A stretch of 64,000 bases of DNA from a virus: the IMG/VR virus record IMGVR_UViG_3300032236_001416, positions 3,696-67,695 of that record. One strand, 5' to 3'. Both the position numbers and the translations under genes were made by a program. Shown here in pieces: positions 1-64,000 of the stretch. Position 1 is the first letter of the stretch; each line of letters starts with the position of its first letter. A model generated the notes under the pieces. That model saw only the letters and a list, made by a program, of their open reading frames with translations, searched no databases and had not been told where the DNA came from.

Positions 1-593
1 ATGACAACTTGACCAGTTTTGGCTATTGCTCTGTCGAATAAGGCTCGGTGACCAGCATGCCATGGTTGCCAACGACCTAACATTTGAACAGTTTCTTTTT
101 GCCAATCAAATGTAGGCCTACGGCGATTTTCTAAAATATGTGAACCAATAAACTCAGCCCATTTTTCCGCATTTTGTTCTATCACACGGAAATCATAAAC
201 TTCTGGTGAAACAAATACTTTATTGGTATCTTCAAACCTTCCGGCTTCAATTGTGTCTATCCAAATAGTCCAATCTGCCTTGAAGTTATTACGCATTTCA
301 ACTAAAGGTGCCACAAAATCAACGATACAAAAATCAACATCCGATTTATCGGCTAATTCTCGCATACGTAAACTTTGTCGTATTCTACCTTCTTTACTAA
401 AATCCCAGTCATTATAATGTTTACGAACTTCATCAGCATTCAACCATTTAACTCTAACTTTAGAATCAGAAAATGGCGTCAATGAATTTTCGGTAATAGG
501 TTTAATGTGGTCTTCAAGATATTTTTTTAATCTCTCTGCCAAATAAGTTTTACCAGAACCAGGTAAACCCATAATTAAAATGCGTTGTGTCAT
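1..593 (-). CDS. Adenylylsulfate (APS) kinase-like protein fused to an HxGH nucleotidyltransferase domain (3' end runs off the window)
   Basis: Not in the ORF track; translated by hand from ATG at 593 (SD AGGAG upstream): MTQRILIMGLPGSGKT (P-loop, 546-569) ... NADEVR ... WDFSKEGRIRQ ... DFVAP, then GRWQPWHAGH (48-77), an NMNAT/cytidylyltransferase-type motif. Confidence 0.8.
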   Translation of the reverse strand, partial: MTQRILIMGLPGSGKTYLAERLKKYLEDHIKPITENSLTPFSDSKVRVKWLNADEVRKHYNDWDFSKEGRIRQSLRMRELADKSDVDFCIVDFVAPLVEMRNNFKADWTIWIDTIEAGRFEDTNKVFVSPEVYDFRVIEQNAEKWAEFIGSHILENRRRPTFDWQKETVQMLGRWQPWHAGHRALFDRAIAKTGQVV

Positions 594-608
594 AATATAA
601 TCTCCTGT

Positions 609-1436
609 TTATTCGTACAATGATTTAACTTCGTCCTCATCAGCAACAGCTTCAACACTTTCTTCTGTGGCAGTTTCTGTTTCTGAAACTTGCGGATTCA
701 AATTCTGTTCTAATGCACTGGCAAAATCAACAGCATATAAATTGTCTGTTAATTGTCCACAAGTTGATATTGGATTCAACCAAATGTCATATCCCATATC
801 TTTAATTTTATGGCATAGAACAATACTTTCATTCAAAAATTGACCGTCTTTAATCTCATATTCAAAAACGTTTTTAATTTCATTACCAGTATTGTTGGTA
901 ATTGAAGTACTACCATCAAGCAACTCTGTCAAAACTTTATTACTAAGTTTCATAAAACCAGTAGAAGCGGATTTAACTTTCATCAAACCTTCTTCGTTCT
1001 TTTCAATGTTCCCTACATCCATATCCAAATCAAAAACAACATTACCTAATGTTTTCTTGACTACTGGTACAGCAATAACATCTTCTTTGTTTAGAACACA
1101 AGAAACAAATGTTACAGGATCCCATCCCAAATCATCATTAATAAAAACGATAGAATCATATTCCACATCTTTTAAATTATTTAACAATTCATTTTTAGCC
1201 ATTGGAACAGAATCGATGTTGCTTATAAAAATTGGAAATACTTTGATGTTATTAAATAAAGCCAATCTTATGGTCGTTGCTAGACTATTCACATATAGTG
1301 ATTTGATTGAATTATTTTTTGTGTTAGTCAAAACAAAAACATTTTTAAACTCTGGTAGAGTTTGTGTTTGTTCTTGTGTTGTTTCTTGAACATCTTCTAC
1401 TTGTTCAACTTTATCATTTTTTCTGTTTGTTTTCAT
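609..1436 (-). CDS. GT-A-fold glycosyltransferase-like protein, degenerate paralog of the upstream gene
   Basis: Aligns by eye with 1446..2201 (YVNSL, IVFINDDLGW vs LIWIDVDIEW, STGFMKLS vs GTGFLRFS, NESIVLCH vs SEDIYVCR); acidic tails at both ends. Confidence 0.6.
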   Translation of the reverse strand: MKTNRKNDKVEQVEDVQETTQEQTQTLPEFKNVFVLTNTKNNSIKSLYVNSLATTIRLALFNNIKVFPIFISNIDSVPMAKNELLNNLKDVEYDSIVFINDDLGWDPVTFVSCVLNKEDVIAVPVVKKTLGNVVFDLDMDVGNIEKNEEGLMKVKSASTGFMKLSNKVLTELLDGSTSITNNTGNEIKNVFEYEIKDGQFLNESIVLCHKIKDMGYDIWLNPISTCGQLTDNLYAVDFASALEQNLNPQVSETETATEESVEAVADEDEVKSLYE

Positions 1437-1445
1437 TTTAATTCC

Positions 1446-2201
1446 TCAATAAATGTTTTTAAATTGTTTAAGATAATCTATACCATTACTCTGTTTGTTT
1501 TCTTTTTCCAGAATTCTTACATTATTTTTATACCATTTGAAAAAATCTCCTTGATATTTTTTGCCACCAACGTGATTGCATGTCATTTTTGGATCTAAAT
1601 AAATTTTAAAACCTCCTTCATTCACCAATCTTCTACATACATATATATCCTCGCTTACCAATTGATTCTTTTTAACTCCCACATCAAAAATCCAACGTCT
1701 TTCTTTAATTTTTTCTCCTGGCATCTCTGGCATTTCTATATATGGTTCTGAATTGTCCCATAACCATTGACAAGCTTTACGACTAAAACGTAAAAAACCT
1801 GTTCCAAGTCCTCCAACTTCATAAAGACCTTCTGGACCAGGTTTCATTTGACCAAAATCACCCACATATATTTCTTTTTGGTCACCTTTTTTGGGGTATG
1901 TGCCACCAACCACATCAACGGGATAATCTAATAATTTGATTATCCATTCTGGTTGCCATTCAATGTCAACATCTATCCATATTAAATCATCACATTCTTC
2001 CTCTAGTGCAAGATGAATAGTATCATTCCTACAACGCTGTACCAATGCATCAAATGAAACCCAAATTGGTAATATGTCAATATTCAAATTATTTTCATAA
2101 ATATATTTAATAGTATTCACTAAACTATTAACATACCATACATCAATTGTTCCATCATAAGACGGACTACCAATCATTACTTTTCTTCGTTTAGTGTCCA
2201 T
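1446..2201 (-). CDS. GT-A-fold glycosyltransferase-like protein (phage family)
   Basis: IGSPSYDG start, DxD motif (WIDVD), VVGGTYPKK, GTGFL, SEDIYVCR, final NHVG. Confidence 0.7.
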   Translation of the reverse strand: MDTKRRKVMIGSPSYDGTIDVWYVNSLVNTIKYIYENNLNIDILPIWVSFDALVQRCRNDTIHLALEEECDDLIWIDVDIEWQPEWIIKLLDYPVDVVGGTYPKKGDQKEIYVGDFGQMKPGPEGLYEVGGLGTGFLRFSRKACQWLWDNSEPYIEMPEMPGEKIKERRWIFDVGVKKNQLVSEDIYVCRRLVNEGGFKIYLDPKMTCNHVGGKKYQGDFFKWYKNNVRILEKENKQSNGIDYLKQFKNIY

Positions 2202-3202
2202 TTAACTACCTCTGTTAATCTCTCTTTTACTGAAATTTTTGGTTGCCAACCTAAAGACCTTAGATAATCACCCGAAATCGAATATCTAAAATCGTGTCCT
2301 GGTCTATCTAAAGGTTCAACTAAATTGTATTTTAATTCTTTGTTTTGTGCTTCGGCAATAATTTTGGCCACTTCTAAATTGTTTAATTCTTCTGTACTTG
2401 CAATATTAAATTTAGGACATTTACCACCTTTGTGGTCTGCTGGTAATGGAATTTCTTTTAAGTTTAAGATAAACCAAAGAGCATCACCTACATCAAGTGC
2501 ATGTAAATAACAACGAGAACCTATTGTATTTGTTTTGTTGTTGATATGTATTGTTATAGTTTCATCGTTTTTAACTTTTTCAATAGTCATCGGAATATAT
2601 TTCTCAATAGCTTGGCGTTCACCAAATACATTCATTGTATGTGTTATATACATTGGTATACCATATGTGTTTGAATATGCTACACACAATTCTTCCGCCG
2701 CTGCTTTAGATGCCGAATAAGGACTTGTGGCATTATATCGGTCATATTCCGTAAATCTTACATTAGGTATTGCTGGACCAAAAACTTCATCTGTGGAAAA
2801 ATAAATCATTCTTTCCAAAGATTTTAAAGTTCTTGCATATTCCAAAAGATGTGCTGTACCAATTACATTATTTTGTACAAACTCTAATGGATATTGTATT
2901 GACCTAGTTACATGAGATGAAGCTGCCATATGTACAATGACATTCACATCACCAAGAAGTTCTTTTGTTTGGTCGTTAAGTTCGGCTCTAAGGTCATGGT
3001 ATACTACCTTGAGTCGTTTTTTGGTTTCTGTATCAAATTCTTCCATCATTTGATGTACTCGATTTAAATTACCAGAAAAATCAAGTCTATCTAAACTGAT
3101 AATATTATAATCAGTATTTTTTAAGAAGAAAGATATTACATGGTGTGCAATAAAACCTGCACCACCAGTTATTAATAATGTTTTACCAGTTGTATGAGTC
3201 AT
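2177..3202 (-). CDS. rmlB: dTDP-glucose 4,6-dehydratase-like NAD-dependent epimerase/dehydratase (RmlB family)
   Basis: GGAGFI Rossmann motif, HMAASSHV, STDEVFG, YSASK (YxxxK), DRPGHDFRY. Confidence 0.85.
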   Translation of the reverse strand: MTHTTGKTLLITGGAGFIAHHVISFFLKNTDYNIISLDRLDFSGNLNRVHQMMEEFDTETKKRLKVVYHDLRAELNDQTKELLGDVNVIVHMAASSHVTRSIQYPLEFVQNNVIGTAHLLEYARTLKSLERMIYFSTDEVFGPAIPNVRFTEYDRYNATSPYSASKAAAEELCVAYSNTYGIPMYITHTMNVFGERQAIEKYIPMTIEKVKNDETITIHINNKTNTIGSRCYLHALDVGDALWFILNLKEIPLPADHKGGKCPKFNIASTEELNNLEVAKIIAEAQNKELKYNLVEPLDRPGHDFRYSISGDYLRSLGWQPKISVKERLTEVVKWTLNEEK

Positions 3203-4091
3203 TCAAAAATTCTTTCCATGATGGGATTCTATTTTTCCATGTCCAAAATTTATTATAAAAATCAGATTGTTCCTTGTAGAAGGAATCACCGTGTACATAG
3301 TTATTTATCGCTGTGTCCAGTACACGTGCATATCTTTCTGCTAATACCAATCTATCTGAAGTATATGTTACATAATCAGCCCACTCAGAACATGTTTCAT
3401 ATAAAGCACCAAAATTTGAGACTACCATTTTACAACCTGCTGCACCAGCTTCTAATGCCGATAAACAACTTGTTTCTTGAAAAACACTAGGGTATGCAAA
3501 TATATGTGCCTTCTGTACCGCTTTACGTACACCGGCATTTGAAGCATATCCCATGTAATTAACATTTTTCATACGTTTGGCACGATTAAACAAATCATCA
3601 TATACACCTTTGGTCATCTGTGCAAAACCATCACCATATATGATAGTTGAAGAATAAACATCCAATTCAATATCATCTCTATCCAGCATTTCAAAAGCAT
3701 CAAGTAGAACAGATAATCCTCTCCAAGGCGTTGATGTATATATCAGTTTTATTTTACCTGTTGGTTTGGCCACAAACGGTACAGGTTCAATAGCATTCTT
3801 AATTACTATTGATTTGTTTTCTGGTACTTTAAAAAACATTCTATATTTTTCATATTCCCAATTTGAACCATATATAAAGTAATCAATCTTATCAACAAAA
3901 GATTTATCTGCCATTAGTTGTACGTTATCTTGGTCAACATCAAGTTGTTGCCATATAACATTCTTTTTATTTGGCACAATTAATTCGTGCCTACAAGTTG
4001 ATGCAATTAAATTAACATCTGGATTCCATTCTGGTCCTAAATATTTGTTAAGTGCAGCTAAAAGTATTTCTGTTCCGCCTAGTGGTTTCAT
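3183..4091 (-). CDS. GT-B (GT4-like) glycosyltransferase
   Basis: PLGGTE N-terminus, YTSTPWRGL, YPSVFQETSCLSALEA (E-x7-E), NFGALYET. Confidence 0.8.
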   Translation of the reverse strand: MKPLGGTEILLAALNKYLGPEWNPDVNLIASTCRHELIVPNKKNVIWQQLDVDQDNVQLMADKSFVDKIDYFIYGSNWEYEKYRMFFKVPENKSIVIKNAIEPVPFVAKPTGKIKLIYTSTPWRGLSVLLDAFEMLDRDDIELDVYSSTIIYGDGFAQMTKGVYDDLFNRAKRMKNVNYMGYASNAGVRKAVQKAHIFAYPSVFQETSCLSALEAGAAGCKMVVSNFGALYETCSEWADYVTYTSDRLVLAERYARVLDTAINNYVHGDSFYKEQSDFYNKFWTWKNRIPSWKEFLNDSYNW

Positions 4092-4735
4092 GTTCGTGTA
4101 AATAATATATCCATTTGTAAAAGAGATTCGGTGTTATCATATACATAACTCATAATATCTTGTATTGCATATCCTTTGAGTCTCATGTATTCTATGATAT
4201 CACCAACGAGTGGTGCTCCAACATTGTATTGTTTGACGGACGTTTCTAGTACAAAATATTTTGGTTGAAATGTTTTAATAAAGTTTTCTCCACCTTTTAA
4301 AATTTCCAACTCAGCACCTTGTGTATCCATTTTAACCATGCCTGAGTTTTTCCAATTACCACGAAAATTAATACGTTTCATTAAATCATCCAATGTTGTT
4401 GTTCTTTTTTTAACAACCAATGGATTGGTATAATAACTTGTTAACTCACGGTACATTGAACTTCCGGTTGTAATTGAATTTTCACCTAATGTAAAGAATT
4501 CAACTTCTTGATTTGCTTTAGATGATAATAAAGCTATGGTAGCATCTGGTTGTAAATAAGGTAATTGTCTTTCGTCAGCTTCAATTTGCCAAACTTTTAC
4601 TTGCGGCCATAAGTTTCTAACCATTCTAGTGAAATCACCTCTATAGGCACCAATATCTAAAAGATTACTGATGTTCACGTTGTTGGCTTGCAACACCGCC
4701 ATTCTATATTGAAAACGATCCATTATCCGATCCAC
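4088..4735 (-). CDS. FkbM-family SAM-dependent methyltransferase
   Basis: LDIGAYRG, IEA, TTTLDD, KMDTQGAELEILKG, QMDILF. Confidence 0.85.
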   Translation of the reverse strand: MDRIMDRFQYRMAVLQANNVNISNLLDIGAYRGDFTRMVRNLWPQVKVWQIEADERQLPYLQPDATIALLSSKANQEVEFFTLGENSITTGSSMYRELTSYYTNPLVVKKRTTTLDDLMKRINFRGNWKNSGMVKMDTQGAELEILKGGENFIKTFQPKYFVLETSVKQYNVGAPLVGDIIEYMRLKGYAIQDIMSYVYDNTESLLQMDILFTRT

Positions 4736-5547
4736 TTAACCTGGCGTTTCATGTGTTCAAAGTTTTTCTTCCAGAATGATTGGTCAGCATACATTTTCCA
4801 TAAATCTTCTGGCAAAATTGGCTTACGATTAACTGGTTGAACTTTCTTTTTAACTTCATGTAAACCGTGCATACCAAGTCTATCATCAAAAGCCACAAAT
4901 TCTTTATCATAACTTTCTGTTACATTATCGAAATCGTGGTTGAAATATGGTTCACCTAAAAATTGATACAACTGTCTAATTGACGATTCTGGATTTTTAG
5001 TAAGTGCATCATAATCTATAACACAAACCATATCTTTTTCATTTGAATATATTGCTTGTTTAGTACATGCCAAAGGTGCATTAACAAAACCACCAATATT
5101 CATAACTGTGTGTGTTCTTTCGTATACCGAAATCATATCTTGTCCACCATACACACCTTTAAGTGTTAGTGGATTCTTTTCATTGATTCGTTCAATCGAA
5201 TCTAAAATCCAAGGTATGTCTCTGACACAAAGAATAATTTTAGAATTTGGCCAAATGTTTCTTACCATAGGAGTATGTGCTGCCCATCCACGGTTTGTGT
5301 TAAAACAAACTTCATTTGCGTTAGAATAATATGATTGAAACATACCAGCAATAATTTCTCTACGTTTTTCAATCGTAATAAATTCTTCCATTCCTACCGC
5401 ATTCTGTACAGTTTGAATAACTCCTCTTGCCATGTCTAACATAGGATCGGTCATTGATGCTGTAAATCTTGGATTTTGTCTAAGAATTGAAGATAACAGA
5501 GTTGAACCAGCTCTTGGCAATCCGGAAATAAAGTGCATTTTTTTCAT
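4723..5547 (-). CDS. PAPS-dependent sulfotransferase
   Basis: 5'-PSB loop SGLPRAGSTLL, ILCVRD...S (3'-PB), YDALTKNP. Confidence 0.85.
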   Translation of the reverse strand: MKKMHFISGLPRAGSTLLSSILRQNPRFTASMTDPMLDMARGVIQTVQNAVGMEEFITIEKRREIIAGMFQSYYSNANEVCFNTNRGWAAHTPMVRNIWPNSKIILCVRDIPWILDSIERINEKNPLTLKGVYGGQDMISVYERTHTVMNIGGFVNAPLACTKQAIYSNEKDMVCVIDYDALTKNPESSIRQLYQFLGEPYFNHDFDNVTESYDKEFVAFDDRLGMHGLHEVKKKVQPVNRKPILPEDLWKMYADQSFWKKNFEHMKRQVKWIG

Positions 5548-5548
5548 A

Positions 5549-7246
5549 TTATTCTTTCACAATTAATTTTTTGATATCAGGAAGGTACAGATAATTAATA
5601 TCTGAATTTAAAATAGTATTCAAAGCGTCTTCAATTGTTTCTACCAAAGGTTCACCAGCAAGGTTGAAACTTGTATTGAACAATATTGGTACTCCAGTTT
5701 TTTCATTGAATGCTTTAATCAAATCATAATAATTTTTATTTTGTTTTGGTGTTACTGTTTGTATACGACATGTACCATCAACGTGAGTTATAGCTGGAAT
5801 TTCACCGAGTTTTTCAAACTTAACATTAATAGCATACATCATATATGGTGTTTCTTTTAAACCACGCATTTCAAACCAAGTGTCGGCATGTTCGGCCATC
5901 ATAGAACCAGCAAAAGGTCTAAACCATTCACGACCTTTAACTAGATTAACTATTTCTTTACCATCTTGATTTCGTGGGTCAAATAAAATTGAACGATTAC
6001 CTAATGCTCTTGGTCCACCTTCAGCACGACCTTGGAACATAGCAACAATGTTTTGATTAACAATCAAATCTGCCACAAAAGCAGGTGTTGTATTGTGCAT
6101 TTTTAATTTTGTTTTCTTAATCAATTCTTCCAAGTGACCATACTTTGGTGGAAAACTTAGATACAATGTATTAAGTTTATTAATTTCAGTTGATTCACTA
6201 TGAGAATACCAAGCCAATAATGCCAAACCAATTGCTGTACCACCATCATGTGATGCTGGGTCAACATAAATGTTTAAATCTGGAAATCTTTCTTTGTAAT
6301 AATAATTAGCAACACAGTTTAATCCATAACCACCAGCAATAACAACATTTGTTTCGCCTGTTAAATCAACTGCTTTTTGAATTAAGTTGCCCAACATAGT
6401 TTGTGATTCATCTTGGATTTTCCATGCCAAGTTTTTATCAACATCAGACACTTGCGTAAAATCTTTATGCCAAACTTCAGGTTCTAAGGTTCGTTTTAAA
6501 TATGGAAATCTATTTTCATCTATCATTGCACCAGCAGGATACATTGGTATCAATAAATTTTTATTACCTTTTCCTTCAATAAAGAAGTCTGGTATATTAT
6601 CATCTGGTTCGCCATAAGGTGCAAGACCCATAGTTTTACCAGCTTCAATGAATCCAAAACCAAGATAATGTGATACTGCTTCATATGCTTTGGTGATGGT
6701 AACTGTATTATCAAACTCTTGTATACCATTATTATAATAGAAAGCATTACCATCTGCATATCGTTTGTAAAGTGGTTCAAATTCTGTAGGATAACCACAT
6801 TTAATAATTGATTCAGTTTCGAATCCTGCTACACCTTGTTGTGAATTTTCTTCTCCAATCATCGCCTGGTGAACGGAACCAGCACCGTCAGCAATGACAG
6901 CAACAGCTGTTTCGAAACCAGAATTGTAGAATGCACCAGCGGCATGTCCCATATGGTGTTGATGACCCATATTGGTAACTTTAACTTGTGGATTGTATTT
7001 GCGAACAAGAGCTGTGTAAGCATCTTCGCCTGTCCATGGTAATGTAGCAAGTTCTGGACTTGTACCACCAATAACTAATTCGTCTATTTTATATTCTTCA
7101 AGTATTTTAATCATACCACGAAACGGATTGCCATCATATTTCAACCGAGACAATCTTTCTTCTTCACAGTAATAGATTATTTTACCGTCAGATATCAGAG
7201 CAACTGAACCGTTATGTCCAGGATTTATAGCCATAATATTATACAT
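5549..7246 (-). CDS. O-carbamoyltransferase, NodU/CmcH/TobZ family
   Basis: GHNGS, EEERLSRLK, HQHHMGHA, ADGAG, GKTMGLAPYG, AGGYGLNCVAN, HDGGTAIG, EGGPRALGNRS, REWFRPFA, HVDGTCRIQTV, FNTSFN. Confidence 0.92.
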   Translation of the reverse strand: MYNIMAINPGHNGSVALISDGKIIYYCEEERLSRLKYDGNPFRGMIKILEEYKIDELVIGGTSPELATLPWTGEDAYTALVRKYNPQVKVTNMGHQHHMGHAAGAFYNSGFETAVAVIADGAGSVHQAMIGEENSQQGVAGFETESIIKCGYPTEFEPLYKRYADGNAFYYNNGIQEFDNTVTITKAYEAVSHYLGFGFIEAGKTMGLAPYGEPDDNIPDFFIEGKGNKNLLIPMYPAGAMIDENRFPYLKRTLEPEVWHKDFTQVSDVDKNLAWKIQDESQTMLGNLIQKAVDLTGETNVVIAGGYGLNCVANYYYKERFPDLNIYVDPASHDGGTAIGLALLAWYSHSESTEINKLNTLYLSFPPKYGHLEELIKKTKLKMHNTTPAFVADLIVNQNIVAMFQGRAEGGPRALGNRSILFDPRNQDGKEIVNLVKGREWFRPFAGSMMAEHADTWFEMRGLKETPYMMYAINVKFEKLGEIPAITHVDGTCRIQTVTPKQNKNYYDLIKAFNEKTGVPILFNTSFNLAGEPLVETIEDALNTILNSDINYLYLPDIKKLIVKE

Positions 7247-7248
7247 AA

Positions 7249-8181
7249 TTACCTTTTTTCTATATCAGCCACAATCGAATCAAATATTTCTTTAACTTCT
7301 GTTTCAGAGAAGTCCATTAGTGATTCATTCATCCTGTCTGCCATTACCGAATCTAATCCAGTAATACGAATAGGAGAATACTTCTTCACACCTTCTTTTT
7401 CCAAAACTTGAAAATAATCAGGATATGAAGTATTTATAGGGAACGTGGAACCATATATTACAGTACCTTTAGTGCCTACAGCTCTTGCCATATGTTGACC
7501 AACAGAATCAACACCGACAAAATAATCGGCAGCTTCAATTAAAGAAGCCCACATACGTAAATCGGCGTTTGGTACTTTAATTGATAAAGTATCTTCTGGT
7601 ATATTTAAATGTTGTTCACCAAAAAATATAACATTATATCTAGCGGCCAGTTTTTTTGTTAAGGACATGAATCCTTTTACACTTAAACTTCTAGTGGTTG
7701 TATCAAGTACATCTTTATTGTTTTGTGTAGGTTGTGCACCAGAACCAAAAGGTTGAAATATAATTGTTTTGGATTTTTTGCCAGCAGCTTTGGCTTCTTC
7801 GATTGTATTTTTAGCCCATAGTTTTTCACTCTTATTGAAAAACATTACAGGTGGACCTAAATCTGAATGGTCTTTTGTGTGATTGATTTCTTCATCAAAA
7901 GCTTCCGCAAGAGAAAGTTTTTGTAGGAAATACCCAGGATTTCGGTATGGTTCTGGTGAATGTATTACATCTGCTTTAGATATAACATTATCAAAAATAC
8001 CTTTTGTATCTAAACTGAATACTCGGTCTTGCAGTTCTGGAATACTCCACAACAATGAATCCCAAGCCGGTATTAAAATGTTCCAATCAGAATTTGGATT
8101 TAATCTTGCAAATTTAAGTAGTGCCGGTATGGCTGCAATGATTCTACCGGCACCACCATCAATGTAAAATATTTCTTTCAT
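7249..8181 (-). CDS. GT9-like (heptosyltransferase-type) GT-B glycosyltransferase
   Basis: IDGGAGR N-terminal loop, IFQPFGS, FVGVDSVGQHMARA; ATG at 8181 preferred over the track's TTG at 8187. Confidence 0.7.
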   Translation of the reverse strand: MKEIFYIDGGAGRIIAAIPALLKFARLNPNSDWNILIPAWDSLLWSIPELQDRVFSLDTKGIFDNVISKADVIHSPEPYRNPGYFLQKLSLAEAFDEEINHTKDHSDLGPPVMFFNKSEKLWAKNTIEEAKAAGKKSKTIIFQPFGSGAQPTQNNKDVLDTTTRSLSVKGFMSLTKKLAARYNVIFFGEQHLNIPEDTLSIKVPNADLRMWASLIEAADYFVGVDSVGQHMARAVGTKGTVIYGSTFPINTSYPDYFQVLEKEGVKKYSPIRITGLDSVMADRMNESLMDFSETEVKEIFDSIVADIEKR

Positions 8182-8233
8182 ATTCAAATCACTTTCAACT
8201 AAAAATTATATAACATTATATAGGTCACTTTTT

Positions 8234-11200
8234 TTACGCTATTTTACCCTCAATTATTCCAACTCTTGTTGCCAAGTCCGTAAATTTCTCTTCCAATTCT
8301 TGTAAAGCTTTTACGATAATTGGTAATATTTTACCTGGTGCAGCCTCAAGCCTATCAGGATTATCTTTCAGTACTATGTCTGCGAATCCTATATTATATT
8401 TTTCCGAAACTGCATCAAGCTCCTGAGCAATAAAACCAAGTTCTTGTTGGCCAATTTTTCCACCATCTCGCATGTTCCATGTGAATTTTACAGGTCGTAA
8501 ATCTTTAATGAATTCCAAACCAACTGGTATGCCTTGAATATTTGTTTTATCACGGCAGTCAGACAATGCTGTAATAGTAGTTACTTGACCACGAATTACT
8601 GTAATTTGATTATTACCTAATGTAACTGAATTACATGATGTTATGGTTGAAGGAACTGCTTTATATCCCAAGAATGAATTATTACAACCTGTAGTTAATG
8701 TATATCCTGCGGCGTATCCTATAGCAGTATTTTGAAATACATTTGCACATGCTAATGCTTTATATCCAACCGCTACACCGCTTCTACCTGTAGTATTAGC
8801 ACACATTGCTCTCATTCCTATAGCAGTATTCTTATTGCCAGTTGTTTGAGCCTGTGCAGCTGCATAACCTATAAGAACATTGTTACCAGAATACATAGTA
8901 GGACTAGTTGCAGCACCATGACCAATAATTACATTTTTATAACTAGCACCAGCAGTACCACCAGCACCTGATCCGCCTCCTTGACCTGCGTTATAACCCA
9001 TCATAATATTATTACAACCGGTACATATACATCTGCCTGCATTAGGTCCTATAAAAATATTTCTATAATTTTTTGTAGCATATGCACCAGCATACTTACC
9101 AATTGCAATATTATTACAACCGGTAGTTAAAGTATTCATCGCACATCTACCGAAAATAATATTATCGTTACCGGCCATACCACCGGTAGCATTACCAAAT
9201 CCGGCTTTATAACCAATAGCAATGTTATATTTACTATTAACAATACATTTAGCTGCGTACTTACCAATCATAATATTAGTACAACCATTACATATATTAT
9301 ATCCTGCACCATATCCTATAGCAATATTATCATTTGCACTTTTTGCCAATTGCATTGTTGCAGAACCAAGAGCAGTATTATTAAAACCTCCAAAATTACC
9401 GTTTCCTGAATTTTGACCTCTCAGTGACCTGTAACCTATTGCAATGTTATTAAATCCAGTAGTCGCATACTTAGCAGCATAGAATCCCATAAATGTGTTT
9501 CTATATCCAGTTGTCAGACAACAACCTGCCATTGATCCCACTACAGTATTTCTACATCCAGTAGTTCCATAGTACATAGCACCACAACCTATTGCTACGT
9601 TAAATGCACCTGTCGTAAGTCTTGTTGCAGCACCTGCACCAACAACAGTATTACCACCCAATATTACCTTACATAATGCTCTGAATCCCAAAGCCGTGTT
9701 ATAATTAGCAGTAGTTTGACTGAATAAACTTCTAACACCAACAGCAGTATTACCACATCCAGTTGTTTGAGCCTGTAAAGCATATCCACCTATAGCAACA
9801 CCACATGTACCTGTAGAAGTTGCATTGAATGCTTTTTTACCAACTGCTGTGTTATAGTTTGTAGTTGTTGTACGACCATATACAGTACCAAGTGCAGTTG
9901 GTGTAGCAGCAGTACCGCCACCGCCACCACCAACTGCTGTACCGTTAACAGTTAATACACCAGCACCGGTAACTTTTAAGCAATTAGTACCTGCTTGAAG
10001 AAAAATTGTGTTGGTCAAACCTGCTGTACCAGCATAACTTCCGATAATCGTATTATTGCTACCAGTAACTAAACATCCTGCACATGCACCAATCGCTATA
10101 TTACCACTTCCACAAACAACTCTTAATGCACCATAACCCATTGCAATATTACAACCACCAGATACATTCAAACACATTGCGGCTAGACCCATAGCAATGT
10201 TTTGATAACCATTGGTATTAAAGAGTAAAGCAGTAGAGCCAATAGCAATATTTTGACCACCAACTGTATTGCAATATAATGCTTGAGGACCAATTGCTAA
10301 ATTGTTATTACCAGTTGTATTTTTAAGTAAAGCACATCTTCCCAAAGCAACATTACTTTGACCGAATGTTAAAGAACAAGCAGCACCAAGACCAATCGCA
10401 ATATTATCCTGACCACTAGTTGCAGTTTTTAATGCACAATCTCCAGCAGCAAAATTATTAACTCCAACAGTAATACCGTATCCTGCACATCGTCCAAAAC
10501 CAACATTATGTGAACCAGTTGATATGTTACGCAAAGCAGCTAAACCTATAGCGGTGTTATATGTACCAGTTGCATTAGTACCACTAGCGGGGCCAAACAT
10601 TGCACTTGATCCAATAGCCACATTAAATTTACCGCCCAGCATACATGTTCCGGCACCACCACCAATAAATACGTTTCTACAACCAGTTGTTAGATATATT
10701 CCGGCATTCGAACCAATGCCAATATTATAACCACCGGTTGTAGTACGTTGCAATGCATATTTACCTATACCAATGCTACCACCGGCTGTTGTAGCACAAC
10801 TTAACGCACAGAATCCTACAGCAACATTATTGATACCATAAGTTAGTGTGGTTAATGCTTGATTACCAACAGCAACGTTATTTGTACCTGTAGTAAGTGC
10901 AAGTCCCGATTTATATCCAATAGCAGTATTACAACCACTAGTAACAGTTGCATTACCAGCACAATGACCAATAAAAGTGTTATTAAGTGCAGATGTTGTA
11001 CGACCATATACTATACCCGCTGCGGTCGGTGTAGCAGCAGTACCGCCACCACCACCAACTGCTGAACCATTAATAGTTAAGCATCCGGCTCCACATACTC
11101 TTAAGCAATTAGTACCTGCCTTAATAAAAATTACACAAGATATACCAGATGTTCCTTGATAGTCACCAATAATTGTATTCTGAACACCAGTTGTAATAGC

Positions 11201-14200
11201 AAGACCAGCTGCACAACCTATAGCAATGTTATTACAACTAGTTGTTACCCTTCTGAGGGCTTGATAACCTATACCAATGTTATATTTTGCTGGCTGAGTA
11301 ACATTATAAAGTGCTGTAGGACCTATACCAATATTTCTGACACCACCATCACATTGCTTCAATGCAGCTTGACCAATAGCAATATTATTTGCACCTGTTG
11401 TATTGTACTTTAATGCATTTTGACCAAGCACAATGTTATAATTACCAGATGTGTTACAAGCTCCTGCATATCTACCAAGGGCTATGTTATATTTACCGGC
11501 TGTATTAAACGATAATGTTTTAAAACCAACAGCAATGTTGTGGCAACCTGTATTATTTGCTGGAGTTGCTGAACCCTGTAATGCTTGAGCACCAAGAGAA
11601 ATATTATAAGTGCCGCCATTCATACATTGTCCAGAATTTGAACCAATAGCAATGTTCCTACATCCTGTACAATTGAAATAACCTGCCACATTACCTATTG
11701 CAACGTTAACTGAACCGGTTGAATTCCAAAATCCTGCACCTCTACCTATTGCAACGTTGAAACTTCCTAATGTATTGTTACATAATGCTGTGTCACCCAT
11801 AGCAACGTTAGAGGACCCAACAGTCGTTCCATTTCCAGCAGCGTTTCCTACGAACACATTATAATTACCGGTAGTTACTGATTTACCAGTATATTTTCCC
11901 ATAAAAGTATTACCAAGACCACTTGTAATATTATAACCTGAGCATGGACCGATAGCGACATTACAAGAACCATCTGCAACTTTAGCCATAGCATTCTGAC
12001 CAATAGCAATATTTTTTTGACCTGTTGTATTAGTACCTGAAGTAGGACCAAACATTGCTGAAGGTCCTATAGCAACATTATATGTGCTACCGACTTGACA
12101 ACTTCCAGCATTAATACCAATGAATACGTTCCTACAACCAGTTGTCTGATAAGTTCCGACATTATTTCCTATACCAACACTATAACCACCAGTTGTAGTA
12201 CGTTGTAAAGCATATTTACCGATACCTACGTTACCACCAGCAGTTGTAGCACATAGAAGTGCTTGTTTACCGATTGCTACACTATTAATACCTACAGTTA
12301 AAGCTGCAGACGCACCACAACCAATAGCAACATTATAAGAACCAGTCGTTAAAGCAAACCCAGAACCACGTCCAATAGTAACATTGGCTGAACCAGTCAC
12401 AGTTGTGTTACCTGCAGATTTACCAACTGCCACATTATACAATGTAGTTGATGTGCGGCCATAAACTGTACCAAGTGCTGATGGAGTAGCAGCAGAACCA
12501 CCACCAACAGATGCGCCGTTAACTGTTAATACACCAGCACCGGTAACTCTTAAACAATTAGTACCTGCTTGAAGAAAAATTGTGTTGGTCAAACCTGCTG
12601 TACCAGCATATGGTCCAATAATTGTATTACATTGACCTGTTGTGATAGCACATCCAGCATAACGACCTACAGCAGTATTATAAGTACCGCTAACATTATT
12701 ATAAAGTGCTTTAAAACCTAATGCAATATTGTGTTTAGCGAGAGTAGCACTTGATAATGTACTTACACCAATACCAATATTGTAACCTCTTTGCATACCA
12801 CCAGTAGCTGCACCTCGCATTGCATTATAACCAAGTCCTATGTTACCATATCCTGATGTTATATATTTTCCAGCATTATTTCCAACTAAAGTGTTCTTAT
12901 CACATGATGTCAAACAACAACCTGCTGCGAGACCTATTGCAGTATTGAATCGTCCAACAGTTAATTTATATAATGCACCGCCGCCTACTGCAACGTTAGA
13001 AAGACCTGTAGTTGTTGACTTTAATGCATAATGACCTAAAGCAGTATTGTTACTTGTGCCATTACTTTGTAATAATGCACGACAACCAATAGCAATATTT
13101 AAAGTACCAGTATTATTACAATACATGGCCTGTTGACCTATTGCAATATTTTGTGTACCACCTTGCATATTTTTCATTGCTGTGCCACCGATTGCAATGT
13201 TATTACAACCTGTTAACATAGCATATAATGCACTACAACCAATAGCAATGTTTAAACTACCAGTGGTAGTACATTTTAATGCAGTAAAACCTACACCAAT
13301 ATTATATGTTCCAATTGTATTACATCTGAGTACGTTTGTTCCAACGGCAACGTTGTTGCTTCCTGTTGTATTACTTCTTAATGCATAATAACCACCAATA
13401 GCAACGTTACCGTTACCTGAAGTGTTTAAATATAATGACTTACCGCCAATAGCAACATTACAGGCGCCTGTAGTATTTGTAGCTAATGAATTACCACCAA
13501 TTGCGATATTCTGTGTACCGCTACTAGAACACAACGCAAATACACCAATACCAATTTCTCCCGAATGCGTCAGTCCTTTTGCTAATGCACCTGCACCTAT
13601 ACCGATATTCGCATTACCTGTTGTATGTGAACACATAGCCTGTGCACCAATACCAATATTACAACCTGCTATTGTAGCAGTCGCTAGTGCTTGACAACCT
13701 ATACCTACATTTAAATTACCTGTAGTAAGACCAACACCACTATTGTAACCAACAAGAACGTTAAAACTACCTGTTTGTGTTGCATTACCCGCACAACGGC
13801 CAATTTGAGTATTTTGATTTGCGCTAGTTGTACGACCGTATACTGTACCAAGTGCTGTTGGTGTTGCTTGTGATGCACCTGCAATTGTTGTACCATTAAC
13901 AGTTAATGTACCACCTGATACTTTTAGACATTGAGTACCTGCTTTAACAAAAATTGTATTAGTTAAACCTGCTGAACCAGCATAGTCACCGATAATTGTA
14001 TTACTTCCACCAGTTGTAATAGCACAACCAGAACACATACCAATCGCAATATTATATTGACCTGCTCCTGTTGCGTTTGTTAATGAAAATTGACCAATAC
14101 CAATTTGGCGGAATCCTAAATTTTGTTTTAAGGAATATTGACCAAGACCAATATTATAACCACCAACTCTGTTACAATAACCAGATTGTTTACCAATATT

Positions 14201-16126
14201 AATATTATGTAGACCAGTAGTAAGAGCAGGTGATGCATTACAACCAACAGCAAAGTTATTTGCACCTGTTACTGTTGTATTACCTGCAGTTTTTCCTAGG
14301 AAAGCATTAAAATTAGAATCAGTACGTCCGTATACTGTACCAAGTGCTGTTGGTGTTGCTTGTGATGCACCTGCAATTGTTGTACCATTAACACTTAATG
14401 TACCACCAGTAACCTTCAAACATTGACTACCGCCTTGGATGAAAATTGTATTACTTAAACCACTAGTTCCTGAATATGGACCAATAATTGTATTACATAC
14501 ACCAGTTGTAACGGTTAAACCTGCATTACGACCTATAAATGTATTATAATTACCTGTAGTTAGTAGAAGGCCGGCCCTTTGACCCAATGCTGTATTTGAA
14601 CAACCAATAGTGTGTGAACATAATGCAAAATAACCAACAGCAGTATTATATTGTCCTGTTGTATTAGCACACAATGCTGAATATCCTACACCTGTGTTAC
14701 TTCCGCTTAGATCCTTAGCTAATGCGAATGAACCAACAGCAACACCATTTTTACCAGTCGTTATAGCGGCTAATGCGCTACTTCCTATTGCAACGTTACA
14801 TTTACCTGTTGTAATATTAAATAGTGTAGCTCTACCTATACCTATATTGTAGACTCCACCTGCTGAACAATACGATGAAATTGTACCTATACCTATGTTA
14901 TTACATCCTGCACACGCTTTGCCACCTGCACGCCAACCAATAAAAGTATTACAACAACCAGTAGTACCGCTACCTGCACAATAACCTATAGAAATAACTC
15001 CTTGTATTGCCGCACTGCCTGCAAGGGTATATAAACTTTTAGTACCTATACCAATGTTTAAACATCCTGCAATAGAAACACAACCTGAATTTTGACCAAT
15101 AGCAACATTATATCCACCTGTTATACTACTAAAAAGTGCTTGTGAACCTATTGCAATATTATAATTGCCTGTAGTATTTGACTTTAATGCTGCGCATCCA
15201 AATGCAATATTTTTATTTGCTGTTGTGTTTTGTGATAATGCACATGCACCGATAGCAATATTATAACCTCCAACGGTATTAGATTGCAATGTCATAAAAC
15301 CAATACCAACATTGTTGCTTCCCGTTGTATTACCACACAACACATTACAATTACCTATTGCAACGTTATTGCAACCAACAGTATTATTAAATAGTGTTTG
15401 ATATCCAATTCCAATATTATTAAAACCAGTAGTATTGCTTACCAATGAACAAACACCAACTGCAATATTATACTTGCCACTACTTGAACATAGTGCAAAT
15501 GTACCAATACCGATTTCACGTAAATGATTAGTACCTTTGTCTAGTGCACCAAAGCCAATAGCAATACTTCCAAAACCTGTTGTTTGTGATGCTAAAGCTC
15601 GTCCACCAATTGCAATACTACAACCGCCACTTGTAGAACTAGTCAATGCAGCACAACCAATAGCAATATTACATGAACCGGTTGTAAGAGCAACACCTGC
15701 ATTATAACCAACGAGAACGTTAAAACTACCTGTTTGTGTTGCATTACCCGCACAACGTCCAATTTGAGTATTTTGATTAGCACTAGTTGTACGTCCATAT
15801 ACTGAACCAATTGATGTTGGAGTAGCAGCAGTTGCACCACCGATTGTTGTACCATTAATTGTTAAACTACCACCTGCAACTTTTAGACATTGAGTACCTG
15901 CTTGAACAAAGATAGTATTACTTAAACCAGTTGTTCCCGTATATGATCCAATGATTGTATTATTATTACCGGTAGTAATATTGCAACCCGCATTAACTCC
16001 TAATGCGGTATTATTTGTACCGGTTGTGATTGATCCTAACGAACTGTAACCAACAGCCAAATTTTGGCGTGTTGTATTGCCAGATTCATTAGGTATTACT
16101 GTAAAACCAGTGATTTTTATTGCCAT
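8234..16126 (-). CDS. 2630-aa Cys-rich tail fibre/adhesin with about 14-aa NxAIGxxAL beta-solenoid repeats and a C-terminal S74-type intramolecular chaperone
   Basis: Well over 100 YadA-head-like N(I/V)A(I/V)G repeats, six ATPT(A/S)LGTVYGRT-like neck linkers, C-terminal SDCRDK ... LRPVKFTW ... GFIAQE ... KALQEL. Confidence 0.85.
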   Translation of the reverse strand: MAIKITGFTVIPNESGNTTRQNLAVGYSSLGSITTGTNNTALGVNAGCNITTGNNNTIIGSYTGTTGLSNTIFVQAGTQCLKVAGGSLTINGTTIGGATAATPTSIGSVYGRTTSANQNTQIGRCAGNATQTGSFNVLVGYNAGVALTTGSCNIAIGCAALTSSTSGGCSIAIGGRALASQTTGFGSIAIGFGALDKGTNHLREIGIGTFALCSSSGKYNIAVGVCSLVSNTTGFNNIGIGYQTLFNNTVGCNNVAIGNCNVLCGNTTGSNNVGIGFMTLQSNTVGGYNIAIGACALSQNTTANKNIAFGCAALKSNTTGNYNIAIGSQALFSSITGGYNVAIGQNSGCVSIAGCLNIGIGTKSLYTLAGSAAIQGVISIGYCAGSGTTGCCNTFIGWRAGGKACAGCNNIGIGTISSYCSAGGVYNIGIGRATLFNITTGKCNVAIGSSALAAITTGKNGVAVGSFALAKDLSGSNTGVGYSALCANTTGQYNTAVGYFALCSHTIGCSNTALGQRAGLLLTTGNYNTFIGRNAGLTVTTGVCNTIIGPYSGTSGLSNTIFIQGGSQCLKVTGGTLSVNGTTIAGASQATPTALGTVYGRTDSNFNAFLGKTAGNTTVTGANNFAVGCNASPALTTGLHNINIGKQSGYCNRVGGYNIGLGQYSLKQNLGFRQIGIGQFSLTNATGAGQYNIAIGMCSGCAITTGGSNTIIGDYAGSAGLTNTIFVKAGTQCLKVSGGTLTVNGTTIAGASQATPTALGTVYGRTTSANQNTQIGRCAGNATQTGSFNVLVGYNSGVGLTTGNLNVGIGCQALATATIAGCNIGIGAQAMCSHTTGNANIGIGAGALAKGLTHSGEIGIGVFALCSSSGTQNIAIGGNSLATNTTGACNVAIGGKSLYLNTSGNGNVAIGGYYALRSNTTGSNNVAVGTNVLRCNTIGTYNIGVGFTALKCTTTGSLNIAIGCSALYAMLTGCNNIAIGGTAMKNMQGGTQNIAIGQQAMYCNNTGTLNIAIGCRALLQSNGTSNNTALGHYALKSTTTGLSNVAVGGGALYKLTVGRFNTAIGLAAGCCLTSCDKNTLVGNNAGKYITSGYGNIGLGYNAMRGAATGGMQRGYNIGIGVSTLSSATLAKHNIALGFKALYNNVSGTYNTAVGRYAGCAITTGQCNTIIGPYAGTAGLTNTIFLQAGTNCLRVTGAGVLTVNGASVGGGSAATPSALGTVYGRTSTTLYNVAVGKSAGNTTVTGSANVTIGRGSGFALTTGSYNVAIGCGASAALTVGINSVAIGKQALLCATTAGGNVGIGKYALQRTTTGGYSVGIGNNVGTYQTTGCRNVFIGINAGSCQVGSTYNVAIGPSAMFGPTSGTNTTGQKNIAIGQNAMAKVADGSCNVAIGPCSGYNITSGLGNTFMGKYTGKSVTTGNYNVFVGNAAGNGTTVGSSNVAMGDTALCNNTLGSFNVAIGRGAGFWNSTGSVNVAIGNVAGYFNCTGCRNIAIGSNSGQCMNGGTYNISLGAQALQGSATPANNTGCHNIAVGFKTLSFNTAGKYNIALGRYAGACNTSGNYNIVLGQNALKYNTTGANNIAIGQAALKQCDGGVRNIGIGPTALYNVTQPAKYNIGIGYQALRRVTTSCNNIAIGCAAGLAITTGVQNTIIGDYQGTSGISCVIFIKAGTNCLRVCGAGCLTINGSAVGGGGGTAATPTAAGIVYGRTTSALNNTFIGHCAGNATVTSGCNTAIGYKSGLALTTGTNNVAVGNQALTTLTYGINNVAVGFCALSCATTAGGSIGIGKYALQRTTTGGYNIGIGSNAGIYLTTGCRNVFIGGGAGTCMLGGKFNVAIGSSAMFGPASGTNATGTYNTAIGLAALRNISTGSHNVGFGRCAGYGITVGVNNFAAGDCALKTATSGQDNIAIGLGAACSLTFGQSNVALGRCALLKNTTGNNNLAIGPQALYCNTVGGQNIAIGSTALLFNTNGYQNIAMGLAAMCLNVSGGCNIAMGYGALRVVCGSGNIAIGACAGCLVTGSNNTIIGSYAGTAGLTNTIFLQAGTNCLKVTGAGVLTVNGTAVGGGGGGTAATPTALGTVYGRTTTTNYNTAVGKKAFNATSTGTCGVAIGGYALQAQTTGCGNTAVGVRSLFSQTTANYNTALGFRALCKVILGGNTVVGAGAATRLTTGAFNVAIGCGAMYYGTTGCRNTVVGSMAGCCLTTGYRNTFMGFYAAKYATTGFNNIAIGYRSLRGQNSGNGNFGGFNNTALGSATMQLAKSANDNIAIGYGAGYNICNGCTNIMIGKYAAKCIVNSKYNIAIGYKAGFGNATGGMAGNDNIIFGRCAMNTLTTGCNNIAIGKYAGAYATKNYRNIFIGPNAGRCICTGCNNIMMGYNAGQGGGSGAGGTAGASYKNVIIGHGAATSPTMYSGNNVLIGYAAAQAQTTGNKNTAIGMRAMCANTTGRSGVAVGYKALACANVFQNTAIGYAAGYTLTTGCNNSFLGYKAVPSTITSCNSVTLGNNQITVIRGQVTTITALSDCRDKTNIQGIPVGLEFIKDLRPVKFTWNMRDGGKIGQQELGFIAQELDAVSEKYNIGFADIVLKDNPDRLEAAPGKILPIIVKALQELEEKFTDLATRVGIIEGKIA

Positions 16127-16164
16127 CTTCGTATCCTTATACTGGGCTTATTCTTCTTATACTT

Positions 16165-19100
16165 CTATTTATCTTCCAGTTTTCTCAGTCTTTTTTCCTG
16201 GTCTTTAACTGTTTCAATTAAAAATGCTATAATTGGTAAATATGAAACGTTTTTGAATCCATTTTCATTGGTGTTGACCAATTCAGGTAGAATTTTTTCT
16301 ATTTCCTGAGCAATCATACCGTATGATTTATTATTTGTCTCTTTCCATTTGAAGGAAACACCACGTAATTGATTCAATATATCAATTGGTTTGTCTATTG
16401 TTTGTATTTCATCTTTCAATCTTTCATCGGATGAAGTATTCAAATCAACAGTTGTTAATAAACCAGTACTTGGATTGAATGTTAGTTTTGTACTAGATGT
16501 ATTTAATGTGGCTAATGATCCACTTGTTGATGTACCAATATATATGTATCTTGTTGCATTTGTTGTTGTGTCATCTGTAATTGTTACTGTGGCAGAATTT
16601 GCTTTTGTAAAAGCGGCATTGGCATATAGTGAAGCACCTGCTGCGTTACTTACAGCAGTATTTGCCTGTGTATACGCAGAATTGGCATATGAACCTGCTG
16701 TAACTGCCTTACCATCGGCCGTATTGGCTGCTGTGAAGGCTGAATTGGCATATGTACCTGTTGTATTTTGTGATTGATATGCTGCGTTTGCTTGTAAGAA
16801 GGCACCATTAGCATATAATGAAGCACCTGCTGCGTTAGTAGTTGCTGTATTGGCCTGTGTATATGCTGAATTAGCGTATGAACCTGCTGTTACTGCCTTA
16901 GAATCTGCTGTTGCCGCATTTGTAGTAGCAGTATTTGCTTGAGTGTATGCTGAGTTAGCATAAGAACCTGCTGTAACTGCTTTACCATCGGCTGTATTGG
17001 CTGCTGTGAAGGCAGAATTGGCATACGAACCAGCAGAATTTGCTTGACCATAAGAAGCATTTGCTTGTAGGAAGGCACCGTTAGCATATAATGCAGCGGA
17101 GTTTGCTTGGCCATAAGCATTGGTTGTATACAGGAATAAATCTACACCGTTACTAGTGATGGAATAACCTGCTACGTTAGCAATCAATGTACCAACGTTT
17201 GCTGCTGTCGCTGAACCACCACCTAATGTATTACCTGTTGGGTCTTGTGTTAGACCTTTGAACAATAAGAAGTTATTTGTACCTGCTTGTCTTGCTAGAC
17301 CTTGATATGTTATTGTACCACTAGTATTGGCGACACCATAAAAACCAATATCAAGAGAATCACCTACAGTATTGTTGGTTGCTAATTTAATGAGTGAATC
17401 AGTAGTTGCAACTGTTGTTGTGTTAACAGTAGTTGTGGTACCATTAATAATCAAGTCACCATTAACAGTCAGACTACCTGATAGTGTACCACCTGTTTTT
17501 GGTAATGCGTTGTTAGCAACACTAAATGCTGCATTAGCTTGTAGGAAGGCACCGTTAGCATATAACGAAGCGCCTGCTGCATTACTTACGGCAGTATTAG
17601 CGTTGTTGTAAGCAGAATTAGCATAGTTAAATGCTGAGTTGGCATAACCAGCAGCAGAATTTGCTTGACCATAAGAAGCATTTGCTTGTAGGAAGGCACC
17701 GTTAGCATATAAAGCTGACGAATTGGCAGTACCAAAAGCAGCGTTTGCTTGTATGAAAGCCGCAGTTGCTGTTGCACCAGAAGTTGATGAATTAACAGCT
17801 GCATATGCAGCGTTTGCTTGTAAGAAAGCGGAGTTGGCATAACTTCCAGCACTAACGGCTTTACTATCTGCTGTTGCTGCATTAGTAGTTGCTGTATTTG
17901 CTTGAGTGTATGCTGAATTAGCATATGAACCTGCTGTTACTGCTTTACCATCGGCTGTATTAGCTGCAGTGAATGCCGAGTTAGCATAACTTGCTGCAGA
18001 ATTTGCCTGACCAAACGAAGCATTTGATTGTAAGAAGGCGGCATTAGCATACAAAGCTGCTGAATTAGCAGTATCAAATGCTGAATTGGCATAAGAACCA
18101 GCACTAACGGCTTTACTATCGGCTGTATTAGCTGCAGTGAATGCCGAGTTAGCATAGGAACCAGCAGAGTTAGCGGCACCAAATGCTGAGTTGGCGTATA
18201 AACCAGCACTAGTTGCTTTAGAATCAGCCGTATTGGCTGCTGTGAATGCCGAGTTAGCATAACTTGCTGCAGAATTTGCGGTACCAAATCCAGTATTTGC
18301 TTGTAAGAAAGCAGAATTAGCATAACTTCCAGCACTAGTTGCTTTAGAATCAGCCGTATTGGCTGCTGTGAATGCCGAGTTAGCGTATAAACCAGCACTA
18401 GTTGCTTTAGAATCGGCTGTATTTGCTTGAGTGTATGCTGAATTAGCATATGAACCTGCCGTTACTGCCTTGCCGTCAGCAGTATTGGCTGCTGTGAAGG
18501 CCGAATTAGCATATGAACCAGCACTAACGGCTTTACTATCGGCCGTATTGGCTGCTGTGAAGGCTGAGTTAGCGTATGATGCTGATGAATTGGCTGTACC
18601 AAATCCAGTATTTGCCTGTAAGAAGGCAGCATTAGCATATGAACCAGCACTAGTTGCTTTAGAATCAGCCGTATTGGCTGCTAAGAAGGCAGAGTTGGCA
18701 TATGAACCGGCCGAGTTAGCACCATCATAAGCGTATATTAAATTGTTTGACCAAGATGTATCATAGTTTGTTGAACTATTTTTAATTAATATTTGACCAG
18801 TCGTACCGCCTGTTGCAACACCTTGACCTGTAGCACCTGTGGCACCTGTGGCACCTCTTGGACCTTGAGCACCTTGAGAAGATAATTGTAAAGCAAGATA
18901 GTCTAAATGTGTAACATGAGCAGGATTACCTGTGTTACTGTGATACAAACGAATCTGAACGGTACCAGCAGAAATATAAGGAGTATATTCCAATATCTCT
19001 AATGCATACTGTGAATAACCAGAAGCACCAGAATATGAACCAAGATTATCCCAAGCTGAAGTTGTATTATTATAAATCTGGAAATAAATTATATGACCAG

Positions 19101-20145
19101 AAGATGCGGTGTAATCAATGTTTGTAACAAGTCTATTGAAACCAGTAGTTACACCGGTGAATGTTGTTGTTATAATCCAAGCAGGACCAGTATTACTTCC
19201 GTCCGTAATGGCATAATAATTACCATCATTTAAAACTTGTACATCGGTTACAGAACCAGAAACGTACACACCATTTGTTAATGTAAGTGAACTAGGTACA
19301 TATGTGGTTGTACTTGTTGTTGGTAAATCTATGAAACTTAAATTACCATTATTGTCAGTTGTCAGGATTTGACCTGTATTACCACCATAGATATGCACAT
19401 GTGATACGTTGCCCAATGCAACATTTGCACCAGTTACAACTAGATTACCAGTAATGTTTATGTCACCAGTAATTGTACCACCAGTATTTGCATTTACCGA
19501 ATTGTTGGCTCTTGTGTAAGCGTTTGTTGTGTATGAAAATAAATCATAACCATTTACAGTAACAGTATTTGCAATTAGATTACCTGTGATATTACGTGCT
19601 CTTACATTGGCATATTTGAATGATGGGTCTGTAATAATGATATCATTGTTTGGTGATACTTCTGGAGTATAACCTTCAAAGAACATCCATTGTTTCTCTG
19701 ATGCATCACGAATAAGACCTGTATGAGCATTTGTACCATTGTTATAGTGTGAAGCAAAGCCAATATCTAATACATCAGATGTATAGTTACCTAAACCTAA
19801 TACCAATAACGTATCATTGACTGTGAATGATGATGTATTGATTGATGTAGTTGAACCAAGAACTGTTAAGTTACCTGTAACAGAAAGGTTCTGTGTTATG
19901 TCAACTGAACCGTTGATTGTACCACCAGATGAACTGAATTTGGTATTTGAATTATTAAAGGCACCTTGTGCCAATACTGTTGCTGTATTGGCTTGAACGT
20001 TTGCTAAGTTGGCTTTATTCCATGCTGTCTGTGCAACATCAAGGTTCGTAACGAGAATCCACCCCGTACCATTGTACTTCCAGGTTTTATTACCGAAAGT
20101 GTATAACTGGTTGACCGAAGGGGATGAAGGAAAACTGAATGACAT
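16165..20145 (-). CDS. 1326-aa tail fibre with Ala/Asn heptad-repeat stalks, a short collagen segment and an S74 chaperone
   Basis: N-term FSFPSSP...YTFGNKTWKYNGTGW, YANSAFxxAN repeats, GAQGPRGATGATGATGQG, C-term SDERLK ... GMIAQEIEKILPELV. Confidence 0.85.
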   Translation of the reverse strand: MSFSFPSSPSVNQLYTFGNKTWKYNGTGWILVTNLDVAQTAWNKANLANVQANTATVLAQGAFNNSNTKFSSSGGTINGSVDITQNLSVTGNLTVLGSTTSINTSSFTVNDTLLVLGLGNYTSDVLDIGFASHYNNGTNAHTGLIRDASEKQWMFFEGYTPEVSPNNDIIITDPSFKYANVRARNITGNLIANTVTVNGYDLFSYTTNAYTRANNSVNANTGGTITGDINITGNLVVTGANVALGNVSHVHIYGGNTGQILTTDNNGNLSFIDLPTTSTTTYVPSSLTLTNGVYVSGSVTDVQVLNDGNYYAITDGSNTGPAWIITTTFTGVTTGFNRLVTNIDYTASSGHIIYFQIYNNTTSAWDNLGSYSGASGYSQYALEILEYTPYISAGTVQIRLYHSNTGNPAHVTHLDYLALQLSSQGAQGPRGATGATGATGQGVATGGTTGQILIKNSSTNYDTSWSNNLIYAYDGANSAGSYANSAFLAANTADSKATSAGSYANAAFLQANTGFGTANSSASYANSAFTAANTADSKAVSAGSYANSAFTAANTADGKAVTAGSYANSAYTQANTADSKATSAGLYANSAFTAANTADSKATSAGSYANSAFLQANTGFGTANSAASYANSAFTAANTADSKATSAGLYANSAFGAANSAGSYANSAFTAANTADSKAVSAGSYANSAFDTANSAALYANAAFLQSNASFGQANSAASYANSAFTAANTADGKAVTAGSYANSAYTQANTATTNAATADSKAVSAGSYANSAFLQANAAYAAVNSSTSGATATAAFIQANAAFGTANSSALYANGAFLQANASYGQANSAAGYANSAFNYANSAYNNANTAVSNAAGASLYANGAFLQANAAFSVANNALPKTGGTLSGSLTVNGDLIINGTTTTVNTTTVATTDSLIKLATNNTVGDSLDIGFYGVANTSGTITYQGLARQAGTNNFLLFKGLTQDPTGNTLGGGSATAANVGTLIANVAGYSITSNGVDLFLYTTNAYGQANSAALYANGAFLQANASYGQANSAGSYANSAFTAANTADGKAVTAGSYANSAYTQANTATTNAATADSKAVTAGSYANSAYTQANTATTNAAGASLYANGAFLQANAAYQSQNTTGTYANSAFTAANTADGKAVTAGSYANSAYTQANTAVSNAAGASLYANAAFTKANSATVTITDDTTTNATRYIYIGTSTSGSLATLNTSSTKLTFNPSTGLLTTVDLNTSSDERLKDEIQTIDKPIDILNQLRGVSFKWKETNNKSYGMIAQEIEKILPELVNTNENGFKNVSYLPIIAFLIETVKDQEKRLRKLEDK
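16166..16173 (-). promoter_or_regulatory. T4-like late promoter GATAAATA for the 2630-aa fibre
   Basis: Overlaps the upstream stop codon; followed by a leader with SD AAGGA. Confidence 0.55.
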
Positions 20146-23100
20146 GGTTTATTTAGTCCTTATCCTTGGATGATTGCAACTTGTACGTTTGCAGAATCAC
20201 CATCAAAACATATGTATCTCAACAACATTGATGATGTTCCAGGCAGAATTTTTGTTGTACTATTGTTGGTTGCATTTGTTTCTGTACATCCATGTGTAAA
20301 TGTTTTGTTTGTGTTATCTGTATTTGTCACCCAAACATCAACTTGTTTACCTGGGAAATAATTTGTAAATGAAATCGTTGCACCAATATTGTTGATTACT
20401 CTAATAACTGAATTTGCCGTGAAATCAATAACAACTGTTGATACATTTGTAAATGTACTTGGTGTACTTGAGAAACCTTTTTGTGCATACACTTGACCAG
20501 TTATTGTGACAGTATTGGAAGTGAATGTGGCAATTGATGTTCTTGTATTTGTTCCAATCGGTGTGGCAGACAATACAATACTAGCACCTCTGGTTGTATC
20601 GGTATAGTTTTCAATTGCGTAGATATCAACTGAAGCACCACCAGCATTTATTCCATAACCAGTTGTACCATATCCGTTACCAGAAAATCTGGCCAACATG
20701 TCACCGTTTTGTGCTGCTGTTGGATTCTGGTGTGTACCTCTTGCATGACGACCAATGAACGCTGCATAAGAACTTGTACCAGCAGAATCAACAACGAGTC
20801 TTGTTGGTACATTGTCTTTACCTGTTGCCTGTATTGTGTAACCATCAGATGTTGGTGGTTGTACATAGTATCCAGTAGAAGCAACAATATTAACTGCTGC
20901 AGAGTTAGCAATTGTTGTGGCAGTATTTACTCTGAAATAAGCTGCTGCAATATCATTAAACTCTGCTCTTTTTCCTGGTGCATTTGCAACTAGATTACCT
21001 GTAATTACGGTATCAGAAGCTTGTAATACAATATTACCTCTTGCACCAATCTGTTGAATAATTACATCTGCATTAGCATTAACACCATACATAGTTTGGT
21101 CTGAGAAACCTAGACCTGCTGTACCATTGAGTGGTGTACCTACTGGACCAAATTCAATCCATTGTGATGCTGAGTTAGAACTGATATACTTGTATTCGAT
21201 ACCACTAGATGAATCAATCCAAATATCATCTACATTAGGACTTGTTGGTGCTGTATCTTGTGAGTATACAGTCGCCTTGGAATTTGCTGAGGCAAATGCT
21301 GAGTTTGCTTGTGTGAATGCTGCATTAGCATATAATGCTGCTGAGTTAGCTATACCAAATGCAGAATTGGCGTATGAACCTGATGTGACAGCCTTAGAAT
21401 CTGCCGTATTTGCTGCTGTGAATGCCGAGTTAGCATAGTTTCCAGCAGTGACCGCTTTACCATCAGCAGTATTGGCTGTTAAGAAGGCAGAGTTAGCGTA
21501 TGAACCTGCTGTTACTGCTTTACCATCGGCTGTATTGGCTGCGGTGAATGCTGAGTTAGCATAAGAACCTGCTGTTACTGCTTTACCATCAGCAGTATTG
21601 GCTGCGGTAAATGCTGAGTTAGCATAATTTCCAGCAGTGACTGCCTTGCCGTCAGCTGTTGCTGCATTGGTAGTTGCTGTATTTGCTTGAGTGTATGCTG
21701 AATTAGCATATGAACCTGCTGTAACAGCTTTACCATCTGCTGTGGATGCATTGGTAGTTGCTGTATTTGCTTGTGTATAGGCAGAATTGGCATATAGACC
21801 AGCACTTAATGCTTTACTATCAGCAGTATTCGCTGCATTGAATGCTGAATTGGCTTCTAAGAAAGCACCATTGGCATATAATGATGCTGAATTAGCAGTA
21901 CCAAATGCTGAGTTAGCATATGAACCTGCTGTTACTGCTTTACCATCGGCTGTATTGGCTGCTAAGAAAGCGGCGTTAGCATAAAGCGCAGCAGAGTTAG
22001 CTGTACCAAAAGCAGAATTGGCGTATGTACCAGCCGTGACCGCTTTATCATCAGCAGTATTGGCTGCTAAGAAGGCCGAATTAGCATATGAACCAGCACT
22101 AACGGCTTTACTGTCTGCTGTATTAGCTGATGTGAAAGCTGAATTAGCATAACTTGCTGCAGAATTAGCAGTACCAAATGCAGAGTTTGCTTGTGTAAAG
22201 GCTGATGCTGAAGATGTTGATATTGAATTAGCAACATTAAATACAGAATTTGCTTGTACGAAGGCACCATTTGCATATAGTGCTGCAGAATTAGCAGTAC
22301 CAAATGCTGAGTTAGCATATGAACCAGCACTAACGGCTTTACTATCGGCCGTATTGGCTGCTGTGAAGGCAGAGTTAGCGTATGATGCAGCAGAATTTGC
22401 TTGGCCATAAGCAGAGTTAGCATAACTTGCTGCAGAATTAGCAGTACCAAATGCTGAGTTAGCATATGAACCTGCTGTTACTGCTTTACCATCAGCCGTA
22501 TTTGCTGCGGTGAAGGCTGAATTGGCATAACTTGATGCTGAGTTGGCAGTACCAAACGCTGCGTTAGCCTTTACAAATGCCGAGTTGGCATATGATGCAG
22601 CAGAGTTTGCTTGGCCAAATGATGCATTGGCCTGTAGGAAAGCACCATTAGCATATGAACCAGCACTAGTTGCTTTACTATCTGCTGTGTTAGCTGCTGT
22701 GAATGCTGAATTGGCATATGATGCAGCAGAATTTGCTTGGCCAAATGCAGAGTTAGCGTATGAACCTGCTGTTACTGCTTTACCATCAGCAGTATTGGCT
22801 GCGGTAAATGCTGAGTTAGCATAACTTGATGCTGAGTTAGCAGAATCAAAAGCAGAGTTAGCATATGAACCTGCTGTTACTGCTTTACCATCAGCAGTAT
22901 TAGCCGCTAAGAAAGCTGAGTTAGCATAAGATTCTGCTGATGAAGAGGCTATGTTACTATAATTTGTACCATCATTAGTAAATTGCCAAGATTTGTTTGC
23001 TTCACTCCACAGTAAAGAAGTATTTGTTTGACTACCACGATTGATTTCTATACCAGAATCTAATGTTGGTGTACCAGTTACATTGGAGTTTAATGTAATG

Positions 23101-24160
23101 ATATTATCTTCAACTCTTAAATTTTCAGTATTAGCATAGAAGGTTGTACCAGATACAGTTAAGTTTGCATTAATAACAACATCACCTGTGATTGTACCAC
23201 CAGATGAATTGAATTTACTATTGGCTGTTGAAAATGCTGAGTTAGCATATGAACCTGCTGAATTTGCTGCGGTGAAAGCTGAGTTAGCATATGAACCTGC
23301 TGAATTCGCTGCGGTGAATGCTGGTTCAATTTGTGGCGCAACATTATTTGCCGCTTCAAACGCTGCGTTTGCTTGTAAGAAAGCGGAGTTAGCATAACTT
23401 GCTGCTGAGTTGGCAGTACCAAATGCTGAGTTAGCATATGAACCAGTTGTATTTTGTGATTGATATGCTGCGTTTGCTTGTGTGTATAAACCAGATACTA
23501 ATCTTGATGTTGGTACTGTTGAAATACTTGTTGATGTAGTACTGTCACTTATTGAATTTGAAGATAGTATTTTTGAATATGCTGTAACTACATCACTATT
23601 AAATACATCATTAAATTCCCAACTCTTATTTGTTTCATTGAATCTGAGATAAGAATTGGCTGGAGTACCAGTAGGTGCACCATTAGCAGTTCTAAAACCA
23701 CCAAAATATATTGTTTGGTTTGGTGTTTCAGAACTTAAAACTAATGATGCTGTATTGTATATCTGTTGACCATTAACAACAAAATTTCCACCAACAGAGA
23801 AGTCGTGTATAGTTTCAATAGAATCAAATGAACCATGTCCTGTTACAGTCAATGATGAAAGTGTTTGAGCGCCACTTATAATATCATTTGCTATTAGATA
23901 TACTGTATTTGCTTGTACAAATGCCGCATTCGCATATGAACCAGCCGAATTAGCTGTTGTGAATGCCGCATTCGCATATGAACCAGCTGAATTTGCTGCT
24001 GTAAATGCCGAATTGGCATATGATGCAGCAGAGTTTGCTTGGCCAAATGATGCATTAGATTTTAAGAACGCTGAATTGGCATATGATGCAGCAGAGTTTG
24101 CTTGGCCAAATGATGCATTTGCTTGTGAAAAAGAAGCATTTGCTGTACCAGAAATTTGTT
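16590..24160 (-). repeat. Coding 21/42-nt Ala/Asn heptad repeat arrays shared by two fibre genes
   Basis: For example GCATATGAACCTGCTGTTACTGCTTTACCATC recurs near 17921, 21916, 22462 and 22861; related units at 33800-34210. Confidence 0.85.
20150..20157 (-). promoter_or_regulatory. T4-like late promoter ACTAAATA
   Basis: 4 nt upstream of ATG 20145. Confidence 0.6.
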
Positions 24161-24731
24161 TTATATCTAAAGTTGAACCATCAGAATTAACGACAGATAA
24201 AGAACCACCTGTATTACCTAATGTAATTCCGTCAATATTAATGGAACCTGGACCAACATATAAAGAATGCCAAACTTTGTCTATACTACCCAAATAATAA
24301 GTGTTACTTGTTGTTGGTATGACATTCGCCGTCATCAACAAGTCACCAGTCATTGTACCACCTGATTTAGGTACTGCGTTGTTTGCTACACCAAAGGCCG
24401 AGTTTGCCTGAATAAAGGAAGCATTTGATGTAATGAAGGCGGCATTAGCTTGAGTGAATGAACCATTAGCTTGTGTAAAAGAACTATTGGCCTGAATAAA
24501 AGAAGAATTTGCATAGGATCCAGCAGATGTTTCACCCGTTGTAGCTGTATTAGCGGCATCAAAAGCTGCCTGTGCAAAGTCTTGAGTTGCCAGATAATGA
24601 CCACCCTGCGTAACACCGTCTTGTAAAACAATCGTGTTTGCTTGGGTATCAGCAATAATTTCACCTACGGCTCCAGTAAACGCTGCAACTTGGGCCGTAT
24701 TACCTCTTCTGATTTGTAATTGTGTTGACAT
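20160..24731 (-). CDS. 1523-aa tail fibre with an Mtd_N-like N-terminus and long Ala/Asn coiled-coil repeats
   Basis: MSTQLQIRRGNT...GEI...DGVTQGG N-terminal domain; ANSAGSYANSAF / TADGKAVT repeats; C-terminal beta-rich domain. Confidence 0.8.
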   Translation of the reverse strand: MSTQLQIRRGNTAQVAAFTGAVGEIIADTQANTIVLQDGVTQGGHYLATQDFAQAAFDAANTATTGETSAGSYANSSFIQANSSFTQANGSFTQANAAFITSNASFIQANSAFGVANNAVPKSGGTMTGDLLMTANVIPTTSNTYYLGSIDKVWHSLYVGPGSINIDGITLGNTGGSLSVVNSDGSTLDIKQISGTANASFSQANASFGQANSAASYANSAFLKSNASFGQANSAASYANSAFTAANSAGSYANAAFTTANSAGSYANAAFVQANTVYLIANDIISGAQTLSSLTVTGHGSFDSIETIHDFSVGGNFVVNGQQIYNTASLVLSSETPNQTIYFGGFRTANGAPTGTPANSYLRFNETNKSWEFNDVFNSDVVTAYSKILSSNSISDSTTSTSISTVPTSRLVSGLYTQANAAYQSQNTTGSYANSAFGTANSAASYANSAFLQANAAFEAANNVAPQIEPAFTAANSAGSYANSAFTAANSAGSYANSAFSTANSKFNSSGGTITGDVVINANLTVSGTTFYANTENLRVEDNIITLNSNVTGTPTLDSGIEINRGSQTNTSLLWSEANKSWQFTNDGTNYSNIASSSAESYANSAFLAANTADGKAVTAGSYANSAFDSANSASSYANSAFTAANTADGKAVTAGSYANSAFGQANSAASYANSAFTAANTADSKATSAGSYANGAFLQANASFGQANSAASYANSAFVKANAAFGTANSASSYANSAFTAANTADGKAVTAGSYANSAFGTANSAASYANSAYGQANSAASYANSAFTAANTADSKAVSAGSYANSAFGTANSAALYANGAFVQANSVFNVANSISTSSASAFTQANSAFGTANSAASYANSAFTSANTADSKAVSAGSYANSAFLAANTADDKAVTAGTYANSAFGTANSAALYANAAFLAANTADGKAVTAGSYANSAFGTANSASLYANGAFLEANSAFNAANTADSKALSAGLYANSAYTQANTATTNASTADGKAVTAGSYANSAYTQANTATTNAATADGKAVTAGNYANSAFTAANTADGKAVTAGSYANSAFTAANTADGKAVTAGSYANSAFLTANTADGKAVTAGNYANSAFTAANTADSKAVTSGSYANSAFGIANSAALYANAAFTQANSAFASANSKATVYSQDTAPTSPNVDDIWIDSSSGIEYKYISSNSASQWIEFGPVGTPLNGTAGLGFSDQTMYGVNANADVIIQQIGARGNIVLQASDTVITGNLVANAPGKRAEFNDIAAAYFRVNTATTIANSAAVNIVASTGYYVQPPTSDGYTIQATGKDNVPTRLVVDSAGTSSYAAFIGRHARGTHQNPTAAQNGDMLARFSGNGYGTTGYGINAGGASVDIYAIENYTDTTRGASIVLSATPIGTNTRTSIATFTSNTVTITGQVYAQKGFSSTPSTFTNVSTVVIDFTANSVIRVINNIGATISFTNYFPGKQVDVWVTNTDNTNKTFTHGCTETNATNNSTTKILPGTSSMLLRYICFDGDSANVQVAIIQG

Positions 24732-24757
24732 GTATGAATAATCCGTATACTATTTTT

Positions 24758-24765
24758 TATTTATG
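24758..24765 (-). promoter_or_regulatory. T4-like late promoter CATAAATA for the 1523-aa fibre
   Basis: At the gene boundary, 26 nt before the ATG. Confidence 0.5.
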
Positions 24766-25183
24766 CTAATGCACCACAATCAAATGTGGCCGGTGGAACA
24801 ACGGCATCATAAATATAACCCAAATCGATAAAAGGAAACCCGCCACCACCAGATGCTGTGTTGGCCATAGCGTAAGCTGCATTCGCCTGAATGAAAGCGG
24901 CATTTGCCGTACCTCTTGCATAATCATCTATTGCAGACGTAACACCAGTATTTGCTTTATCGAAGGCTGCCTGAGCGAGTATGTATGCACTGGTATTTGC
25001 TTGTGAAATCCAACCTCTTTGACCTGGATTCTCACTATTATAAATTAAAATATCACCATTATTTGCCGTACCCAAATTTGGTTCGGCAGAACTTAAATCC
25101 AGAAATTCATATCTACTAGACGAAACATTAGCCGAGTCGGTAACACCTACTCTTCCACTAATTAGTCTTGATTTATTTGTCAT
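24761..25183 (-). CDS. Small fibre-associated adaptor protein
   Basis: Short AFxxAN repeats; ends IDLGYI...FDCGALA; lies within the fibre block. Confidence 0.55.
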   Translation of the reverse strand: MTNKSRLISGRVGVTDSANVSSSRYEFLDLSSAEPNLGTANNGDILIYNSENPGQRGWISQANTSAYILAQAAFDKANTGVTSAIDDYARGTANAAFIQANAAYAMANTASGGGGFPFIDLGYIYDAVVPPATFDCGALA

Positions 25184-25189
25184 GGTTTA

Positions 25190-25537
25190 TTACTGATTTG
25201 CTGTTTCTAGATATGACAATATTAATTGACATTGACCATCAGTAGTTCCGCTAGTGGCCTGTATACTGAATGTATCACCTGTTTGTAATATTAATTTACC
25301 AGTCAACAAAGATATCGAATCGTTTTTTGGTACTGCAGCATTTTGGATGATAGCGGTATTTGTAGAATCTCTAACATGATTTGCTGTAACATAAATTGTT
25401 TCTGTATCAGTTATATTGGCAACTTGAGCCAACAAAACAACTGTTGTGACACCAGCTGGAGTGGTATATACATTTTCCTCTGTTGTTAGAATGTCAAAAG
25501 TTGTTGTCTTAAATGTATTTAATGGAATTTGTGCCAT
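25190..25537 (-). CDS. Small beta-rich virion/fibre-associated protein
   Basis: VYTTPAG...VLL..VAN...GKLILQTGD pattern, common in T4-like fibre regions. Confidence 0.55.
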   Translation of the reverse strand: MAQIPLNTFKTTTFDILTTEENVYTTPAGVTTVVLLAQVANITDTETIYVTANHVRDSTNTAIIQNAAVPKNDSISLLTGKLILQTGDTFSIQATSGTTDGQCQLILSYLETANQ

Positions 25538-25541
25538 TTTA

Positions 25542-27413
25542 TTAACCTTCTAGTGCCAATATGTAAGGAGTCATTTCGGCAAAAAGACTCTTTGTAAATG
25601 TTCTTCCGGTAATCGTTGATGATTCTTGATTAATAGTTAAATCAGAAACAGTAAAATTACCACTTTGGTCTGTCGCTGTAGCATATACCGCACCTTCACC
25701 TATCACAACAATTTGATTCTCAGAATTTGCCACACCACCTAATCTAGGTATGGCATGTATATCTGTACCTGCACCAACATATTCAAATGTTTGGCCGGAT
25801 GCTCTCAATTGACTTTGTTGATAGAATGATACACTCGTTCCGTCAATAATAGAATTTGCAATTGGATTATTAAATGTTACTGTTGTGGTTCCGCCAGTAA
25901 GTGGTGTTGCTGATGACACAGGATAATATCTACCTGGTTCATCACCATCAATTAACATAATTAATCCCGTATACGGAATTGTTGCTGATATACCCAAATC
26001 AGTATTTGCTACAACATTATTTAGGTCTATTGTATAAGATTGTTGATTGGTTGTATTAGCAACTTCAGCAGTCATTGCTAACTTACCTTTACCATTAGCA
26101 ACTAATCCTTTGTTACCAAAATTAACATTACAGTTGCCCATAGACGCCGTACCACCTGATTCGGCCAAGAATCCTATGTCACAGAAGATACTATACATGG
26201 AAACTAACTGAGAGTAACCATCATTCAAAATGTGTATACCTATACCACCAGAATTGACCTGGGTAAATTGAGCAGATATCATACTCTTGTTACCTGTGGC
26301 CAAGTCGCCATCAACTTTGATGCCTGTTCCAGTAGTTGTTACAGATGAACTGTTGTAGATGTATGGACTTCCTGTGATGTAGGTAGAATATCTTTTGCTT
26401 GCCGATGCTGGTACATCTCTACGTGGAATCTTTAATTCAAATACAGAAAATGTATTTGGTGTCACAGACCATGGAACATCAAGTGTGGCAATATTTGTAG
26501 AACCATCATATGCAATAACATTAGACGTTTGGCCAGAACCTGCACCCGATATAATACTTATAGACATACTATTATAATAGTTGTCATATGGTTCTGGATC
26601 AATATTGACTAACGACAATGTATGTGATGTTGGTACAGCAAAGTTACCTGTAGCGATTACACGATTTGGAAAAGCGATTGCTGAACCTGTGTAACTTTGG
26701 AATTTAAATCCTGTGACATAACTATTATTATTCATCCAGAAGATATCATTTGCCGATGTTTGTGGTTGTATGATACACGTTCTTTCACCTGAACCTTGTA
26801 CTTGTACATTCTGTGGAATAATAATAGGTGTTTTCTCTACATAGGTTCCAGATGTTACAACCACGGCATCACCTGGACTTGCTGCTGCGATGGCCGCTCT
26901 GATGGTTGCCTTGGCAGAACCTGGTGTATCACCCACTAGGTCATCGTTACCATTAGTTGAAACATAATAGGTTTTACCTACAGGTGTGGAAGATATGTCA
27001 ACAACTTTACCATTACCTAATTGAATGAACATACGTCCATCGTTTAGATTGATTACGGGTTCACCAGGAGTTGTTGTATCAGCAGGTAACACATAACCTG
27101 CTGTATTGACATGACTCAGTATTGGTTGTGAGTCAAACTTGATGGTTTTTGTGGTAGTGTTGGCTGTGATATTAACATTGTTTCCGGGAACAATTGATAA
27201 TATATCTGTAGGAGAACTTGCCAGTATGAGAGAACCGTTGGCATTAACGGTTGCAAAAGAATCTTGGTTATAGATGTATGATAAACCATCCACACCATTT
27301 TTATAATACAGTCTTCCATCGGCATAGTTTAAAGCAACCTCACCATGAACTAAATCTACTGGTGTGTTACCTGATACGCCTGATTTCTTTAACTGTATTG
27401 ATGTGTTTGACAT
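25542..27413 (-). CDS. Tail spike-like protein: IQLKKS N-terminal domain plus pectin-lyase-like beta-helix
   Basis: MSNTSIQLKKS...GEVALNYADGRLY; YYVSTNGND...ATIRAA...GDAVVVTSGTYVE entry into a right-handed beta-helix. Confidence 0.65.
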   Translation of the reverse strand: MSNTSIQLKKSGVSGNTPVDLVHGEVALNYADGRLYYKNGVDGLSYIYNQDSFATVNANGSLILASSPTDILSIVPGNNVNITANTTTKTIKFDSQPILSHVNTAGYVLPADTTTPGEPVINLNDGRMFIQLGNGKVVDISSTPVGKTYYVSTNGNDDLVGDTPGSAKATIRAAIAAASPGDAVVVTSGTYVEKTPIIIPQNVQVQGSGERTCIIQPQTSANDIFWMNNNSYVTGFKFQSYTGSAIAFPNRVIATGNFAVPTSHTLSLVNIDPEPYDNYYNSMSISIISGAGSGQTSNVIAYDGSTNIATLDVPWSVTPNTFSVFELKIPRRDVPASASKRYSTYITGSPYIYNSSSVTTTGTGIKVDGDLATGNKSMISAQFTQVNSGGIGIHILNDGYSQLVSMYSIFCDIGFLAESGGTASMGNCNVNFGNKGLVANGKGKLAMTAEVANTTNQQSYTIDLNNVVANTDLGISATIPYTGLIMLIDGDEPGRYYPVSSATPLTGGTTTVTFNNPIANSIIDGTSVSFYQQSQLRASGQTFEYVGAGTDIHAIPRLGGVANSENQIVVIGEGAVYATATDQSGNFTVSDLTINQESSTITGRTFTKSLFAEMTPYILALEG

Positions 27414-27417
27414 TTAC

Positions 27418-28128
27418 TTAAAAACTTCCGCCGTCCCTTGTTTCGTCTGCAAAAAGAGTTGCCTCTGGTTCAACTGTAATCATTTTTTCAATATTACTTT
27501 TCTTTCGCTTCACAGGAGTAGTAGGAATAGTTTTCAAGGTTTCAATCTGAGAATTCAAATCATCAATCGTGGCGTTCTTTTCTTCAACCACTTTTTGAAG
27601 TTCAACCAATTGTGTTCTAAAAGTATCCATATGACCTAATTGATGTTTCAATTTATCATATTCGGTACGAATCAAACCTGCTTTGGTAATCTCATCTCTC
27701 AAACCAACAATAGTTTTATTCAATTGTTCTATTTCAGAATTTTTAACTGATTGAACCTGCTGTAATTGTTCCGTATTCTTCTTAATAAGTTCATTCACAT
27801 CATTATTTTTAGTCGCTTGAGTCTGAGAAACTTGTTGCCTTAATTTTTCTATTTCATTATTTTTAGAAGCCTGTAAATCAACAAGTTGTTTCTTTAAACT
27901 TTCAATCTCACCATTTTTTGCAGATTCTTTCTCAGATAAAGATTTCTCTTTCTCCAATTTTAAAGATTTGTTTTCATCCAATAATGTTTGGTAACCTTTA
28001 GAGACTTCTTCAAAAATTTCAGCATTGACCTTTGCGTTGGCTTTTAGTGAAAGGTTTTGAAGAATCTGGTCATTAAATGTGGATGTCAACAACTCAACAT
28101 AATATGTACTATACTTTTCCTGACTCAT
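27418..28128 (-). CDS. Coiled-coil protein ending in DGGSF
   Basis: Heptad-rich, repeated KNxEIExL; SD AGGAG; C-terminus RDGGSF. Confidence 0.65.
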   Translation of the reverse strand: MSQEKYSTYYVELLTSTFNDQILQNLSLKANAKVNAEIFEEVSKGYQTLLDENKSLKLEKEKSLSEKESAKNGEIESLKKQLVDLQASKNNEIEKLRQQVSQTQATKNNDVNELIKKNTEQLQQVQSVKNSEIEQLNKTIVGLRDEITKAGLIRTEYDKLKHQLGHMDTFRTQLVELQKVVEEKNATIDDLNSQIETLKTIPTTPVKRKKSNIEKMITVEPEATLFADETRDGGSF

Positions 28129-28169
28129 CTCAAACTCCTATTATTAATACATTATATATAATCTCTATT

Positions 28170-28394
28170 TTAAGCTTCTGGATCACTTAACGATGCTGTA
28201 ATTGCTCGAGATATTTTGTATTCATATTGTAAAATATTATCATCATCAGATTCACGGAGTGTTGCCTTCTGGCTTTCATAATCCGTTTTGATTGATTGCA
28301 TTGAAGATACAAACTCAGCAAAAGTAATCGAATTGTCTCTTAACTGAGACATTAAGTTTTCAGCCGATGTTGCTAATTGTTGTGCGGTTGCCAT
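28170..28394 (-). CDS. 74-aa helical protein with a SHOCT-like motif, paralog of 31582..31806
   Basis: SD AAGGA; LATSAENL...NSITFAEF..SMQS. Confidence 0.6.
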   Translation of the reverse strand: MATAQQLATSAENLMSQLRDNSITFAEFVSSMQSIKTDYESQKATLRESDDDNILQYEYKISRAITASLSDPEA

Positions 28395-28419
28395 TTTATT
28401 TTCCTTTTATTGTTGATAA

Positions 28420-31400
28420 TTAGAATGAACCACCATCCAATGCATAAGAATATCTAATTTCTTTTGTATCGGAGTTGAAGAACATCAAACCATCGTATGT
28501 ATTATCTTGTGTTTCTGTGTAACGAATTGGATTAACATAGAAACCAGCATAAGCAGGATTTAATCCACCAGTAAGAGTTAAATCGGCATTAAGTGCAATA
28601 CTTCCTGAAGCCTGATTAGTTTTACCAGCACGGACACCGATAGCGATTGCACCAGCACCTTGACTATTGTTACCAGCTTGGTCACCGATTGCAACAGAGT
28701 GTTGATTTTGTTGATAATTACCAGCGTTATAACCAATTGCAACAGATTTTAGTCCTTGGTCTGTATAACCAGTATAAGTACCAATTGCAACAGAGTCAGT
28801 AGATTGACCTGTATAAGCAGATTGATAACCAATTGCAACAGACCTTGCACTTTGATTTTGGCTACCAGCTGAATTACCAACTGCAACAGCATTTGCACGT
28901 TGATAATAACTACCAGCGTTGGAACCTAAAGCAACAGCGTAGTATCCTTGATATGTTTCACCAGCAGCATTACCGACTGCGGTAGCATAATTGCTTTGAT
29001 GGTCATAACCAGAGTTAATACCAACTGCAACAGCACTAGTGCCTTGATAAACTTGACCAGCATAAACACCCATAGCTGTTGAATATTCACCCTGATAGGT
29101 ACGACCAGCACGGCGACCAACAGCAACTGATTGATAACCTTGATGGTCATTACCAGCAGCAAAACCTACTGCAACAGAACTACCATCTTGGTTGTATTCA
29201 GCGGCAGCATGACCGATAGCAACAGAGTTTGTTCCTTGGTATGTATAACCAGCATTATAACCTACAGCAGTAGCAAAGTAGTTTTGATTTGAATTACCAG
29301 CACTATGACCGACTGCAACTGAATCATAATTCTGATTTAAATTACCAGCGCCTTCGCCGATTGCAACAGAACCACTATTTTGATTTGAACCAGCAGCATC
29401 AATACCGATTGCAACACGACCATAATTACTATTTCCATAATCTATATTGTTACCAAGTAGAACACTATTTGCTGAGCAAGCAAGTGCTGTACCCAAATCG
29501 GAATATATTGCACCTGTATCGGCCGAAACAGTCCATGTATGTGAACCGTTAGCAATTGAATTTCCTGTTGGTACCAAGTCACTAAATGCACCAAATGTGA
29601 TTTCGTGTGTAGCAACATTATAGAAGGCGATGTTTGCAGTTTCACCATAATTGAGTGAGTCAACAAACAAACCAGCTTCACCATCAGAGATGACTGTGCC
29701 GTTTGCTAATGTGATACCAGAGTTATTGATATTTACATCTGTATAAACAACTTCTTTGGTTGTTATATTGTAAGTAGTAACATTACCGCCGATTGCATTG
29801 TTAGCACGGATTGGATCAATATACAGACCAGCATCTTGACTACCATCCAATTCGTCACCAGAAGCATTCAGAACAATAGAATTGTCATGTTGATTATATT
29901 CACCTGCGTATTCACCGATTGCGATAGAGTTTGTACCTTGTTGGTAATTACCAGCGTAACGACCAATAGCAACTGCTTTAGTACTTTGTTCATATCCACC
30001 AGCAAATCTACCGATAGCAACGGCAGCTTGGCCTTGTGAAGTTTGACCAGCAGAAGCACCAATTGCAACAGCAACAGAACTTTGATTGTATTGACCAGCG
30101 TGATGGCCTAAAGCAGTACCTGCCCAACCTTGTGAAGTGTTACCTGCTTGGTCACCAACGGCAACTGCATAAGCGGATTGATTACCACCACCAGCAGAAT
30201 CACCAATCGCAACTGCGTGGTCGCCTTGATAATCTACACCAGCACCCCAACCCATGGCAACAGAGTAATCACCTTGAGATACACGACCTGCTCTACGACC
30301 AACGGCAACTGAATCCCAACCTTGTGTTTGTTGACCAGCCCAACGGCCGATAGCTACACCACTAAATGACTGGTTTGTTTCACCAGCACCAGCACCGATT
30401 GCAACTGCGGATAAATCTTGTTGATAGTTACCAGCATGTGCGCCAATAGAAACCGAGTTGCCTGATTGTTGATAGTTACCAGCAAGTTTACCGATAGCGA
30501 TAGCATTGTAATTTTGTGATTCATTACCAGCATAATAACCAACAGCAATTGCACTATCACCTTGATTAGTTTCACCGGCATATCTACCGAATGAATAATT
30601 ATTGAGTTCGTTATTAGCATTTAAAACTTTATCACCGTAGACACTCAAATAAATGTCTGTATCATTTACATCAGAGAATAAACCAGTTGTTGTATAGGTA
30701 TTAAAAGCGAAACCGCCTGTATAACCCATGTCAGCCGCATAGAACTGTTTAGCATACAACGTGGCGCCGTTGGCAGACAAAGCACTTTGTGTAATGATAT
30801 TAGATGTTAAGTTTTCTTGGTCACCCAGAGCAATATTATCAAACAGATAATAGTCTGATGTACCAGCATTACGAACCAAACCGGTTACAACTGTACCATC
30901 AGTACCCTCGTGTTTGCCGTAGAAACCGATATCAAGTACGTCACCAATTGTGTTATTAGCAGCAAGTTCGATTAACGAATCATCTGTTTGATTGATTTGT
31001 GATTGTACATACGTTGTGGTACCTTGAACAGTCAAGTTACCAGAAATTTGGACGTCTGTGTTGATATGTTGTGAATCGCCTTCTGTATTCGCTCGAACAA
31101 CAGTAGTATCAACATCAAAAATTACTTCATTACCACTAATTGTGGTTGTGATACCAGAACCACCATTGAAAGTAAGTGTGTCTGTTAACAGATTGATAGT
31201 GTTTGGACCACCAGAATCACCATCAACAGTCAGGTTTGTAACAAGACCTGTAAGAGCAGAACCATCACCAATAAAGTAAGCAGCAGTAACATTACCTGCG
31301 GCAAAGTCACCATTACCATCTCTGATTACTAGTGTGTCTGGTGTATTGGCGGATGATGCTTGGTCAATAATATTGGTATAGTATTCACCACCAATTTTAT

Positions 31401-31542
31401 AGTAACCAGCACCTGTAGCAGTATTAGCACCAATAAACAGGGTATTGGATGCATATGAATATGCTAACTCACCTATATGTAAATTACCAGGTGTGGTATT
31501 TGCTAAGGAGCGTTTAATGAAGATTTGTGTATTGGATGCCAT
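28420..31542 (-). CDS. 1040-aa acidic fibre/adhesin with 15-aa Q-x3-(S/A)VA(I/V)GxxAG YadA-head-like repeats
   Basis: N-term IFIKRS...GELAYS..SNTLFIG; two blocks of 15-mer repeats; ends YALDGGSF. Confidence 0.8.
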   Translation of the reverse strand: MASNTQIFIKRSLANTTPGNLHIGELAYSYASNTLFIGANTATGAGYYKIGGEYYTNIIDQASSANTPDTLVIRDGNGDFAAGNVTAAYFIGDGSALTGLVTNLTVDGDSGGPNTINLLTDTLTFNGGSGITTTISGNEVIFDVDTTVVRANTEGDSQHINTDVQISGNLTVQGTTTYVQSQINQTDDSLIELAANNTIGDVLDIGFYGKHEGTDGTVVTGLVRNAGTSDYYLFDNIALGDQENLTSNIITQSALSANGATLYAKQFYAADMGYTGGFAFNTYTTTGLFSDVNDTDIYLSVYGDKVLNANNELNNYSFGRYAGETNQGDSAIAVGYYAGNESQNYNAIAIGKLAGNYQQSGNSVSIGAHAGNYQQDLSAVAIGAGAGETNQSFSGVAIGRWAGQQTQGWDSVAVGRRAGRVSQGDYSVAMGWGAGVDYQGDHAVAIGDSAGGGNQSAYAVAVGDQAGNTSQGWAGTALGHHAGQYNQSSVAVAIGASAGQTSQGQAAVAIGRFAGGYEQSTKAVAIGRYAGNYQQGTNSIAIGEYAGEYNQHDNSIVLNASGDELDGSQDAGLYIDPIRANNAIGGNVTTYNITTKEVVYTDVNINNSGITLANGTVISDGEAGLFVDSLNYGETANIAFYNVATHEITFGAFSDLVPTGNSIANGSHTWTVSADTGAIYSDLGTALACSANSVLLGNNIDYGNSNYGRVAIGIDAAGSNQNSGSVAIGEGAGNLNQNYDSVAVGHSAGNSNQNYFATAVGYNAGYTYQGTNSVAIGHAAAEYNQDGSSVAVGFAAGNDHQGYQSVAVGRRAGRTYQGEYSTAMGVYAGQVYQGTSAVAVGINSGYDHQSNYATAVGNAAGETYQGYYAVALGSNAGSYYQRANAVAVGNSAGSQNQSARSVAIGYQSAYTGQSTDSVAIGTYTGYTDQGLKSVAIGYNAGNYQQNQHSVAIGDQAGNNSQGAGAIAIGVRAGKTNQASGSIALNADLTLTGGLNPAYAGFYVNPIRYTETQDNTYDGLMFFNSDTKEIRYSYALDGGSF

Positions 31543-31581
31543 TTTCTACCCTTATTATTATTATTTTGTAGATTTTTGTTA

Positions 31582-31806
31582 TTAGTCTGGAGCGCCGACC
31601 ATTGCGACAGCATTACAGATTGTGTGCCATGCATCGTCATTCTTGCTACTCTTATTCAAACCAGCCACCTGAGGAACAACTTGTGAATTCATAGAATCTT
31701 TGAATTGTTGCAAAGTGATTGATTTGGCTTCGTATTGGTCAACCAATGACTTGGCTGTTGTAGCTAAAACAACCATTGGATCTGATGGATTATGAGCGTA
31801 TGTCAT
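31582..31806 (-). CDS. 74-aa helical protein with a SHOCT-like motif, paralog of 28170..28394
   Basis: SD AAGGG; LATTAKSL...KSITLQQF..SMNS. Confidence 0.6.
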   Translation of the reverse strand: MTYAHNPSDPMVVLATTAKSLVDQYEAKSITLQQFKDSMNSQVVPQVAGLNKSSKNDDAWHTICNAVAMVGAPD

Positions 31807-31845
31807 TTTTAGTCCCTTTTATTATTATCGTTATTCTTCTATTTA

Positions 31846-32040
31846 TTAAAAACTGCCACCGTCAATTGGATTAATTACATTAGCAATATAACCCTCACCA
31901 GCAATAGCGATTATCCCATTAGCATTGTTACCAATATATAGTGTGTTTGACGTAAATGAATATGCCATTTCACCATCATGTAGTGTGTTTGGTGCATCAT
32001 TATTATAAGAACGGAGAATCTGAATAGTAGTATTTGCCAT
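31846..32040 (-). CDS. 64-aa minimal adaptor: IQILRS domain plus DGGSF tail
   Basis: MANTTIQILRS...GEMAYSFTSNTLYIG...IDGGSF, homologous to the N-terminus of 28420..31542. Confidence 0.65.
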   Translation of the reverse strand: MANTTIQILRSYNNDAPNTLHDGEMAYSFTSNTLYIGNNANGIIAIAGEGYIANVINPIDGGSF

Positions 32041-32264
32041 CAGAAAAATCCTCCATCTACATCATTTATAACTGGAGTAACTGGAGCTACATAAAAGTTA
32101 TTATTCGCAGAATTATAGACAATTACATCACCCGTGTTTGCACCAAGATATTGTAAATCGGTAGAACTTTTTAATGATTTAATACCATAAGCAATATTAC
32201 GGACCGTTGGTCCTAATTGATTACCAACTTGGACTTTAATGGTATTAATTGGATTTGCTGGCAT
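32040..32264 (-). CDS. 74-aa fibre-associated protein ending in DGGFF
   Basis: LKSSTDL...GDVIVYNS motif, C-terminal DVDGGFF; TGATG overlap with the next gene. Confidence 0.6.
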   Translation of the reverse strand: MPANPINTIKVQVGNQLGPTVRNIAYGIKSLKSSTDLQYLGANTGDVIVYNSANNNFYVAPVTPVINDVDGGFF

Positions 32265-32271
32265 TTATGAC

Positions 32272-32619
32272 CTAAAATACAGTAACTTGTGGTATAACGT
32301 TAATAATACCCTCTAAAACTCTAGTTACAGTATTTCCTGATGTGGTATCTTTAATTACCACATCGTATACATAACGTCCTGGTGTAATATTAACTGTATT
32401 TGCTGAAGGTATATTCAAACTGATAATACCTGATGTTGGATCTTGTATAGTTATGTTGAAATGTTCAGTTTCGTTTTTGGAATAATATGATTTCCTAATT
32501 TGACTTTTGGCTAAACAACCAGTCAAATCATAGGCGTCACCATTCACATCATCTAAAGTGATTGATGTGTTAAAATCTGTACCTTGTTCAAGGAAGAGTT
32601 CTGTGTATGCGGCCGACAT
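32272..32619 (-). CDS. Ig-like virion adaptor (BppU_N-like)
   Basis: LEQGTDF, YDLTG..AKSQIRK, PGRYVYDV, RVLEG...PQVT. Confidence 0.6.
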   Translation of the reverse strand: MSAAYTELFLEQGTDFNTSITLDDVNGDAYDLTGCLAKSQIRKSYYSKNETEHFNITIQDPTSGIISLNIPSANTVNITPGRYVYDVVIKDTTSGNTVTRVLEGIINVIPQVTVF

Positions 32620-32642
32620 AGTTTATTATTATAGTTATCTTA

Positions 32643-32650
32643 TATTTAGT
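32643..32650 (-). promoter_or_regulatory. T4-like late promoter ACTAAATA
   Basis: Intergenic, 23 nt before ATG 32619. Confidence 0.55.
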
Positions 32651-32727
32651 CTAGGAGTGGATTGACTTTTTGGAATCCTGAAGCTGTCGGAGAAAATTCT
32701 TGGGCCGGAACGCAAAATTTCGAAATT

Positions 32728-35553
32728 TTAGGATTGTCTTAGTGCTCTGACTTCTTTAGTCAAATCTCTCAATCCTTGCAATACGAGAACGGACAACAAT
32801 TCATAATTAATCGCATATATCTTATCAAAACCAGTATTTTCGTCTAATGGCGTTGTTTCGTACACCAACTCAGGAAACTTTTGCATCAAATCTTGAGCCA
32901 TAAGACCAATCATTTGTTGATTTGGTCTGGTTTTGTAATTAAAGTAATAAGTAGACAACTGAATTAAGTCGTCCAAAATGTCTTCCAATGGTACTAGGTT
33001 TTCTTTTAGTCGTTTATCAGAAGTGTTATAATAAGCAGTAATATTACTTGTTGCACGAATCTCACCAGCAGTACCCGTAGCAGCCGTACCAACACCTATA
33101 GAATTATGTTGTACATTTGAACCTGTTGCAACTGCTTGATCCATTGAATATGGTAATCTTGCAGCAGCTAATGTACCAGAAGTAATATTAGTTGCATTTG
33201 TCGTGTCTGTTGTGGCTGATGTGGCCAAACCAGAAACAGCACCAGAAGCAATTGCGATTGCCACAGAGTTTGCTGATGTTAGACGACCTTGTGCATCAAC
33301 AGTAAATCTAGATACGTAACTTGCTGAACCGTATGATGCGGCTGCAACTGATGTAGTCGCCAACTGAGAAGCAGTCATCACACCAGTTATTTTTGTATTA
33401 GCAAGAGATGTTATCCAAGATGGATCAGCGTAAGAACCATTCACATAAACACCATTAGTTACTGTACCAGCATTGCCTCCAGCATTACCTGTAATATTTG
33501 TAGTCAAAGTACCAGAACTATTTGCCAAATTCTGTACATATGCTGTCGTTGCCAGAGCTGTATTTGATGTACCAGCAGCCATCGTAGTGGCGGTGACTGG
33601 TTGACTGAATGAAGCACCAACAAATGTAGGTGAAGCAGTTGTTCTCAAATCTTGAGGATCACTAATTGCAAAATTATTAGCGCTTGTCGCAACAACAGTT
33701 ATACCATTATTACTTGAGAAAGAAATGACACCAGAAGTTTGTGAAACTGAACCTGTAGTACCAACAAATGTATTTGCAAATGTGTTTGCCAATGCAAAAG
33801 ATGCGTTGGCCTTGAGGAATGCAGAATTGGCATAAGATGCGGCCGAGTTGGCTGTACCAAATGCTGAGTTAGCATAACTTCCTGCTGAATTAGCATTGCC
33901 AAACGCAGAGTTAGCATATGTGCCGGTTGTGTTCTGTGACTGGTATGCTGCATTTGCTTGAATGAAAGCGCCATTAGCATACAAAGAAGCACTATTTGCT
34001 TGAGCATATGCTGAATTGGCATATGTACCTGTCGTATTTTGTGATTGATATGCTGAATTGGCTTTTATAAATGCTGCGTTTGCTTGTATAAATGCTCCGT
34101 TAGCATACAATGAAGCACTATTTGCCTGAGCATATGCTGAATTGGCATATGTACCAGTTGTGTTCTGTGATTGATATGCTGAATTTGCTTTTAAGAATGC
34201 TGAATTAGCAGAAGAACCTGTTTGATTTGCCAGATAATCTTCAGTAATGATACGAGAATAAATGTTACCTGTTACATCAAGTGTTTCCCAATACAACAAA
34301 GGTTCATTCCAGCGAAGTGCTGCATTTGCACCAGAAGAACCTCTGGCCACTTGTAAATAACTGGTAATACCAGATATTGCATCACTACTTAATTGGAAAG
34401 TATTTGAAGCATAAACTGTTGTACCAGTAAGTGTAAAATTGCCGTTAACGGTTAATCCACCACCTTGTACTTGTATACTATTAACAAATACAGCTGCATT
34501 GTTTGCATCAAGTTTGTTACTAACAGTAAGTGTTGGTATTGTTGCGCTAGTATTGGCTGTAATTATATTACCCAATATAGTTGGTGCACTAATTACATTG
34601 TTTGCTTGAATGTCATTAGAAATTACGCTATTCGAAACAGAAATAATTGGAGTATTAATTGAAGTATTTGCTTGTAATACTTTTGTGAATGTTGTACCAG
34701 TTACGGAAGCCGTAGCTGTGTTAGTCGATGTGTTTGCTTGCAATACACCAGTTAAAACAGATGTATTTGCTTGTACTTTATCAACATAAGCAGACTGTGT
34801 TACACTAGAAGTTTGTGTATTTGTTGATGTATTTGCTTGCAATACACCAGTTAAAATGGATGTATTTGCTTGTAATGTACCAGTCAAAACAGATGTGTTG
34901 GCTTTTACTGTACCAGTTGCAACAGATGTGTTAGCTTGTATAATACTAGTTAAGATAGATGTACTGGATTGTAATGTATCGGTTAATACAGAAGTATTTG
35001 AAGTTAATGCACCAGTTAAAACAGATGTATTTGCCTGTAATGAACCTGTAAGTACATTTGTGTTGGCTTGTAATGAACCTGTAAGTACATTTGTGTTGGC
35101 TTTTAAAGTACCAGTTACAACAGATGAATTGGCTTGTACAGTATTTGTTACTGTATTATAAGCAATCGTAACATTACCACCAACATAAGCAGAATTTGCA
35201 ACATATAAACCGATATTTGGTCCTTGTGCAATCAACAAACCATTAATGTTTGCTTGACCAGAGTTTGTTAATCCTAAAGTTGTATTTGAAAAATAAACTT
35301 GACCATAAACTGTCAAATTATTATCAACGGAAGCTGATGAACCTGGACCTTGAACGAGAAGTTCTTTTTGAACAACCACAGTTCCATTTGATTGTAATGC
35401 ATTTTTGGTTGTTTCAGAAAGATAAATTGTACCCGTATCTTTTGTATAATCACCTTTTGCTAAAGTATTGTTTTCACCAATAAGAGCATCTGTCGCAATC
35501 ATCCATTGACCAAATGTATTGGCATAACTTATAGTTGATACTGTATTTGCCAT
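32728..35553 (-). CDS. 941-aa tail fibre with 11-aa LQANTSVLTG repeats, Ala/Asn stalk and S74 chaperone
   Basis: N-term NTFGQW attachment motif; repeats; GEIRATSNITAYY..SDKRLKEN ... GLMAQDL...FPELV. Confidence 0.8.
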   Translation of the reverse strand: MANTVSTISYANTFGQWMIATDALIGENNTLAKGDYTKDTGTIYLSETTKNALQSNGTVVVQKELLVQGPGSSASVDNNLTVYGQVYFSNTTLGLTNSGQANINGLLIAQGPNIGLYVANSAYVGGNVTIAYNTVTNTVQANSSVVTGTLKANTNVLTGSLQANTNVLTGSLQANTSVLTGALTSNTSVLTDTLQSSTSILTSIIQANTSVATGTVKANTSVLTGTLQANTSILTGVLQANTSTNTQTSSVTQSAYVDKVQANTSVLTGVLQANTSTNTATASVTGTTFTKVLQANTSINTPIISVSNSVISNDIQANNVISAPTILGNIITANTSATIPTLTVSNKLDANNAAVFVNSIQVQGGGLTVNGNFTLTGTTVYASNTFQLSSDAISGITSYLQVARGSSGANAALRWNEPLLYWETLDVTGNIYSRIITEDYLANQTGSSANSAFLKANSAYQSQNTTGTYANSAYAQANSASLYANGAFIQANAAFIKANSAYQSQNTTGTYANSAYAQANSASLYANGAFIQANAAYQSQNTTGTYANSAFGNANSAGSYANSAFGTANSAASYANSAFLKANASFALANTFANTFVGTTGSVSQTSGVISFSSNNGITVVATSANNFAISDPQDLRTTASPTFVGASFSQPVTATTMAAGTSNTALATTAYVQNLANSSGTLTTNITGNAGGNAGTVTNGVYVNGSYADPSWITSLANTKITGVMTASQLATTSVAAASYGSASYVSRFTVDAQGRLTSANSVAIAIASGAVSGLATSATTDTTNATNITSGTLAAARLPYSMDQAVATGSNVQHNSIGVGTAATGTAGEIRATSNITAYYNTSDKRLKENLVPLEDILDDLIQLSTYYFNYKTRPNQQMIGLMAQDLMQKFPELVYETTPLDENTGFDKIYAINYELLSVLVLQGLRDLTKEVRALRQS

Positions 35554-35554
35554 T

Positions 35555-35776
35555 TTAACCTTTTTCTATTAGTTTTACCATCAGTTTTTTAATATCTGAT
35601 ATGTCGTTTTTGATACTATCAATTTCCATTCTGAACTTATTTATTTGTTCTTTTTGGATCTCAGCATGTTTTCTTTTTGCTTTATATTCTTCTGCACCAG
35701 AAAAGTCCTTGTTAATCAAGGCCATTGTTTCTGTATCACGAACTAATTTTGTTCCACTTATTGGTACTAGTGCCAT
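35555..35776 (-). CDS. Conserved small protein downstream of the VrlC-like gene
   Basis: LVRDTETMALIN followed by a coiled coil; tight gene packing. Confidence 0.6.
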   Translation of the reverse strand: MALVPISGTKLVRDTETMALINKDFSGAEEYKAKRKHAEIQKEQINKFRMEIDSIKNDISDIKKLMVKLIEKG

Positions 35777-35778
35777 AA

Positions 35779-38700
35779 TTATACTGATGTATTAACATTA
35801 GATGGTAAAGCAATCACACGTAAATCATTTGCAAATGGTACATATGTGTGGTCAGAACTTGTCAATACCACTTTAATCGCAAATTGACTGAAAGAACTGT
35901 AAGTTTGACCTGTTGTGCTTGTATATGTCACATAACCTTGGTCAACACCAGATGTTCCTGGTGCAAAAACAAATTCATATGTATCATTTCTTGTCTGTGA
36001 ATATAATGAACCAGAATTGTTAATTTTAGTCATTAACTGCCATGAACTATCACTAAATTGTTGCGTATCGTTTCTGTTCAAAATCTTGTAATATACGTTG
36101 ATATCTGTATTAACCGGACGATAAGCAGTTAAATAAACATTCAAGTCACCAGAATCGAATGTTGGATCCAAGACAACTTTCTTGGTTACATATTTAGCTG
36201 ATGCATTACCACCATTCTTAGATGTTTCACCAGTTACAATAACTGATGCACCAGAACCTGCCATACTAGAATCTGTAACTGTAATAGTTGGTGTGGTAAT
36301 ATAACCAGCACCATTACTTGTCAGATACACAGATTGTATAATACCACCAACAATGTTGGCCGCTGCATATGCTTGAGAAGCACCAGAACCCGTTGGTGTA
36401 GATACGGTAACTGTGGTAGTAGCTGGATTGTAGTTTGTACCACCAGAAGCCAATGTAATTACAGAATTTGACAATTCTGCATTGTTGATATTCCATTTAA
36501 TACTGTATACAGAAAGACCAGCATCTGAAATAACAGGACTCACCGCATCATCTGCTGTACTTAATTGAGCATATAATGAGAATGATGTATTGGAGTTGGC
36601 AATTAATATACGTTCACCTTTACCATCAGACAAATAAATGTCATCATTTGTTGGTGTACCAAATTTACCAGGATTAATATTTGTCGTTCCAGCAGCTGTA
36701 CCACCAACTAAAGTTGCATTATATGTATAACCAATTCCAGTTGTTGTTGGTAAGAAATCTGTTGTGGTAATATTAAACGCATCAACTAAAACATCGGTTG
36801 TTGATATGGTTTCTGTACTACCAGAAAGATTGTTAGCATTTAAATAATAATTGATACTTTGGTCAATTAGTGTTCTTTGTGGTAACTTGTTTGGTACAAC
36901 ATATTGAATCGTTGGTGTTGATTTACTAAACACACAACGGTCAACGACAAACATTAAACTTTGATTTTGGTCAACAGTCCATGTTTGTGAGTTCTGTGAA
37001 GTAAATAATCCACCAGTATATGGAGCACCAGAAATCTTAGTGATTGAAGATGGTTGTACAAAGTTTGTATTTGTTGAACCATCCGGATTCTTTGGTGGTA
37101 CATTTGATACTGAAGATGACAATGCTGTATCACCATTGGATGCTGTCCACAATGTATACTGATTTGAGTTTGATTTCAAAATAAAAGCATACAATGTACC
37201 AGGTTGAATATAAACTGGTGCTGAGAATGTAAATGTTGTAGTTGCTGTCTTATCCAAATATTGTGGAGCAGCAGAAACATTCACCATATCAGGTGTTAAT
37301 GAAACAACGGAATGGTCTAATATGTTTCCATCTGGATAACCATTTTGTGTACCAACGATAGATAATTTGATTGGTGAACCATCAGTTGTTGGTTTTGAAG
37401 CAAAGAAGAATGATACTGAATTTAAGAACATTCCGTTAGGAAAGTTTGTTTTATCAACAATAAATGTCTGTGCAACAGGATCATATGGATCAAAATTATC
37501 AGCAATCAATACATTATGACGATAACGTGTTGAAGTGAATGTTCCCTTAGCGCCTGATGGCGAAGCGGAATAATCTATTGTTTGTGCAGTTGTTTGTAAA
37601 CCTTCTGCGTAATAGATGCCTTCTGCATAAGTTGTTTCTGTTCCAAGATTATTATTGATTCTGTTATCGATACGGAGAGTTCTTTGTCCATTATGGAAAG
37701 AATTGGCAGGTAAATTAAACACACCATAGATTGAACCTATTTCATCCGTATTGAATGAACCGATAGAATAGATATCATCATTAGCTGTGGCAAAACCTGT
37801 TTCTAAAGTTATTGTTTTTGTAACTCCATTGTAAGCAGCAATATTTGATGATTGTCCAATACCTGTACCAGCACACACATAGAATGTGTTACCATTATAA
37901 TAGTTGTTAGCTGAAGAAGCTAAAGGACTTAACTGAATTGTTGTATTATTTGCCGCATTGATAATTCTTCCCGCAACATGTGAACTCGATACGAGAGTTC
38001 CAAATGCTGTATTTGAAGTATATGTACCAGAAGCATTAAATCGTCCGTTTTGAATTACTCCATTTGTAGTGTATGTTGTGGTATGTTGGTCAGCAGCAAC
38101 ATACAATCTTGTATTAGTTGATCCAACGTACACACCGACAACTCGAGCCGTAGGTGTAAAAGTGCCACTTGAATAGTAACCAATAATATCACCTTCATTA
38201 AAATCACCAACTACACCAGTTAATTCTATGATGTTGGCTTTACGGATATAATTATTTACATTGATATTATCAAAATAATAATTAACGGATGTATTAAACA
38301 ACATACCACGGCCTCGAGCAACAATTTGTTGTGGTCTCATCCATGGCAAGATTGAAACATCGGTAATATAACCATTGTTCAATGCATATGCACCAACTTG
38401 GTCGTATGCACCAAATGTATTTGTTTGTGCTTGTGATCCGTATGTTGCTGTTTCTGTATAACCAATATCATAACTACCATAATATTGTGAATCTTTTGGA
38501 AGATATGTGTTTTTGAATCTTCCGTGATTTTCAACATCTCTCTTTGTAGTATATGTTGTTCCTGGAATAGTTTTCCAGTCACCATTTGTCATCTGGTTAA
38601 TATTATTACTTGCTTGGAAAACTTGTAGATTTGGATCTATAACCAACAAAGCAGGAGAATAATTTGTATCGACCCAATTATCTACGTTAGGTGATAGAGA

Positions 38701-41700
38701 AATATAACCATCTTTCAAACTAAACGAAAATGGATTTACGTTAACAGTACGTGAAGCAAACTTCTGAGAAATTACATTTGCTGTTGTATATGGCAATGTA
38801 AAATAATTTATGTCACCATCTGTGCTTATATCATAGCCTAAATTGATAGAACTATCAATATTATTCATATTGTATGCTGTTGCCAAAGATTTCAATGGGA
38901 AATTTTGTACATTTTGTGTAGCAGTCATTACACGGTCACGGCGATTAATTGTTACCTTGAAATCGTTGTTAGGTGTATCTGCTGTAGCAAAGCTAGAAAA
39001 ATCATCAACAAGAATACCATTCTTAAATCTATTCAAACCATAAGAGTCTGAAATCTGTAAAGAATTGGTTTTTTGTTCTAATAAATTCAATGAAGCGTAG
39101 TATTCAATATTGTTAATTCTATTTTCAAGACCAGCAATATCTTGCATTGTATAACGCTTGTGTTTCACTTTGTCAATAGACAAATCAGAGATTGTTCCTG
39201 ATGGTGATTCCGTTGGAATATAACCAGTATATGGTCTATGTGTCAGATTAGCAATGACCAACGAACCATCTGGTTCTGTAGGTATCAATGGATTAACAGA
39301 AGGAGAACCTTCAATAATTTTGAAACTTCTATCTTTAGTTAATACCAATTTGTCTTTACGGCCAAGATAATACGTGTAATCGGTTGTGAATGTAGAAAGG
39401 TCTGTAGGAATAAACACACCATATCTACTATCACCAACGTTATATTTAAATTGGAACGTTGTGGTTGCATTTAAACGAGCAGGCCTAAAGTCAATTGAAT
39501 CACGGAATAGATATGTTGTACCATGTTTACTAACATATGATGGAATATTTTGATACGTTTCTGGTTTTTGTGAATTCAGATATGACGATATTGCAAAGTA
39601 ACCATCGCCACCAGTATGTTGATAATAATTTACAAATACCAGCAAATTACCTTTAGGTTGCGCTGCACCAGGATTTAATGTAATTGAAGCGTGGTCGTAA
39701 TGACTATCTTGTTGTCCATTATTAAATGTGTAATTTCTTGTTACATCATATGTCGAATTCGTCAACATAGACAAGTTTGGTACTGTACCAGAATCTTTTG
39801 TATCAATAATTTTAACAATTGATTTTACATCAGACAGATACAAACTCTGTTTTGAACCAGGCGTAACCAATCCAGCATGTTGGATGTAAATTTGACCTGT
39901 TGATGTTAATGAAGTGTCATCAACATAGGTGTATGATGCAACTTGAGTACCATCTATTTTAACAACAGATGTATTTGCAGTAATTAAATTTTTGTATTTC
40001 AATAGATGACTTGAATCATCCGCATTAGTTACATATACTTTTTCTAAAACTGTGGCAGTGAAACCAAAACCACCAGTATTTGCTAACGGAATACTTAATG
40101 TGGCTGTTACTGAGTCCGAGCTTATTTTGACTGTTCCACCCAAATAAGTCCAAGGAATAACTTGGCCATCAGTAAATGAAGAAGAACCTGAATTTGTAAC
40201 AACAATTAAGAAGTTTTGTTTGATAACATCCGCACTCAATCCACTAGGAGAAGTTGAACCCAAGTGTTTAATTACACCAGCATAACTACCGGAATATACA
40301 ATATCTACTGATGCAACGCCGCCACCAGCTCCAAACACAACACCACGATTTAATTGCTGTGTGTTGTATGATGCATTTTTAATTGAAGCAACATATGGAG
40401 CACCAACATTATAAATTAATTCTGGTGCAGCTGTATTTTCTAAAATAGTTTCACCAGTAGAGACACCACCAACACGACCAGTTGAATTGATATTTGCATA
40501 TCCTTTAATTGTCGCTGGATAAGAAGTTTTATCGGCATATACAATAGTATCAACATCTTTGATATCAAAATTCAACTGAAATACAGAAGATGTATCTGGT
40601 GTAACTGTCCAGTTTTGGTTAACAGTTGCAACTTTAGTTGTACCATTATATGATGTAATTGTTCTGAAATCACCAGCACTCGTACCGTTACTGATAGAGA
40701 TATTCACACCAACATATGATGTATTAGAATCAGAATATGTATTAGGAAAAGTAACTGTATTCGTTGTTGCTGAAACTACATTAGCAGATAAAGTGGCATT
40801 TTGAATATCACTTACGAATGCTCTATACACATATGTGTTTGCATCCGAATCACTTGTATTGTGGTCATAAACAAAATTACGAATATAACCAGTTGCCACA
40901 ACGGTAGAATTATATGTTGCGGCACTATAGGTATTAGCATTTGCTGCTGTAACACAATGTAGGTCAATTGGCTGAGCTGTGGTTACGTCAAAGAACGTAC
41001 CGGAAGCACCACCACGTACTGTATCTACATAAAAGTAAGATCCGTAGTCGATGAATACTGGTGTGTTATTTTGTGACTCTGTGGTTCTTGCACGGTTAGA
41101 TACCAAATCCACATTTGTGGCATTCTGAATTCGGTAACCATGTACATATGCCAAACCTTTACCAACAGTTAATGTGTATGTGTTGGCTGATGGGTCTTTA
41201 GATATAGGCGTTGTTCTTGGTGTTAACTTGTAATCTTCAACAACATAATCACCATTAGTTTCATAATCACGTTTAGCAAAGTAATCGTCAATAACATTGT
41301 ATACAGAACCATCAAAAAGATTTGAAATACTACCATTTGTTATACGAACTAACTCAACAAAGTTTTGGTCATCACCAAGTTCTACTGGTCGAGTGTCCAA
41401 ATATAAAGCAATCACATAACGGTCAGCACCTGGAGCTTGATAATTTGATGCGCCGACAGCAGGATCCAATAAAGAAGTATCATTAATATAATCGTAAACA
41501 GTTTCTGTAATAGTTAAACCAACTCTTTTGGATGGACTATTATTATATTTTTCCAAAATAATTGTTGATGGACTAATTTGTACAAAATTACCTAAGATGT
41601 AAAATACACCTTGAGAAATTGATGCCACGGACGAAACACCTGTAGCTGCTGTTGTAATTGCTTGTACTGTTAAATTGCTTGCGGTATCATATATGATATC

Positions 41701-42120
41701 ACCGTCTTGGAAATGATTACCTGATTTATAAGAAAGAATTAATGTTGGTGGGTCACCAAATGCACCACTACCTGTAGCTACAGCAACAGCAATAACTCGA
41801 GCAATAACTGTACCAGTTGCGTTTTTAACTAATTTATTTTCTAATAATTTTACGTCAATAGCAGTACTTAAATATGTCGCTTGTAGTTTAACATAATAAC
41901 AATTAAAATTTGTTGTGACTTGGCCACCAGTAACAGGTGAATTTTGTTTGAAAATATTATCAGCAAACTTTGTAACTTGGTCTTGTAAAATTGTCTGAGC
42001 CTGAGTTAATTCTCTGGCTTGAACTGCACGACCAGGTCTAAACAAAATACGATGAAAGTTTTTTGCTTGGTCAAAATCATCGTAGTATGGATCAGCAGCT
42101 GCTAATTTATCGTAACTCAT
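35779..42120 (-). CDS. Large baseplate-associated structural protein (VrlC/DUF4815-like)
   Basis: PYYDDFD..KNFHRILFRPGRAVQARELTQ, APGADR, KRYTMQDI, RFKNGILVDDF, DPVAQTF, QFAIKVV...DLRVIAL. Confidence 0.85.
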   Translation of the reverse strand: MSYDKLAAADPYYDDFDQAKNFHRILFRPGRAVQARELTQAQTILQDQVTKFADNIFKQNSPVTGGQVTTNFNCYYVKLQATYLSTAIDVKLLENKLVKNATGTVIARVIAVAVATGSGAFGDPPTLILSYKSGNHFQDGDIIYDTASNLTVQAITTAATGVSSVASISQGVFYILGNFVQISPSTIILEKYNNSPSKRVGLTITETVYDYINDTSLLDPAVGASNYQAPGADRYVIALYLDTRPVELGDDQNFVELVRITNGSISNLFDGSVYNVIDDYFAKRDYETNGDYVVEDYKLTPRTTPISKDPSANTYTLTVGKGLAYVHGYRIQNATNVDLVSNRARTTESQNNTPVFIDYGSYFYVDTVRGGASGTFFDVTTAQPIDLHCVTAANANTYSAATYNSTVVATGYIRNFVYDHNTSDSDANTYVYRAFVSDIQNATLSANVVSATTNTVTFPNTYSDSNTSYVGVNISISNGTSAGDFRTITSYNGTTKVATVNQNWTVTPDTSSVFQLNFDIKDVDTIVYADKTSYPATIKGYANINSTGRVGGVSTGETILENTAAPELIYNVGAPYVASIKNASYNTQQLNRGVVFGAGGGVASVDIVYSGSYAGVIKHLGSTSPSGLSADVIKQNFLIVVTNSGSSSFTDGQVIPWTYLGGTVKISSDSVTATLSIPLANTGGFGFTATVLEKVYVTNADDSSHLLKYKNLITANTSVVKIDGTQVASYTYVDDTSLTSTGQIYIQHAGLVTPGSKQSLYLSDVKSIVKIIDTKDSGTVPNLSMLTNSTYDVTRNYTFNNGQQDSHYDHASITLNPGAAQPKGNLLVFVNYYQHTGGDGYFAISSYLNSQKPETYQNIPSYVSKHGTTYLFRDSIDFRPARLNATTTFQFKYNVGDSRYGVFIPTDLSTFTTDYTYYLGRKDKLVLTKDRSFKIIEGSPSVNPLIPTEPDGSLVIANLTHRPYTGYIPTESPSGTISDLSIDKVKHKRYTMQDIAGLENRINNIEYYASLNLLEQKTNSLQISDSYGLNRFKNGILVDDFSSFATADTPNNDFKVTINRRDRVMTATQNVQNFPLKSLATAYNMNNIDSSINLGYDISTDGDINYFTLPYTTANVISQKFASRTVNVNPFSFSLKDGYISLSPNVDNWVDTNYSPALLVIDPNLQVFQASNNINQMTNGDWKTIPGTTYTTKRDVENHGRFKNTYLPKDSQYYGSYDIGYTETATYGSQAQTNTFGAYDQVGAYALNNGYITDVSILPWMRPQQIVARGRGMLFNTSVNYYFDNINVNNYIRKANIIELTGVVGDFNEGDIIGYYSSGTFTPTARVVGVYVGSTNTRLYVAADQHTTTYTTNGVIQNGRFNASGTYTSNTAFGTLVSSSHVAGRIINAANNTTIQLSPLASSANNYYNGNTFYVCAGTGIGQSSNIAAYNGVTKTITLETGFATANDDIYSIGSFNTDEIGSIYGVFNLPANSFHNGQRTLRIDNRINNNLGTETTYAEGIYYAEGLQTTAQTIDYSASPSGAKGTFTSTRYRHNVLIADNFDPYDPVAQTFIVDKTNFPNGMFLNSVSFFFASKPTTDGSPIKLSIVGTQNGYPDGNILDHSVVSLTPDMVNVSAAPQYLDKTATTTFTFSAPVYIQPGTLYAFILKSNSNQYTLWTASNGDTALSSSVSNVPPKNPDGSTNTNFVQPSSITKISGAPYTGGLFTSQNSQTWTVDQNQSLMFVVDRCVFSKSTPTIQYVVPNKLPQRTLIDQSINYYLNANNLSGSTETISTTDVLVDAFNITTTDFLPTTTGIGYTYNATLVGGTAAGTTNINPGKFGTPTNDDIYLSDGKGERILIANSNTSFSLYAQLSTADDAVSPVISDAGLSVYSIKWNINNAELSNSVITLASGGTNYNPATTTVTVSTPTGSGASQAYAAANIVGGIIQSVYLTSNGAGYITTPTITVTDSSMAGSGASVIVTGETSKNGGNASAKYVTKKVVLDPTFDSGDLNVYLTAYRPVNTDINVYYKILNRNDTQQFSDSSWQLMTKINNSGSLYSQTRNDTYEFVFAPGTSGVDQGYVTYTSTTGQTYSSFSQFAIKVVLTSSDHTYVPFANDLRVIALPSNVNTSV

Positions 42121-42130
42121 TTTTTTCCTT

Positions 42131-43549
42131 TTAGTAACCTAATACCAGTCTAACTTGTTCTATACCATCAGGACTTCTTTGTATTCCTGACCTATTTTCT
42201 ACAAAAACAACATAACCCGAAAGAGCTGAGTAATCTGGAGTGCTATATGACAACAATGTTCTATTTGTTTTTGGTATATTTCTGACGGGAGCATTCGTTG
42301 TTGGTGTTCCTGTTGTATTTATTAGCCTTAAAACATTGCTTGCTGTGTTGAAACTCAAAACTGTTGCAGTAAATGTTGCATCATCAATATTATCATTTGG
42401 TCCCTGAAAGACTCGTTCATCTTGTACATATGTGCCAAAGCCAGCAGCAACAAGAAAATCTGTACTTATACTGTAAATTTCATTATTTGCAGGTAAAGCG
42501 AATGGAATACCATTATTATCTGCTTCTAATTTACGACCTCTGGTTGTTGGATTAATAACTATACCAATCTGGTGATAATCTATATCTGTTGGTATAATAC
42601 CATTTTCTGAGCCAGTAAATTCAGAAGTAAACATAATGTGAGAACAACCAAATTCTGATATAGGATCAAAACCATGTCCACCAACTGGCGAAGTCGCAGC
42701 TTCAATAACAGCGTTTGAACCAGAAGCTGAGATAATTGATACATTTGCATATGTATAATTTGAACCTGGATTTACAACTGTGATATCAGTTATCATCCCA
42801 TTATCTACATTAGCCACGTTGGCTGAAGCTCCTGTTCCATCACCCGTAATTTTAATTGTGATTATAGAATTTGCTGGGTCATAACCAGATCCACCATTTA
42901 TAACATTTATAACATCTAAACTACCAGCGCCAGCTGGTGTTACTAATGGATTAGGAGTATTAGCACCAACTGAAATTGGCATCCAATAATTATCCATAAA
43001 TTTTATCTTTAAACCGGTGTCGATTGTATAGATATATTTCCATTTATATCCATCTGTACCGATGAATATATTGTTAGTGCCATATGTACCAGGTTCGAAG
43101 AAAGGTTCTACTGTTGATGGTAGGTCATTATTGTTCCAAAGGCATTTAAAGACTTGGTCATATTTATTTCTAACATAGAAATGGTGAATGAGTAAACCAT
43201 TTTCATCCAATTCAATCATATCAATATCATCTTGGTAATGTTCGTAAACAGTACCAGAAACCCAATCTATTCTTTCAATGACTGGTGAAATATCACTAGC
43301 TGTCATCTTTTTGGCCACAAACATACTTTTTTGAACTTGTTTTATATACTTAACATCAGCTTGTGGTTGTGCAGGATTATTATCATCTTCCCAAGGAAGA
43401 ACTTTGGATAAGAAACAATATGTTGTGCCTAAAGGAACTGCCATCAAGGTTACGCCGTCAAAAGGCGGAACTACAGCTTGAGGAGAATTATATACTAATT
43501 CTATTTGAGTTATTTTTGCACTAGTTGTGAGTATGTTTTTATTTGCCAT
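42131..43549 (-). CDS. gp8: Baseplate wedge subunit gp8
   Basis: RIDWVSG, VFKCLWNN, DGYKWKYIY, GGHG.DP..E, ENR..I.RS.D..E. Confidence 0.85.
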   Translation of the reverse strand: MANKNILTTSAKITQIELVYNSPQAVVPPFDGVTLMAVPLGTTYCFLSKVLPWEDDNNPAQPQADVKYIKQVQKSMFVAKKMTASDISPVIERIDWVSGTVYEHYQDDIDMIELDENGLLIHHFYVRNKYDQVFKCLWNNNDLPSTVEPFFEPGTYGTNNIFIGTDGYKWKYIYTIDTGLKIKFMDNYWMPISVGANTPNPLVTPAGAGSLDVINVINGGSGYDPANSIITIKITGDGTGASANVANVDNGMITDITVVNPGSNYTYANVSIISASGSNAVIEAATSPVGGHGFDPISEFGCSHIMFTSEFTGSENGIIPTDIDYHQIGIVINPTTRGRKLEADNNGIPFALPANNEIYSISTDFLVAAGFGTYVQDERVFQGPNDNIDDATFTATVLSFNTASNVLRLINTTGTPTTNAPVRNIPKTNRTLLSYSTPDYSALSGYVVFVENRSGIQRSPDGIEQVRLVLGY

Positions 43550-43553
43550 GATT

Positions 43554-43561
43554 TATTTATC
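43554..43561 (-). promoter_or_regulatory. T4-like late promoter GATAAATA
   Basis: 4 nt upstream of the gp8 ATG. Confidence 0.6.
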
Positions 43562-43566
43562 TGTGT

Positions 43567-46035
43567 TTAACCGAAAATACTATTTCCATAAATTATTACT
43601 TGAGGAGAATTGGCAGTTAATGTACCAGGAACAGAATCAAAGTAATAATAGTCTGTAAGTGTGACCGAACTTGTCAATGAATTTGAACTTTCAACTTGTG
43701 AAGTTATTACAACTCCATCGTCAGTTGTAAATGTTATAATTGTATTTGGATATGACGTATCAAGTACATCAACACCATTCATATCATGGAATTCAATAAT
43801 ATTATTGTAACCTGTATTTCCAGAAGGAGATTGCATTGTTACGTATGAATTTACATCATCTGTATAATAAGATAATGGATATGCTGTATTTACATCTATA
43901 TTACCAGTACTTTTAAAGTTTTCATTTGCCTTTAAAACATATCGACCTAAAACTTTCATACCAGTTGGATGTAATAAATTCAATAATACATCACGATACT
44001 TTGCAATTTCTTTTTCTGCCGTGATTTTGTATGTGAAATTATTATAAATCGAATCTTGTAAAACATCATAAGAACTTGGATGTCCTTGTGATGTTAGATA
44101 TTGTCCTTGACTTACAACAAGACCATTTAAGAATGATGCATTAGCTTTTGCTGTACCGTCACCATAATTTTTATAACCATTTACAGTATATGAAGGATCA
44201 TATTGAAAATTGGCCATATTCATATGAATGTTACGGTCGATATTTAATTGTTTAGTGGGGTCTGGATTTGAATTGTTGTTAAAAACTCTAAGTTGATATA
44301 ACGACAATGTTGGATCATTATCAACATTTAGTGTTGTTATAGAATCTACTGTCGCCAAATATGAGGCAACATTAGTGTTGGCACCTTGATATATTGTTTC
44401 GCCTCTTTCTGGTAAGATACCTATAGAAACATTTGACACAACAATATCTTGTACTTTTAATGAAACATTTGGTGTTGAAACATAATCCTCACCGTTATCA
44501 ACCAAATTAATTGTTGTGATTGAACCTGCACGGTCTACAATAACTGAGAATGTAGCACCATCACCTAAAATTCCTGGAACATAAAGACTTGCACCAGATG
44601 CTTGTACGTTTGCTGAGTTTACTGTTACAGAAGGCAATATTGATTTTGAATAACCCATGCCACCTAAAGGATAATCTGGAGTTGTACTCAACACATATGA
44701 AACATTTGTGATAGCACCATTGGCATCAACAGTTCTCACATTTGCTCTTGCACCTAGGCCGTTACCGCCAGAAAATACAATTACATCATTTGCTTGATAA
44801 CCATTACCACCATTGGTAATTTGTATTGGTGCTAGTATACCAAGTGACGATAGTGAAACCTGTGTTTCAATGTCTGTTTGATAATTAGATGTTGCACTAA
44901 TTTGAGGTATCTGTGTGATACCAGAACCACCAGCAACAACAAGAACGGAAGATATTGGATAAGTTGTATATGATGTAAATGTGAAAGCATCCGCTAAAGT
45001 AGTATTAGCATCTGAAACTGTAATGTTGGAGAAATAATAATTTGAATCTCCAATTAAAATGTCTTTTTTCAAACTTATGGTATCAATTGGAAGAAATGCT
45101 ACATTGGATATGTATCTGTAATCAGGATTAACTGTGGCTACAACTGCATTAGCACCTGGTCCATTTGTAATATTAATTACTGTATTTGGTGAAAATGTAT
45201 ATCCAAAACCTCCATCAACAACAGTTATACTTTGTATTGCGCCAGCTGTAGTTTCTCCAACAACAGCCGTTGCACCAATACCTGTATTTGAATTCAATCC
45301 ATTATATACAATAACTGGATCTCCAGGTTGATATAACAAACCTCTATTTTTTGGATCAATTTTAATTTGACTAACTTGACCTACAACTTTTGCTTTAAGT
45401 GGTTGACCATCAAATAAAATATCTTGATTGTTGTTATCAACAACTCTAACAATTTCACCAGACTCAAATAAACGTTCGATATTTGAAATGAAAACTTCAG
45501 TCTTTAATCCTGAGATTACTGAATTTTCTACGGTTGCAATAGATTTAGTTGTTTCACCAAATAATCTATAATTCTGTATATTTAAAAAGTTTTTATTTGT
45601 CGTTGCTAATTTCAATGATTTGGCAACATACCATGTACCTGATGAAGCTTTAAGTACAGCATCTTTAGTATAGAAAACATCAAACTCTGAGTTGTAAAGT
45701 ATTCTAAAAAGAAATTGATAAGATGCTGGTGTACCTTTAGTTTGGTATAGTTCTCTGGCAACTTTAACTGCTTGTTGTTTGTCAATTAAAATATCTTGTG
45801 GAAAATATGGCAAAAAATCATTGGTAAAATAATCCAAAAATTCATCAGTCGTTCTGTCAATATCTTTGTAACTTAAAAGATTTTTGGTTCTCTCTGTTAC
45901 TTCACCATTTTGTTCCATCCACTCATAATAGGCAGCCAGAAACAATTTAAAATTCGCATAATCAGGATTATCCCGAACGAATTCGGGTAACTGTGAATCA
46001 ATTAACAGTGATGTTTTTTGGTCGTTTGTTATCAT
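43567..46035 (-). CDS. gp7: Baseplate wedge subunit gp7-like
   Basis: QLPEFVR, FL.AYYEWME, YQTKGT..S..FLFRILY, LQDS.Y...Y, LLHPTG. Confidence 0.8.
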   Translation of the reverse strand: MITNDQKTSLLIDSQLPEFVRDNPDYANFKLFLAAYYEWMEQNGEVTERTKNLLSYKDIDRTTDEFLDYFTNDFLPYFPQDILIDKQQAVKVARELYQTKGTPASYQFLFRILYNSEFDVFYTKDAVLKASSGTWYVAKSLKLATTNKNFLNIQNYRLFGETTKSIATVENSVISGLKTEVFISNIERLFESGEIVRVVDNNNQDILFDGQPLKAKVVGQVSQIKIDPKNRGLLYQPGDPVIVYNGLNSNTGIGATAVVGETTAGAIQSITVVDGGFGYTFSPNTVINITNGPGANAVVATVNPDYRYISNVAFLPIDTISLKKDILIGDSNYYFSNITVSDANTTLADAFTFTSYTTYPISSVLVVAGGSGITQIPQISATSNYQTDIETQVSLSSLGILAPIQITNGGNGYQANDVIVFSGGNGLGARANVRTVDANGAITNVSYVLSTTPDYPLGGMGYSKSILPSVTVNSANVQASGASLYVPGILGDGATFSVIVDRAGSITTINLVDNGEDYVSTPNVSLKVQDIVVSNVSIGILPERGETIYQGANTNVASYLATVDSITTLNVDNDPTLSLYQLRVFNNNSNPDPTKQLNIDRNIHMNMANFQYDPSYTVNGYKNYGDGTAKANASFLNGLVVSQGQYLTSQGHPSSYDVLQDSIYNNFTYKITAEKEIAKYRDVLLNLLHPTGMKVLGRYVLKANENFKSTGNIDVNTAYPLSYYTDDVNSYVTMQSPSGNTGYNNIIEFHDMNGVDVLDTSYPNTIITFTTDDGVVITSQVESSNSLTSSVTLTDYYYFDSVPGTLTANSPQVIIYGNSIFG

Positions 46036-48113
46036 GCTGTTTTGGCAGTTACATTTACAACGATTGCATTTGGATCATATGGATCAATTGTGATGATTCT
46101 ATTATATGAAGATGAAATAATTGTTGTGGTTGGATTGGCAGTCACAGTTAACTGACCTAGGTCATTATTAACCTGAATAGGACCAAAAGAATTTAATGTG
46201 ATAATACCTTCAACATAATCAATTGTTCCAATGTTGTTATTGAAAACAGTTTTGACATTTTGTGTGTCGTTGTAATAACTTCTGAGTGTACCATAACGAC
46301 CTTGTAATGTCGGCACACCAGCACCTAACAGACCGGTTGTATCACCAGGAGCTGCAGTAATTTGTACAATTGCACTTGTGTAACCTGAGCCAGTAGTTAA
46401 AACATTAATCTTTTCGATATGACCTGAACTGGTTATAACTGCCTCAGCAGTTGCGCCTGTGCCGTCACCTAAAATTGTAACTGTTGGTGCATATTGATAA
46501 CCAAAACCAGGATTAATTAGAGATACAGATTCAAGTCCACCAGTAGATGACGGAACTTCTTCAATATAAATGCCATCAATTATATTTGCCAAATTAATTG
46601 GGTCTCTGAATTTAACAGAAGGTGTGCTTGTTACACCACTCTGAAACATTCCACGTTCTAATGGCACACCATAATATAAATTATAAGTTGATGGTGTTGT
46701 TAAGTTTGGATAAAACTTTTTCTGTACCTTAATTGATATCTCATTTGTAATAATTGAGTTATTTACCGAAGCAATTGCTTTTGAAAAATCTGTTGCAGAA
46801 AATGTTGAATTGAAAGTATTTAAACTAGTATCAGCCAAATTTCTTATCGCTGTTCTAATAGAACTTTCTATTTGACCAGTTGTTAAATTTGTTTTCTTTG
46901 AATCATATAAAACATTTGCTGTTACTTGAATATACGTATAGTCTGGGTCAACAATAGTTGGTTCCACAGTCATAACAGAAATTGGTTTTATGATATCATT
47001 AATCAATCTTTGTTTTTGTGTGGCAGTTAAGGTATATGCACCAGCTGGTTTGATAGAGATAAACACCTGACCATATACTGGCGTTTCATTTTCTTGTCCA
47101 CCCCAAACATTAACTGCACCAATTGGATAACCAGCATCATTTTGTTGAATGGCAGTAATATAATCTTCTTTGGTAACTGCACGTTTCTGTGCAGCATATG
47201 CTTTAGGTGCATGAAATTGAATTGATTGTATTGATTCTCTGTCTGCACCAGAATTTGTTGCTTCAATTGGATTAATTGTGGTGTTTGCGTAACCATTTAT
47301 AGAACTCAATAGAACAAAACTGTTTGCACCAGCTGCAGCAGTTCCATCTGTTACAATATATGAAATTCTTACTAAATTACCATTTGTTAATTTTTTACCT
47401 AAAACATCATCACCAAAATAAATTTCATAGTTACCGGATACACTCTCTTGTATAAAATACACAAGTGAATTATTAGTCAAAGACATGTAATTTTCAGCAG
47501 CATTATAGATTTCATATGCCGTGTTTATAGATGATTCTTGTACCAAAACTTGTATAGTTGTGGTGTCAACATTTATATCTGGTATTGTAAATTTTGATTT
47601 TGGATTTGAACTATTATCAACAGTAAATGACAAAGATGTTGCAATACCTTGTTTCAACGAAATTTCTGAAAATGTTGCGGTGTTATTAATAACTTGTACA
47701 GTTTCAGCTGTAGGTGTAACAAAATTATAGTTCTTACCATCAATTGCTTCAGATATAAATGCTGTATATTTTGGAAGTGTTAATGTTGAATCTGTTACTT
47801 CATTTACAGTTAAAGTGATTTTAGATTCAGCTGCTCTTTGTGATTTTGGTATATAATTCAACAATTTGGCGTGAGATACAACAGAACTTCTTTGGATTGC
47901 TGTATCCAAGAACATTTCATTGGCCACCATGTTCAAGTAATAAGCGTTGTATTGTGTATTATAAGCAAGAATGTCCAACAAAGTAGAAAGTGCAGAACCT
48001 TCATAATTGTAATCTTTTAGTGTATCTTGTGATTGTAAAAACGTTTTTAGATTATTTTTGATTGTATTAAAATCTAAATCCGTCATCTGAATTTGTGAAT
48101 TAGCACCAGCCAT
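46032..48113 (-). CDS. gp6: Baseplate wedge subunit gp6
   Basis: LDFNTIK..LK.FL, DYNYEGS.L..LLDILAYNT, NEMFLDTA..RSSVVSHAK.L, FGD.VLG, QKRAVT.EDY. Confidence 0.92.
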   Translation of the reverse strand: MAGANSQIQMTDLDFNTIKNNLKTFLQSQDTLKDYNYEGSALSTLLDILAYNTQYNAYYLNMVANEMFLDTAIQRSSVVSHAKLLNYIPKSQRAAESKITLTVNEVTDSTLTLPKYTAFISEAIDGKNYNFVTPTAETVQVINNTATFSEISLKQGIATSLSFTVDNSSNPKSKFTIPDINVDTTTIQVLVQESSINTAYEIYNAAENYMSLTNNSLVYFIQESVSGNYEIYFGDDVLGKKLTNGNLVRISYIVTDGTAAAGANSFVLLSSINGYANTTINPIEATNSGADRESIQSIQFHAPKAYAAQKRAVTKEDYITAIQQNDAGYPIGAVNVWGGQENETPVYGQVFISIKPAGAYTLTATQKQRLINDIIKPISVMTVEPTIVDPDYTYIQVTANVLYDSKKTNLTTGQIESSIRTAIRNLADTSLNTFNSTFSATDFSKAIASVNNSIITNEISIKVQKKFYPNLTTPSTYNLYYGVPLERGMFQSGVTSTPSVKFRDPINLANIIDGIYIEEVPSSTGGLESVSLINPGFGYQYAPTVTILGDGTGATAEAVITSSGHIEKINVLTTGSGYTSAIVQITAAPGDTTGLLGAGVPTLQGRYGTLRSYYNDTQNVKTVFNNNIGTIDYVEGIITLNSFGPIQVNNDLGQLTVTANPTTTIISSSYNRIITIDPYDPNAIVVNVTAKTA

Positions 48114-48114
48114 T

Positions 48115-48507
48115 TTATCTATTTCTCTCTAAAAGAATTGTTGTTGTTGTTGGTAGTGTTGCGTTTTCTATGTAAAATGTTATGGAAACATTATAAGCAT
48201 TTTTTTCTGGTTGTGATGATACGTTTACACTTTGTAATGTGGCTCTAGGTTCATAAGTGGTTATTATATTCTTTATCATAACTTCTAATGTAGAAGCTAC
48301 TGAACTAGATATGTTTTCAAATAATAAACCAGCAATCTGAGAACCTAAGTCTGGATTGAAAAGTCGGTCATAATTCTTAGTATTTAACAGATTTCTGATA
48401 GAACGTGTTACAGCCTGAGTATCATAACTTAGCGCAACATCTGCCGTCACAGGTTTCTTCGTGAAAGTGAAATCTATGTCGGAATATATTTTATTTAAGG
48501 TTGCCAT
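48115..48507 (-). CDS. gp25: Baseplate wedge subunit gp25
   Basis: YSDID..F, AV.RSIRNL, R.FNP.LGS, YEPR, LER.R. Confidence 0.9.
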   Translation of the reverse strand: MATLNKIYSDIDFTFTKKPVTADVALSYDTQAVTRSIRNLLNTKNYDRLFNPDLGSQIAGLLFENISSSVASTLEVMIKNIITTYEPRATLQSVNVSSQPEKNAYNVSITFYIENATLPTTTTILLERNR

Positions 48508-48511
48508 CTTT

Positions 48512-48519
48512 TATTTATG
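48512..48519 (-). promoter_or_regulatory. T4-like late promoter CATAAATA
   Basis: 4 nt upstream of the gp25 ATG. Confidence 0.6.
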
Positions 48520-49321
48520 AATTTATCCTAGACTTTAATTTGTCGGTACCTATGTAATTATTGATTAAGTACTTCTCGGATTGACCAGGATTACTAAATT
48601 GGTTCAATACACTATAATCATTTACAATTGCTCTAGAGTTATTATAGAAGTTTACATCACTGGTTCTACGTGTATCCATCACATTTTTAATAGAATTTAG
48701 ACCAGCGGTGATAGTTGATATCTGAATTGAAGTCAAATTACTTGTATATGTTGTGTAAGTATCTGGTGGATCTCCGACCGTTGTTGCAGATATACTATGT
48801 ATAATATTTGCCGAATAACCAGAAATTGCAGTATTCATTGTATTCAATGTATCATTGACTGTCAGACTAGTAAAATTACCCATCAACGGTGCATTATTTT
48901 GAACGCCATCTGAACGAAATACAATATACATAACAATTTTACTAATTCCTATGGCCGTACTATAATGTGGTTGTAACGGTTCTTCTGTCATAGGACTAAT
49001 ACCAGATATTCTATTGGTATGACGAATGAAAGTATTACAAGAACTTCTTAGATTATTTACCGTTGTATAAATGTCAGGTAATGCCTCTTGTAAACCAGTA
49101 ATTGCAATAATTGTGTTTGCTGTATTCCATATACCCTGTGTTACATTTGCTACAGGATTAACAAAATAACCATTAACATTACTATTACTCGAATCTGTTG
49201 TCTGCCAGTCGTTTAACAATGGTGGCATACGGTTTAACGTTGTTACAGCATTATCCGACAATGGTGTTACAACACTTGCGGTATTTGCCGGATCGTAACC
49301 TAATCTACCAAAAATACTCAT
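48515..49321 (-). CDS. Hypothetical virion protein between gp5 and gp25
   Basis: Full-length ORF, SD AAGGA, baseplate context; no motif recognised. Confidence 0.6.
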   Translation of the reverse strand: MSIFGRLGYDPANTASVVTPLSDNAVTTLNRMPPLLNDWQTTDSSNSNVNGYFVNPVANVTQGIWNTANTIIAITGLQEALPDIYTTVNNLRSSCNTFIRHTNRISGISPMTEEPLQPHYSTAIGISKIVMYIVFRSDGVQNNAPLMGNFTSLTVNDTLNTMNTAISGYSANIIHSISATTVGDPPDTYTTYTSNLTSIQISTITAGLNSIKNVMDTRRTSDVNFYNNSRAIVNDYSVLNQFSNPGQSEKYLINNYIGTDKLKSRINS

Positions 49322-49330
49322 TTTATATCC

Positions 49331-50188
49331 TTAAACAAAAACCGTATATGGTGCACCGGCACCAAAGCCTTCGTGTAAATGTGAATTAAAAATACCAGAA
49401 TTGACAGTATCTGACATTAATCCAGCTTTCATAGTTCCAAAGTTACCAATTGGTGAGAACATAGACACCGCAGCATTTACTGTTATACCAGCATTTATAC
49501 TACCAACACAAAGGATGTTACCTGGAACCGCCAAAGCATATCCTACCGATAAACCACCAAGGGGTGTTACAAAACCTGCTACGCCTGCTCTCATACCACC
49601 AGTATCCGATGTATCAACTCTACCTTCAGAATAAATGTTTCCGGCATTCAAATTACCACGAATTCTAGAATTACCATCCATGTTTACATTTGCGGCTTTA
49701 ATTTGTAGACCACCAGAAACACCGCCGCCAGCTGTAATTGATGCACCAAGTTGTGATGTTGTGTCGGAATATCCTTCTACTATTTGTGTAAAGTTTCCTT
49801 TTATATGTTGAGTTACGTCACCATCAATATTTTCAACTTTATTACCAGATATTTGCATATTAACATCACCAAAAACTGTAATGTTCAATTTCTTAGCAAG
49901 TTGGCCATCATCTACACCAATTGAAATGTTGTGGTCACCCAATGTAATGTAATAACCATCACCCCAAATTTTATGTACCTCATCACCATTTGGATGCATT
50001 TCTATAAATGTATTTGAACGATGCATTACACGAATTCGTTCCCGTGTTTTTGTGTCATCTAACTCAATTAGGTGACCTGAGTCTGTTAATCTTGTATGAT
50101 TATATGGATTTACCGGTTGATAATCAGTATTAGCTGCTGATTCCGGTTCATTCCAGCCCCAAAATGCGTCAGGTTTGTTCATGCCCAT
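49331..50188 (-). CDS. gp5-like central spike, C-terminal part (beta-helix, HxH tip)
   Basis: PYNH...SGH.IE.DDT..RERIR..HRS.TF.EMHPNGD, VxGD/N repeats, C-terminal NSHLHE. Confidence 0.8.
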   Translation of the reverse strand: MGMNKPDAFWGWNEPESAANTDYQPVNPYNHTRLTDSGHLIELDDTKTRERIRVMHRSNTFIEMHPNGDEVHKIWGDGYYITLGDHNISIGVDDGQLAKKLNITVFGDVNMQISGNKVENIDGDVTQHIKGNFTQIVEGYSDTTSQLGASITAGGGVSGGLQIKAANVNMDGNSRIRGNLNAGNIYSEGRVDTSDTGGMRAGVAGFVTPLGGLSVGYALAVPGNILCVGSINAGITVNAAVSMFSPIGNFGTMKAGLMSDTVNSGIFNSHLHEGFGAGAPYTVFV

Positions 50189-51393
50189 TGTACCTTTGTT
50201 GGATCAAAATTGTTTGATTCTACGGTTGCCATAACAGTATTTGAATTTCCATAAGTATCAGAAACAAATTGAATAATTGTATTACTGTGATCCAATTGTG
50301 GATCATTAAACAAAGTTTTCAAACTATCTGGTATAGTTATTGAATTGAGTTCAGCTTGTTGTTTACCAAGTAATTCATCTGCACTTGTTTTTATAGAACC
50401 CGCCAAGTTTTCTATTGTAGCATTAACTTGACCAGGAATTGCTGCAACCTGTGCAGCAAATTGTTTTGCACCGTTCAAGAATCTTGTTATACAATCTTGT
50501 ACGATAGCCAAAAACCTTGCTGGTAAACTATTTAAGTATGCAACAATATCATTAATATTTTTAACTAAGTAATATATAGTTGATGCTATTTCAACATATT
50601 TAGCGGCATCTTTTATGAAATCATTAATATCTTCGAGTATGCCGGTAACTCTAGCATAAATTGTTGATGTTGTACCAGTAGGATCAAGGCCTATTGCTTT
50701 TACTATTCCTCTAATTGCTGTAGTAATTGTATCATTTAATTTTTGAATCAACATAGCAATAATATTGGCAGCATTATTTTTGCCTTTTTTGATAGCACCC
50801 GTAATTGCCGTAATTGGATTCAGAAGCCCCGTTAAACCAATGTCAAAATCAAGCCTATATCTAAAATCACAGACATGTGATATGTTTGTATTTGTTACTG
50901 AAATTCCAGTACCAGCAACTATACCTTGTGCTGATAATGACCATGATGGACCTTTACTTTTTCCATCACCAGTAACATAAGCTGGTTTTTCTGGTGATTT
51001 TTTTATCTCAGCTTCTTTTGCGCTTCGATTTAATGATTGTTGTGATGTAGGAGAAACAACATCATTTGGAATAGTATTATTTGGAACGCTATAATCAAGT
51101 AATGCTTTTGGTATGTTTTTATTCCATCTTGGAATAATGTTTATCACAACAGGTCTTTGGAAATCTTCACCATCTTCAAAGAAACCTTGTACAATTGTTC
51201 CAACAGGAGGCACAGAAAATGTTGTACCTAGAGCTAACTGTACCCAAGGTAATGTTTCTGTTGGTCTTGGTGTTGCAGGATACATGTGTGATGGTATATA
51301 CCACCTAACTTTACCTCGACCATAGTTTAAAGGATCATAGACGGATTCTACTACACCATAAACTAATTTATGTAACTGTTCATCAAAGTCCAT
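50179..51393 (-). CDS. gp5-like spike, N-terminal OB-fold part plus helical region
   Basis: GVVE...DPL..GR.KVR...LPW...V.GFF.DG...QRP; no lysozyme domain. Confidence 0.75.
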   Translation of the reverse strand: MDFDEQLHKLVYGVVESVYDPLNYGRGKVRWYIPSHMYPATPRPTETLPWVQLALGTTFSVPPVGTIVQGFFEDGEDFQRPVVINIIPRWNKNIPKALLDYSVPNNTIPNDVVSPTSQQSLNRSAKEAEIKKSPEKPAYVTGDGKSKGPSWSLSAQGIVAGTGISVTNTNISHVCDFRYRLDFDIGLTGLLNPITAITGAIKKGKNNAANIIAMLIQKLNDTITTAIRGIVKAIGLDPTGTTSTIYARVTGILEDINDFIKDAAKYVEIASTIYYLVKNINDIVAYLNSLPARFLAIVQDCITRFLNGAKQFAAQVAAIPGQVNATIENLAGSIKTSADELLGKQQAELNSITIPDSLKTLFNDPQLDHSNTIIQFVSDTYGNSNTVMATVESNNFDPTKVQWA

Positions 51394-52712
51394 TAATTTG
51401 TTCCTCCCGATTCTAACTGCTCTGAGTAACTATCTTTTGCTAATTCCATATATGTTTGATACATTGAATTTGATGGTTGTAAAACATGTCGTACAGCATT
51501 TATTAAATATTTACCAGAATAAAATTTATCCAATTCTCTTGTATCTCCATTTATAGTTAAAGAATATATATTCAAATTTATAGTCATACCAACTGTTAGA
51601 TTAGGATCACCAGGAACAGAAACTTTTAATAAAGTAAAATTAGATAACAACAATTGTGTTTTTCTGTGTGGTATATAATTTTCAACTGTGAAATCTTTAG
51701 GAACTGAACCAGGATTTTTTCCAGTAATGTCTTTATTGTTTGTTGAGTCCGAATTGGTTGCAGAAATTCTTGTAACACTTCTATAATTTTCAGTTAATTT
51801 TTTTCCAAATAAAGTTGCATCATTTATAATACCATATCCGTTAGATGGTTTGTTATTGTTAATATAATCCAAATAATTAAAATTTATAAGTTTTGATTGA
51901 GCAGTAATTGTATCAATCGTTATTAATTGATTTGCAAAAACGCCAGAATTTATTGCTTCCAAAGCATTAAAACTTTTAACATATTCTAATTGAAGTATGT
52001 CGTGCGTTTTTCTTTCTATATCTGTACCAACATTTGTTACATTATAATTATAATAGTTATAAGTATCTTGACTTCTTAATGTTCTTAAAGATTTGAAATT
52101 ATAACCGTTTTTATTTTCAAAAAATAACATATCGGCACCAGCCAAAGGTTGAGAAGCCGACCTTGCTCTAATTGATAACCAATTTATTGCCGCAAAAGGA
52201 CTCTTTGTTTCTATATTGAATTCATAAAGACCTTGTGTATCTTCAATATCAATTTTTTTATCTTTAATCTTTAAAAAATCTGTTAATATGTATTTTACAT
52301 ATTTGTGTATTTCTTCGCCACCTTCGGGTCTAGGTCTTTGTACTTTAGATGATTCAGATTCCAAAAACTCTTTTGAACAAAAATGTAATTTTACATATTC
52401 TTCTGTCAGATGGCCTGTTGTTTTTTTATCAATAGCATATATGATAAAGTCACCAGAAGTATTTTCTTTTACACCACTGGTTCTACCAAAATTGATTTTA
52501 ATTTTACACAAATTCAATAATTGCCATCTTTGAACAATGGCTTGTGTGTCTCTTAGTGTTACATATCCAGATACTGTATCACCATATAAATCTTCAAAAT
52601 AAGATAGTTCAATAACCAATTCTTTAATTAAAAGAGGTTCTCCGTTTGTTGGATAAACGGTTACTTCATCTATGGATACACTTTGTGCATAATATATTTT
52701 ATTTTCTGCCAT
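51393..52712 (-). CDS. Baseplate hub protein (gp27-like)
   Basis: YFEDL...VSG...L.D, FFENKNGYNFKSL, VPGD..L.VG, SGKYLI.AVRH; position between gp53 and gp5. Confidence 0.7.
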   Translation of the reverse strand: MAENKIYYAQSVSIDEVTVYPTNGEPLLIKELVIELSYFEDLYGDTVSGYVTLRDTQAIVQRWQLLNLCKIKINFGRTSGVKENTSGDFIIYAIDKKTTGHLTEEYVKLHFCSKEFLESESSKVQRPRPEGGEEIHKYVKYILTDFLKIKDKKIDIEDTQGLYEFNIETKSPFAAINWLSIRARSASQPLAGADMLFFENKNGYNFKSLRTLRSQDTYNYYNYNVTNVGTDIERKTHDILQLEYVKSFNALEAINSGVFANQLITIDTITAQSKLINFNYLDYINNNKPSNGYGIINDATLFGKKLTENYRSVTRISATNSDSTNNKDITGKNPGSVPKDFTVENYIPHRKTQLLLSNFTLLKVSVPGDPNLTVGMTINLNIYSLTINGDTRELDKFYSGKYLINAVRHVLQPSNSMYQTYMELAKDSYSEQLESGGTN

Positions 52713-52714
52713 GT

Positions 52715-53311
52715 TTAAACCATCAATTTCTTAAATTCAGATTCAAATTCATTAACATATATTTGATTTAATAGTTTAATATTTCTTTTAGATTCATTCA
52801 AATTTAATTCATATGTATAATAACTAACTGCTTTTTTTGTTGTTGTTATGGATACAACTCCAGTTGGTAAAGTATATGAGACTGTACCTTCAACAATCTG
52901 GTCGTAAGTATTTTCATCCACAATTACTGTATTTACTGTTGTGGTAAATGTATTGATATCATATTGTGTTAAAATTTTCTCATAATGATGTACTTCTGAA
53001 TATGGATTAAATTCTGTATACTTATCAATAATGTATTTGTTAAAATTGTTTGCACTTAGTGGCCAGTCCCATTGTGGATCAAGCATTTGATTTGCAAATA
53101 AAACAATCCAATAACGATATGAATCTCCATAATACTTATGTGCAACAATTTCTGGAGTATCACCTTCTTGTATATCATATGTATAATACAGAAGTGGACT
53201 TTTTAATACTTCTGGTATAATATTGGCACGAGCCAATAAATTTGTTAAAACTATGGCGTTTCCATTATAGTCGGTTGATAATATTTTTGGTAATGTATTA
53301 AAATATTTCAT
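52715..53311 (-). CDS. gp53: Baseplate wedge protein gp53 (LysM-like)
   Basis: MKYF..LP, YDI.EGDTPE.VA.KYYG....WIVL..N...DP..DWP, NESKR.I. Confidence 0.9.
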   Translation of the reverse strand: MKYFNTLPKILSTDYNGNAIVLTNLLARANIIPEVLKSPLLYYTYDIQEGDTPEIVAHKYYGDSYRYWIVLFANQMLDPQWDWPLSANNFNKYIIDKYTEFNPYSEVHHYEKILTQYDINTFTTTVNTVIVDENTYDQIVEGTVSYTLPTGVVSITTTKKAVSYYTYELNLNESKRNIKLLNQIYVNEFESEFKKLMV

Positions 53312-53313
53312 TT

Positions 53314-54300
53314 TTAATAACCTTTTTCTATCATCTGTCTGTCGATGAGTTCTATTTCTTGGAAACTTAAATCCATAGTGGTTTGTACAGCATGGCCATC
53401 TTTATGTGCCGACCAACCACTTGGTGCATAATTTATATCCACCGAAGTTAATACACAATCCGCTAATTGTAATATATTTTGATTTTGAAAAGCGTGTCCT
53501 ACACCTGTATCAAGTTCATTACAAAAAGTTATATTAATAATTCCTGGTGGTTTATAGAAAAAACCAGCACTAGCATCAAGAATCGTTGGTGCAGCATAAG
53601 TTCTAAATGTTTTTATTATGTTTTTAACTTGTTCAGCTTCTTGTGCGGATCGTGGTGTAAAAGTAAAAGACATATTAAATGTTCTAAAATGTATACCTTG
53701 AAACAACGCTTGAGCTTGAGGATTAAAAGCGTATCCTGCTTTGTTTAAAGCCAATTTAAGTGCTTCATTGTTAAGTATACTTTGTATACCAGTTGCAACT
53801 GCGCCTATACCAGGAACTGAAGTAGCGGCTCCAAGAATAGAGATTTCACCATATTCAGCAGCTTGATTGAACACCAATGTGTCTGGCATATACAAACTAA
53901 CACATGTTTTATAATCTTTTTGATTTTTTATGAAACCTCTAAATTTTGTTGCGGCTGTACCTACCGATGTGGCCGAATCGCTCATAAATTGACCAAGCTT
54001 ATCAGCAAGAGTGTTCGTATTATATGCTTCTTCTATTGCTGTAACACCTTGTTTCACCGTACTTGCTCCAGATGTAAGTGCATCTTTTGCTCCGGTTTTA
54101 ACTTTATTAACTATATCATCTGAGAGTCCAACAGACCTTGCATCAAAAAAGTCAAATTGTATTCGATGGCCACCTTTAGAGCGACTTTGTAAGTCTGCTG
54201 GGTATTGTAATTTACTAAAATCGTATTTGTTTACAGCCAAACTCTTTAGAGGACCAGTAATATTTTGTTGAAACCATGAAGGTTGTGTTTCTTCTGCCAT
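53314..54300 (-). CDS. gp48: Baseplate tail-tube cap gp48
   Basis: LQYP.DL, LYMP, NP....F.G..FR.F..SF.F.PRS..EA, CVLTS...NY.P; start taken at ATG 54300 downstream of a late promoter. Confidence 0.85.
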   Translation of the reverse strand: MAEETQPSWFQQNITGPLKSLAVNKYDFSKLQYPADLQSRSKGGHRIQFDFFDARSVGLSDDIVNKVKTGAKDALTSGASTVKQGVTAIEEAYNTNTLADKLGQFMSDSATSVGTAATKFRGFIKNQKDYKTCVSLYMPDTLVFNQAAEYGEISILGAATSVPGIGAVATGIQSILNNEALKLALNKAGYAFNPQAQALFQGIHFRTFNMSFTFTPRSAQEAEQVKNIIKTFRTYAAPTILDASAGFFYKPPGIINITFCNELDTGVGHAFQNQNILQLADCVLTSVDINYAPSGWSAHKDGHAVQTTMDLSFQEIELIDRQMIEKGY

Positions 54301-54320
54301 TTTTCTCTTTGTAAAAAAGT

Positions 54321-54337
54321 TATATATACTATTTATG
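54321..54337. promoter_or_regulatory. Overlapping divergent late promoters for gp48 (CATAAATA, minus) and gp4 (TATATATA, plus)
   Basis: TATATATACTATTTATG in the 34-nt divergent gap. Confidence 0.55.
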
Positions 54338-54769
54338 GCGTATTCTGGAACATTTAGACCTACCAATCCTCACAAATATGTTGGGGACCACACAAATATT
54401 ATATACCGCTCTTCATGGGAATGTAGAGTGATGAACTGGCTCGACAAAAATCCAAACATTTTATCGTGGGCTTCAGAAGAGGTAATCATCCCTTACAGGT
54501 CTCCTGTAGATGGTAAAGTACACAGATACTTTCCTGATTTTGTCGTTAAGTCCCGTGGTAGAGATGGTTCTTTGAAAACTATGATGCTTGAGGTTAAACC
54601 AAAGAAACAGACTATGGAACCAGAAAAAAAGAAACGGGTGACCAAACAATACATCAATGAAGTGGTCACATGGGGTGTCAATCAAGCCAAATGGAAGGCA
54701 GCAACAGAATACTGCCTTGACCGTGGCTGGCAGTTTATGTTAATTACAGAAGACCACCTTGGCCTCTAA
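54335..54769 (+). CDS. gp4: Head completion nuclease gp4 (TnsA-like fold)
   Basis: AYSG.F.P.NP.KY.GD...I.YRSSWE, W.SEE..IPY.SP.D...HRYFPDF, EVKP, NQAKW.AA. Confidence 0.92.
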   Translation: MAYSGTFRPTNPHKYVGDHTNIIYRSSWECRVMNWLDKNPNILSWASEEVIIPYRSPVDGKVHRYFPDFVVKSRGRDGSLKTMMLEVKPKKQTMEPEKKKRVTKQYINEVVTWGVNQAKWKAATEYCLDRGWQFMLITEDHLGL

Positions 54770-54776
54770 CTAAATA
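54769..54776 (+). promoter_or_regulatory. T4-like late promoter ACTAAATA
   Basis: 4 nt upstream of the gp2 ATG. Confidence 0.6.
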
Positions 54777-54780
54777 GTCC

Positions 54781-55401
54781 ATGACTATAAAACCATCAAT
54801 ACTTACTACATTATCTGAACAAAAAGCCGAACTCAACTATCAAACTAATAGTCGAGAATCTTACAAATGGCTCATGCAGAAGATTGCTGCTCTCAGAAAT
54901 CCAGCAGCTGCGTCTGCTGTTATGAGTAAAGAAACACATCGTTATGTAAGACCAACTGACCGCCAAAAGTTTTTGATGGGTGGTTTATACTTTTTTGTAT
55001 ATGACCCTAAAGGTAAGGCAGAGTTGCCATATTATGATAGATTTCCTTTGGTTATACCACTTAAACGAACACCTGATGGTTTTATTGGACTTAACATACA
55101 TTACCTACCACTTAGATATAGAATAAATTTCCTCAAAAAATTGTTACCATATGCTATATACAACGATGAAGATGAAATTAAGAGACTCCGAGTGACATAT
55201 CCGATGTTGGATGCGTCATCCAAACTAAAAGAATTCAGGCCTTGTCTCAAACAGTATCTTTATAGTCATGTCAAGTCCAGGATTTTATCGGTTGAACATA
55301 ATGAGTGGGATATTGCCACATTTTTGCCGATACAACAATTTAAGAAAGCCAAACCACAAGAGGTATGGCAAGATTCAGTAAACGAAATAAGGAATTCATA
55401 A
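54781..55401 (+). CDS. gp2: DNA end protector protein gp2
   Basis: YDPK.K..LPYYDRFPL, GLN.HYLP...R, PC.KQYL..HV.S. Confidence 0.9.
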   Translation: MTIKPSILTTLSEQKAELNYQTNSRESYKWLMQKIAALRNPAAASAVMSKETHRYVRPTDRQKFLMGGLYFFVYDPKGKAELPYYDRFPLVIPLKRTPDGFIGLNIHYLPLRYRINFLKKLLPYAIYNDEDEIKRLRVTYPMLDASSKLKEFRPCLKQYLYSHVKSRILSVEHNEWDIATFLPIQQFKKAKPQEVWQDSVNEIRNS

Positions 55402-55944
55402 ATGGCCGCAACGATTAGTGCCTTTAAATCTAGTTTTACAACCGACTTAGCAAGACCGAGTCGGTTTGACGTTCTTATTCCTGTGCCTTTTATTTTAGTT
55501 GGTTCTCCAATAGTCGATAGTAGAAATTTAACTTATCGATGTGAAAATACACAATTACCAGGTAGAACGATTGCCACATTGGATCAGAAAACATATGGTC
55601 CAATTGAAAAGTTTCCTTATCTTGCTACTTACAACGATATTGATTTATCTTTTTATGTAGATGATGATATGAAACAAAAGTACTTATTTGATGCTTGGCT
55701 TGGTTATATCAATACAAGTTCAACAAATAACTTTCTGTACAAAGATGAATATGCGACAACATTGACTATTAATCAGTATAATGTATCAAATCAAAAAACA
55801 TACTCTGTTGATTTATTTGATGCATTTCCTATAGCCATAAATCAAATGGATTTGGATTGGAGTAATACAGATGCGGTACATAAAATATCTGTTACATTTG
55901 CCTATACTTACTGGAAGAACGATTCGTTACTCAGTAATTTTTAA
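55402..55944 (+). CDS. Tail tube-fold protein (gp54/gp19-like tube initiator)
   Basis: LARPSRFDV, CE...LPGR, F.AW, L.DAFP, V.FAY.YW. Confidence 0.75.
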   Translation: MAATISAFKSSFTTDLARPSRFDVLIPVPFILVGSPIVDSRNLTYRCENTQLPGRTIATLDQKTYGPIEKFPYLATYNDIDLSFYVDDDMKQKYLFDAWLGYINTSSTNNFLYKDEYATTLTINQYNVSNQKTYSVDLFDAFPIAINQMDLDWSNTDAVHKISVTFAYTYWKNDSLLSNF

Positions 55945-55962
55945 TTATTAGAAGGAGTTATT

Positions 55963-56688
55963 ATGGCTTTACCAAAAATTGATACGCCAACGTATGAATT
56001 GACTTTACCATTATCAAAAAAGAGTATAAAGTTTAGACCATTCTTGGTCAAAGAACAAAAGAATCTTATGATGGCAATGGAAGATGACAACAAAGAATCG
56101 ATTGAAAGGAACATTAAACAAGTTCTGACAAATTGTACTTTAACAGAAGATATAAACATTGAAGATTTACCTGTTACTGATATTGAATATTACTTTATCA
56201 ACTTACGTGCAAGGTCTGTAGGTGAGATTGTTGAAAACAAATATGTTTGTACAAATGAAGTAGATGAGAAACAATGTGGTAATAAAATGGAAGTTAAAAT
56301 TAATTTGTTAGACATTCAGGTTGATGTTGATCCTTCTATGACTAATGATATTCAGATAACTGATAAAATTGTGTTGAAAATGAAATATCCTAAGTTTTCA
56401 ATCATTGAGAAGTTATCTAAAAAAGAATCGGCTGTTGAAGTTGCTTTTGATATTATGATTGATTCTATTGAAAGTATCTATGATGGCGAACAATTCTATT
56501 ATGGTCACGAAACACCTAGAGAAGAAATGATGCAGTTTTTGGAATCATTGAGTCAAGACCAATTTTCTAAACTAGAATCTTTCTTTGAAAACCTACCAAA
56601 AATCAACAAGAAAGTTGATATGAAGTGTTCTAAGTGTGGATTTGACCACACTATGAATTTGGAGGGACTCGAAAATTTTTTCGGGTAA
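55963..56688 (+). CDS. gp26: Baseplate hub assembly chaperone gp26-like
   Basis: MALPKIDTP.Y.L.LP, FRPFLVKE.K, LRARSVGE, CxxC motif, ends LEGLENFFG; SD AAGGAG. Confidence 0.88.
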   Translation: MALPKIDTPTYELTLPLSKKSIKFRPFLVKEQKNLMMAMEDDNKESIERNIKQVLTNCTLTEDINIEDLPVTDIEYYFINLRARSVGEIVENKYVCTNEVDEKQCGNKMEVKINLLDIQVDVDPSMTNDIQITDKIVLKMKYPKFSIIEKLSKKESAVEVAFDIMIDSIESIYDGEQFYYGHETPREEMMQFLESLSQDQFSKLESFFENLPKINKKVDMKCSKCGFDHTMNLEGLENFFG

Positions 56689-56879
56689 TATTTTGTTATG
56701 ATAATTTGAAAAACTATTACAGGACTAATTTCTCACTAATGCAACATCATAAGTATTCTTTAACTGAATTGGAAAATATGATACCATGGGAAAGAGACAT
56801 TTATATTAATTTGTTAGTGCAATACATTGAAGAAGAAAATGAAAAAATAAAACAACAAAAAGCAGCAAGTAAACGATGA
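56682..56879 (+). CDS. gp51: gp51-like hub assembly domain, probably expressed as a -1 frameshift extension of gp26 (first ATG only at 56739)
   Basis: Not in the ORF track; the -1 frame reads RVIFCYDNLKNYYRTNFSLMQHHKYSLTELENMIPWERDIYINLL...KR*; TGA 56877-56879 overlaps the next ATG. Confidence 0.8.
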   Translation, partial: RVIFCYDNLKNYYRTNFSLMQHHKYSLTELENMIPWERDIYINLLVQYIEEENEKIKQQKAASKR

Positions 56880-58360
56880 ACACACCAAGTACAGGTCTTC
56901 AACAATATGGTGAAGGATTACTAAACAAATTTCAATCTAGTAAGATTGGAGAAATGTTTGGTGGAAAACCACGTAAAAAATATGATGATGATAACAGTAG
57001 AGAATCTGTACAAAGTGGTAATAAAAAAGATGCAAAGTATACTACTGTTCCACAAGGAAAAGTTGAGAGATTAAAAGTAAACGAAACTGAATCAGACGTT
57101 TTGGCAACTATGTACAACTTTATGTCCAAAAATTATAAAAAAGATTTGGATAGATTAAAAAAAGAAAAGAAACATAGAAAAGAAATTGATGATTTTGAAT
57201 ATTTAAAAAATAAACAGTTGATTGCCGCACTAACTGGTAAAAAAGAAAAAACGAAAGATACAAAAAAAGGTAAAGGATTTAGTTTTGGTTCTTTGCTTAA
57301 AACTGGTCTTGCTATTGGTGGACTTCTTCTTATAGAAAAAGCCTTTGCTAAAATGGCTGAAATTGGCAAAGTTTCAGACGTTGCTGATGTATTAAAAACT
57401 ACCAAGAAAAATGATTCGAATTCTCTTCCTGGTACACAAACCACACCTAGTTCTATGGATACAAGTCCGATGCGTACTCAAGGTATGTCAGGCAAAAGTC
57501 CTTGGGCTACCAAAGAAGCAAAAGAAGCTTTTGATTTTTTTATTGGCAAAGGTTATACCAAAGAAGCTGCAGCAGGTATTGTAGCAAGTTTGCAGGCTGA
57601 ATCTGGTGCACATTTGGACACTAAAGCTCTTGGTGACAATGGTAAAGCTAGAGGTATCGCTCAATGGCAAGAAGCACGACAAAAGACTTTTAAAAAAATA
57701 GTTGGTAAAGATGTATTTGATGCATCACGTTTAGAACAATTAGGTCAAGTTGATTATGAACTTAAAAATACACACAAGAAAGCGGGCATAGCTGTAAATC
57801 AAGCTAAAACTGCTGGTGAAGCAGCTGTTATAATTGACAAAGATTATGAACAAAGCAAAGGCCTTCATACGAAAAAACGTATGGGTATTGCACAAGATTT
57901 GTTAGGTGCTTTTGGTGGTAATAAATCTATGAATATGGCTAATACACCAACAACTGTTCCACCAGTTCAACAACAAAGTAAAGTGTCAGGTGTTACAAAG
58001 TCATCAACACCAGTTTCAGCAGTAACAAAAACTGTAAAAAAAGAACCAACGATTAATACCAATATTAAACCTAGAAATCAACAAGATTTTAATAAATTAG
58101 TTACACAAAGTATAGAAGAACAAAATCGTAAATCAGAAATGAGGTCAATGTCTGATTTGTTGAAAGAACAAGAACAAAAAAAATTAGTCAAACCTGAATC
58201 AAAAAATCTTGTTCCTGATAAAAAAACATCTATGATGGATCGTATGAAACAACTTATCAGTAGTAATATCATTGTTATAGAAAAAGAAAAAATTGTTACT
58301 GAAGTGGCTGAATCAAATGACACTTCAATATTGTTTAATAAAATACAACAGCTGAGTTAA
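56876..58360 (+). CDS. Tape-measure/hub-like protein with a phage tail lysozyme (Phage_lysozyme2-like) domain
   Basis: GY....AAGIVASLQAESG ... GIAQW...R ... YE; hydrophobic stretch; follows gp26/gp51. Confidence 0.7.
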   Translation: MNTPSTGLQQYGEGLLNKFQSSKIGEMFGGKPRKKYDDDNSRESVQSGNKKDAKYTTVPQGKVERLKVNETESDVLATMYNFMSKNYKKDLDRLKKEKKHRKEIDDFEYLKNKQLIAALTGKKEKTKDTKKGKGFSFGSLLKTGLAIGGLLLIEKAFAKMAEIGKVSDVADVLKTTKKNDSNSLPGTQTTPSSMDTSPMRTQGMSGKSPWATKEAKEAFDFFIGKGYTKEAAAGIVASLQAESGAHLDTKALGDNGKARGIAQWQEARQKTFKKIVGKDVFDASRLEQLGQVDYELKNTHKKAGIAVNQAKTAGEAAVIIDKDYEQSKGLHTKKRMGIAQDLLGAFGGNKSMNMANTPTTVPPVQQQSKVSGVTKSSTPVSAVTKTVKKEPTINTNIKPRNQQDFNKLVTQSIEEQNRKSEMRSMSDLLKEQEQKKLVKPESKNLVPDKKTSMMDRMKQLISSNIIVIEKEKIVTEVAESNDTSILFNKIQQLS

Positions 58361-58363
58361 AAA

Positions 58364-60073
58364 ATGGATTATACACGTTCCTCGTTAATAAGAAGTAAGA
58401 GTATATCGGAATTAATGTTCGAACAGGACAGAACTTTCCGTGAAGCTTTATCCGACAAAACCAAAGCTCGATTGATGGGTATAAAAGAGACATTTACTCC
58501 TCTTAATATTGTTAGAATGTTGACTGGTTCTGGTGGTATTGGAAAGTCTATAAGGACTGTAGCTGGTCGTGCTATGGGTTATTCCGAAAGAGATATTCAA
58601 TACTTTGGTGGTTACAAAAGAAAACGTTCTATCTATGGTGCTGATAGAAGTAGAGTTCCAGCTGGATCAAAATCTCCAGTTAAAGTAAATGATAGTACAG
58701 CCGATATTTTGGCTAAAATGTACAATCTAATGCGAAAGATTGATGAAGATAATACCAGAAGATATGAGAAAGAACAAAATTTTGAAGAAGAAAATATATT
58801 AGAAGATAAAAAACGCCATGAAAAAATTTTAGATGCTTTAGGTGTAAAGAATAAAAAAGTACCAGAAAAGGTAGAAAAACCAAAAGAAGAAACAGATGAG
58901 AAAGATGGTATATTAGTTAAAATATTCTCTAGTGTATTTGGTGTTTTTAAGAAAGTGTTTTCGTTCTTTAAGGTTATTGGAGAAGGTTTACTTACAATAT
59001 TAACAATTGGTGGATTAGTTAAAACATTATCTTTGATTGGAGATATGTTTAAAATGCCAATAAAACTTTTTTCTAATATATTGATATCAATTTTACCTAC
59101 TTTGGCGAGACTTTTATTTGGAATTTTTAGAGCTCCATTTACTGCACTTGCTACGGGAATTTTTGCTTCATTAATTGCTATACAAGATAGAGATTTTACA
59201 AAAGGTTTTGATTTTTCCAAATATAAAAATCAGTTACCTGGACAACAATTCGTTCAATATGATAAAGATACTGGTAAACCAATTGGTTTTCCTGTTGGAA
59301 AAGGTATGCCAACATCTATGTTGAATGAATTTGGAAACAAAACTGAAAATGATACACCATATGATGATGAAGCTTTTTATAAACTAAAAACTGGCCAAAA
59401 AAATATCTATCCTGTTCCAATAATAGGAACAGCTAGAGAAATACAATTAGCTCTAAGTGATGAAGAAGCTTTGCAATTATTTAAATCATATCAAATATTT
59501 GAAGAAGCACATAAACGATATCTTGCGGCCGAGGCAACTGGAAATAAAGAATCTATTATCAATGCAAAATCTGTATTGGCACAAGTAGAATCTGAAGTAA
59601 ATGATATTTTAGCTAGACATACAAGAAACACATACAAAAAATATCAAAGTGGTGATATAGGAGATATTTACAAATTATTCACAGAAAAATCTTATTCTAA
59701 ACAACAACTCGCTATTGATAGTATTTTAAGAACAACTATTGGAAATAGCATGGGAGAAATCCAAAAAGAAATTGGTGATAGAATAAACGATGTATCTAAA
59801 AGTATGGGAATTGATACTGCTAAGAATACATTAGGAAAAACCATAGATGATATAAGTAATGAGTTTAAAAAATTAGAACCTATAATCGAAAAAGTAAAAA
59901 ACATACCTAACATTATGGATTCAGATGAAGTTAAATCTCTTGAGGAATATTTTGAAAAGCAAAAATCTAGTGTTATGAATTTAAATCAAAAAAATACTCC
60001 ACAACAACAATCGAATCTAAGAACTATTGAAATACGTGATTTGAAATTACTTGAATCTTCTAATTCAAAATAG
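58364..60073 (+). CDS. Tape-measure-like (gp29-like) helical protein with a hydrophobic central segment
   Basis: Helical, amphipathic/hydrophobic region at about aa 185-275; shares a KVN..ADILA.MYN.M block with the upstream gene. Confidence 0.6.
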   Translation: MDYTRSSLIRSKSISELMFEQDRTFREALSDKTKARLMGIKETFTPLNIVRMLTGSGGIGKSIRTVAGRAMGYSERDIQYFGGYKRKRSIYGADRSRVPAGSKSPVKVNDSTADILAKMYNLMRKIDEDNTRRYEKEQNFEEENILEDKKRHEKILDALGVKNKKVPEKVEKPKEETDEKDGILVKIFSSVFGVFKKVFSFFKVIGEGLLTILTIGGLVKTLSLIGDMFKMPIKLFSNILISILPTLARLLFGIFRAPFTALATGIFASLIAIQDRDFTKGFDFSKYKNQLPGQQFVQYDKDTGKPIGFPVGKGMPTSMLNEFGNKTENDTPYDDEAFYKLKTGQKNIYPVPIIGTAREIQLALSDEEALQLFKSYQIFEEAHKRYLAAEATGNKESIINAKSVLAQVESEVNDILARHTRNTYKKYQSGDIGDIYKLFTEKSYSKQQLAIDSILRTTIGNSMGEIQKEIGDRINDVSKSMGIDTAKNTLGKTIDDISNEFKKLEPIIEKVKNIPNIMDSDEVKSLEEYFEKQKSSVMNLNQKNTPQQQSNLRTIEIRDLKLLESSNSK

Positions 60074-60078
60074 GAAAT

Positions 60079-60101
60079 AAAAAACCCCGCCGAAGCGGGG
60101 T
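60079..60101 (-). terminator. Rho-independent terminator of gene 32 with C(UUCG)G tetraloop
   Basis: Minus strand ACCCCGC-UUCG-GCGGGGU-UUUUU, between convergent genes. Confidence 0.9.
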
Positions 60102-60121
60102 CTGCACTTGCATGGGATTCT

Positions 60122-60991
60122 TTAATCTTCAGCCAACTTTGAGAAGTAAGCCAAATCTTCATCTTCATCTTCTGTGATATCAACTTCAACAGGCTTTTTA
60201 GGAGCAGCCTTCAAAGTCTCAACAGTAGTCTTAGGTACATCAGTAGCACCCAACACTTTATCCAAACGTGCCTTCAAGTCATCATATGATTTGAATTCTT
60301 TATCAGCAGTCAAAGCTGTAAGCGAATGCTGTGATTTCCAAATCTTCTCTAATTCACCATCATCTTCCAACAAAGGAGATGCCGACATGAACTCTGACTT
60401 GTCATAGTTCTGATAACCAGCAACTTTAGTAATCTTCAACTTGAAGTTAGCACCTTTCCACAAATCAAATGGATTGATTGGTGTTTCATCTTCAAACTGT
60501 GGATTCATTGCCTCTGTAATCTTTTCGAAAATCTTGGCACCAAACTTGAACAATTTAACTTGTCCTTCGTTCTCTGGATGCTTAGGATCACTTACGATAT
60601 ACACGTTAGCAATGTAAGATAGTTTACGTTTTTGTTTACGTACAATTTCTTTGTTAGCTTCGATGCCAGAGTTCCACAATTTGTTGTTGTGTTCACATAC
60701 TGGACATTGTTGACCTTTAGTAGTCAAACAATTATCGATTAACCAACCACCTGGACCCTGAAATCCATGACCAAAGATTTTAGCCCAAGGAAGACCATCA
60801 TCACCATCAACTGCGGCAGCAGGTAGGAAACGAATAACGGCAAGGCCATTACCTGCTTTGTCTACTTCTGGTCGCCAATAATTATCTTTGTCGGATTTAC
60901 CACCTTCTGATGAGCTTGAGAGTTGCTCGATGGCTTTAGTGAGTTTGTCCAGATTGCCTGAACTCTTTTTTAGTTTTGAAAAATCTGTCAT
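60122..60991 (-). CDS. gp32: Single-stranded DNA-binding protein gp32
   Basis: DKAGNG.AVIRFLP, HGFQGPGGW.IDNC.TT....CPVC, GANFKLK, NYDKSEF, acidic tail. Confidence 0.95.
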   Translation of the reverse strand: MTDFSKLKKSSGNLDKLTKAIEQLSSSSEGGKSDKDNYWRPEVDKAGNGLAVIRFLPAAAVDGDDGLPWAKIFGHGFQGPGGWLIDNCLTTKGQQCPVCEHNNKLWNSGIEANKEIVRKQKRKLSYIANVYIVSDPKHPENEGQVKLFKFGAKIFEKITEAMNPQFEDETPINPFDLWKGANFKLKITKVAGYQNYDKSEFMSASPLLEDDGELEKIWKSQHSLTALTADKEFKSYDDLKARLDKVLGATDVPKTTVETLKAAPKKPVEVDITEDEDEDLAYFSKLAED

Positions 60992-61073
60992 GATTTTTGC
61001 CTTTCTAGTATAAACGGAATATAACGGATTATTAACGGATTGTCCACATTATTCATAATATGGTTTATTTAGG
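60992..61073 (-). promoter_or_regulatory. Gene 32 leader: late promoter, hairpin and triple AAUCCGUUA-like repeat (putative autogenous operator)
   Basis: CCTAAATA (61073-61066), hairpin CCAUAUUA-UGAA-UAAUGUGG, three (A/U)UCCGUU repeats at 61011-61041, SD GAAAGG. Confidence 0.6.
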
Positions 61074-61565
61074 CGTTTCTGAAACATAATGTTTCAACAT
61101 TGCCACAGTCCCATTGGCTGTATTATGCCAAATGGCAACTCCACCAGCCTTACGCCAATCATCAATAACACTTATGGTGTCATCAATAATTAATGTGTCT
61201 GGCTTCGCATATTTGTACTTGTTTTGTTTTCCAGGTACAAATATGGGTGTGAATTCGATATCATGTTTTTTCAACCAAGATATCTTTTGTTTTGAAATTG
61301 CTTCGTATCTATTTTCACTTGCTGTTGAAGATAAAATTGATGTTGGTATAGGTAAACTACGTAGAAAGTCTATTAATAACATTGCTTGTGGCATCAATTC
61401 GAGTGTTTCAAAATGACAATCAGCAATAAATTTATCAAAAAAACCACCAAATTCTTTATCATCTCTGGTTTGTTCTGGTGATATATCAAACAATTCTTTA
61501 TATCGTTTAACAAAATCTGAAATTACACCATCCATATCTAAGTAAATGTGTGATATACTATTCAA
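61065..61565 (-). CDS. HAD-family 5'(3')-deoxyribonucleotidase-like protein
   Basis: YLDMDGVISDF, ILSS, K..W, LIIDD, W...GG..I.H. Confidence 0.85.
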   Translation of the reverse strand: MNSISHIYLDMDGVISDFVKRYKELFDISPEQTRDDKEFGGFFDKFIADCHFETLELMPQAMLLIDFLRSLPIPTSILSSTASENRYEAISKQKISWLKKHDIEFTPIFVPGKQNKYKYAKPDTLIIDDTISVIDDWRKAGGVAIWHNTANGTVAMLKHYVSETPK

Positions 61566-62173
61566 TTTAAAAGTTCCTTTAGAATTATTTTTAATTTGTT
61601 TTTGTCATAAGTGATGAATGGTGTATATTTTACATACCTTCTTTTCAATGTAGGCCAGACAACTGTATCGGATATTTTTTTGTCCCACATGGGAAAGAAA
61701 TTCATAATGTCATTTAGTGTCACCATGGTTTCAACACAAACAGCATTCTGTAATACTTTTTTTAGAAGTAATGGATACTGTCCATCATTAACAATCAACA
61801 TTTCATTTGGTGAATCTATCAATGAAAGAAGTTCTATTATATCTTGTTCGAAACGATATGTCAAGCTCTGGTTTCTTTTTTGCCACTTCTTGTAGGTTTC
61901 TTCACCATCTAAATTATTAATGTCACCAATCCAGTTGACATCCTTTTCTAACAGGTTTGCCACATAGAAGTTCTTGAGGTCTTCCAATCGGTACTTACGT
62001 GATAGTTTATAGAATGTAAACTTATCCTTTCGTACGGAGAATTTATCTGGGGTAACACCGGATTTCCCATGATAACGAAAATAATCGTAAGAATCAGTAG
62101 TAAAATGAAGCTTAATCGCATTGAACATGGCAAAGGCCGAGAAGCCTGAACCTTCCTCAAAGTTGAAAATCAT
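61562..62173 (-). CDS. gp59: Helicase loader gp59
   Basis: A.K.HFT...YDYF.Y.GK, F..RKDK..F.KL, YTPF. Confidence 0.9.
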   Translation of the reverse strand: MIFNFEEGSGFSAFAMFNAIKLHFTTDSYDYFRYHGKSGVTPDKFSVRKDKFTFYKLSRKYRLEDLKNFYVANLLEKDVNWIGDINNLDGEETYKKWQKRNQSLTYRFEQDIIELLSLIDSPNEMLIVNDGQYPLLLKKVLQNAVCVETMVTLNDIMNFFPMWDKKISDTVVWPTLKRRYVKYTPFITYDKNKLKIILKELLN

Positions 62174-62391
62174 AAAGGTAGTTTAGAACTCTTTTTCAAT
62201 AGGTTGAGTTCTTGTGCCTCTTCACGTAGTTTAGACTTTAAAGCTGATGAAATCAATGTAGATGCTACATCAATCTCCATACCTGTCTGTTCACAGTAAC
62301 CAACGATAGCATCCATGATTGAAAGATTTTCCTGTTCAGCCAGTTCTGCTATCTTGGTACTAAATTCACTTATTTCATTTTTTGTCGGCAT
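62170..62391 (-). CDS. gp33: Late transcription co-activator gp33
   Basis: MDAIV.YC....., IS..LK.KL..EA..LN.L...SKLP; start at ATG 62391 (MPTKNE). Confidence 0.88.
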   Translation of the reverse strand: MPTKNEISEFSTKIAELAEQENLSIMDAIVGYCEQTGMEIDVASTLISSALKSKLREEAQELNLLKKSSKLPL

Positions 62392-62392
62392 T

Positions 62393-62875
62393 TTAACTTC
62401 TTGTGTAGAATAGATGGTTTCCAATTTTAGCAACATACTTCAATTTCCATGCCGGATTTACCGATGTGTTATGATAGTACATTGAATTAGTTTTGTATAT
62501 TGTATCATGTAATCGACCTTCTGTCAAGGCTTTTTTGGCAACAATCATACACTCTTCCCATGCGTATTTGTTGGTAACAGGACCAACTCTTTCACCAACC
62601 CAACTGAATTGGTATGTTTGATTTACTTTTTGATATACAACTTCACAAACTGTTCGTGGAAATTGTTTTGAGTTGGCACGGTTCATAGTTACCTGTGCTA
62701 CTGCTAGTTTGCCTTCAAAAGGCTCTTTTGCGGCTTCGTAATAAATGTTCTTAGCCATGCATAGAATTTGTTGACCAATTTCACCTGATACTTCTTGCAC
62801 CTCCGATACTGGTTGTTGATGTGAAACTGCCGGTATCATTAAAGCAAATAATGTAATTAGAATGAATTTCTTCAT
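62393..62875 (-). CDS. SleB-like cell wall hydrolase (Hydrolase_2) with signal peptide
   Basis: C.A.NIYYEA..E...G..AVAQVT.NR....FP.TVC.VVYQ...QFSW, IGNH.FY. Confidence 0.9.
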   Translation of the reverse strand: MKKFILITLFALMIPAVSHQQPVSEVQEVSGEIGQQILCMAKNIYYEAAKEPFEGKLAVAQVTMNRANSKQFPRTVCEVVYQKVNQTYQFSWVGERVGPVTNKYAWEECMIVAKKALTEGRLHDTIYKTNSMYYHNTSVNPAWKLKYVAKIGNHLFYTRS

Positions 62876-62892
62876 TAATTCTCCTTGTGTGT

Positions 62893-62917
62893 GTTAAAGG
62901 AGGCGAACCTCCTTAAC
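62893..62917 (-). promoter_or_regulatory. UUCG hairpin between the 93-aa gene and the hydrolase (weak terminator or translational switch)
   Basis: GUUAAGGAGG-UUCG-CCUCCUUUAAC. Confidence 0.6.
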
Positions 62918-62919
62918 CC

Positions 62920-63201
62920 TCAGGTAGTAGTTTTTCTGCTGACCTTGATTTCAGGTGCAGTAGTAACATTAGACACAAAACCATTCAAGGTCGCTGCCTT
63001 GCTGATTATGTCTGATTCTGAGGGGATTGCTGGCAAGGCCGGATGTTCTGGTGGTACTTCACCTTTGGCTCTTGCTGTTTCGCACTTAACATGCCATTCG
63101 GATTGTATCCGATTGCTTTGTGCGTGGTAATCATCATATAACATATCTCTAGCCATTTTTAATAGTTCAAGACGAATTTCAAAAGGTGTCATGTTTGACA
63201 T
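62920..63201 (-). CDS. Conserved small phage protein (TPFEIRLELLKMA type), function unknown
   Basis: SD ACAGGAG, own late promoter and structured leader. Confidence 0.75.
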   Translation of the reverse strand: MSNMTPFEIRLELLKMARDMLYDDYHAQSNRIQSEWHVKCETARAKGEVPPEHPALPAIPSESDIISKAATLNGFVSNVTTAPEIKVSRKTTT

Positions 63202-63245
63202 AGTTTTCTCCTGTGTTGTGATAAGTGTGTTGGTGGTTTTTAGAA

Positions 63246-63278
63246 ATGGGTTCCACCGAACCCATGTACTTATTTAGG
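63246..63278 (-). promoter_or_regulatory. Late promoter CCTAAATA followed by a 5' hairpin
   Basis: CCTAAATA at 63278-63271, then AUGGGUUC-GGUG-GAACCCAU. Confidence 0.6.
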
Positions 63279-63281
63279 TTA

Positions 63282-63821
63282 TCAGAAACCCATTGTGTAT
63301 GCGATAGCAACAACTTTCTGGTTATTGTCACCGTTAACACGGTCATACTTCAATGCAACAGAATCTTTTGCATTCAAGGCATATGCCAATGAATAACGCA
63401 TTGTGTGAGTCTGGTCATTGTTTTGTGATGGATCAAATGCTGAGCGGAAACGATATCCAACTTTAGCAGTCAAACCATAACCGATTGGTGCAGCAATACC
63501 TGGTTCCACAGAATAGTATGTGAAGTCAGTTGTGTTGCTATACTTTTGACCAACAGCGGCACGAGCATATGTTCCAAATGGACCAGCTACTGTAGCGCCT
63601 GCTTCTAAGCGTGTGCTCAAAGCGTTTGTGCCTTCAGTTTGTGCGTTAGAGATAGCCAAATCACCGGCAAAGCCTGTGAATTCTTTCTTAACACCCAAAA
63701 CATATTGCTGTTGTGCAGCAGCTTGATTGTTGTTGATATGTTGACCTTCAACGGTAACGCTATCTGCAGCATAAGCTGTTACGCTCAATGCAACCAAAGT
63801 TGCGATTGCTAATTTCTTCAT
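63282..63821 (-). CDS. Outer-membrane beta-barrel (porin-like) protein
   Basis: Sec signal MKKLAIATLVALSVTAYA, alternating amphipathic strands, C-terminal YxxxF (AYTMGF) BAM signal, SD AAGGAG. Confidence 0.8.
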   Translation of the reverse strand: MKKLAIATLVALSVTAYAADSVTVEGQHINNNQAAAQQQYVLGVKKEFTGFAGDLAISNAQTEGTNALSTRLEAGATVAGPFGTYARAAVGQKYSNTTDFTYYSVEPGIAAPIGYGLTAKVGYRFRSAFDPSQNNDQTHTMRYSLAYALNAKDSVALKYDRVNGDNNQKVVAIAYTMGF

Positions 63822-63844
63822 TAAAACTCCTTTTTAAATTTAAA

Positions 63845-64000
63845 AACGGTTGATTATTCTGTTACGAGGAAATCAACCAAAACCCTAGTCAGCGTTTAGG
63901 CTGCCAATGCGAACTGTGAGTCGTTTGCGTTTACTTTGATTTAGTTTTTACACCTACTCTGGTGAGTTGTCCACTTCTGTACTTGTTACCCTGTCGAAAC
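63845..64000 (-). ncRNA. ssrA: tmRNA coding piece (apparently two-piece/permuted; 5' part outside the window)
   Basis: GUUUCGACAGGG 5' motif, pk1 ACUCACCAGAGUAGGUG, resume context GUAAAC-GCA, tag ANDSQFALAA-UAA (63928-63896), H5 hairpin, stem GGUUGAUU/AAUCAACC. Confidence 0.9.

What the first reader, a model, noticed from the sequence alone, without database searches (positions are those of the whole stretch)
24731..32264. Plug-and-socket fibre assembly code: C-terminal DGGxF tails paired with N-terminal IQxKRS/LQxRRG domains
Seen: four otherwise dissimilar proteins end in the same motif: DVDGGFF (32040..32264), IDGGSF (31846..32040), LDGGSF (28420..31542) and RDGGSF (27418..28128). Three genes begin with one small domain: IQILRS..GEMAYS, IFIKRS..GELAYS and IQLKKS..GEVALN. 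Each of these follows a DGGxF gene directly or after one 74-aa spacer gene. The 64-aa gene is nothing but this domain plus DGGSF. A second pair appears at the 140-aa gene (tail IDLGYI...FDCGAL), which directly precedes the LQIRRG (Mtd_N-like) fibre. Inference: the DxGxF/L tail is a docking peptide bound by the Mtd_N-like domain of the next protein. Gene order would then encode a daisy-chained or branched fibre tree, with the 64-aa protein as a self-polymerising extender.
Basis: partly seen in the sequence, partly recalled or inferred. Interest (0 to 1): 0.8.

Follow-up and report, generated by a model that had tools for sequence, protein, structure and literature searches.

The report
Tail-peptide and head-cap joints between phage fibres
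In this marine T4-like phage, each fibre protein ends in a short peptide and the next gene starts with a matching cap, which probably clips the proteins end to end into modular fibres; binding is predicted, not measured.

Summary
On the minus strand, four proteins end in D-G-G-x-F. Three begin with an IQxK(R/K)S...GE(L/M/V)A head and lie directly, or one 74-aa gene, downstream of such a tail. The 140-aa protein ends in D-x-G-x-L and precedes a true Mtd_N fibre.

The pattern is far beyond chance and is conserved. In 150 dereplicated loci:
- neighbour pairs: DGGxF tail to IQxKRS head 124, DxGxL tail to QxRRG head 46, crossed 3 and 0
- head and tail types within one protein are not associated
- no head lies inside a protein

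The same pairs occur in cultured phages: bbp9 to mtd in BPP-1, and in HTVC008M, P-HM1, Mosig, S-TIP37 and Minorna.

A 3+3 complex model of the 74-aa and 64-aa proteins scored ipSAE 0.78 against 0.00 for the best control. Its interface is the tail (residues 66, 68-74) on the head's first strand (residues 3-12).

Best reading: a C-terminal peptide and N-terminal cap connector joins trimeric fibre segments in gene order, in two mostly orthogonal types. A linear chain accounts for the genes. Branching and self-polymerisation of the 64-aa protein are untested. Binding is predicted only. My seven paper searches found no description of this joint. It is a new variant of known multi-protein fibre assembly.

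The parts
32272..32619 (-). 115-aa Ig-like protein directly upstream of the first root protein; candidate anchor (collar-like) for the fibre chain
   Evidence: PHROG phrog_1084 and phrog_3304 'L-shaped tail fiber protein assembly' (E 1.8e-21). The AlphaFold2 model has pLDDT 84.8. Best Foldseek PDB matches are chains of the T5 tail tip (7qg9_L/J) and the DT57C baseplate (8hqz_T/Q), E about 1e-8, TMq 0.72-0.76. The gene is conserved before the root gene in related loci and in HTVC008M, P-HM1, Mosig and DC31.
32040..32264 (-). 74-aa 'root' protein: no head, a GDVIVYNS-type domain and a type-1 tail DVDGGFF (tail codons about 32043-32063)
   Evidence: The family alignment A1 has 17 rows, all ending in x-[GA]-G-x-[FY]. 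In the complex model, residues 66 and 68-74 form the interface with the 64-aa head.
31846..32040 (-). 64-aa adaptor: type-1 head (IQILRS..GEMAYS) plus type-1 tail (IDGGSF) and little else
   Evidence: Pfam Mtd_N 18.8 bits, below the cut-off. Homologues of 64-78 aa occupy the same position in related loci. Head residues 3-12, 14, 17-18, 21 and 26 contact the upstream tail in the model.
31582..31806 (-). 74-aa 'spacer' gene A, function unknown, paralogue of spacer B
   Evidence: Pairwise BLASTP E 1e-5 against 28170-28394. No Pfam or PHROG family. Present only in the window's close clade and in L036-type loci; absent in L003-L010.
28420..31542 (-). 1040-aa fibre: type-1 head (IFIKRS..GELAYS), repeat-rich shaft, type-1 tail (LDGGSF)
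   Evidence: phrog_4636 tail spike (E 1.3e-22). tblastn matches 'chlorovirus glyco repeat' proteins of Tenacibaculum phages.
28170..28394 (-). 74-aa 'spacer' gene B
27418..28128 (-). 236-aa coiled-coil-like protein: conserved N-terminus (candidate third acceptor), type-1 tail RDGGSF
   Evidence: Only weak Pfam hits, to coiled-coil families. In the head-seeded scan, 37 of 68 distinct 'type-1 tail not followed by a type-1 head' cases are a fibre followed by this protein family. That family itself nearly always ends in DGG[ST]F and precedes an LQLKKSG-type head.
25542..27413 (-). 623-aa distal tailspike: type-1 head (IQLKKS..GEVALN), pectate-lyase-like body, no tail (ends LALEG)
   Evidence: Pfam Pect-lyase_RHGA_epim 27.1 bits against a cut-off of 27. 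phrog_17885 tail fiber, E 6.6e-75. In L003-L010 its homologue is split into a 163-186-aa protein (type-1 head plus type-2 tail) and a roughly 600-690-aa protein with a QxRRG head.
25190..25537 (-). 115-aa jelly-roll protein directly upstream of the second root protein
   Evidence: phrog_1276. Model pLDDT 85.9. Foldseek gives only weak matches to jelly-roll oligomers (7a02_A E 4.5e-4; phage cement protein 7dou_4, TMq 0.60). It always lies between the ..LALEG tailspike gene and the second root gene.
24761..25183 (-). 140-aa second 'root' protein: GDILIYNS-type domain and a tandem type-2 tail (IDLGYI ... FDCGALA)
   Evidence: phrog_8745 tail fiber, N-terminal 100 residues (E 1.1e-8). It shares the root motif with the 74-aa protein (E 5e-4). 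The tandem D-x-G-x-hydrophobic motif is seen in 35 of 51 type-2 tails.
20160..24731 (-). 1523-aa fibre with a type-2 head, a true Mtd_N domain (LQIRRG..GEI), and no tail
   Evidence: Pfam Mtd_N 28.2 bits against a cut-off of 26.3, residues 6-41. Its first 45 residues match BPP-1 Mtd at 59% identity (E 5e-8). The head profile finds PDB 1yu0-1yu4 and 2iou (E 9e-20).

Best explanation
The region encodes two multi-protein tail fibres whose segments are joined non-covalently, end to end, by a short connector.

The connector has two halves. The last 6-8 residues of the proximal protein form the 'tail'. The first 40 or so residues of the next protein form the 'head', a small trimeric cap related or analogous to Mtd_N.

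In the model, each tail strand pairs in parallel with the first strand of a head (..TIQILRS). It lies at the seam between head subunits. Its terminal Phe sits in a pocket lined by conserved head residues.

Two mostly orthogonal connector types exist:
- Type 1: hydrophobic-D-G-G-x-F-COOH, paired with (M)xNTxIQIKRS...P..L..GELA.
- Type 2: D-(Y/L/F/C)-G-x-(L/I), often in tandem, paired with QxRRG(N/T)T...FTGA..E, which is Mtd_N proper.

Gene order equals assembly order, from proximal to distal:
- Chain 1: 74-aa root, 64-aa adaptor, 1040-aa fibre, (probably) 236-aa coiled coil, 623-aa lyase tailspike.
- Chain 2: 140-aa root, 1523-aa Mtd_N fibre.

Each root gene follows a small beta-sandwich protein that may anchor it on the baseplate.

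What is shown: the motifs, their terminal positions, the adjacency and type specificity across about 150 loci and several cultured phages, and a confident interface in a model.

What is inferred: real binding, 3:3 stoichiometry, the role of the coiled-coil N-terminus as a third acceptor, the anchoring role of the 115-aa proteins, and any salt bridges from the head's Lys/Arg to the tail Asp or the terminal carboxylate.
For: 1. Motifs are terminal and non-random. 46 of 55 D[GA]Gx[FY] occurrences lie at C-termini, against 0.16 expected. No internal head was found in the first 37 loci or in 150 dereplicated loci. 132 of 143 type-1 tails end exactly on the aromatic residue, and 137 of 143 on Phe.

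2. Adjacency. 143 of 156 distinct genes with a type-1 head have an upstream neighbour with a type-1 tail. For type 2 the figure is 51 of 71. A head-seeded scan of IMG/VR gave 89 type-1 tails plus 6 DSGFF among 100 distinct pairs.

3. Specificity. Between neighbours: T1 to H1 124, T1 to H2 3, T2 to H1 0, T2 to H2 46 (Fisher p 8e-39, not corrected for relatedness). Within one protein, head and tail types are independent: 78, 20, 2 and 1, p 0.5.

4. Gene-order shuffles within loci. Matched pairs 185 against 48.3 +/- 5.5 (maximum 66 of 1000); crossed pairs 3 against 10.5.

5. Grammar is kept through module changes.
- The 623-aa tailspike is split in L003-L010 into a piece with an H1 head and a T2 tail and a piece with an H2 head.
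- In L013-L017 and L022 the root is followed directly by the tailspike.
- Roots have tails but no heads. Distal enzymes have heads but no tails.

6. Cultured phages of several morphotypes.
- T2 to H2 in BPP-1 (bbp9 to mtd), S-TIP37, CRP-3, Ep4, Minorna (two in series), Vibrio phage 1.185.O and HTVC008M.
- T1 to H1 in P-HM1, Mosig, Vibrio phage 1.293.O, S-CBS2 and DC31.

7. Mtd is reported to sit at the ends of BPP-1 tail fibres (PMC2408619, Introduction passage).

8. Complex model of the 74-aa protein (3 copies) with the 64-aa protein (3 copies).
- ipSAE 0.80, 0.78 and 0.78; best of 3 controls 0.00.
- In the tool's calibration the mark was reached by 58 of 80 solved complexes and 2 of 110 mismatched pairs.
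- The runs agree in at least 90% of contacts, and partner pLDDT is at least 84.
- The interface is tail residues 66 and 68-74 with head residues 3-12, 14, 17-18, 21 and 26. Pairs 69-7, 71-9 and 73-11 indicate parallel strand pairing.
- Three of the six invariant head residues (S11, P17, A26) lie in this interface.

9. No like complex is solved. The H2 profile finds only Mtd alone or Mtd with pertactin. The H1 profile finds nothing real. The model is therefore unlikely to be a memory of a known structure.
Against: - No binding has been measured, and only one pair could be modelled. Cognate versus swapped pairs and the type-2 pair were not tested.
- The other chains in the model have only moderate confidence (pLDDT 66-67).
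- The loci are related to one another, so the counts and p-values overstate the number of independent events. Conserved synteny alone can keep neighbours together.
- Exceptions exist. There are 3 T1-to-H2 neighbour pairs. 20 of 71 H2 heads have no canonical tail upstream. Among the 20 H2-seeded loci that the regex missed, 13 showed no tail gene by eye. S-CAM3, S-SSM7, K385 and Phosso are non-canonical.
- One type-1 tail per genome, on the long fibre, is followed not by a head but by the coiled-coil protein. Its acceptor role is only inferred.
- In tightly coupled genes the GG codons form GGAGG about 10 nt before the next ATG, so part of the conservation could serve translation.
- In BPP-1 two Mtd trimers per fibre are reported (PMC2408619 passage). 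That does not fit a simple coaxial 3:3 joint.
Confidence: 0.72

Rival explanations
1. Heads and tails are independent end-caps. The tail closes or nucleates each protein's own trimer, and the head attaches each protein separately to the baseplate or caps its own N-terminus. Neighbour adjacency would then reflect only the clustering and conserved synteny of fibre genes.
For: Fibre genes are clustered and many loci are related, so synteny is inherited. Terminal trimerisation elements are common in fibres (my own knowledge). Some H2 heads have no tail gene upstream.
Against: - The tail type predicts the head type of the NEXT protein (124/3/0/46) but not the head type of its own protein (78/20/2/1).
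- Shuffling gene order within loci, even among module genes only, gives 105 +/- 6.5 matched pairs against 196 observed.
- Roots lack heads and distal proteins lack tails.
- The model puts the tail on the partner's head, with zero-scoring controls.
Confidence: 0.12
2. The tails are tags read by a common third party, either a fibre-assembly chaperone or one shared site on the baseplate (hub and spokes), rather than by the next protein's head.
For: Four different proteins carry nearly the same tail. Two small genes of unknown function (the 74-aa spacers) lie in the cluster. One type-1 tail per genome has no head gene after it.
Against: - This does not explain why a matching head follows in 143 of 156 and 51 of 71 cases, nor the existence of two orthogonal pairs.
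- The spacers are absent from most loci that keep the motifs.
- The model interface is tail to head.
Confidence: 0.08
3. The C-terminal DGG is a by-product of a Shine-Dalgarno sequence (GGAGG) for the tightly coupled downstream gene. On this view it is not a protein motif.
For: In overlapping or 0-5-nt-spaced pairs the codons read GGAGG or GGCGGA about 9-11 nt before the next ATG. Examples are the window's 74-aa gene, L013-L017 and L022-L023.
Against: - The motif persists before 19-70-nt intergenic gaps that carry their own purine-rich sites.
- The Gly codons vary synonymously (GGC GGA 11, GGT GGA 8, GGT GGT 4, GGC GGT 4 and others), and DAG variants lack the site.
- Asp and the terminal Phe are conserved with both of their codons.
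- It cannot explain the type-2 tails or the type specificity.
Confidence: 0.02

Closest known systems
Bordetella phage BPP-1 major tropism determinant Mtd (Pfam PF18454 Mtd_N; PDB 1YU0) at the tip of the tail fibre
   Same: The 1523-aa fibre's head is a true Mtd_N. It passes the Pfam cut-off, is 59% identical to Mtd residues 1-44, and its profile reaches E 9e-20 to 1yu0. Mtd is reported to localise to the ends of tail fibres (PMC2408619 passage). In BPP-1 the upstream gene bbp9 ends ..ADLGGIA, a type-2-like tail.
   Different: I found no solved structure and no paper that describes how Mtd_N is held. Here the same kind of joint is used serially, in two types, and the type-1 heads do not pass Pfam Mtd_N.
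Anchor-branch receptor-binding-protein systems of Klebsiella podophages KP32/K11/KP34 and of G7C (T4gp10-like branching domain plus N-terminal 'conserved peptide')
   Same: A conserved N-terminal docking element on a second RBP is needed to mount it on a first RBP, and the modules can be exchanged. This was modelled in PMC6872550 (passages read) and is reported as experimentally validated in PMC13352976 (abstract read).
   Different: In those systems the socket is an internal T4gp10-like domain of RBP1 and the plug is the N-terminal peptide of RBP2, giving lateral branching. Here the plug is the extreme C-terminal peptide of the proximal protein and the socket is the N-terminal cap of the distal one, giving end-to-end joining. 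The motifs are unrelated (MALxxLV in the KP34 group). No gp10-named family was hit in the window's proteins.
Phage T4 long tail fibre, gp34-gp35-gp36-gp37 (from my own knowledge, not from a call)
   Same: A fibre is built serially from separate gene products encoded in assembly order.
   Different: As far as I recall, each T4 joint is unique. Here one short, portable motif pair is reused at successive joints and in unrelated phages.
T5 / DT57C tail-tip collar protein that carries the L-shaped or lateral fibres
   Same: The 115-aa protein before the first root has the same Ig-like fold as chains 7qg9_L/J and 8hqz_T/Q (E about 1e-8, TMq 0.72-0.76). It also matches PHROG 'L-shaped tail fiber protein assembly'.
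   Different: Sequence identity is only 16-20%. That those chains are the collar protein (p132 or its DT57C counterpart) is my recollection, not stated in the tool output. The host virion here is a T4-like myovirus.

Membership tests
Pfam PF18454 Mtd_N | Score at or above the curated gathering cut-off (26.3 bits): the type-2 head of the 1523-aa protein | tested here: met
   28.2 bits, E 1.7e-6, residues 6-41. The profile of nine such heads finds Mtd in the PDB at E 9e-20.
Pfam PF18454 Mtd_N | Score at or above the curated cut-off: the type-1 heads (64-aa, 1040-aa and 623-aa proteins) | tested here: not met
   The 64-aa protein scores 18.8 bits (E 0.0015), below the cut-off. The 1040-aa and 623-aa proteins give no hit at E <= 0.1. 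hhalign of type-1 against type-2 head profiles gives E 0.077 and probability below 1%, although the alignment is in register. The type-1 head may work like Mtd_N but is not shown to be a member.
Anchor-branch RBP system (T4gp10-like branching domain plus N-terminal conserved peptide) | A T4gp10-like branching domain in the upstream (anchor) protein | tested here: inconclusive
   No Pfam or PHROG hit named gp10 in the 74-, 64-, 236-, 140- or 1040-aa proteins. No HHpred-type search against T4 gp10 was run.
Anchor-branch RBP system | Experimentally shown dependence of RBP2 incorporation on the docking element | not testable with these tools
   This needs phage genetics. Only a complex model is available.
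T5 p132-type collar / fibre-carrier protein | Ig-like fold matching the solved tail-tip chains | tested here: met
   Foldseek: 8hqz_T E 9.7e-9, TMq 0.76; 7qg9_L E 1.2e-8, TMq 0.72. Model pLDDT 84.8.
T5 p132-type collar / fibre-carrier protein | Ring around the tail tip that binds fibre N-termini | not testable with these tools
   No assembly model was made. The position in the virion is unknown.
Serial multi-protein tail fibre (T4 gp34-37 type) | Consecutive genes whose products join end to end | tested here: inconclusive
   Adjacency statistics and one modelled joint support it. No physical evidence exists.

The most novel reading that the evidence does not exclude
A small set of orthogonal connectors, each a terminal peptide plus an N-terminal cap, forms a portable assembly code for viral fibres.

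There would be at least two types: DGGxF with IQxKRS, and DxGxL with Mtd_N. A possible third acceptor is the N-terminus of the coiled-coil protein.

The code is used by myo-, podo- and siphoviruses of marine, freshwater, enteric and Bordetella hosts. Unchecked notes of this scan also report it in giant viruses.

Gene order would spell the proximal-to-distal order of segments. Modules could be inserted, split or swapped without breaking the fibre.

The tandem type-2 motif (two D-x-G-x-hydrophobic elements per chain) would be a built-in branch point. That would explain the two Mtd trimers reported per BPP-1 fibre.
Probability: 0.45. Interest if true: 0.8.

Novelty: new variant of a known kind. 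Interest (0 to 1): 0.66.

Why it matters
If the joint is real, it gives a simple sequence rule for reading the architecture of tail fibres from a genome: which proteins are roots, adaptors, shafts and distal receptor-binding enzymes, and in what order. That would apply to the many uncultured marine phages whose fibre genes are otherwise 'hypothetical'.

It would also explain how fibre modules are exchanged, split and inserted during evolution without loss of assembly.

It would provide the missing attachment mechanism for Mtd_N, the cap of the BPP-1 tropism determinant and of many annotated tail fibres.

Finally, it would offer a compact natural connector pair to compare with the anchor-branch systems already used to study host range in laboratory phages.

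Tried and rejected
- tblastn of the whole 64-aa and 74-aa proteins against cultured phages found nothing at E <= 1. Searches with 50-residue heads did find relatives.
A narrower alignment, A4, worked.
- The PDB search with the type-1 head profile gave only designed beta-propeller 'Cake' proteins through a repeated short stretch. I regard these as spurious.
- The Shine-Dalgarno explanation was considered and rejected as the main cause.
- I suspected that the 78-aa adaptor had been lost in L011/L012, which would have been a natural 'module deletion'. A direct read showed that the gene is present and that my greedy gene caller had taken an antisense ORF. I make no such claim, and the adjacency counts are slightly conservative.
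- A search for natural fusions (a tail followed by a head inside one protein) found none. No monomer fold could therefore stand in for the joint.
- Sequence searches of the two 115-aa proteins against the PDB found nothing. Only the fold search was informative, and only for the first one.
- Cognate-versus-swapped models, the type-2 pair, the joint between the 1040-aa tail and the coiled coil, and self-association of the 64-aa protein could not be modelled. Only one complex job was available.
- Supplementary files of the papers could not be seen. The WebLogos and domain borders of the Klebsiella 'conserved peptides' are in supplements and might bear on how different those peptides are.

Full report
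**Context.** The window is most of a 67.7-kb contig of an uncultured marine T4-like myovirus.
- PHROG matches identify baseplate genes: gp5-, gp25-, gp6-, gp7- and gp8-like, gp48/53-like and a VrlC-like 2113-aa protein.
- The gp6-like protein is about 40% identical to those of Pelagibacter phages HTVC008M and Mosig and of Methylophilales phage Melnitz.
- Downstream of the baseplate genes, all on the minus strand, lies a long row of fibre genes. The finding covers its middle part.

**Observation.** In transcription order the genes are:

| Coordinates | Product | Features |
|---|---|---|
| 32272-32619 | 115 aa | Ig-like |
| 32040-32264 | 74 aa | ends DVDGGFF |
| 31846-32040 | 64 aa | IQILRS..GEMAYS head, ends IDGGSF |
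| 31582-31806 | 74 aa | spacer A |
| 28420-31542 | 1040 aa | IFIKRS..GELAYS head, ends LDGGSF |
| 28170-28394 | 74 aa | spacer B |
| 27418-28128 | 236 aa | coiled-coil-like, ends RDGGSF |
| 25542-27413 | 623 aa | IQLKKS..GEVALN head, pectate-lyase-like, no tail |
| 25190-25537 | 115 aa | jelly roll |
| 24761-25183 | 140 aa | ends IDLGYI..FDCGALA |
| 20160-24731 | 1523 aa | LQIRRG head |

From composition, the expected number of window genes ending exactly in DGGxF is 0.0008 of 49, against 4 observed.

Only the 1523-aa head passes Pfam Mtd_N (28.2 bits, cut-off 26.3). The 64-aa head scores 18.8 bits, and the other two give no hit. I call the DGGxF-type tails T1 and the IQxKRS heads H1. The D-x-G-x-L tails are T2 and the QxRRG (Mtd_N) heads are H2.

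**Conservation.** Thirty-six IMG/VR loci were seeded with the 623-aa and 74-aa proteins.
- In 27 representative loci, including the window and HTVC008M, the next-gene table was: T1 to H1 32, T2 to H2 12, T1 to H2 0, T2 to H1 0, T1 to neither 16, neither to H1 10, T2 to neither 2, neither to H2 1, neither to neither 323.
- D[GA]Gx[FY] lies within four residues of a C-terminus in 46 of 55 occurrences, against 0.16 expected among 476 genes.

Seeding instead with the heads gave independent samples.
- The pattern GE[LM]AYS[FY]xS found 291 relatives, of which 80 loci were kept. Among 100 distinct head/upstream pairs, 89 had a T1 tail, 6 had DSGFF, 4 had something else and 1 was at a contig edge.
- The H2 head found more than 581 relatives, of which 80 loci were kept. 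Among 49 distinct pairs found by regex, 35 had a T2 tail, 1 a T1 tail, 10 something else and 3 none.
- In the 20 loci the regex missed, inspection by eye showed 6 more T2 tails, 1 odd tail and 13 without a tail gene.

**Pooled statistics.** I pooled all 213 loci and kept 150 after removing those sharing 30% or more of their 15-mers.
- Between neighbours: T1 to H1 124, T1 to H2 3, T2 to H1 0, T2 to H2 46.
- Within single proteins that have both a head and a tail: H1+T1 78, H1+T2 20, H2+T1 2, H2+T2 1, with no association.
- No head motif lies more than 40 residues inside any protein.
- Shuffling gene order within loci 1000 times gave 48.3 +/- 5.5 matched pairs (maximum 66) against 185 observed.
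- Restricting the shuffle to genes that carry a head or a tail gave 105 +/- 6.5 against 196.
- 132 of 143 T1 tails end exactly on the aromatic residue. 35 of 51 T2 tails carry the motif twice, as in the window's 140-aa protein.

These loci are related to one another. The numbers therefore describe a conserved rule, not that many independent events.

**Module changes that keep the grammar.**
- In L003-L010 the homologue of the 623-aa tailspike is split. One piece is a 163-186-aa protein with an H1 head and a T2 tail (..FDYGTL or ..KDFGYI). The other is a 590-690-aa protein with an H2 head.
- In L013-L017 and L022 the root protein is followed directly by the tailspike.
- Roots carry tails but no heads, and the distal enzymes carry heads but no tails.
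- In L027, L028 and L030 a VrlC-like protein ends in ..DGGxY, and the only H1 head without an upstream tail is the tailspike a few genes away. Tails and heads therefore balance there although they are not adjacent (three loci only).

**Cultured phages.** T2 to H2 occurs in:
- BPP-1 (bbp9 ..ADLGGIA, then mtd)
- the T7-like cyanophage S-TIP37
- roseophage CRP-3
- Pseudomonas phage Ep4
- coliphage Minorna (two joints in series)
- Vibrio phage 1.185.O
- HTVC008M

S-CAM3, S-SSM7, Vibrio phage K385 and Phosso are not canonical.

T1 to H1 occurs in Prochlorococcus phage P-HM1, Pelagibacter phage Mosig, Vibrio podophage 1.293.O (three tails in a row), Synechococcus siphophage S-CBS2 and Limnohabitans phage DC31.

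**Physical plausibility.** I modelled three copies of the 74-aa protein with three copies of the 64-aa protein, each with an alignment.
- ipSAE was 0.80, 0.78 and 0.78 in three runs, against 0.00 for the best of three controls.
- The tool's mark was reached by 58 of 80 solved complexes and 2 of 110 mismatched pairs in its calibration. These counts hold only roughly for this 3+3 job with my own alignments.
- The runs agree in at least 90% of contacts, and partner pLDDT is at least 84.
- The confident interface is residues 66 and 68-74 of the 74-aa protein (the tail) with residues 3-12, 14, 17-18, 21 and 26 of the 64-aa protein.
- The closest pairs (69-7, 71-9, 73-11) indicate parallel strand pairing. 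The terminal Phe touches residues 9-11, 14, 17, 18 and 26. Each tail also touches a second head subunit.
- Three of the six invariant head residues (S11, P17, A26) are in the interface.
- No comparable complex is in the PDB by sequence.

This supports binding but does not show it.

**Rivals.**
- A Shine-Dalgarno origin of the GG codons may contribute in overlapping genes. It fails for pairs separated by 19-70 nt, for the synonymous codon variation, for DAG variants and for T2 tails.
- Independent end-caps do not explain why the tail type predicts the neighbour's head type but not the head type of its own protein.
- A common chaperone or hub is not excluded for the one T1 tail per genome that is not followed by a head. 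However, in 37 of 68 distinct such cases the next gene is the coiled-coil protein with a conserved N-terminus. That protein itself ends in DGG[ST]F and precedes an H1 head. I therefore read it as a third acceptor and the whole as one linear chain.

Branching is not required by the gene content. Self-polymerisation of the 64-aa protein is untested and, I think, unlikely, because it would give fibres of uncontrolled length.

**Surroundings.**
- The 115-aa protein before the first root folds like chains of the T5 tail tip and the DT57C baseplate and matches PHROG 'L-shaped tail fiber protein assembly'. It is a plausible carrier for the root.
- The 115-aa protein before the second root is a jelly roll with only weak matches.
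- The two roots share a GD(V/I)(I/L)(V/I)YNS motif. The 140-aa root matches the first 100 residues of an 1803-position PHROG tail-fibre profile.

**Known systems and novelty.**
- Multi-protein fibres are textbook (T4 gp34-37, from my own knowledge).
- Docking of a second RBP through a conserved N-terminal peptide onto a T4gp10-like branching domain has been modelled (PMC6872550, passages read) and is reported as validated (PMC13352976, abstract read).
- Mtd is reported at fibre ends (PMC2408619, passages read).
- Seven full-text searches found no description of a C-terminal DGGxF or DxGxL peptide paired with an Mtd_N-type cap. The library lacks most subscription journals, and supplements were closed.
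- Earlier notes of this scan report the same tail-then-cap pairing in other genomes. They are unchecked AI notes that agree with this reading but are not independent evidence.

I rate this a new variant of a known kind, of moderate to high interest.

Noticed in passing
window 24761-25183 (last 25 residues); also L003, L011, L020, L206: The type-2 tail is usually doubled: two D-x-G-x-hydrophobic elements 10-17 residues apart, in 35 of 51 type-2 tails. With three chains per fibre this gives six elements. It might relate to the two Mtd trimers per fibre reported for BPP-1 (PMC2408619 passage).
   Followed up: partly
window 31582-31806 and 28170-28394: Two paralogous 74-aa genes (E 1e-5) flank the 1040-aa fibre gene. 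They have no family match and are absent from most related loci that keep the tail/head pairs. They may be fibre-specific assembly factors.
   Followed up: partly
window 25190-25537: A conserved 115-aa jelly-roll protein always lies between the ..LALEG tailspike gene and the second root gene. Its model has pLDDT 85.9. Fold matches are weak, to phage cement proteins, Bacillus Ena pilus subunits and nucleoplasmin cores.
   Followed up: partly
L027 4430-7381, L028 45-2576, L030 4383-7289, L031 5442-8369: In one clade the VrlC-like baseplate protein is split, and its C-terminal part ends in ..D[GA]Gx[FY] with 0-4 extra residues. The only type-1 head without an upstream tail in those loci is the big tailspike a few genes downstream. 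This suggests direct docking of the tailspike on a baseplate protein.
   Followed up: partly
L188 797-1350 and neighbours; L197: These loci hold rows of very small (67-116 aa) proteins, each with a head, in series. They include one of the three T1-to-H2 exceptions and tails of another kind (..AAGxLLN). This may be a further connector type.
   Followed up: no
L004, L009, L010, L011: intergenic region after the 595-658-aa fibre gene: A G+C-rich inverted repeat followed by its own purine-rich site lies in the 70-nt gap between the fibre gene and the coiled-coil gene (seen in the printout). It looks like a terminator or attenuator inside the fibre operon.
   Followed up: no
window 8234-16126 and 16165-20145: Two further giant fibre proteins (2630 and 1326 aa) follow the cluster. 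They have neither head nor tail motifs. The 2630-aa protein has 28 stretches matching phrog_4636 (tail spike), and the 1326-aa one has C-terminal matches to tail-fibre families. They must attach by another route.
   Followed up: no
window 609-8187: Directly downstream of the fibre genes lies a block that includes a Nol-like carbamoyltransferase (5549-7246, E 7.5e-156). Its unannotated neighbours look, by eye, like sugar-modifying enzymes. The block may be a host-takeover or glycan-modifying module.
   Followed up: no
L208 (P-HM1) 10179-10385; L065, L072, L061, L077: The coiled-coil protein's tail varies more than the others (..SPDDF..ENDDF..DDDF..SDTF..NDTF). It still ends in Phe and still precedes a type-1 head. 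The terminal Phe may therefore matter more than the Gly-Gly.
   Followed up: no
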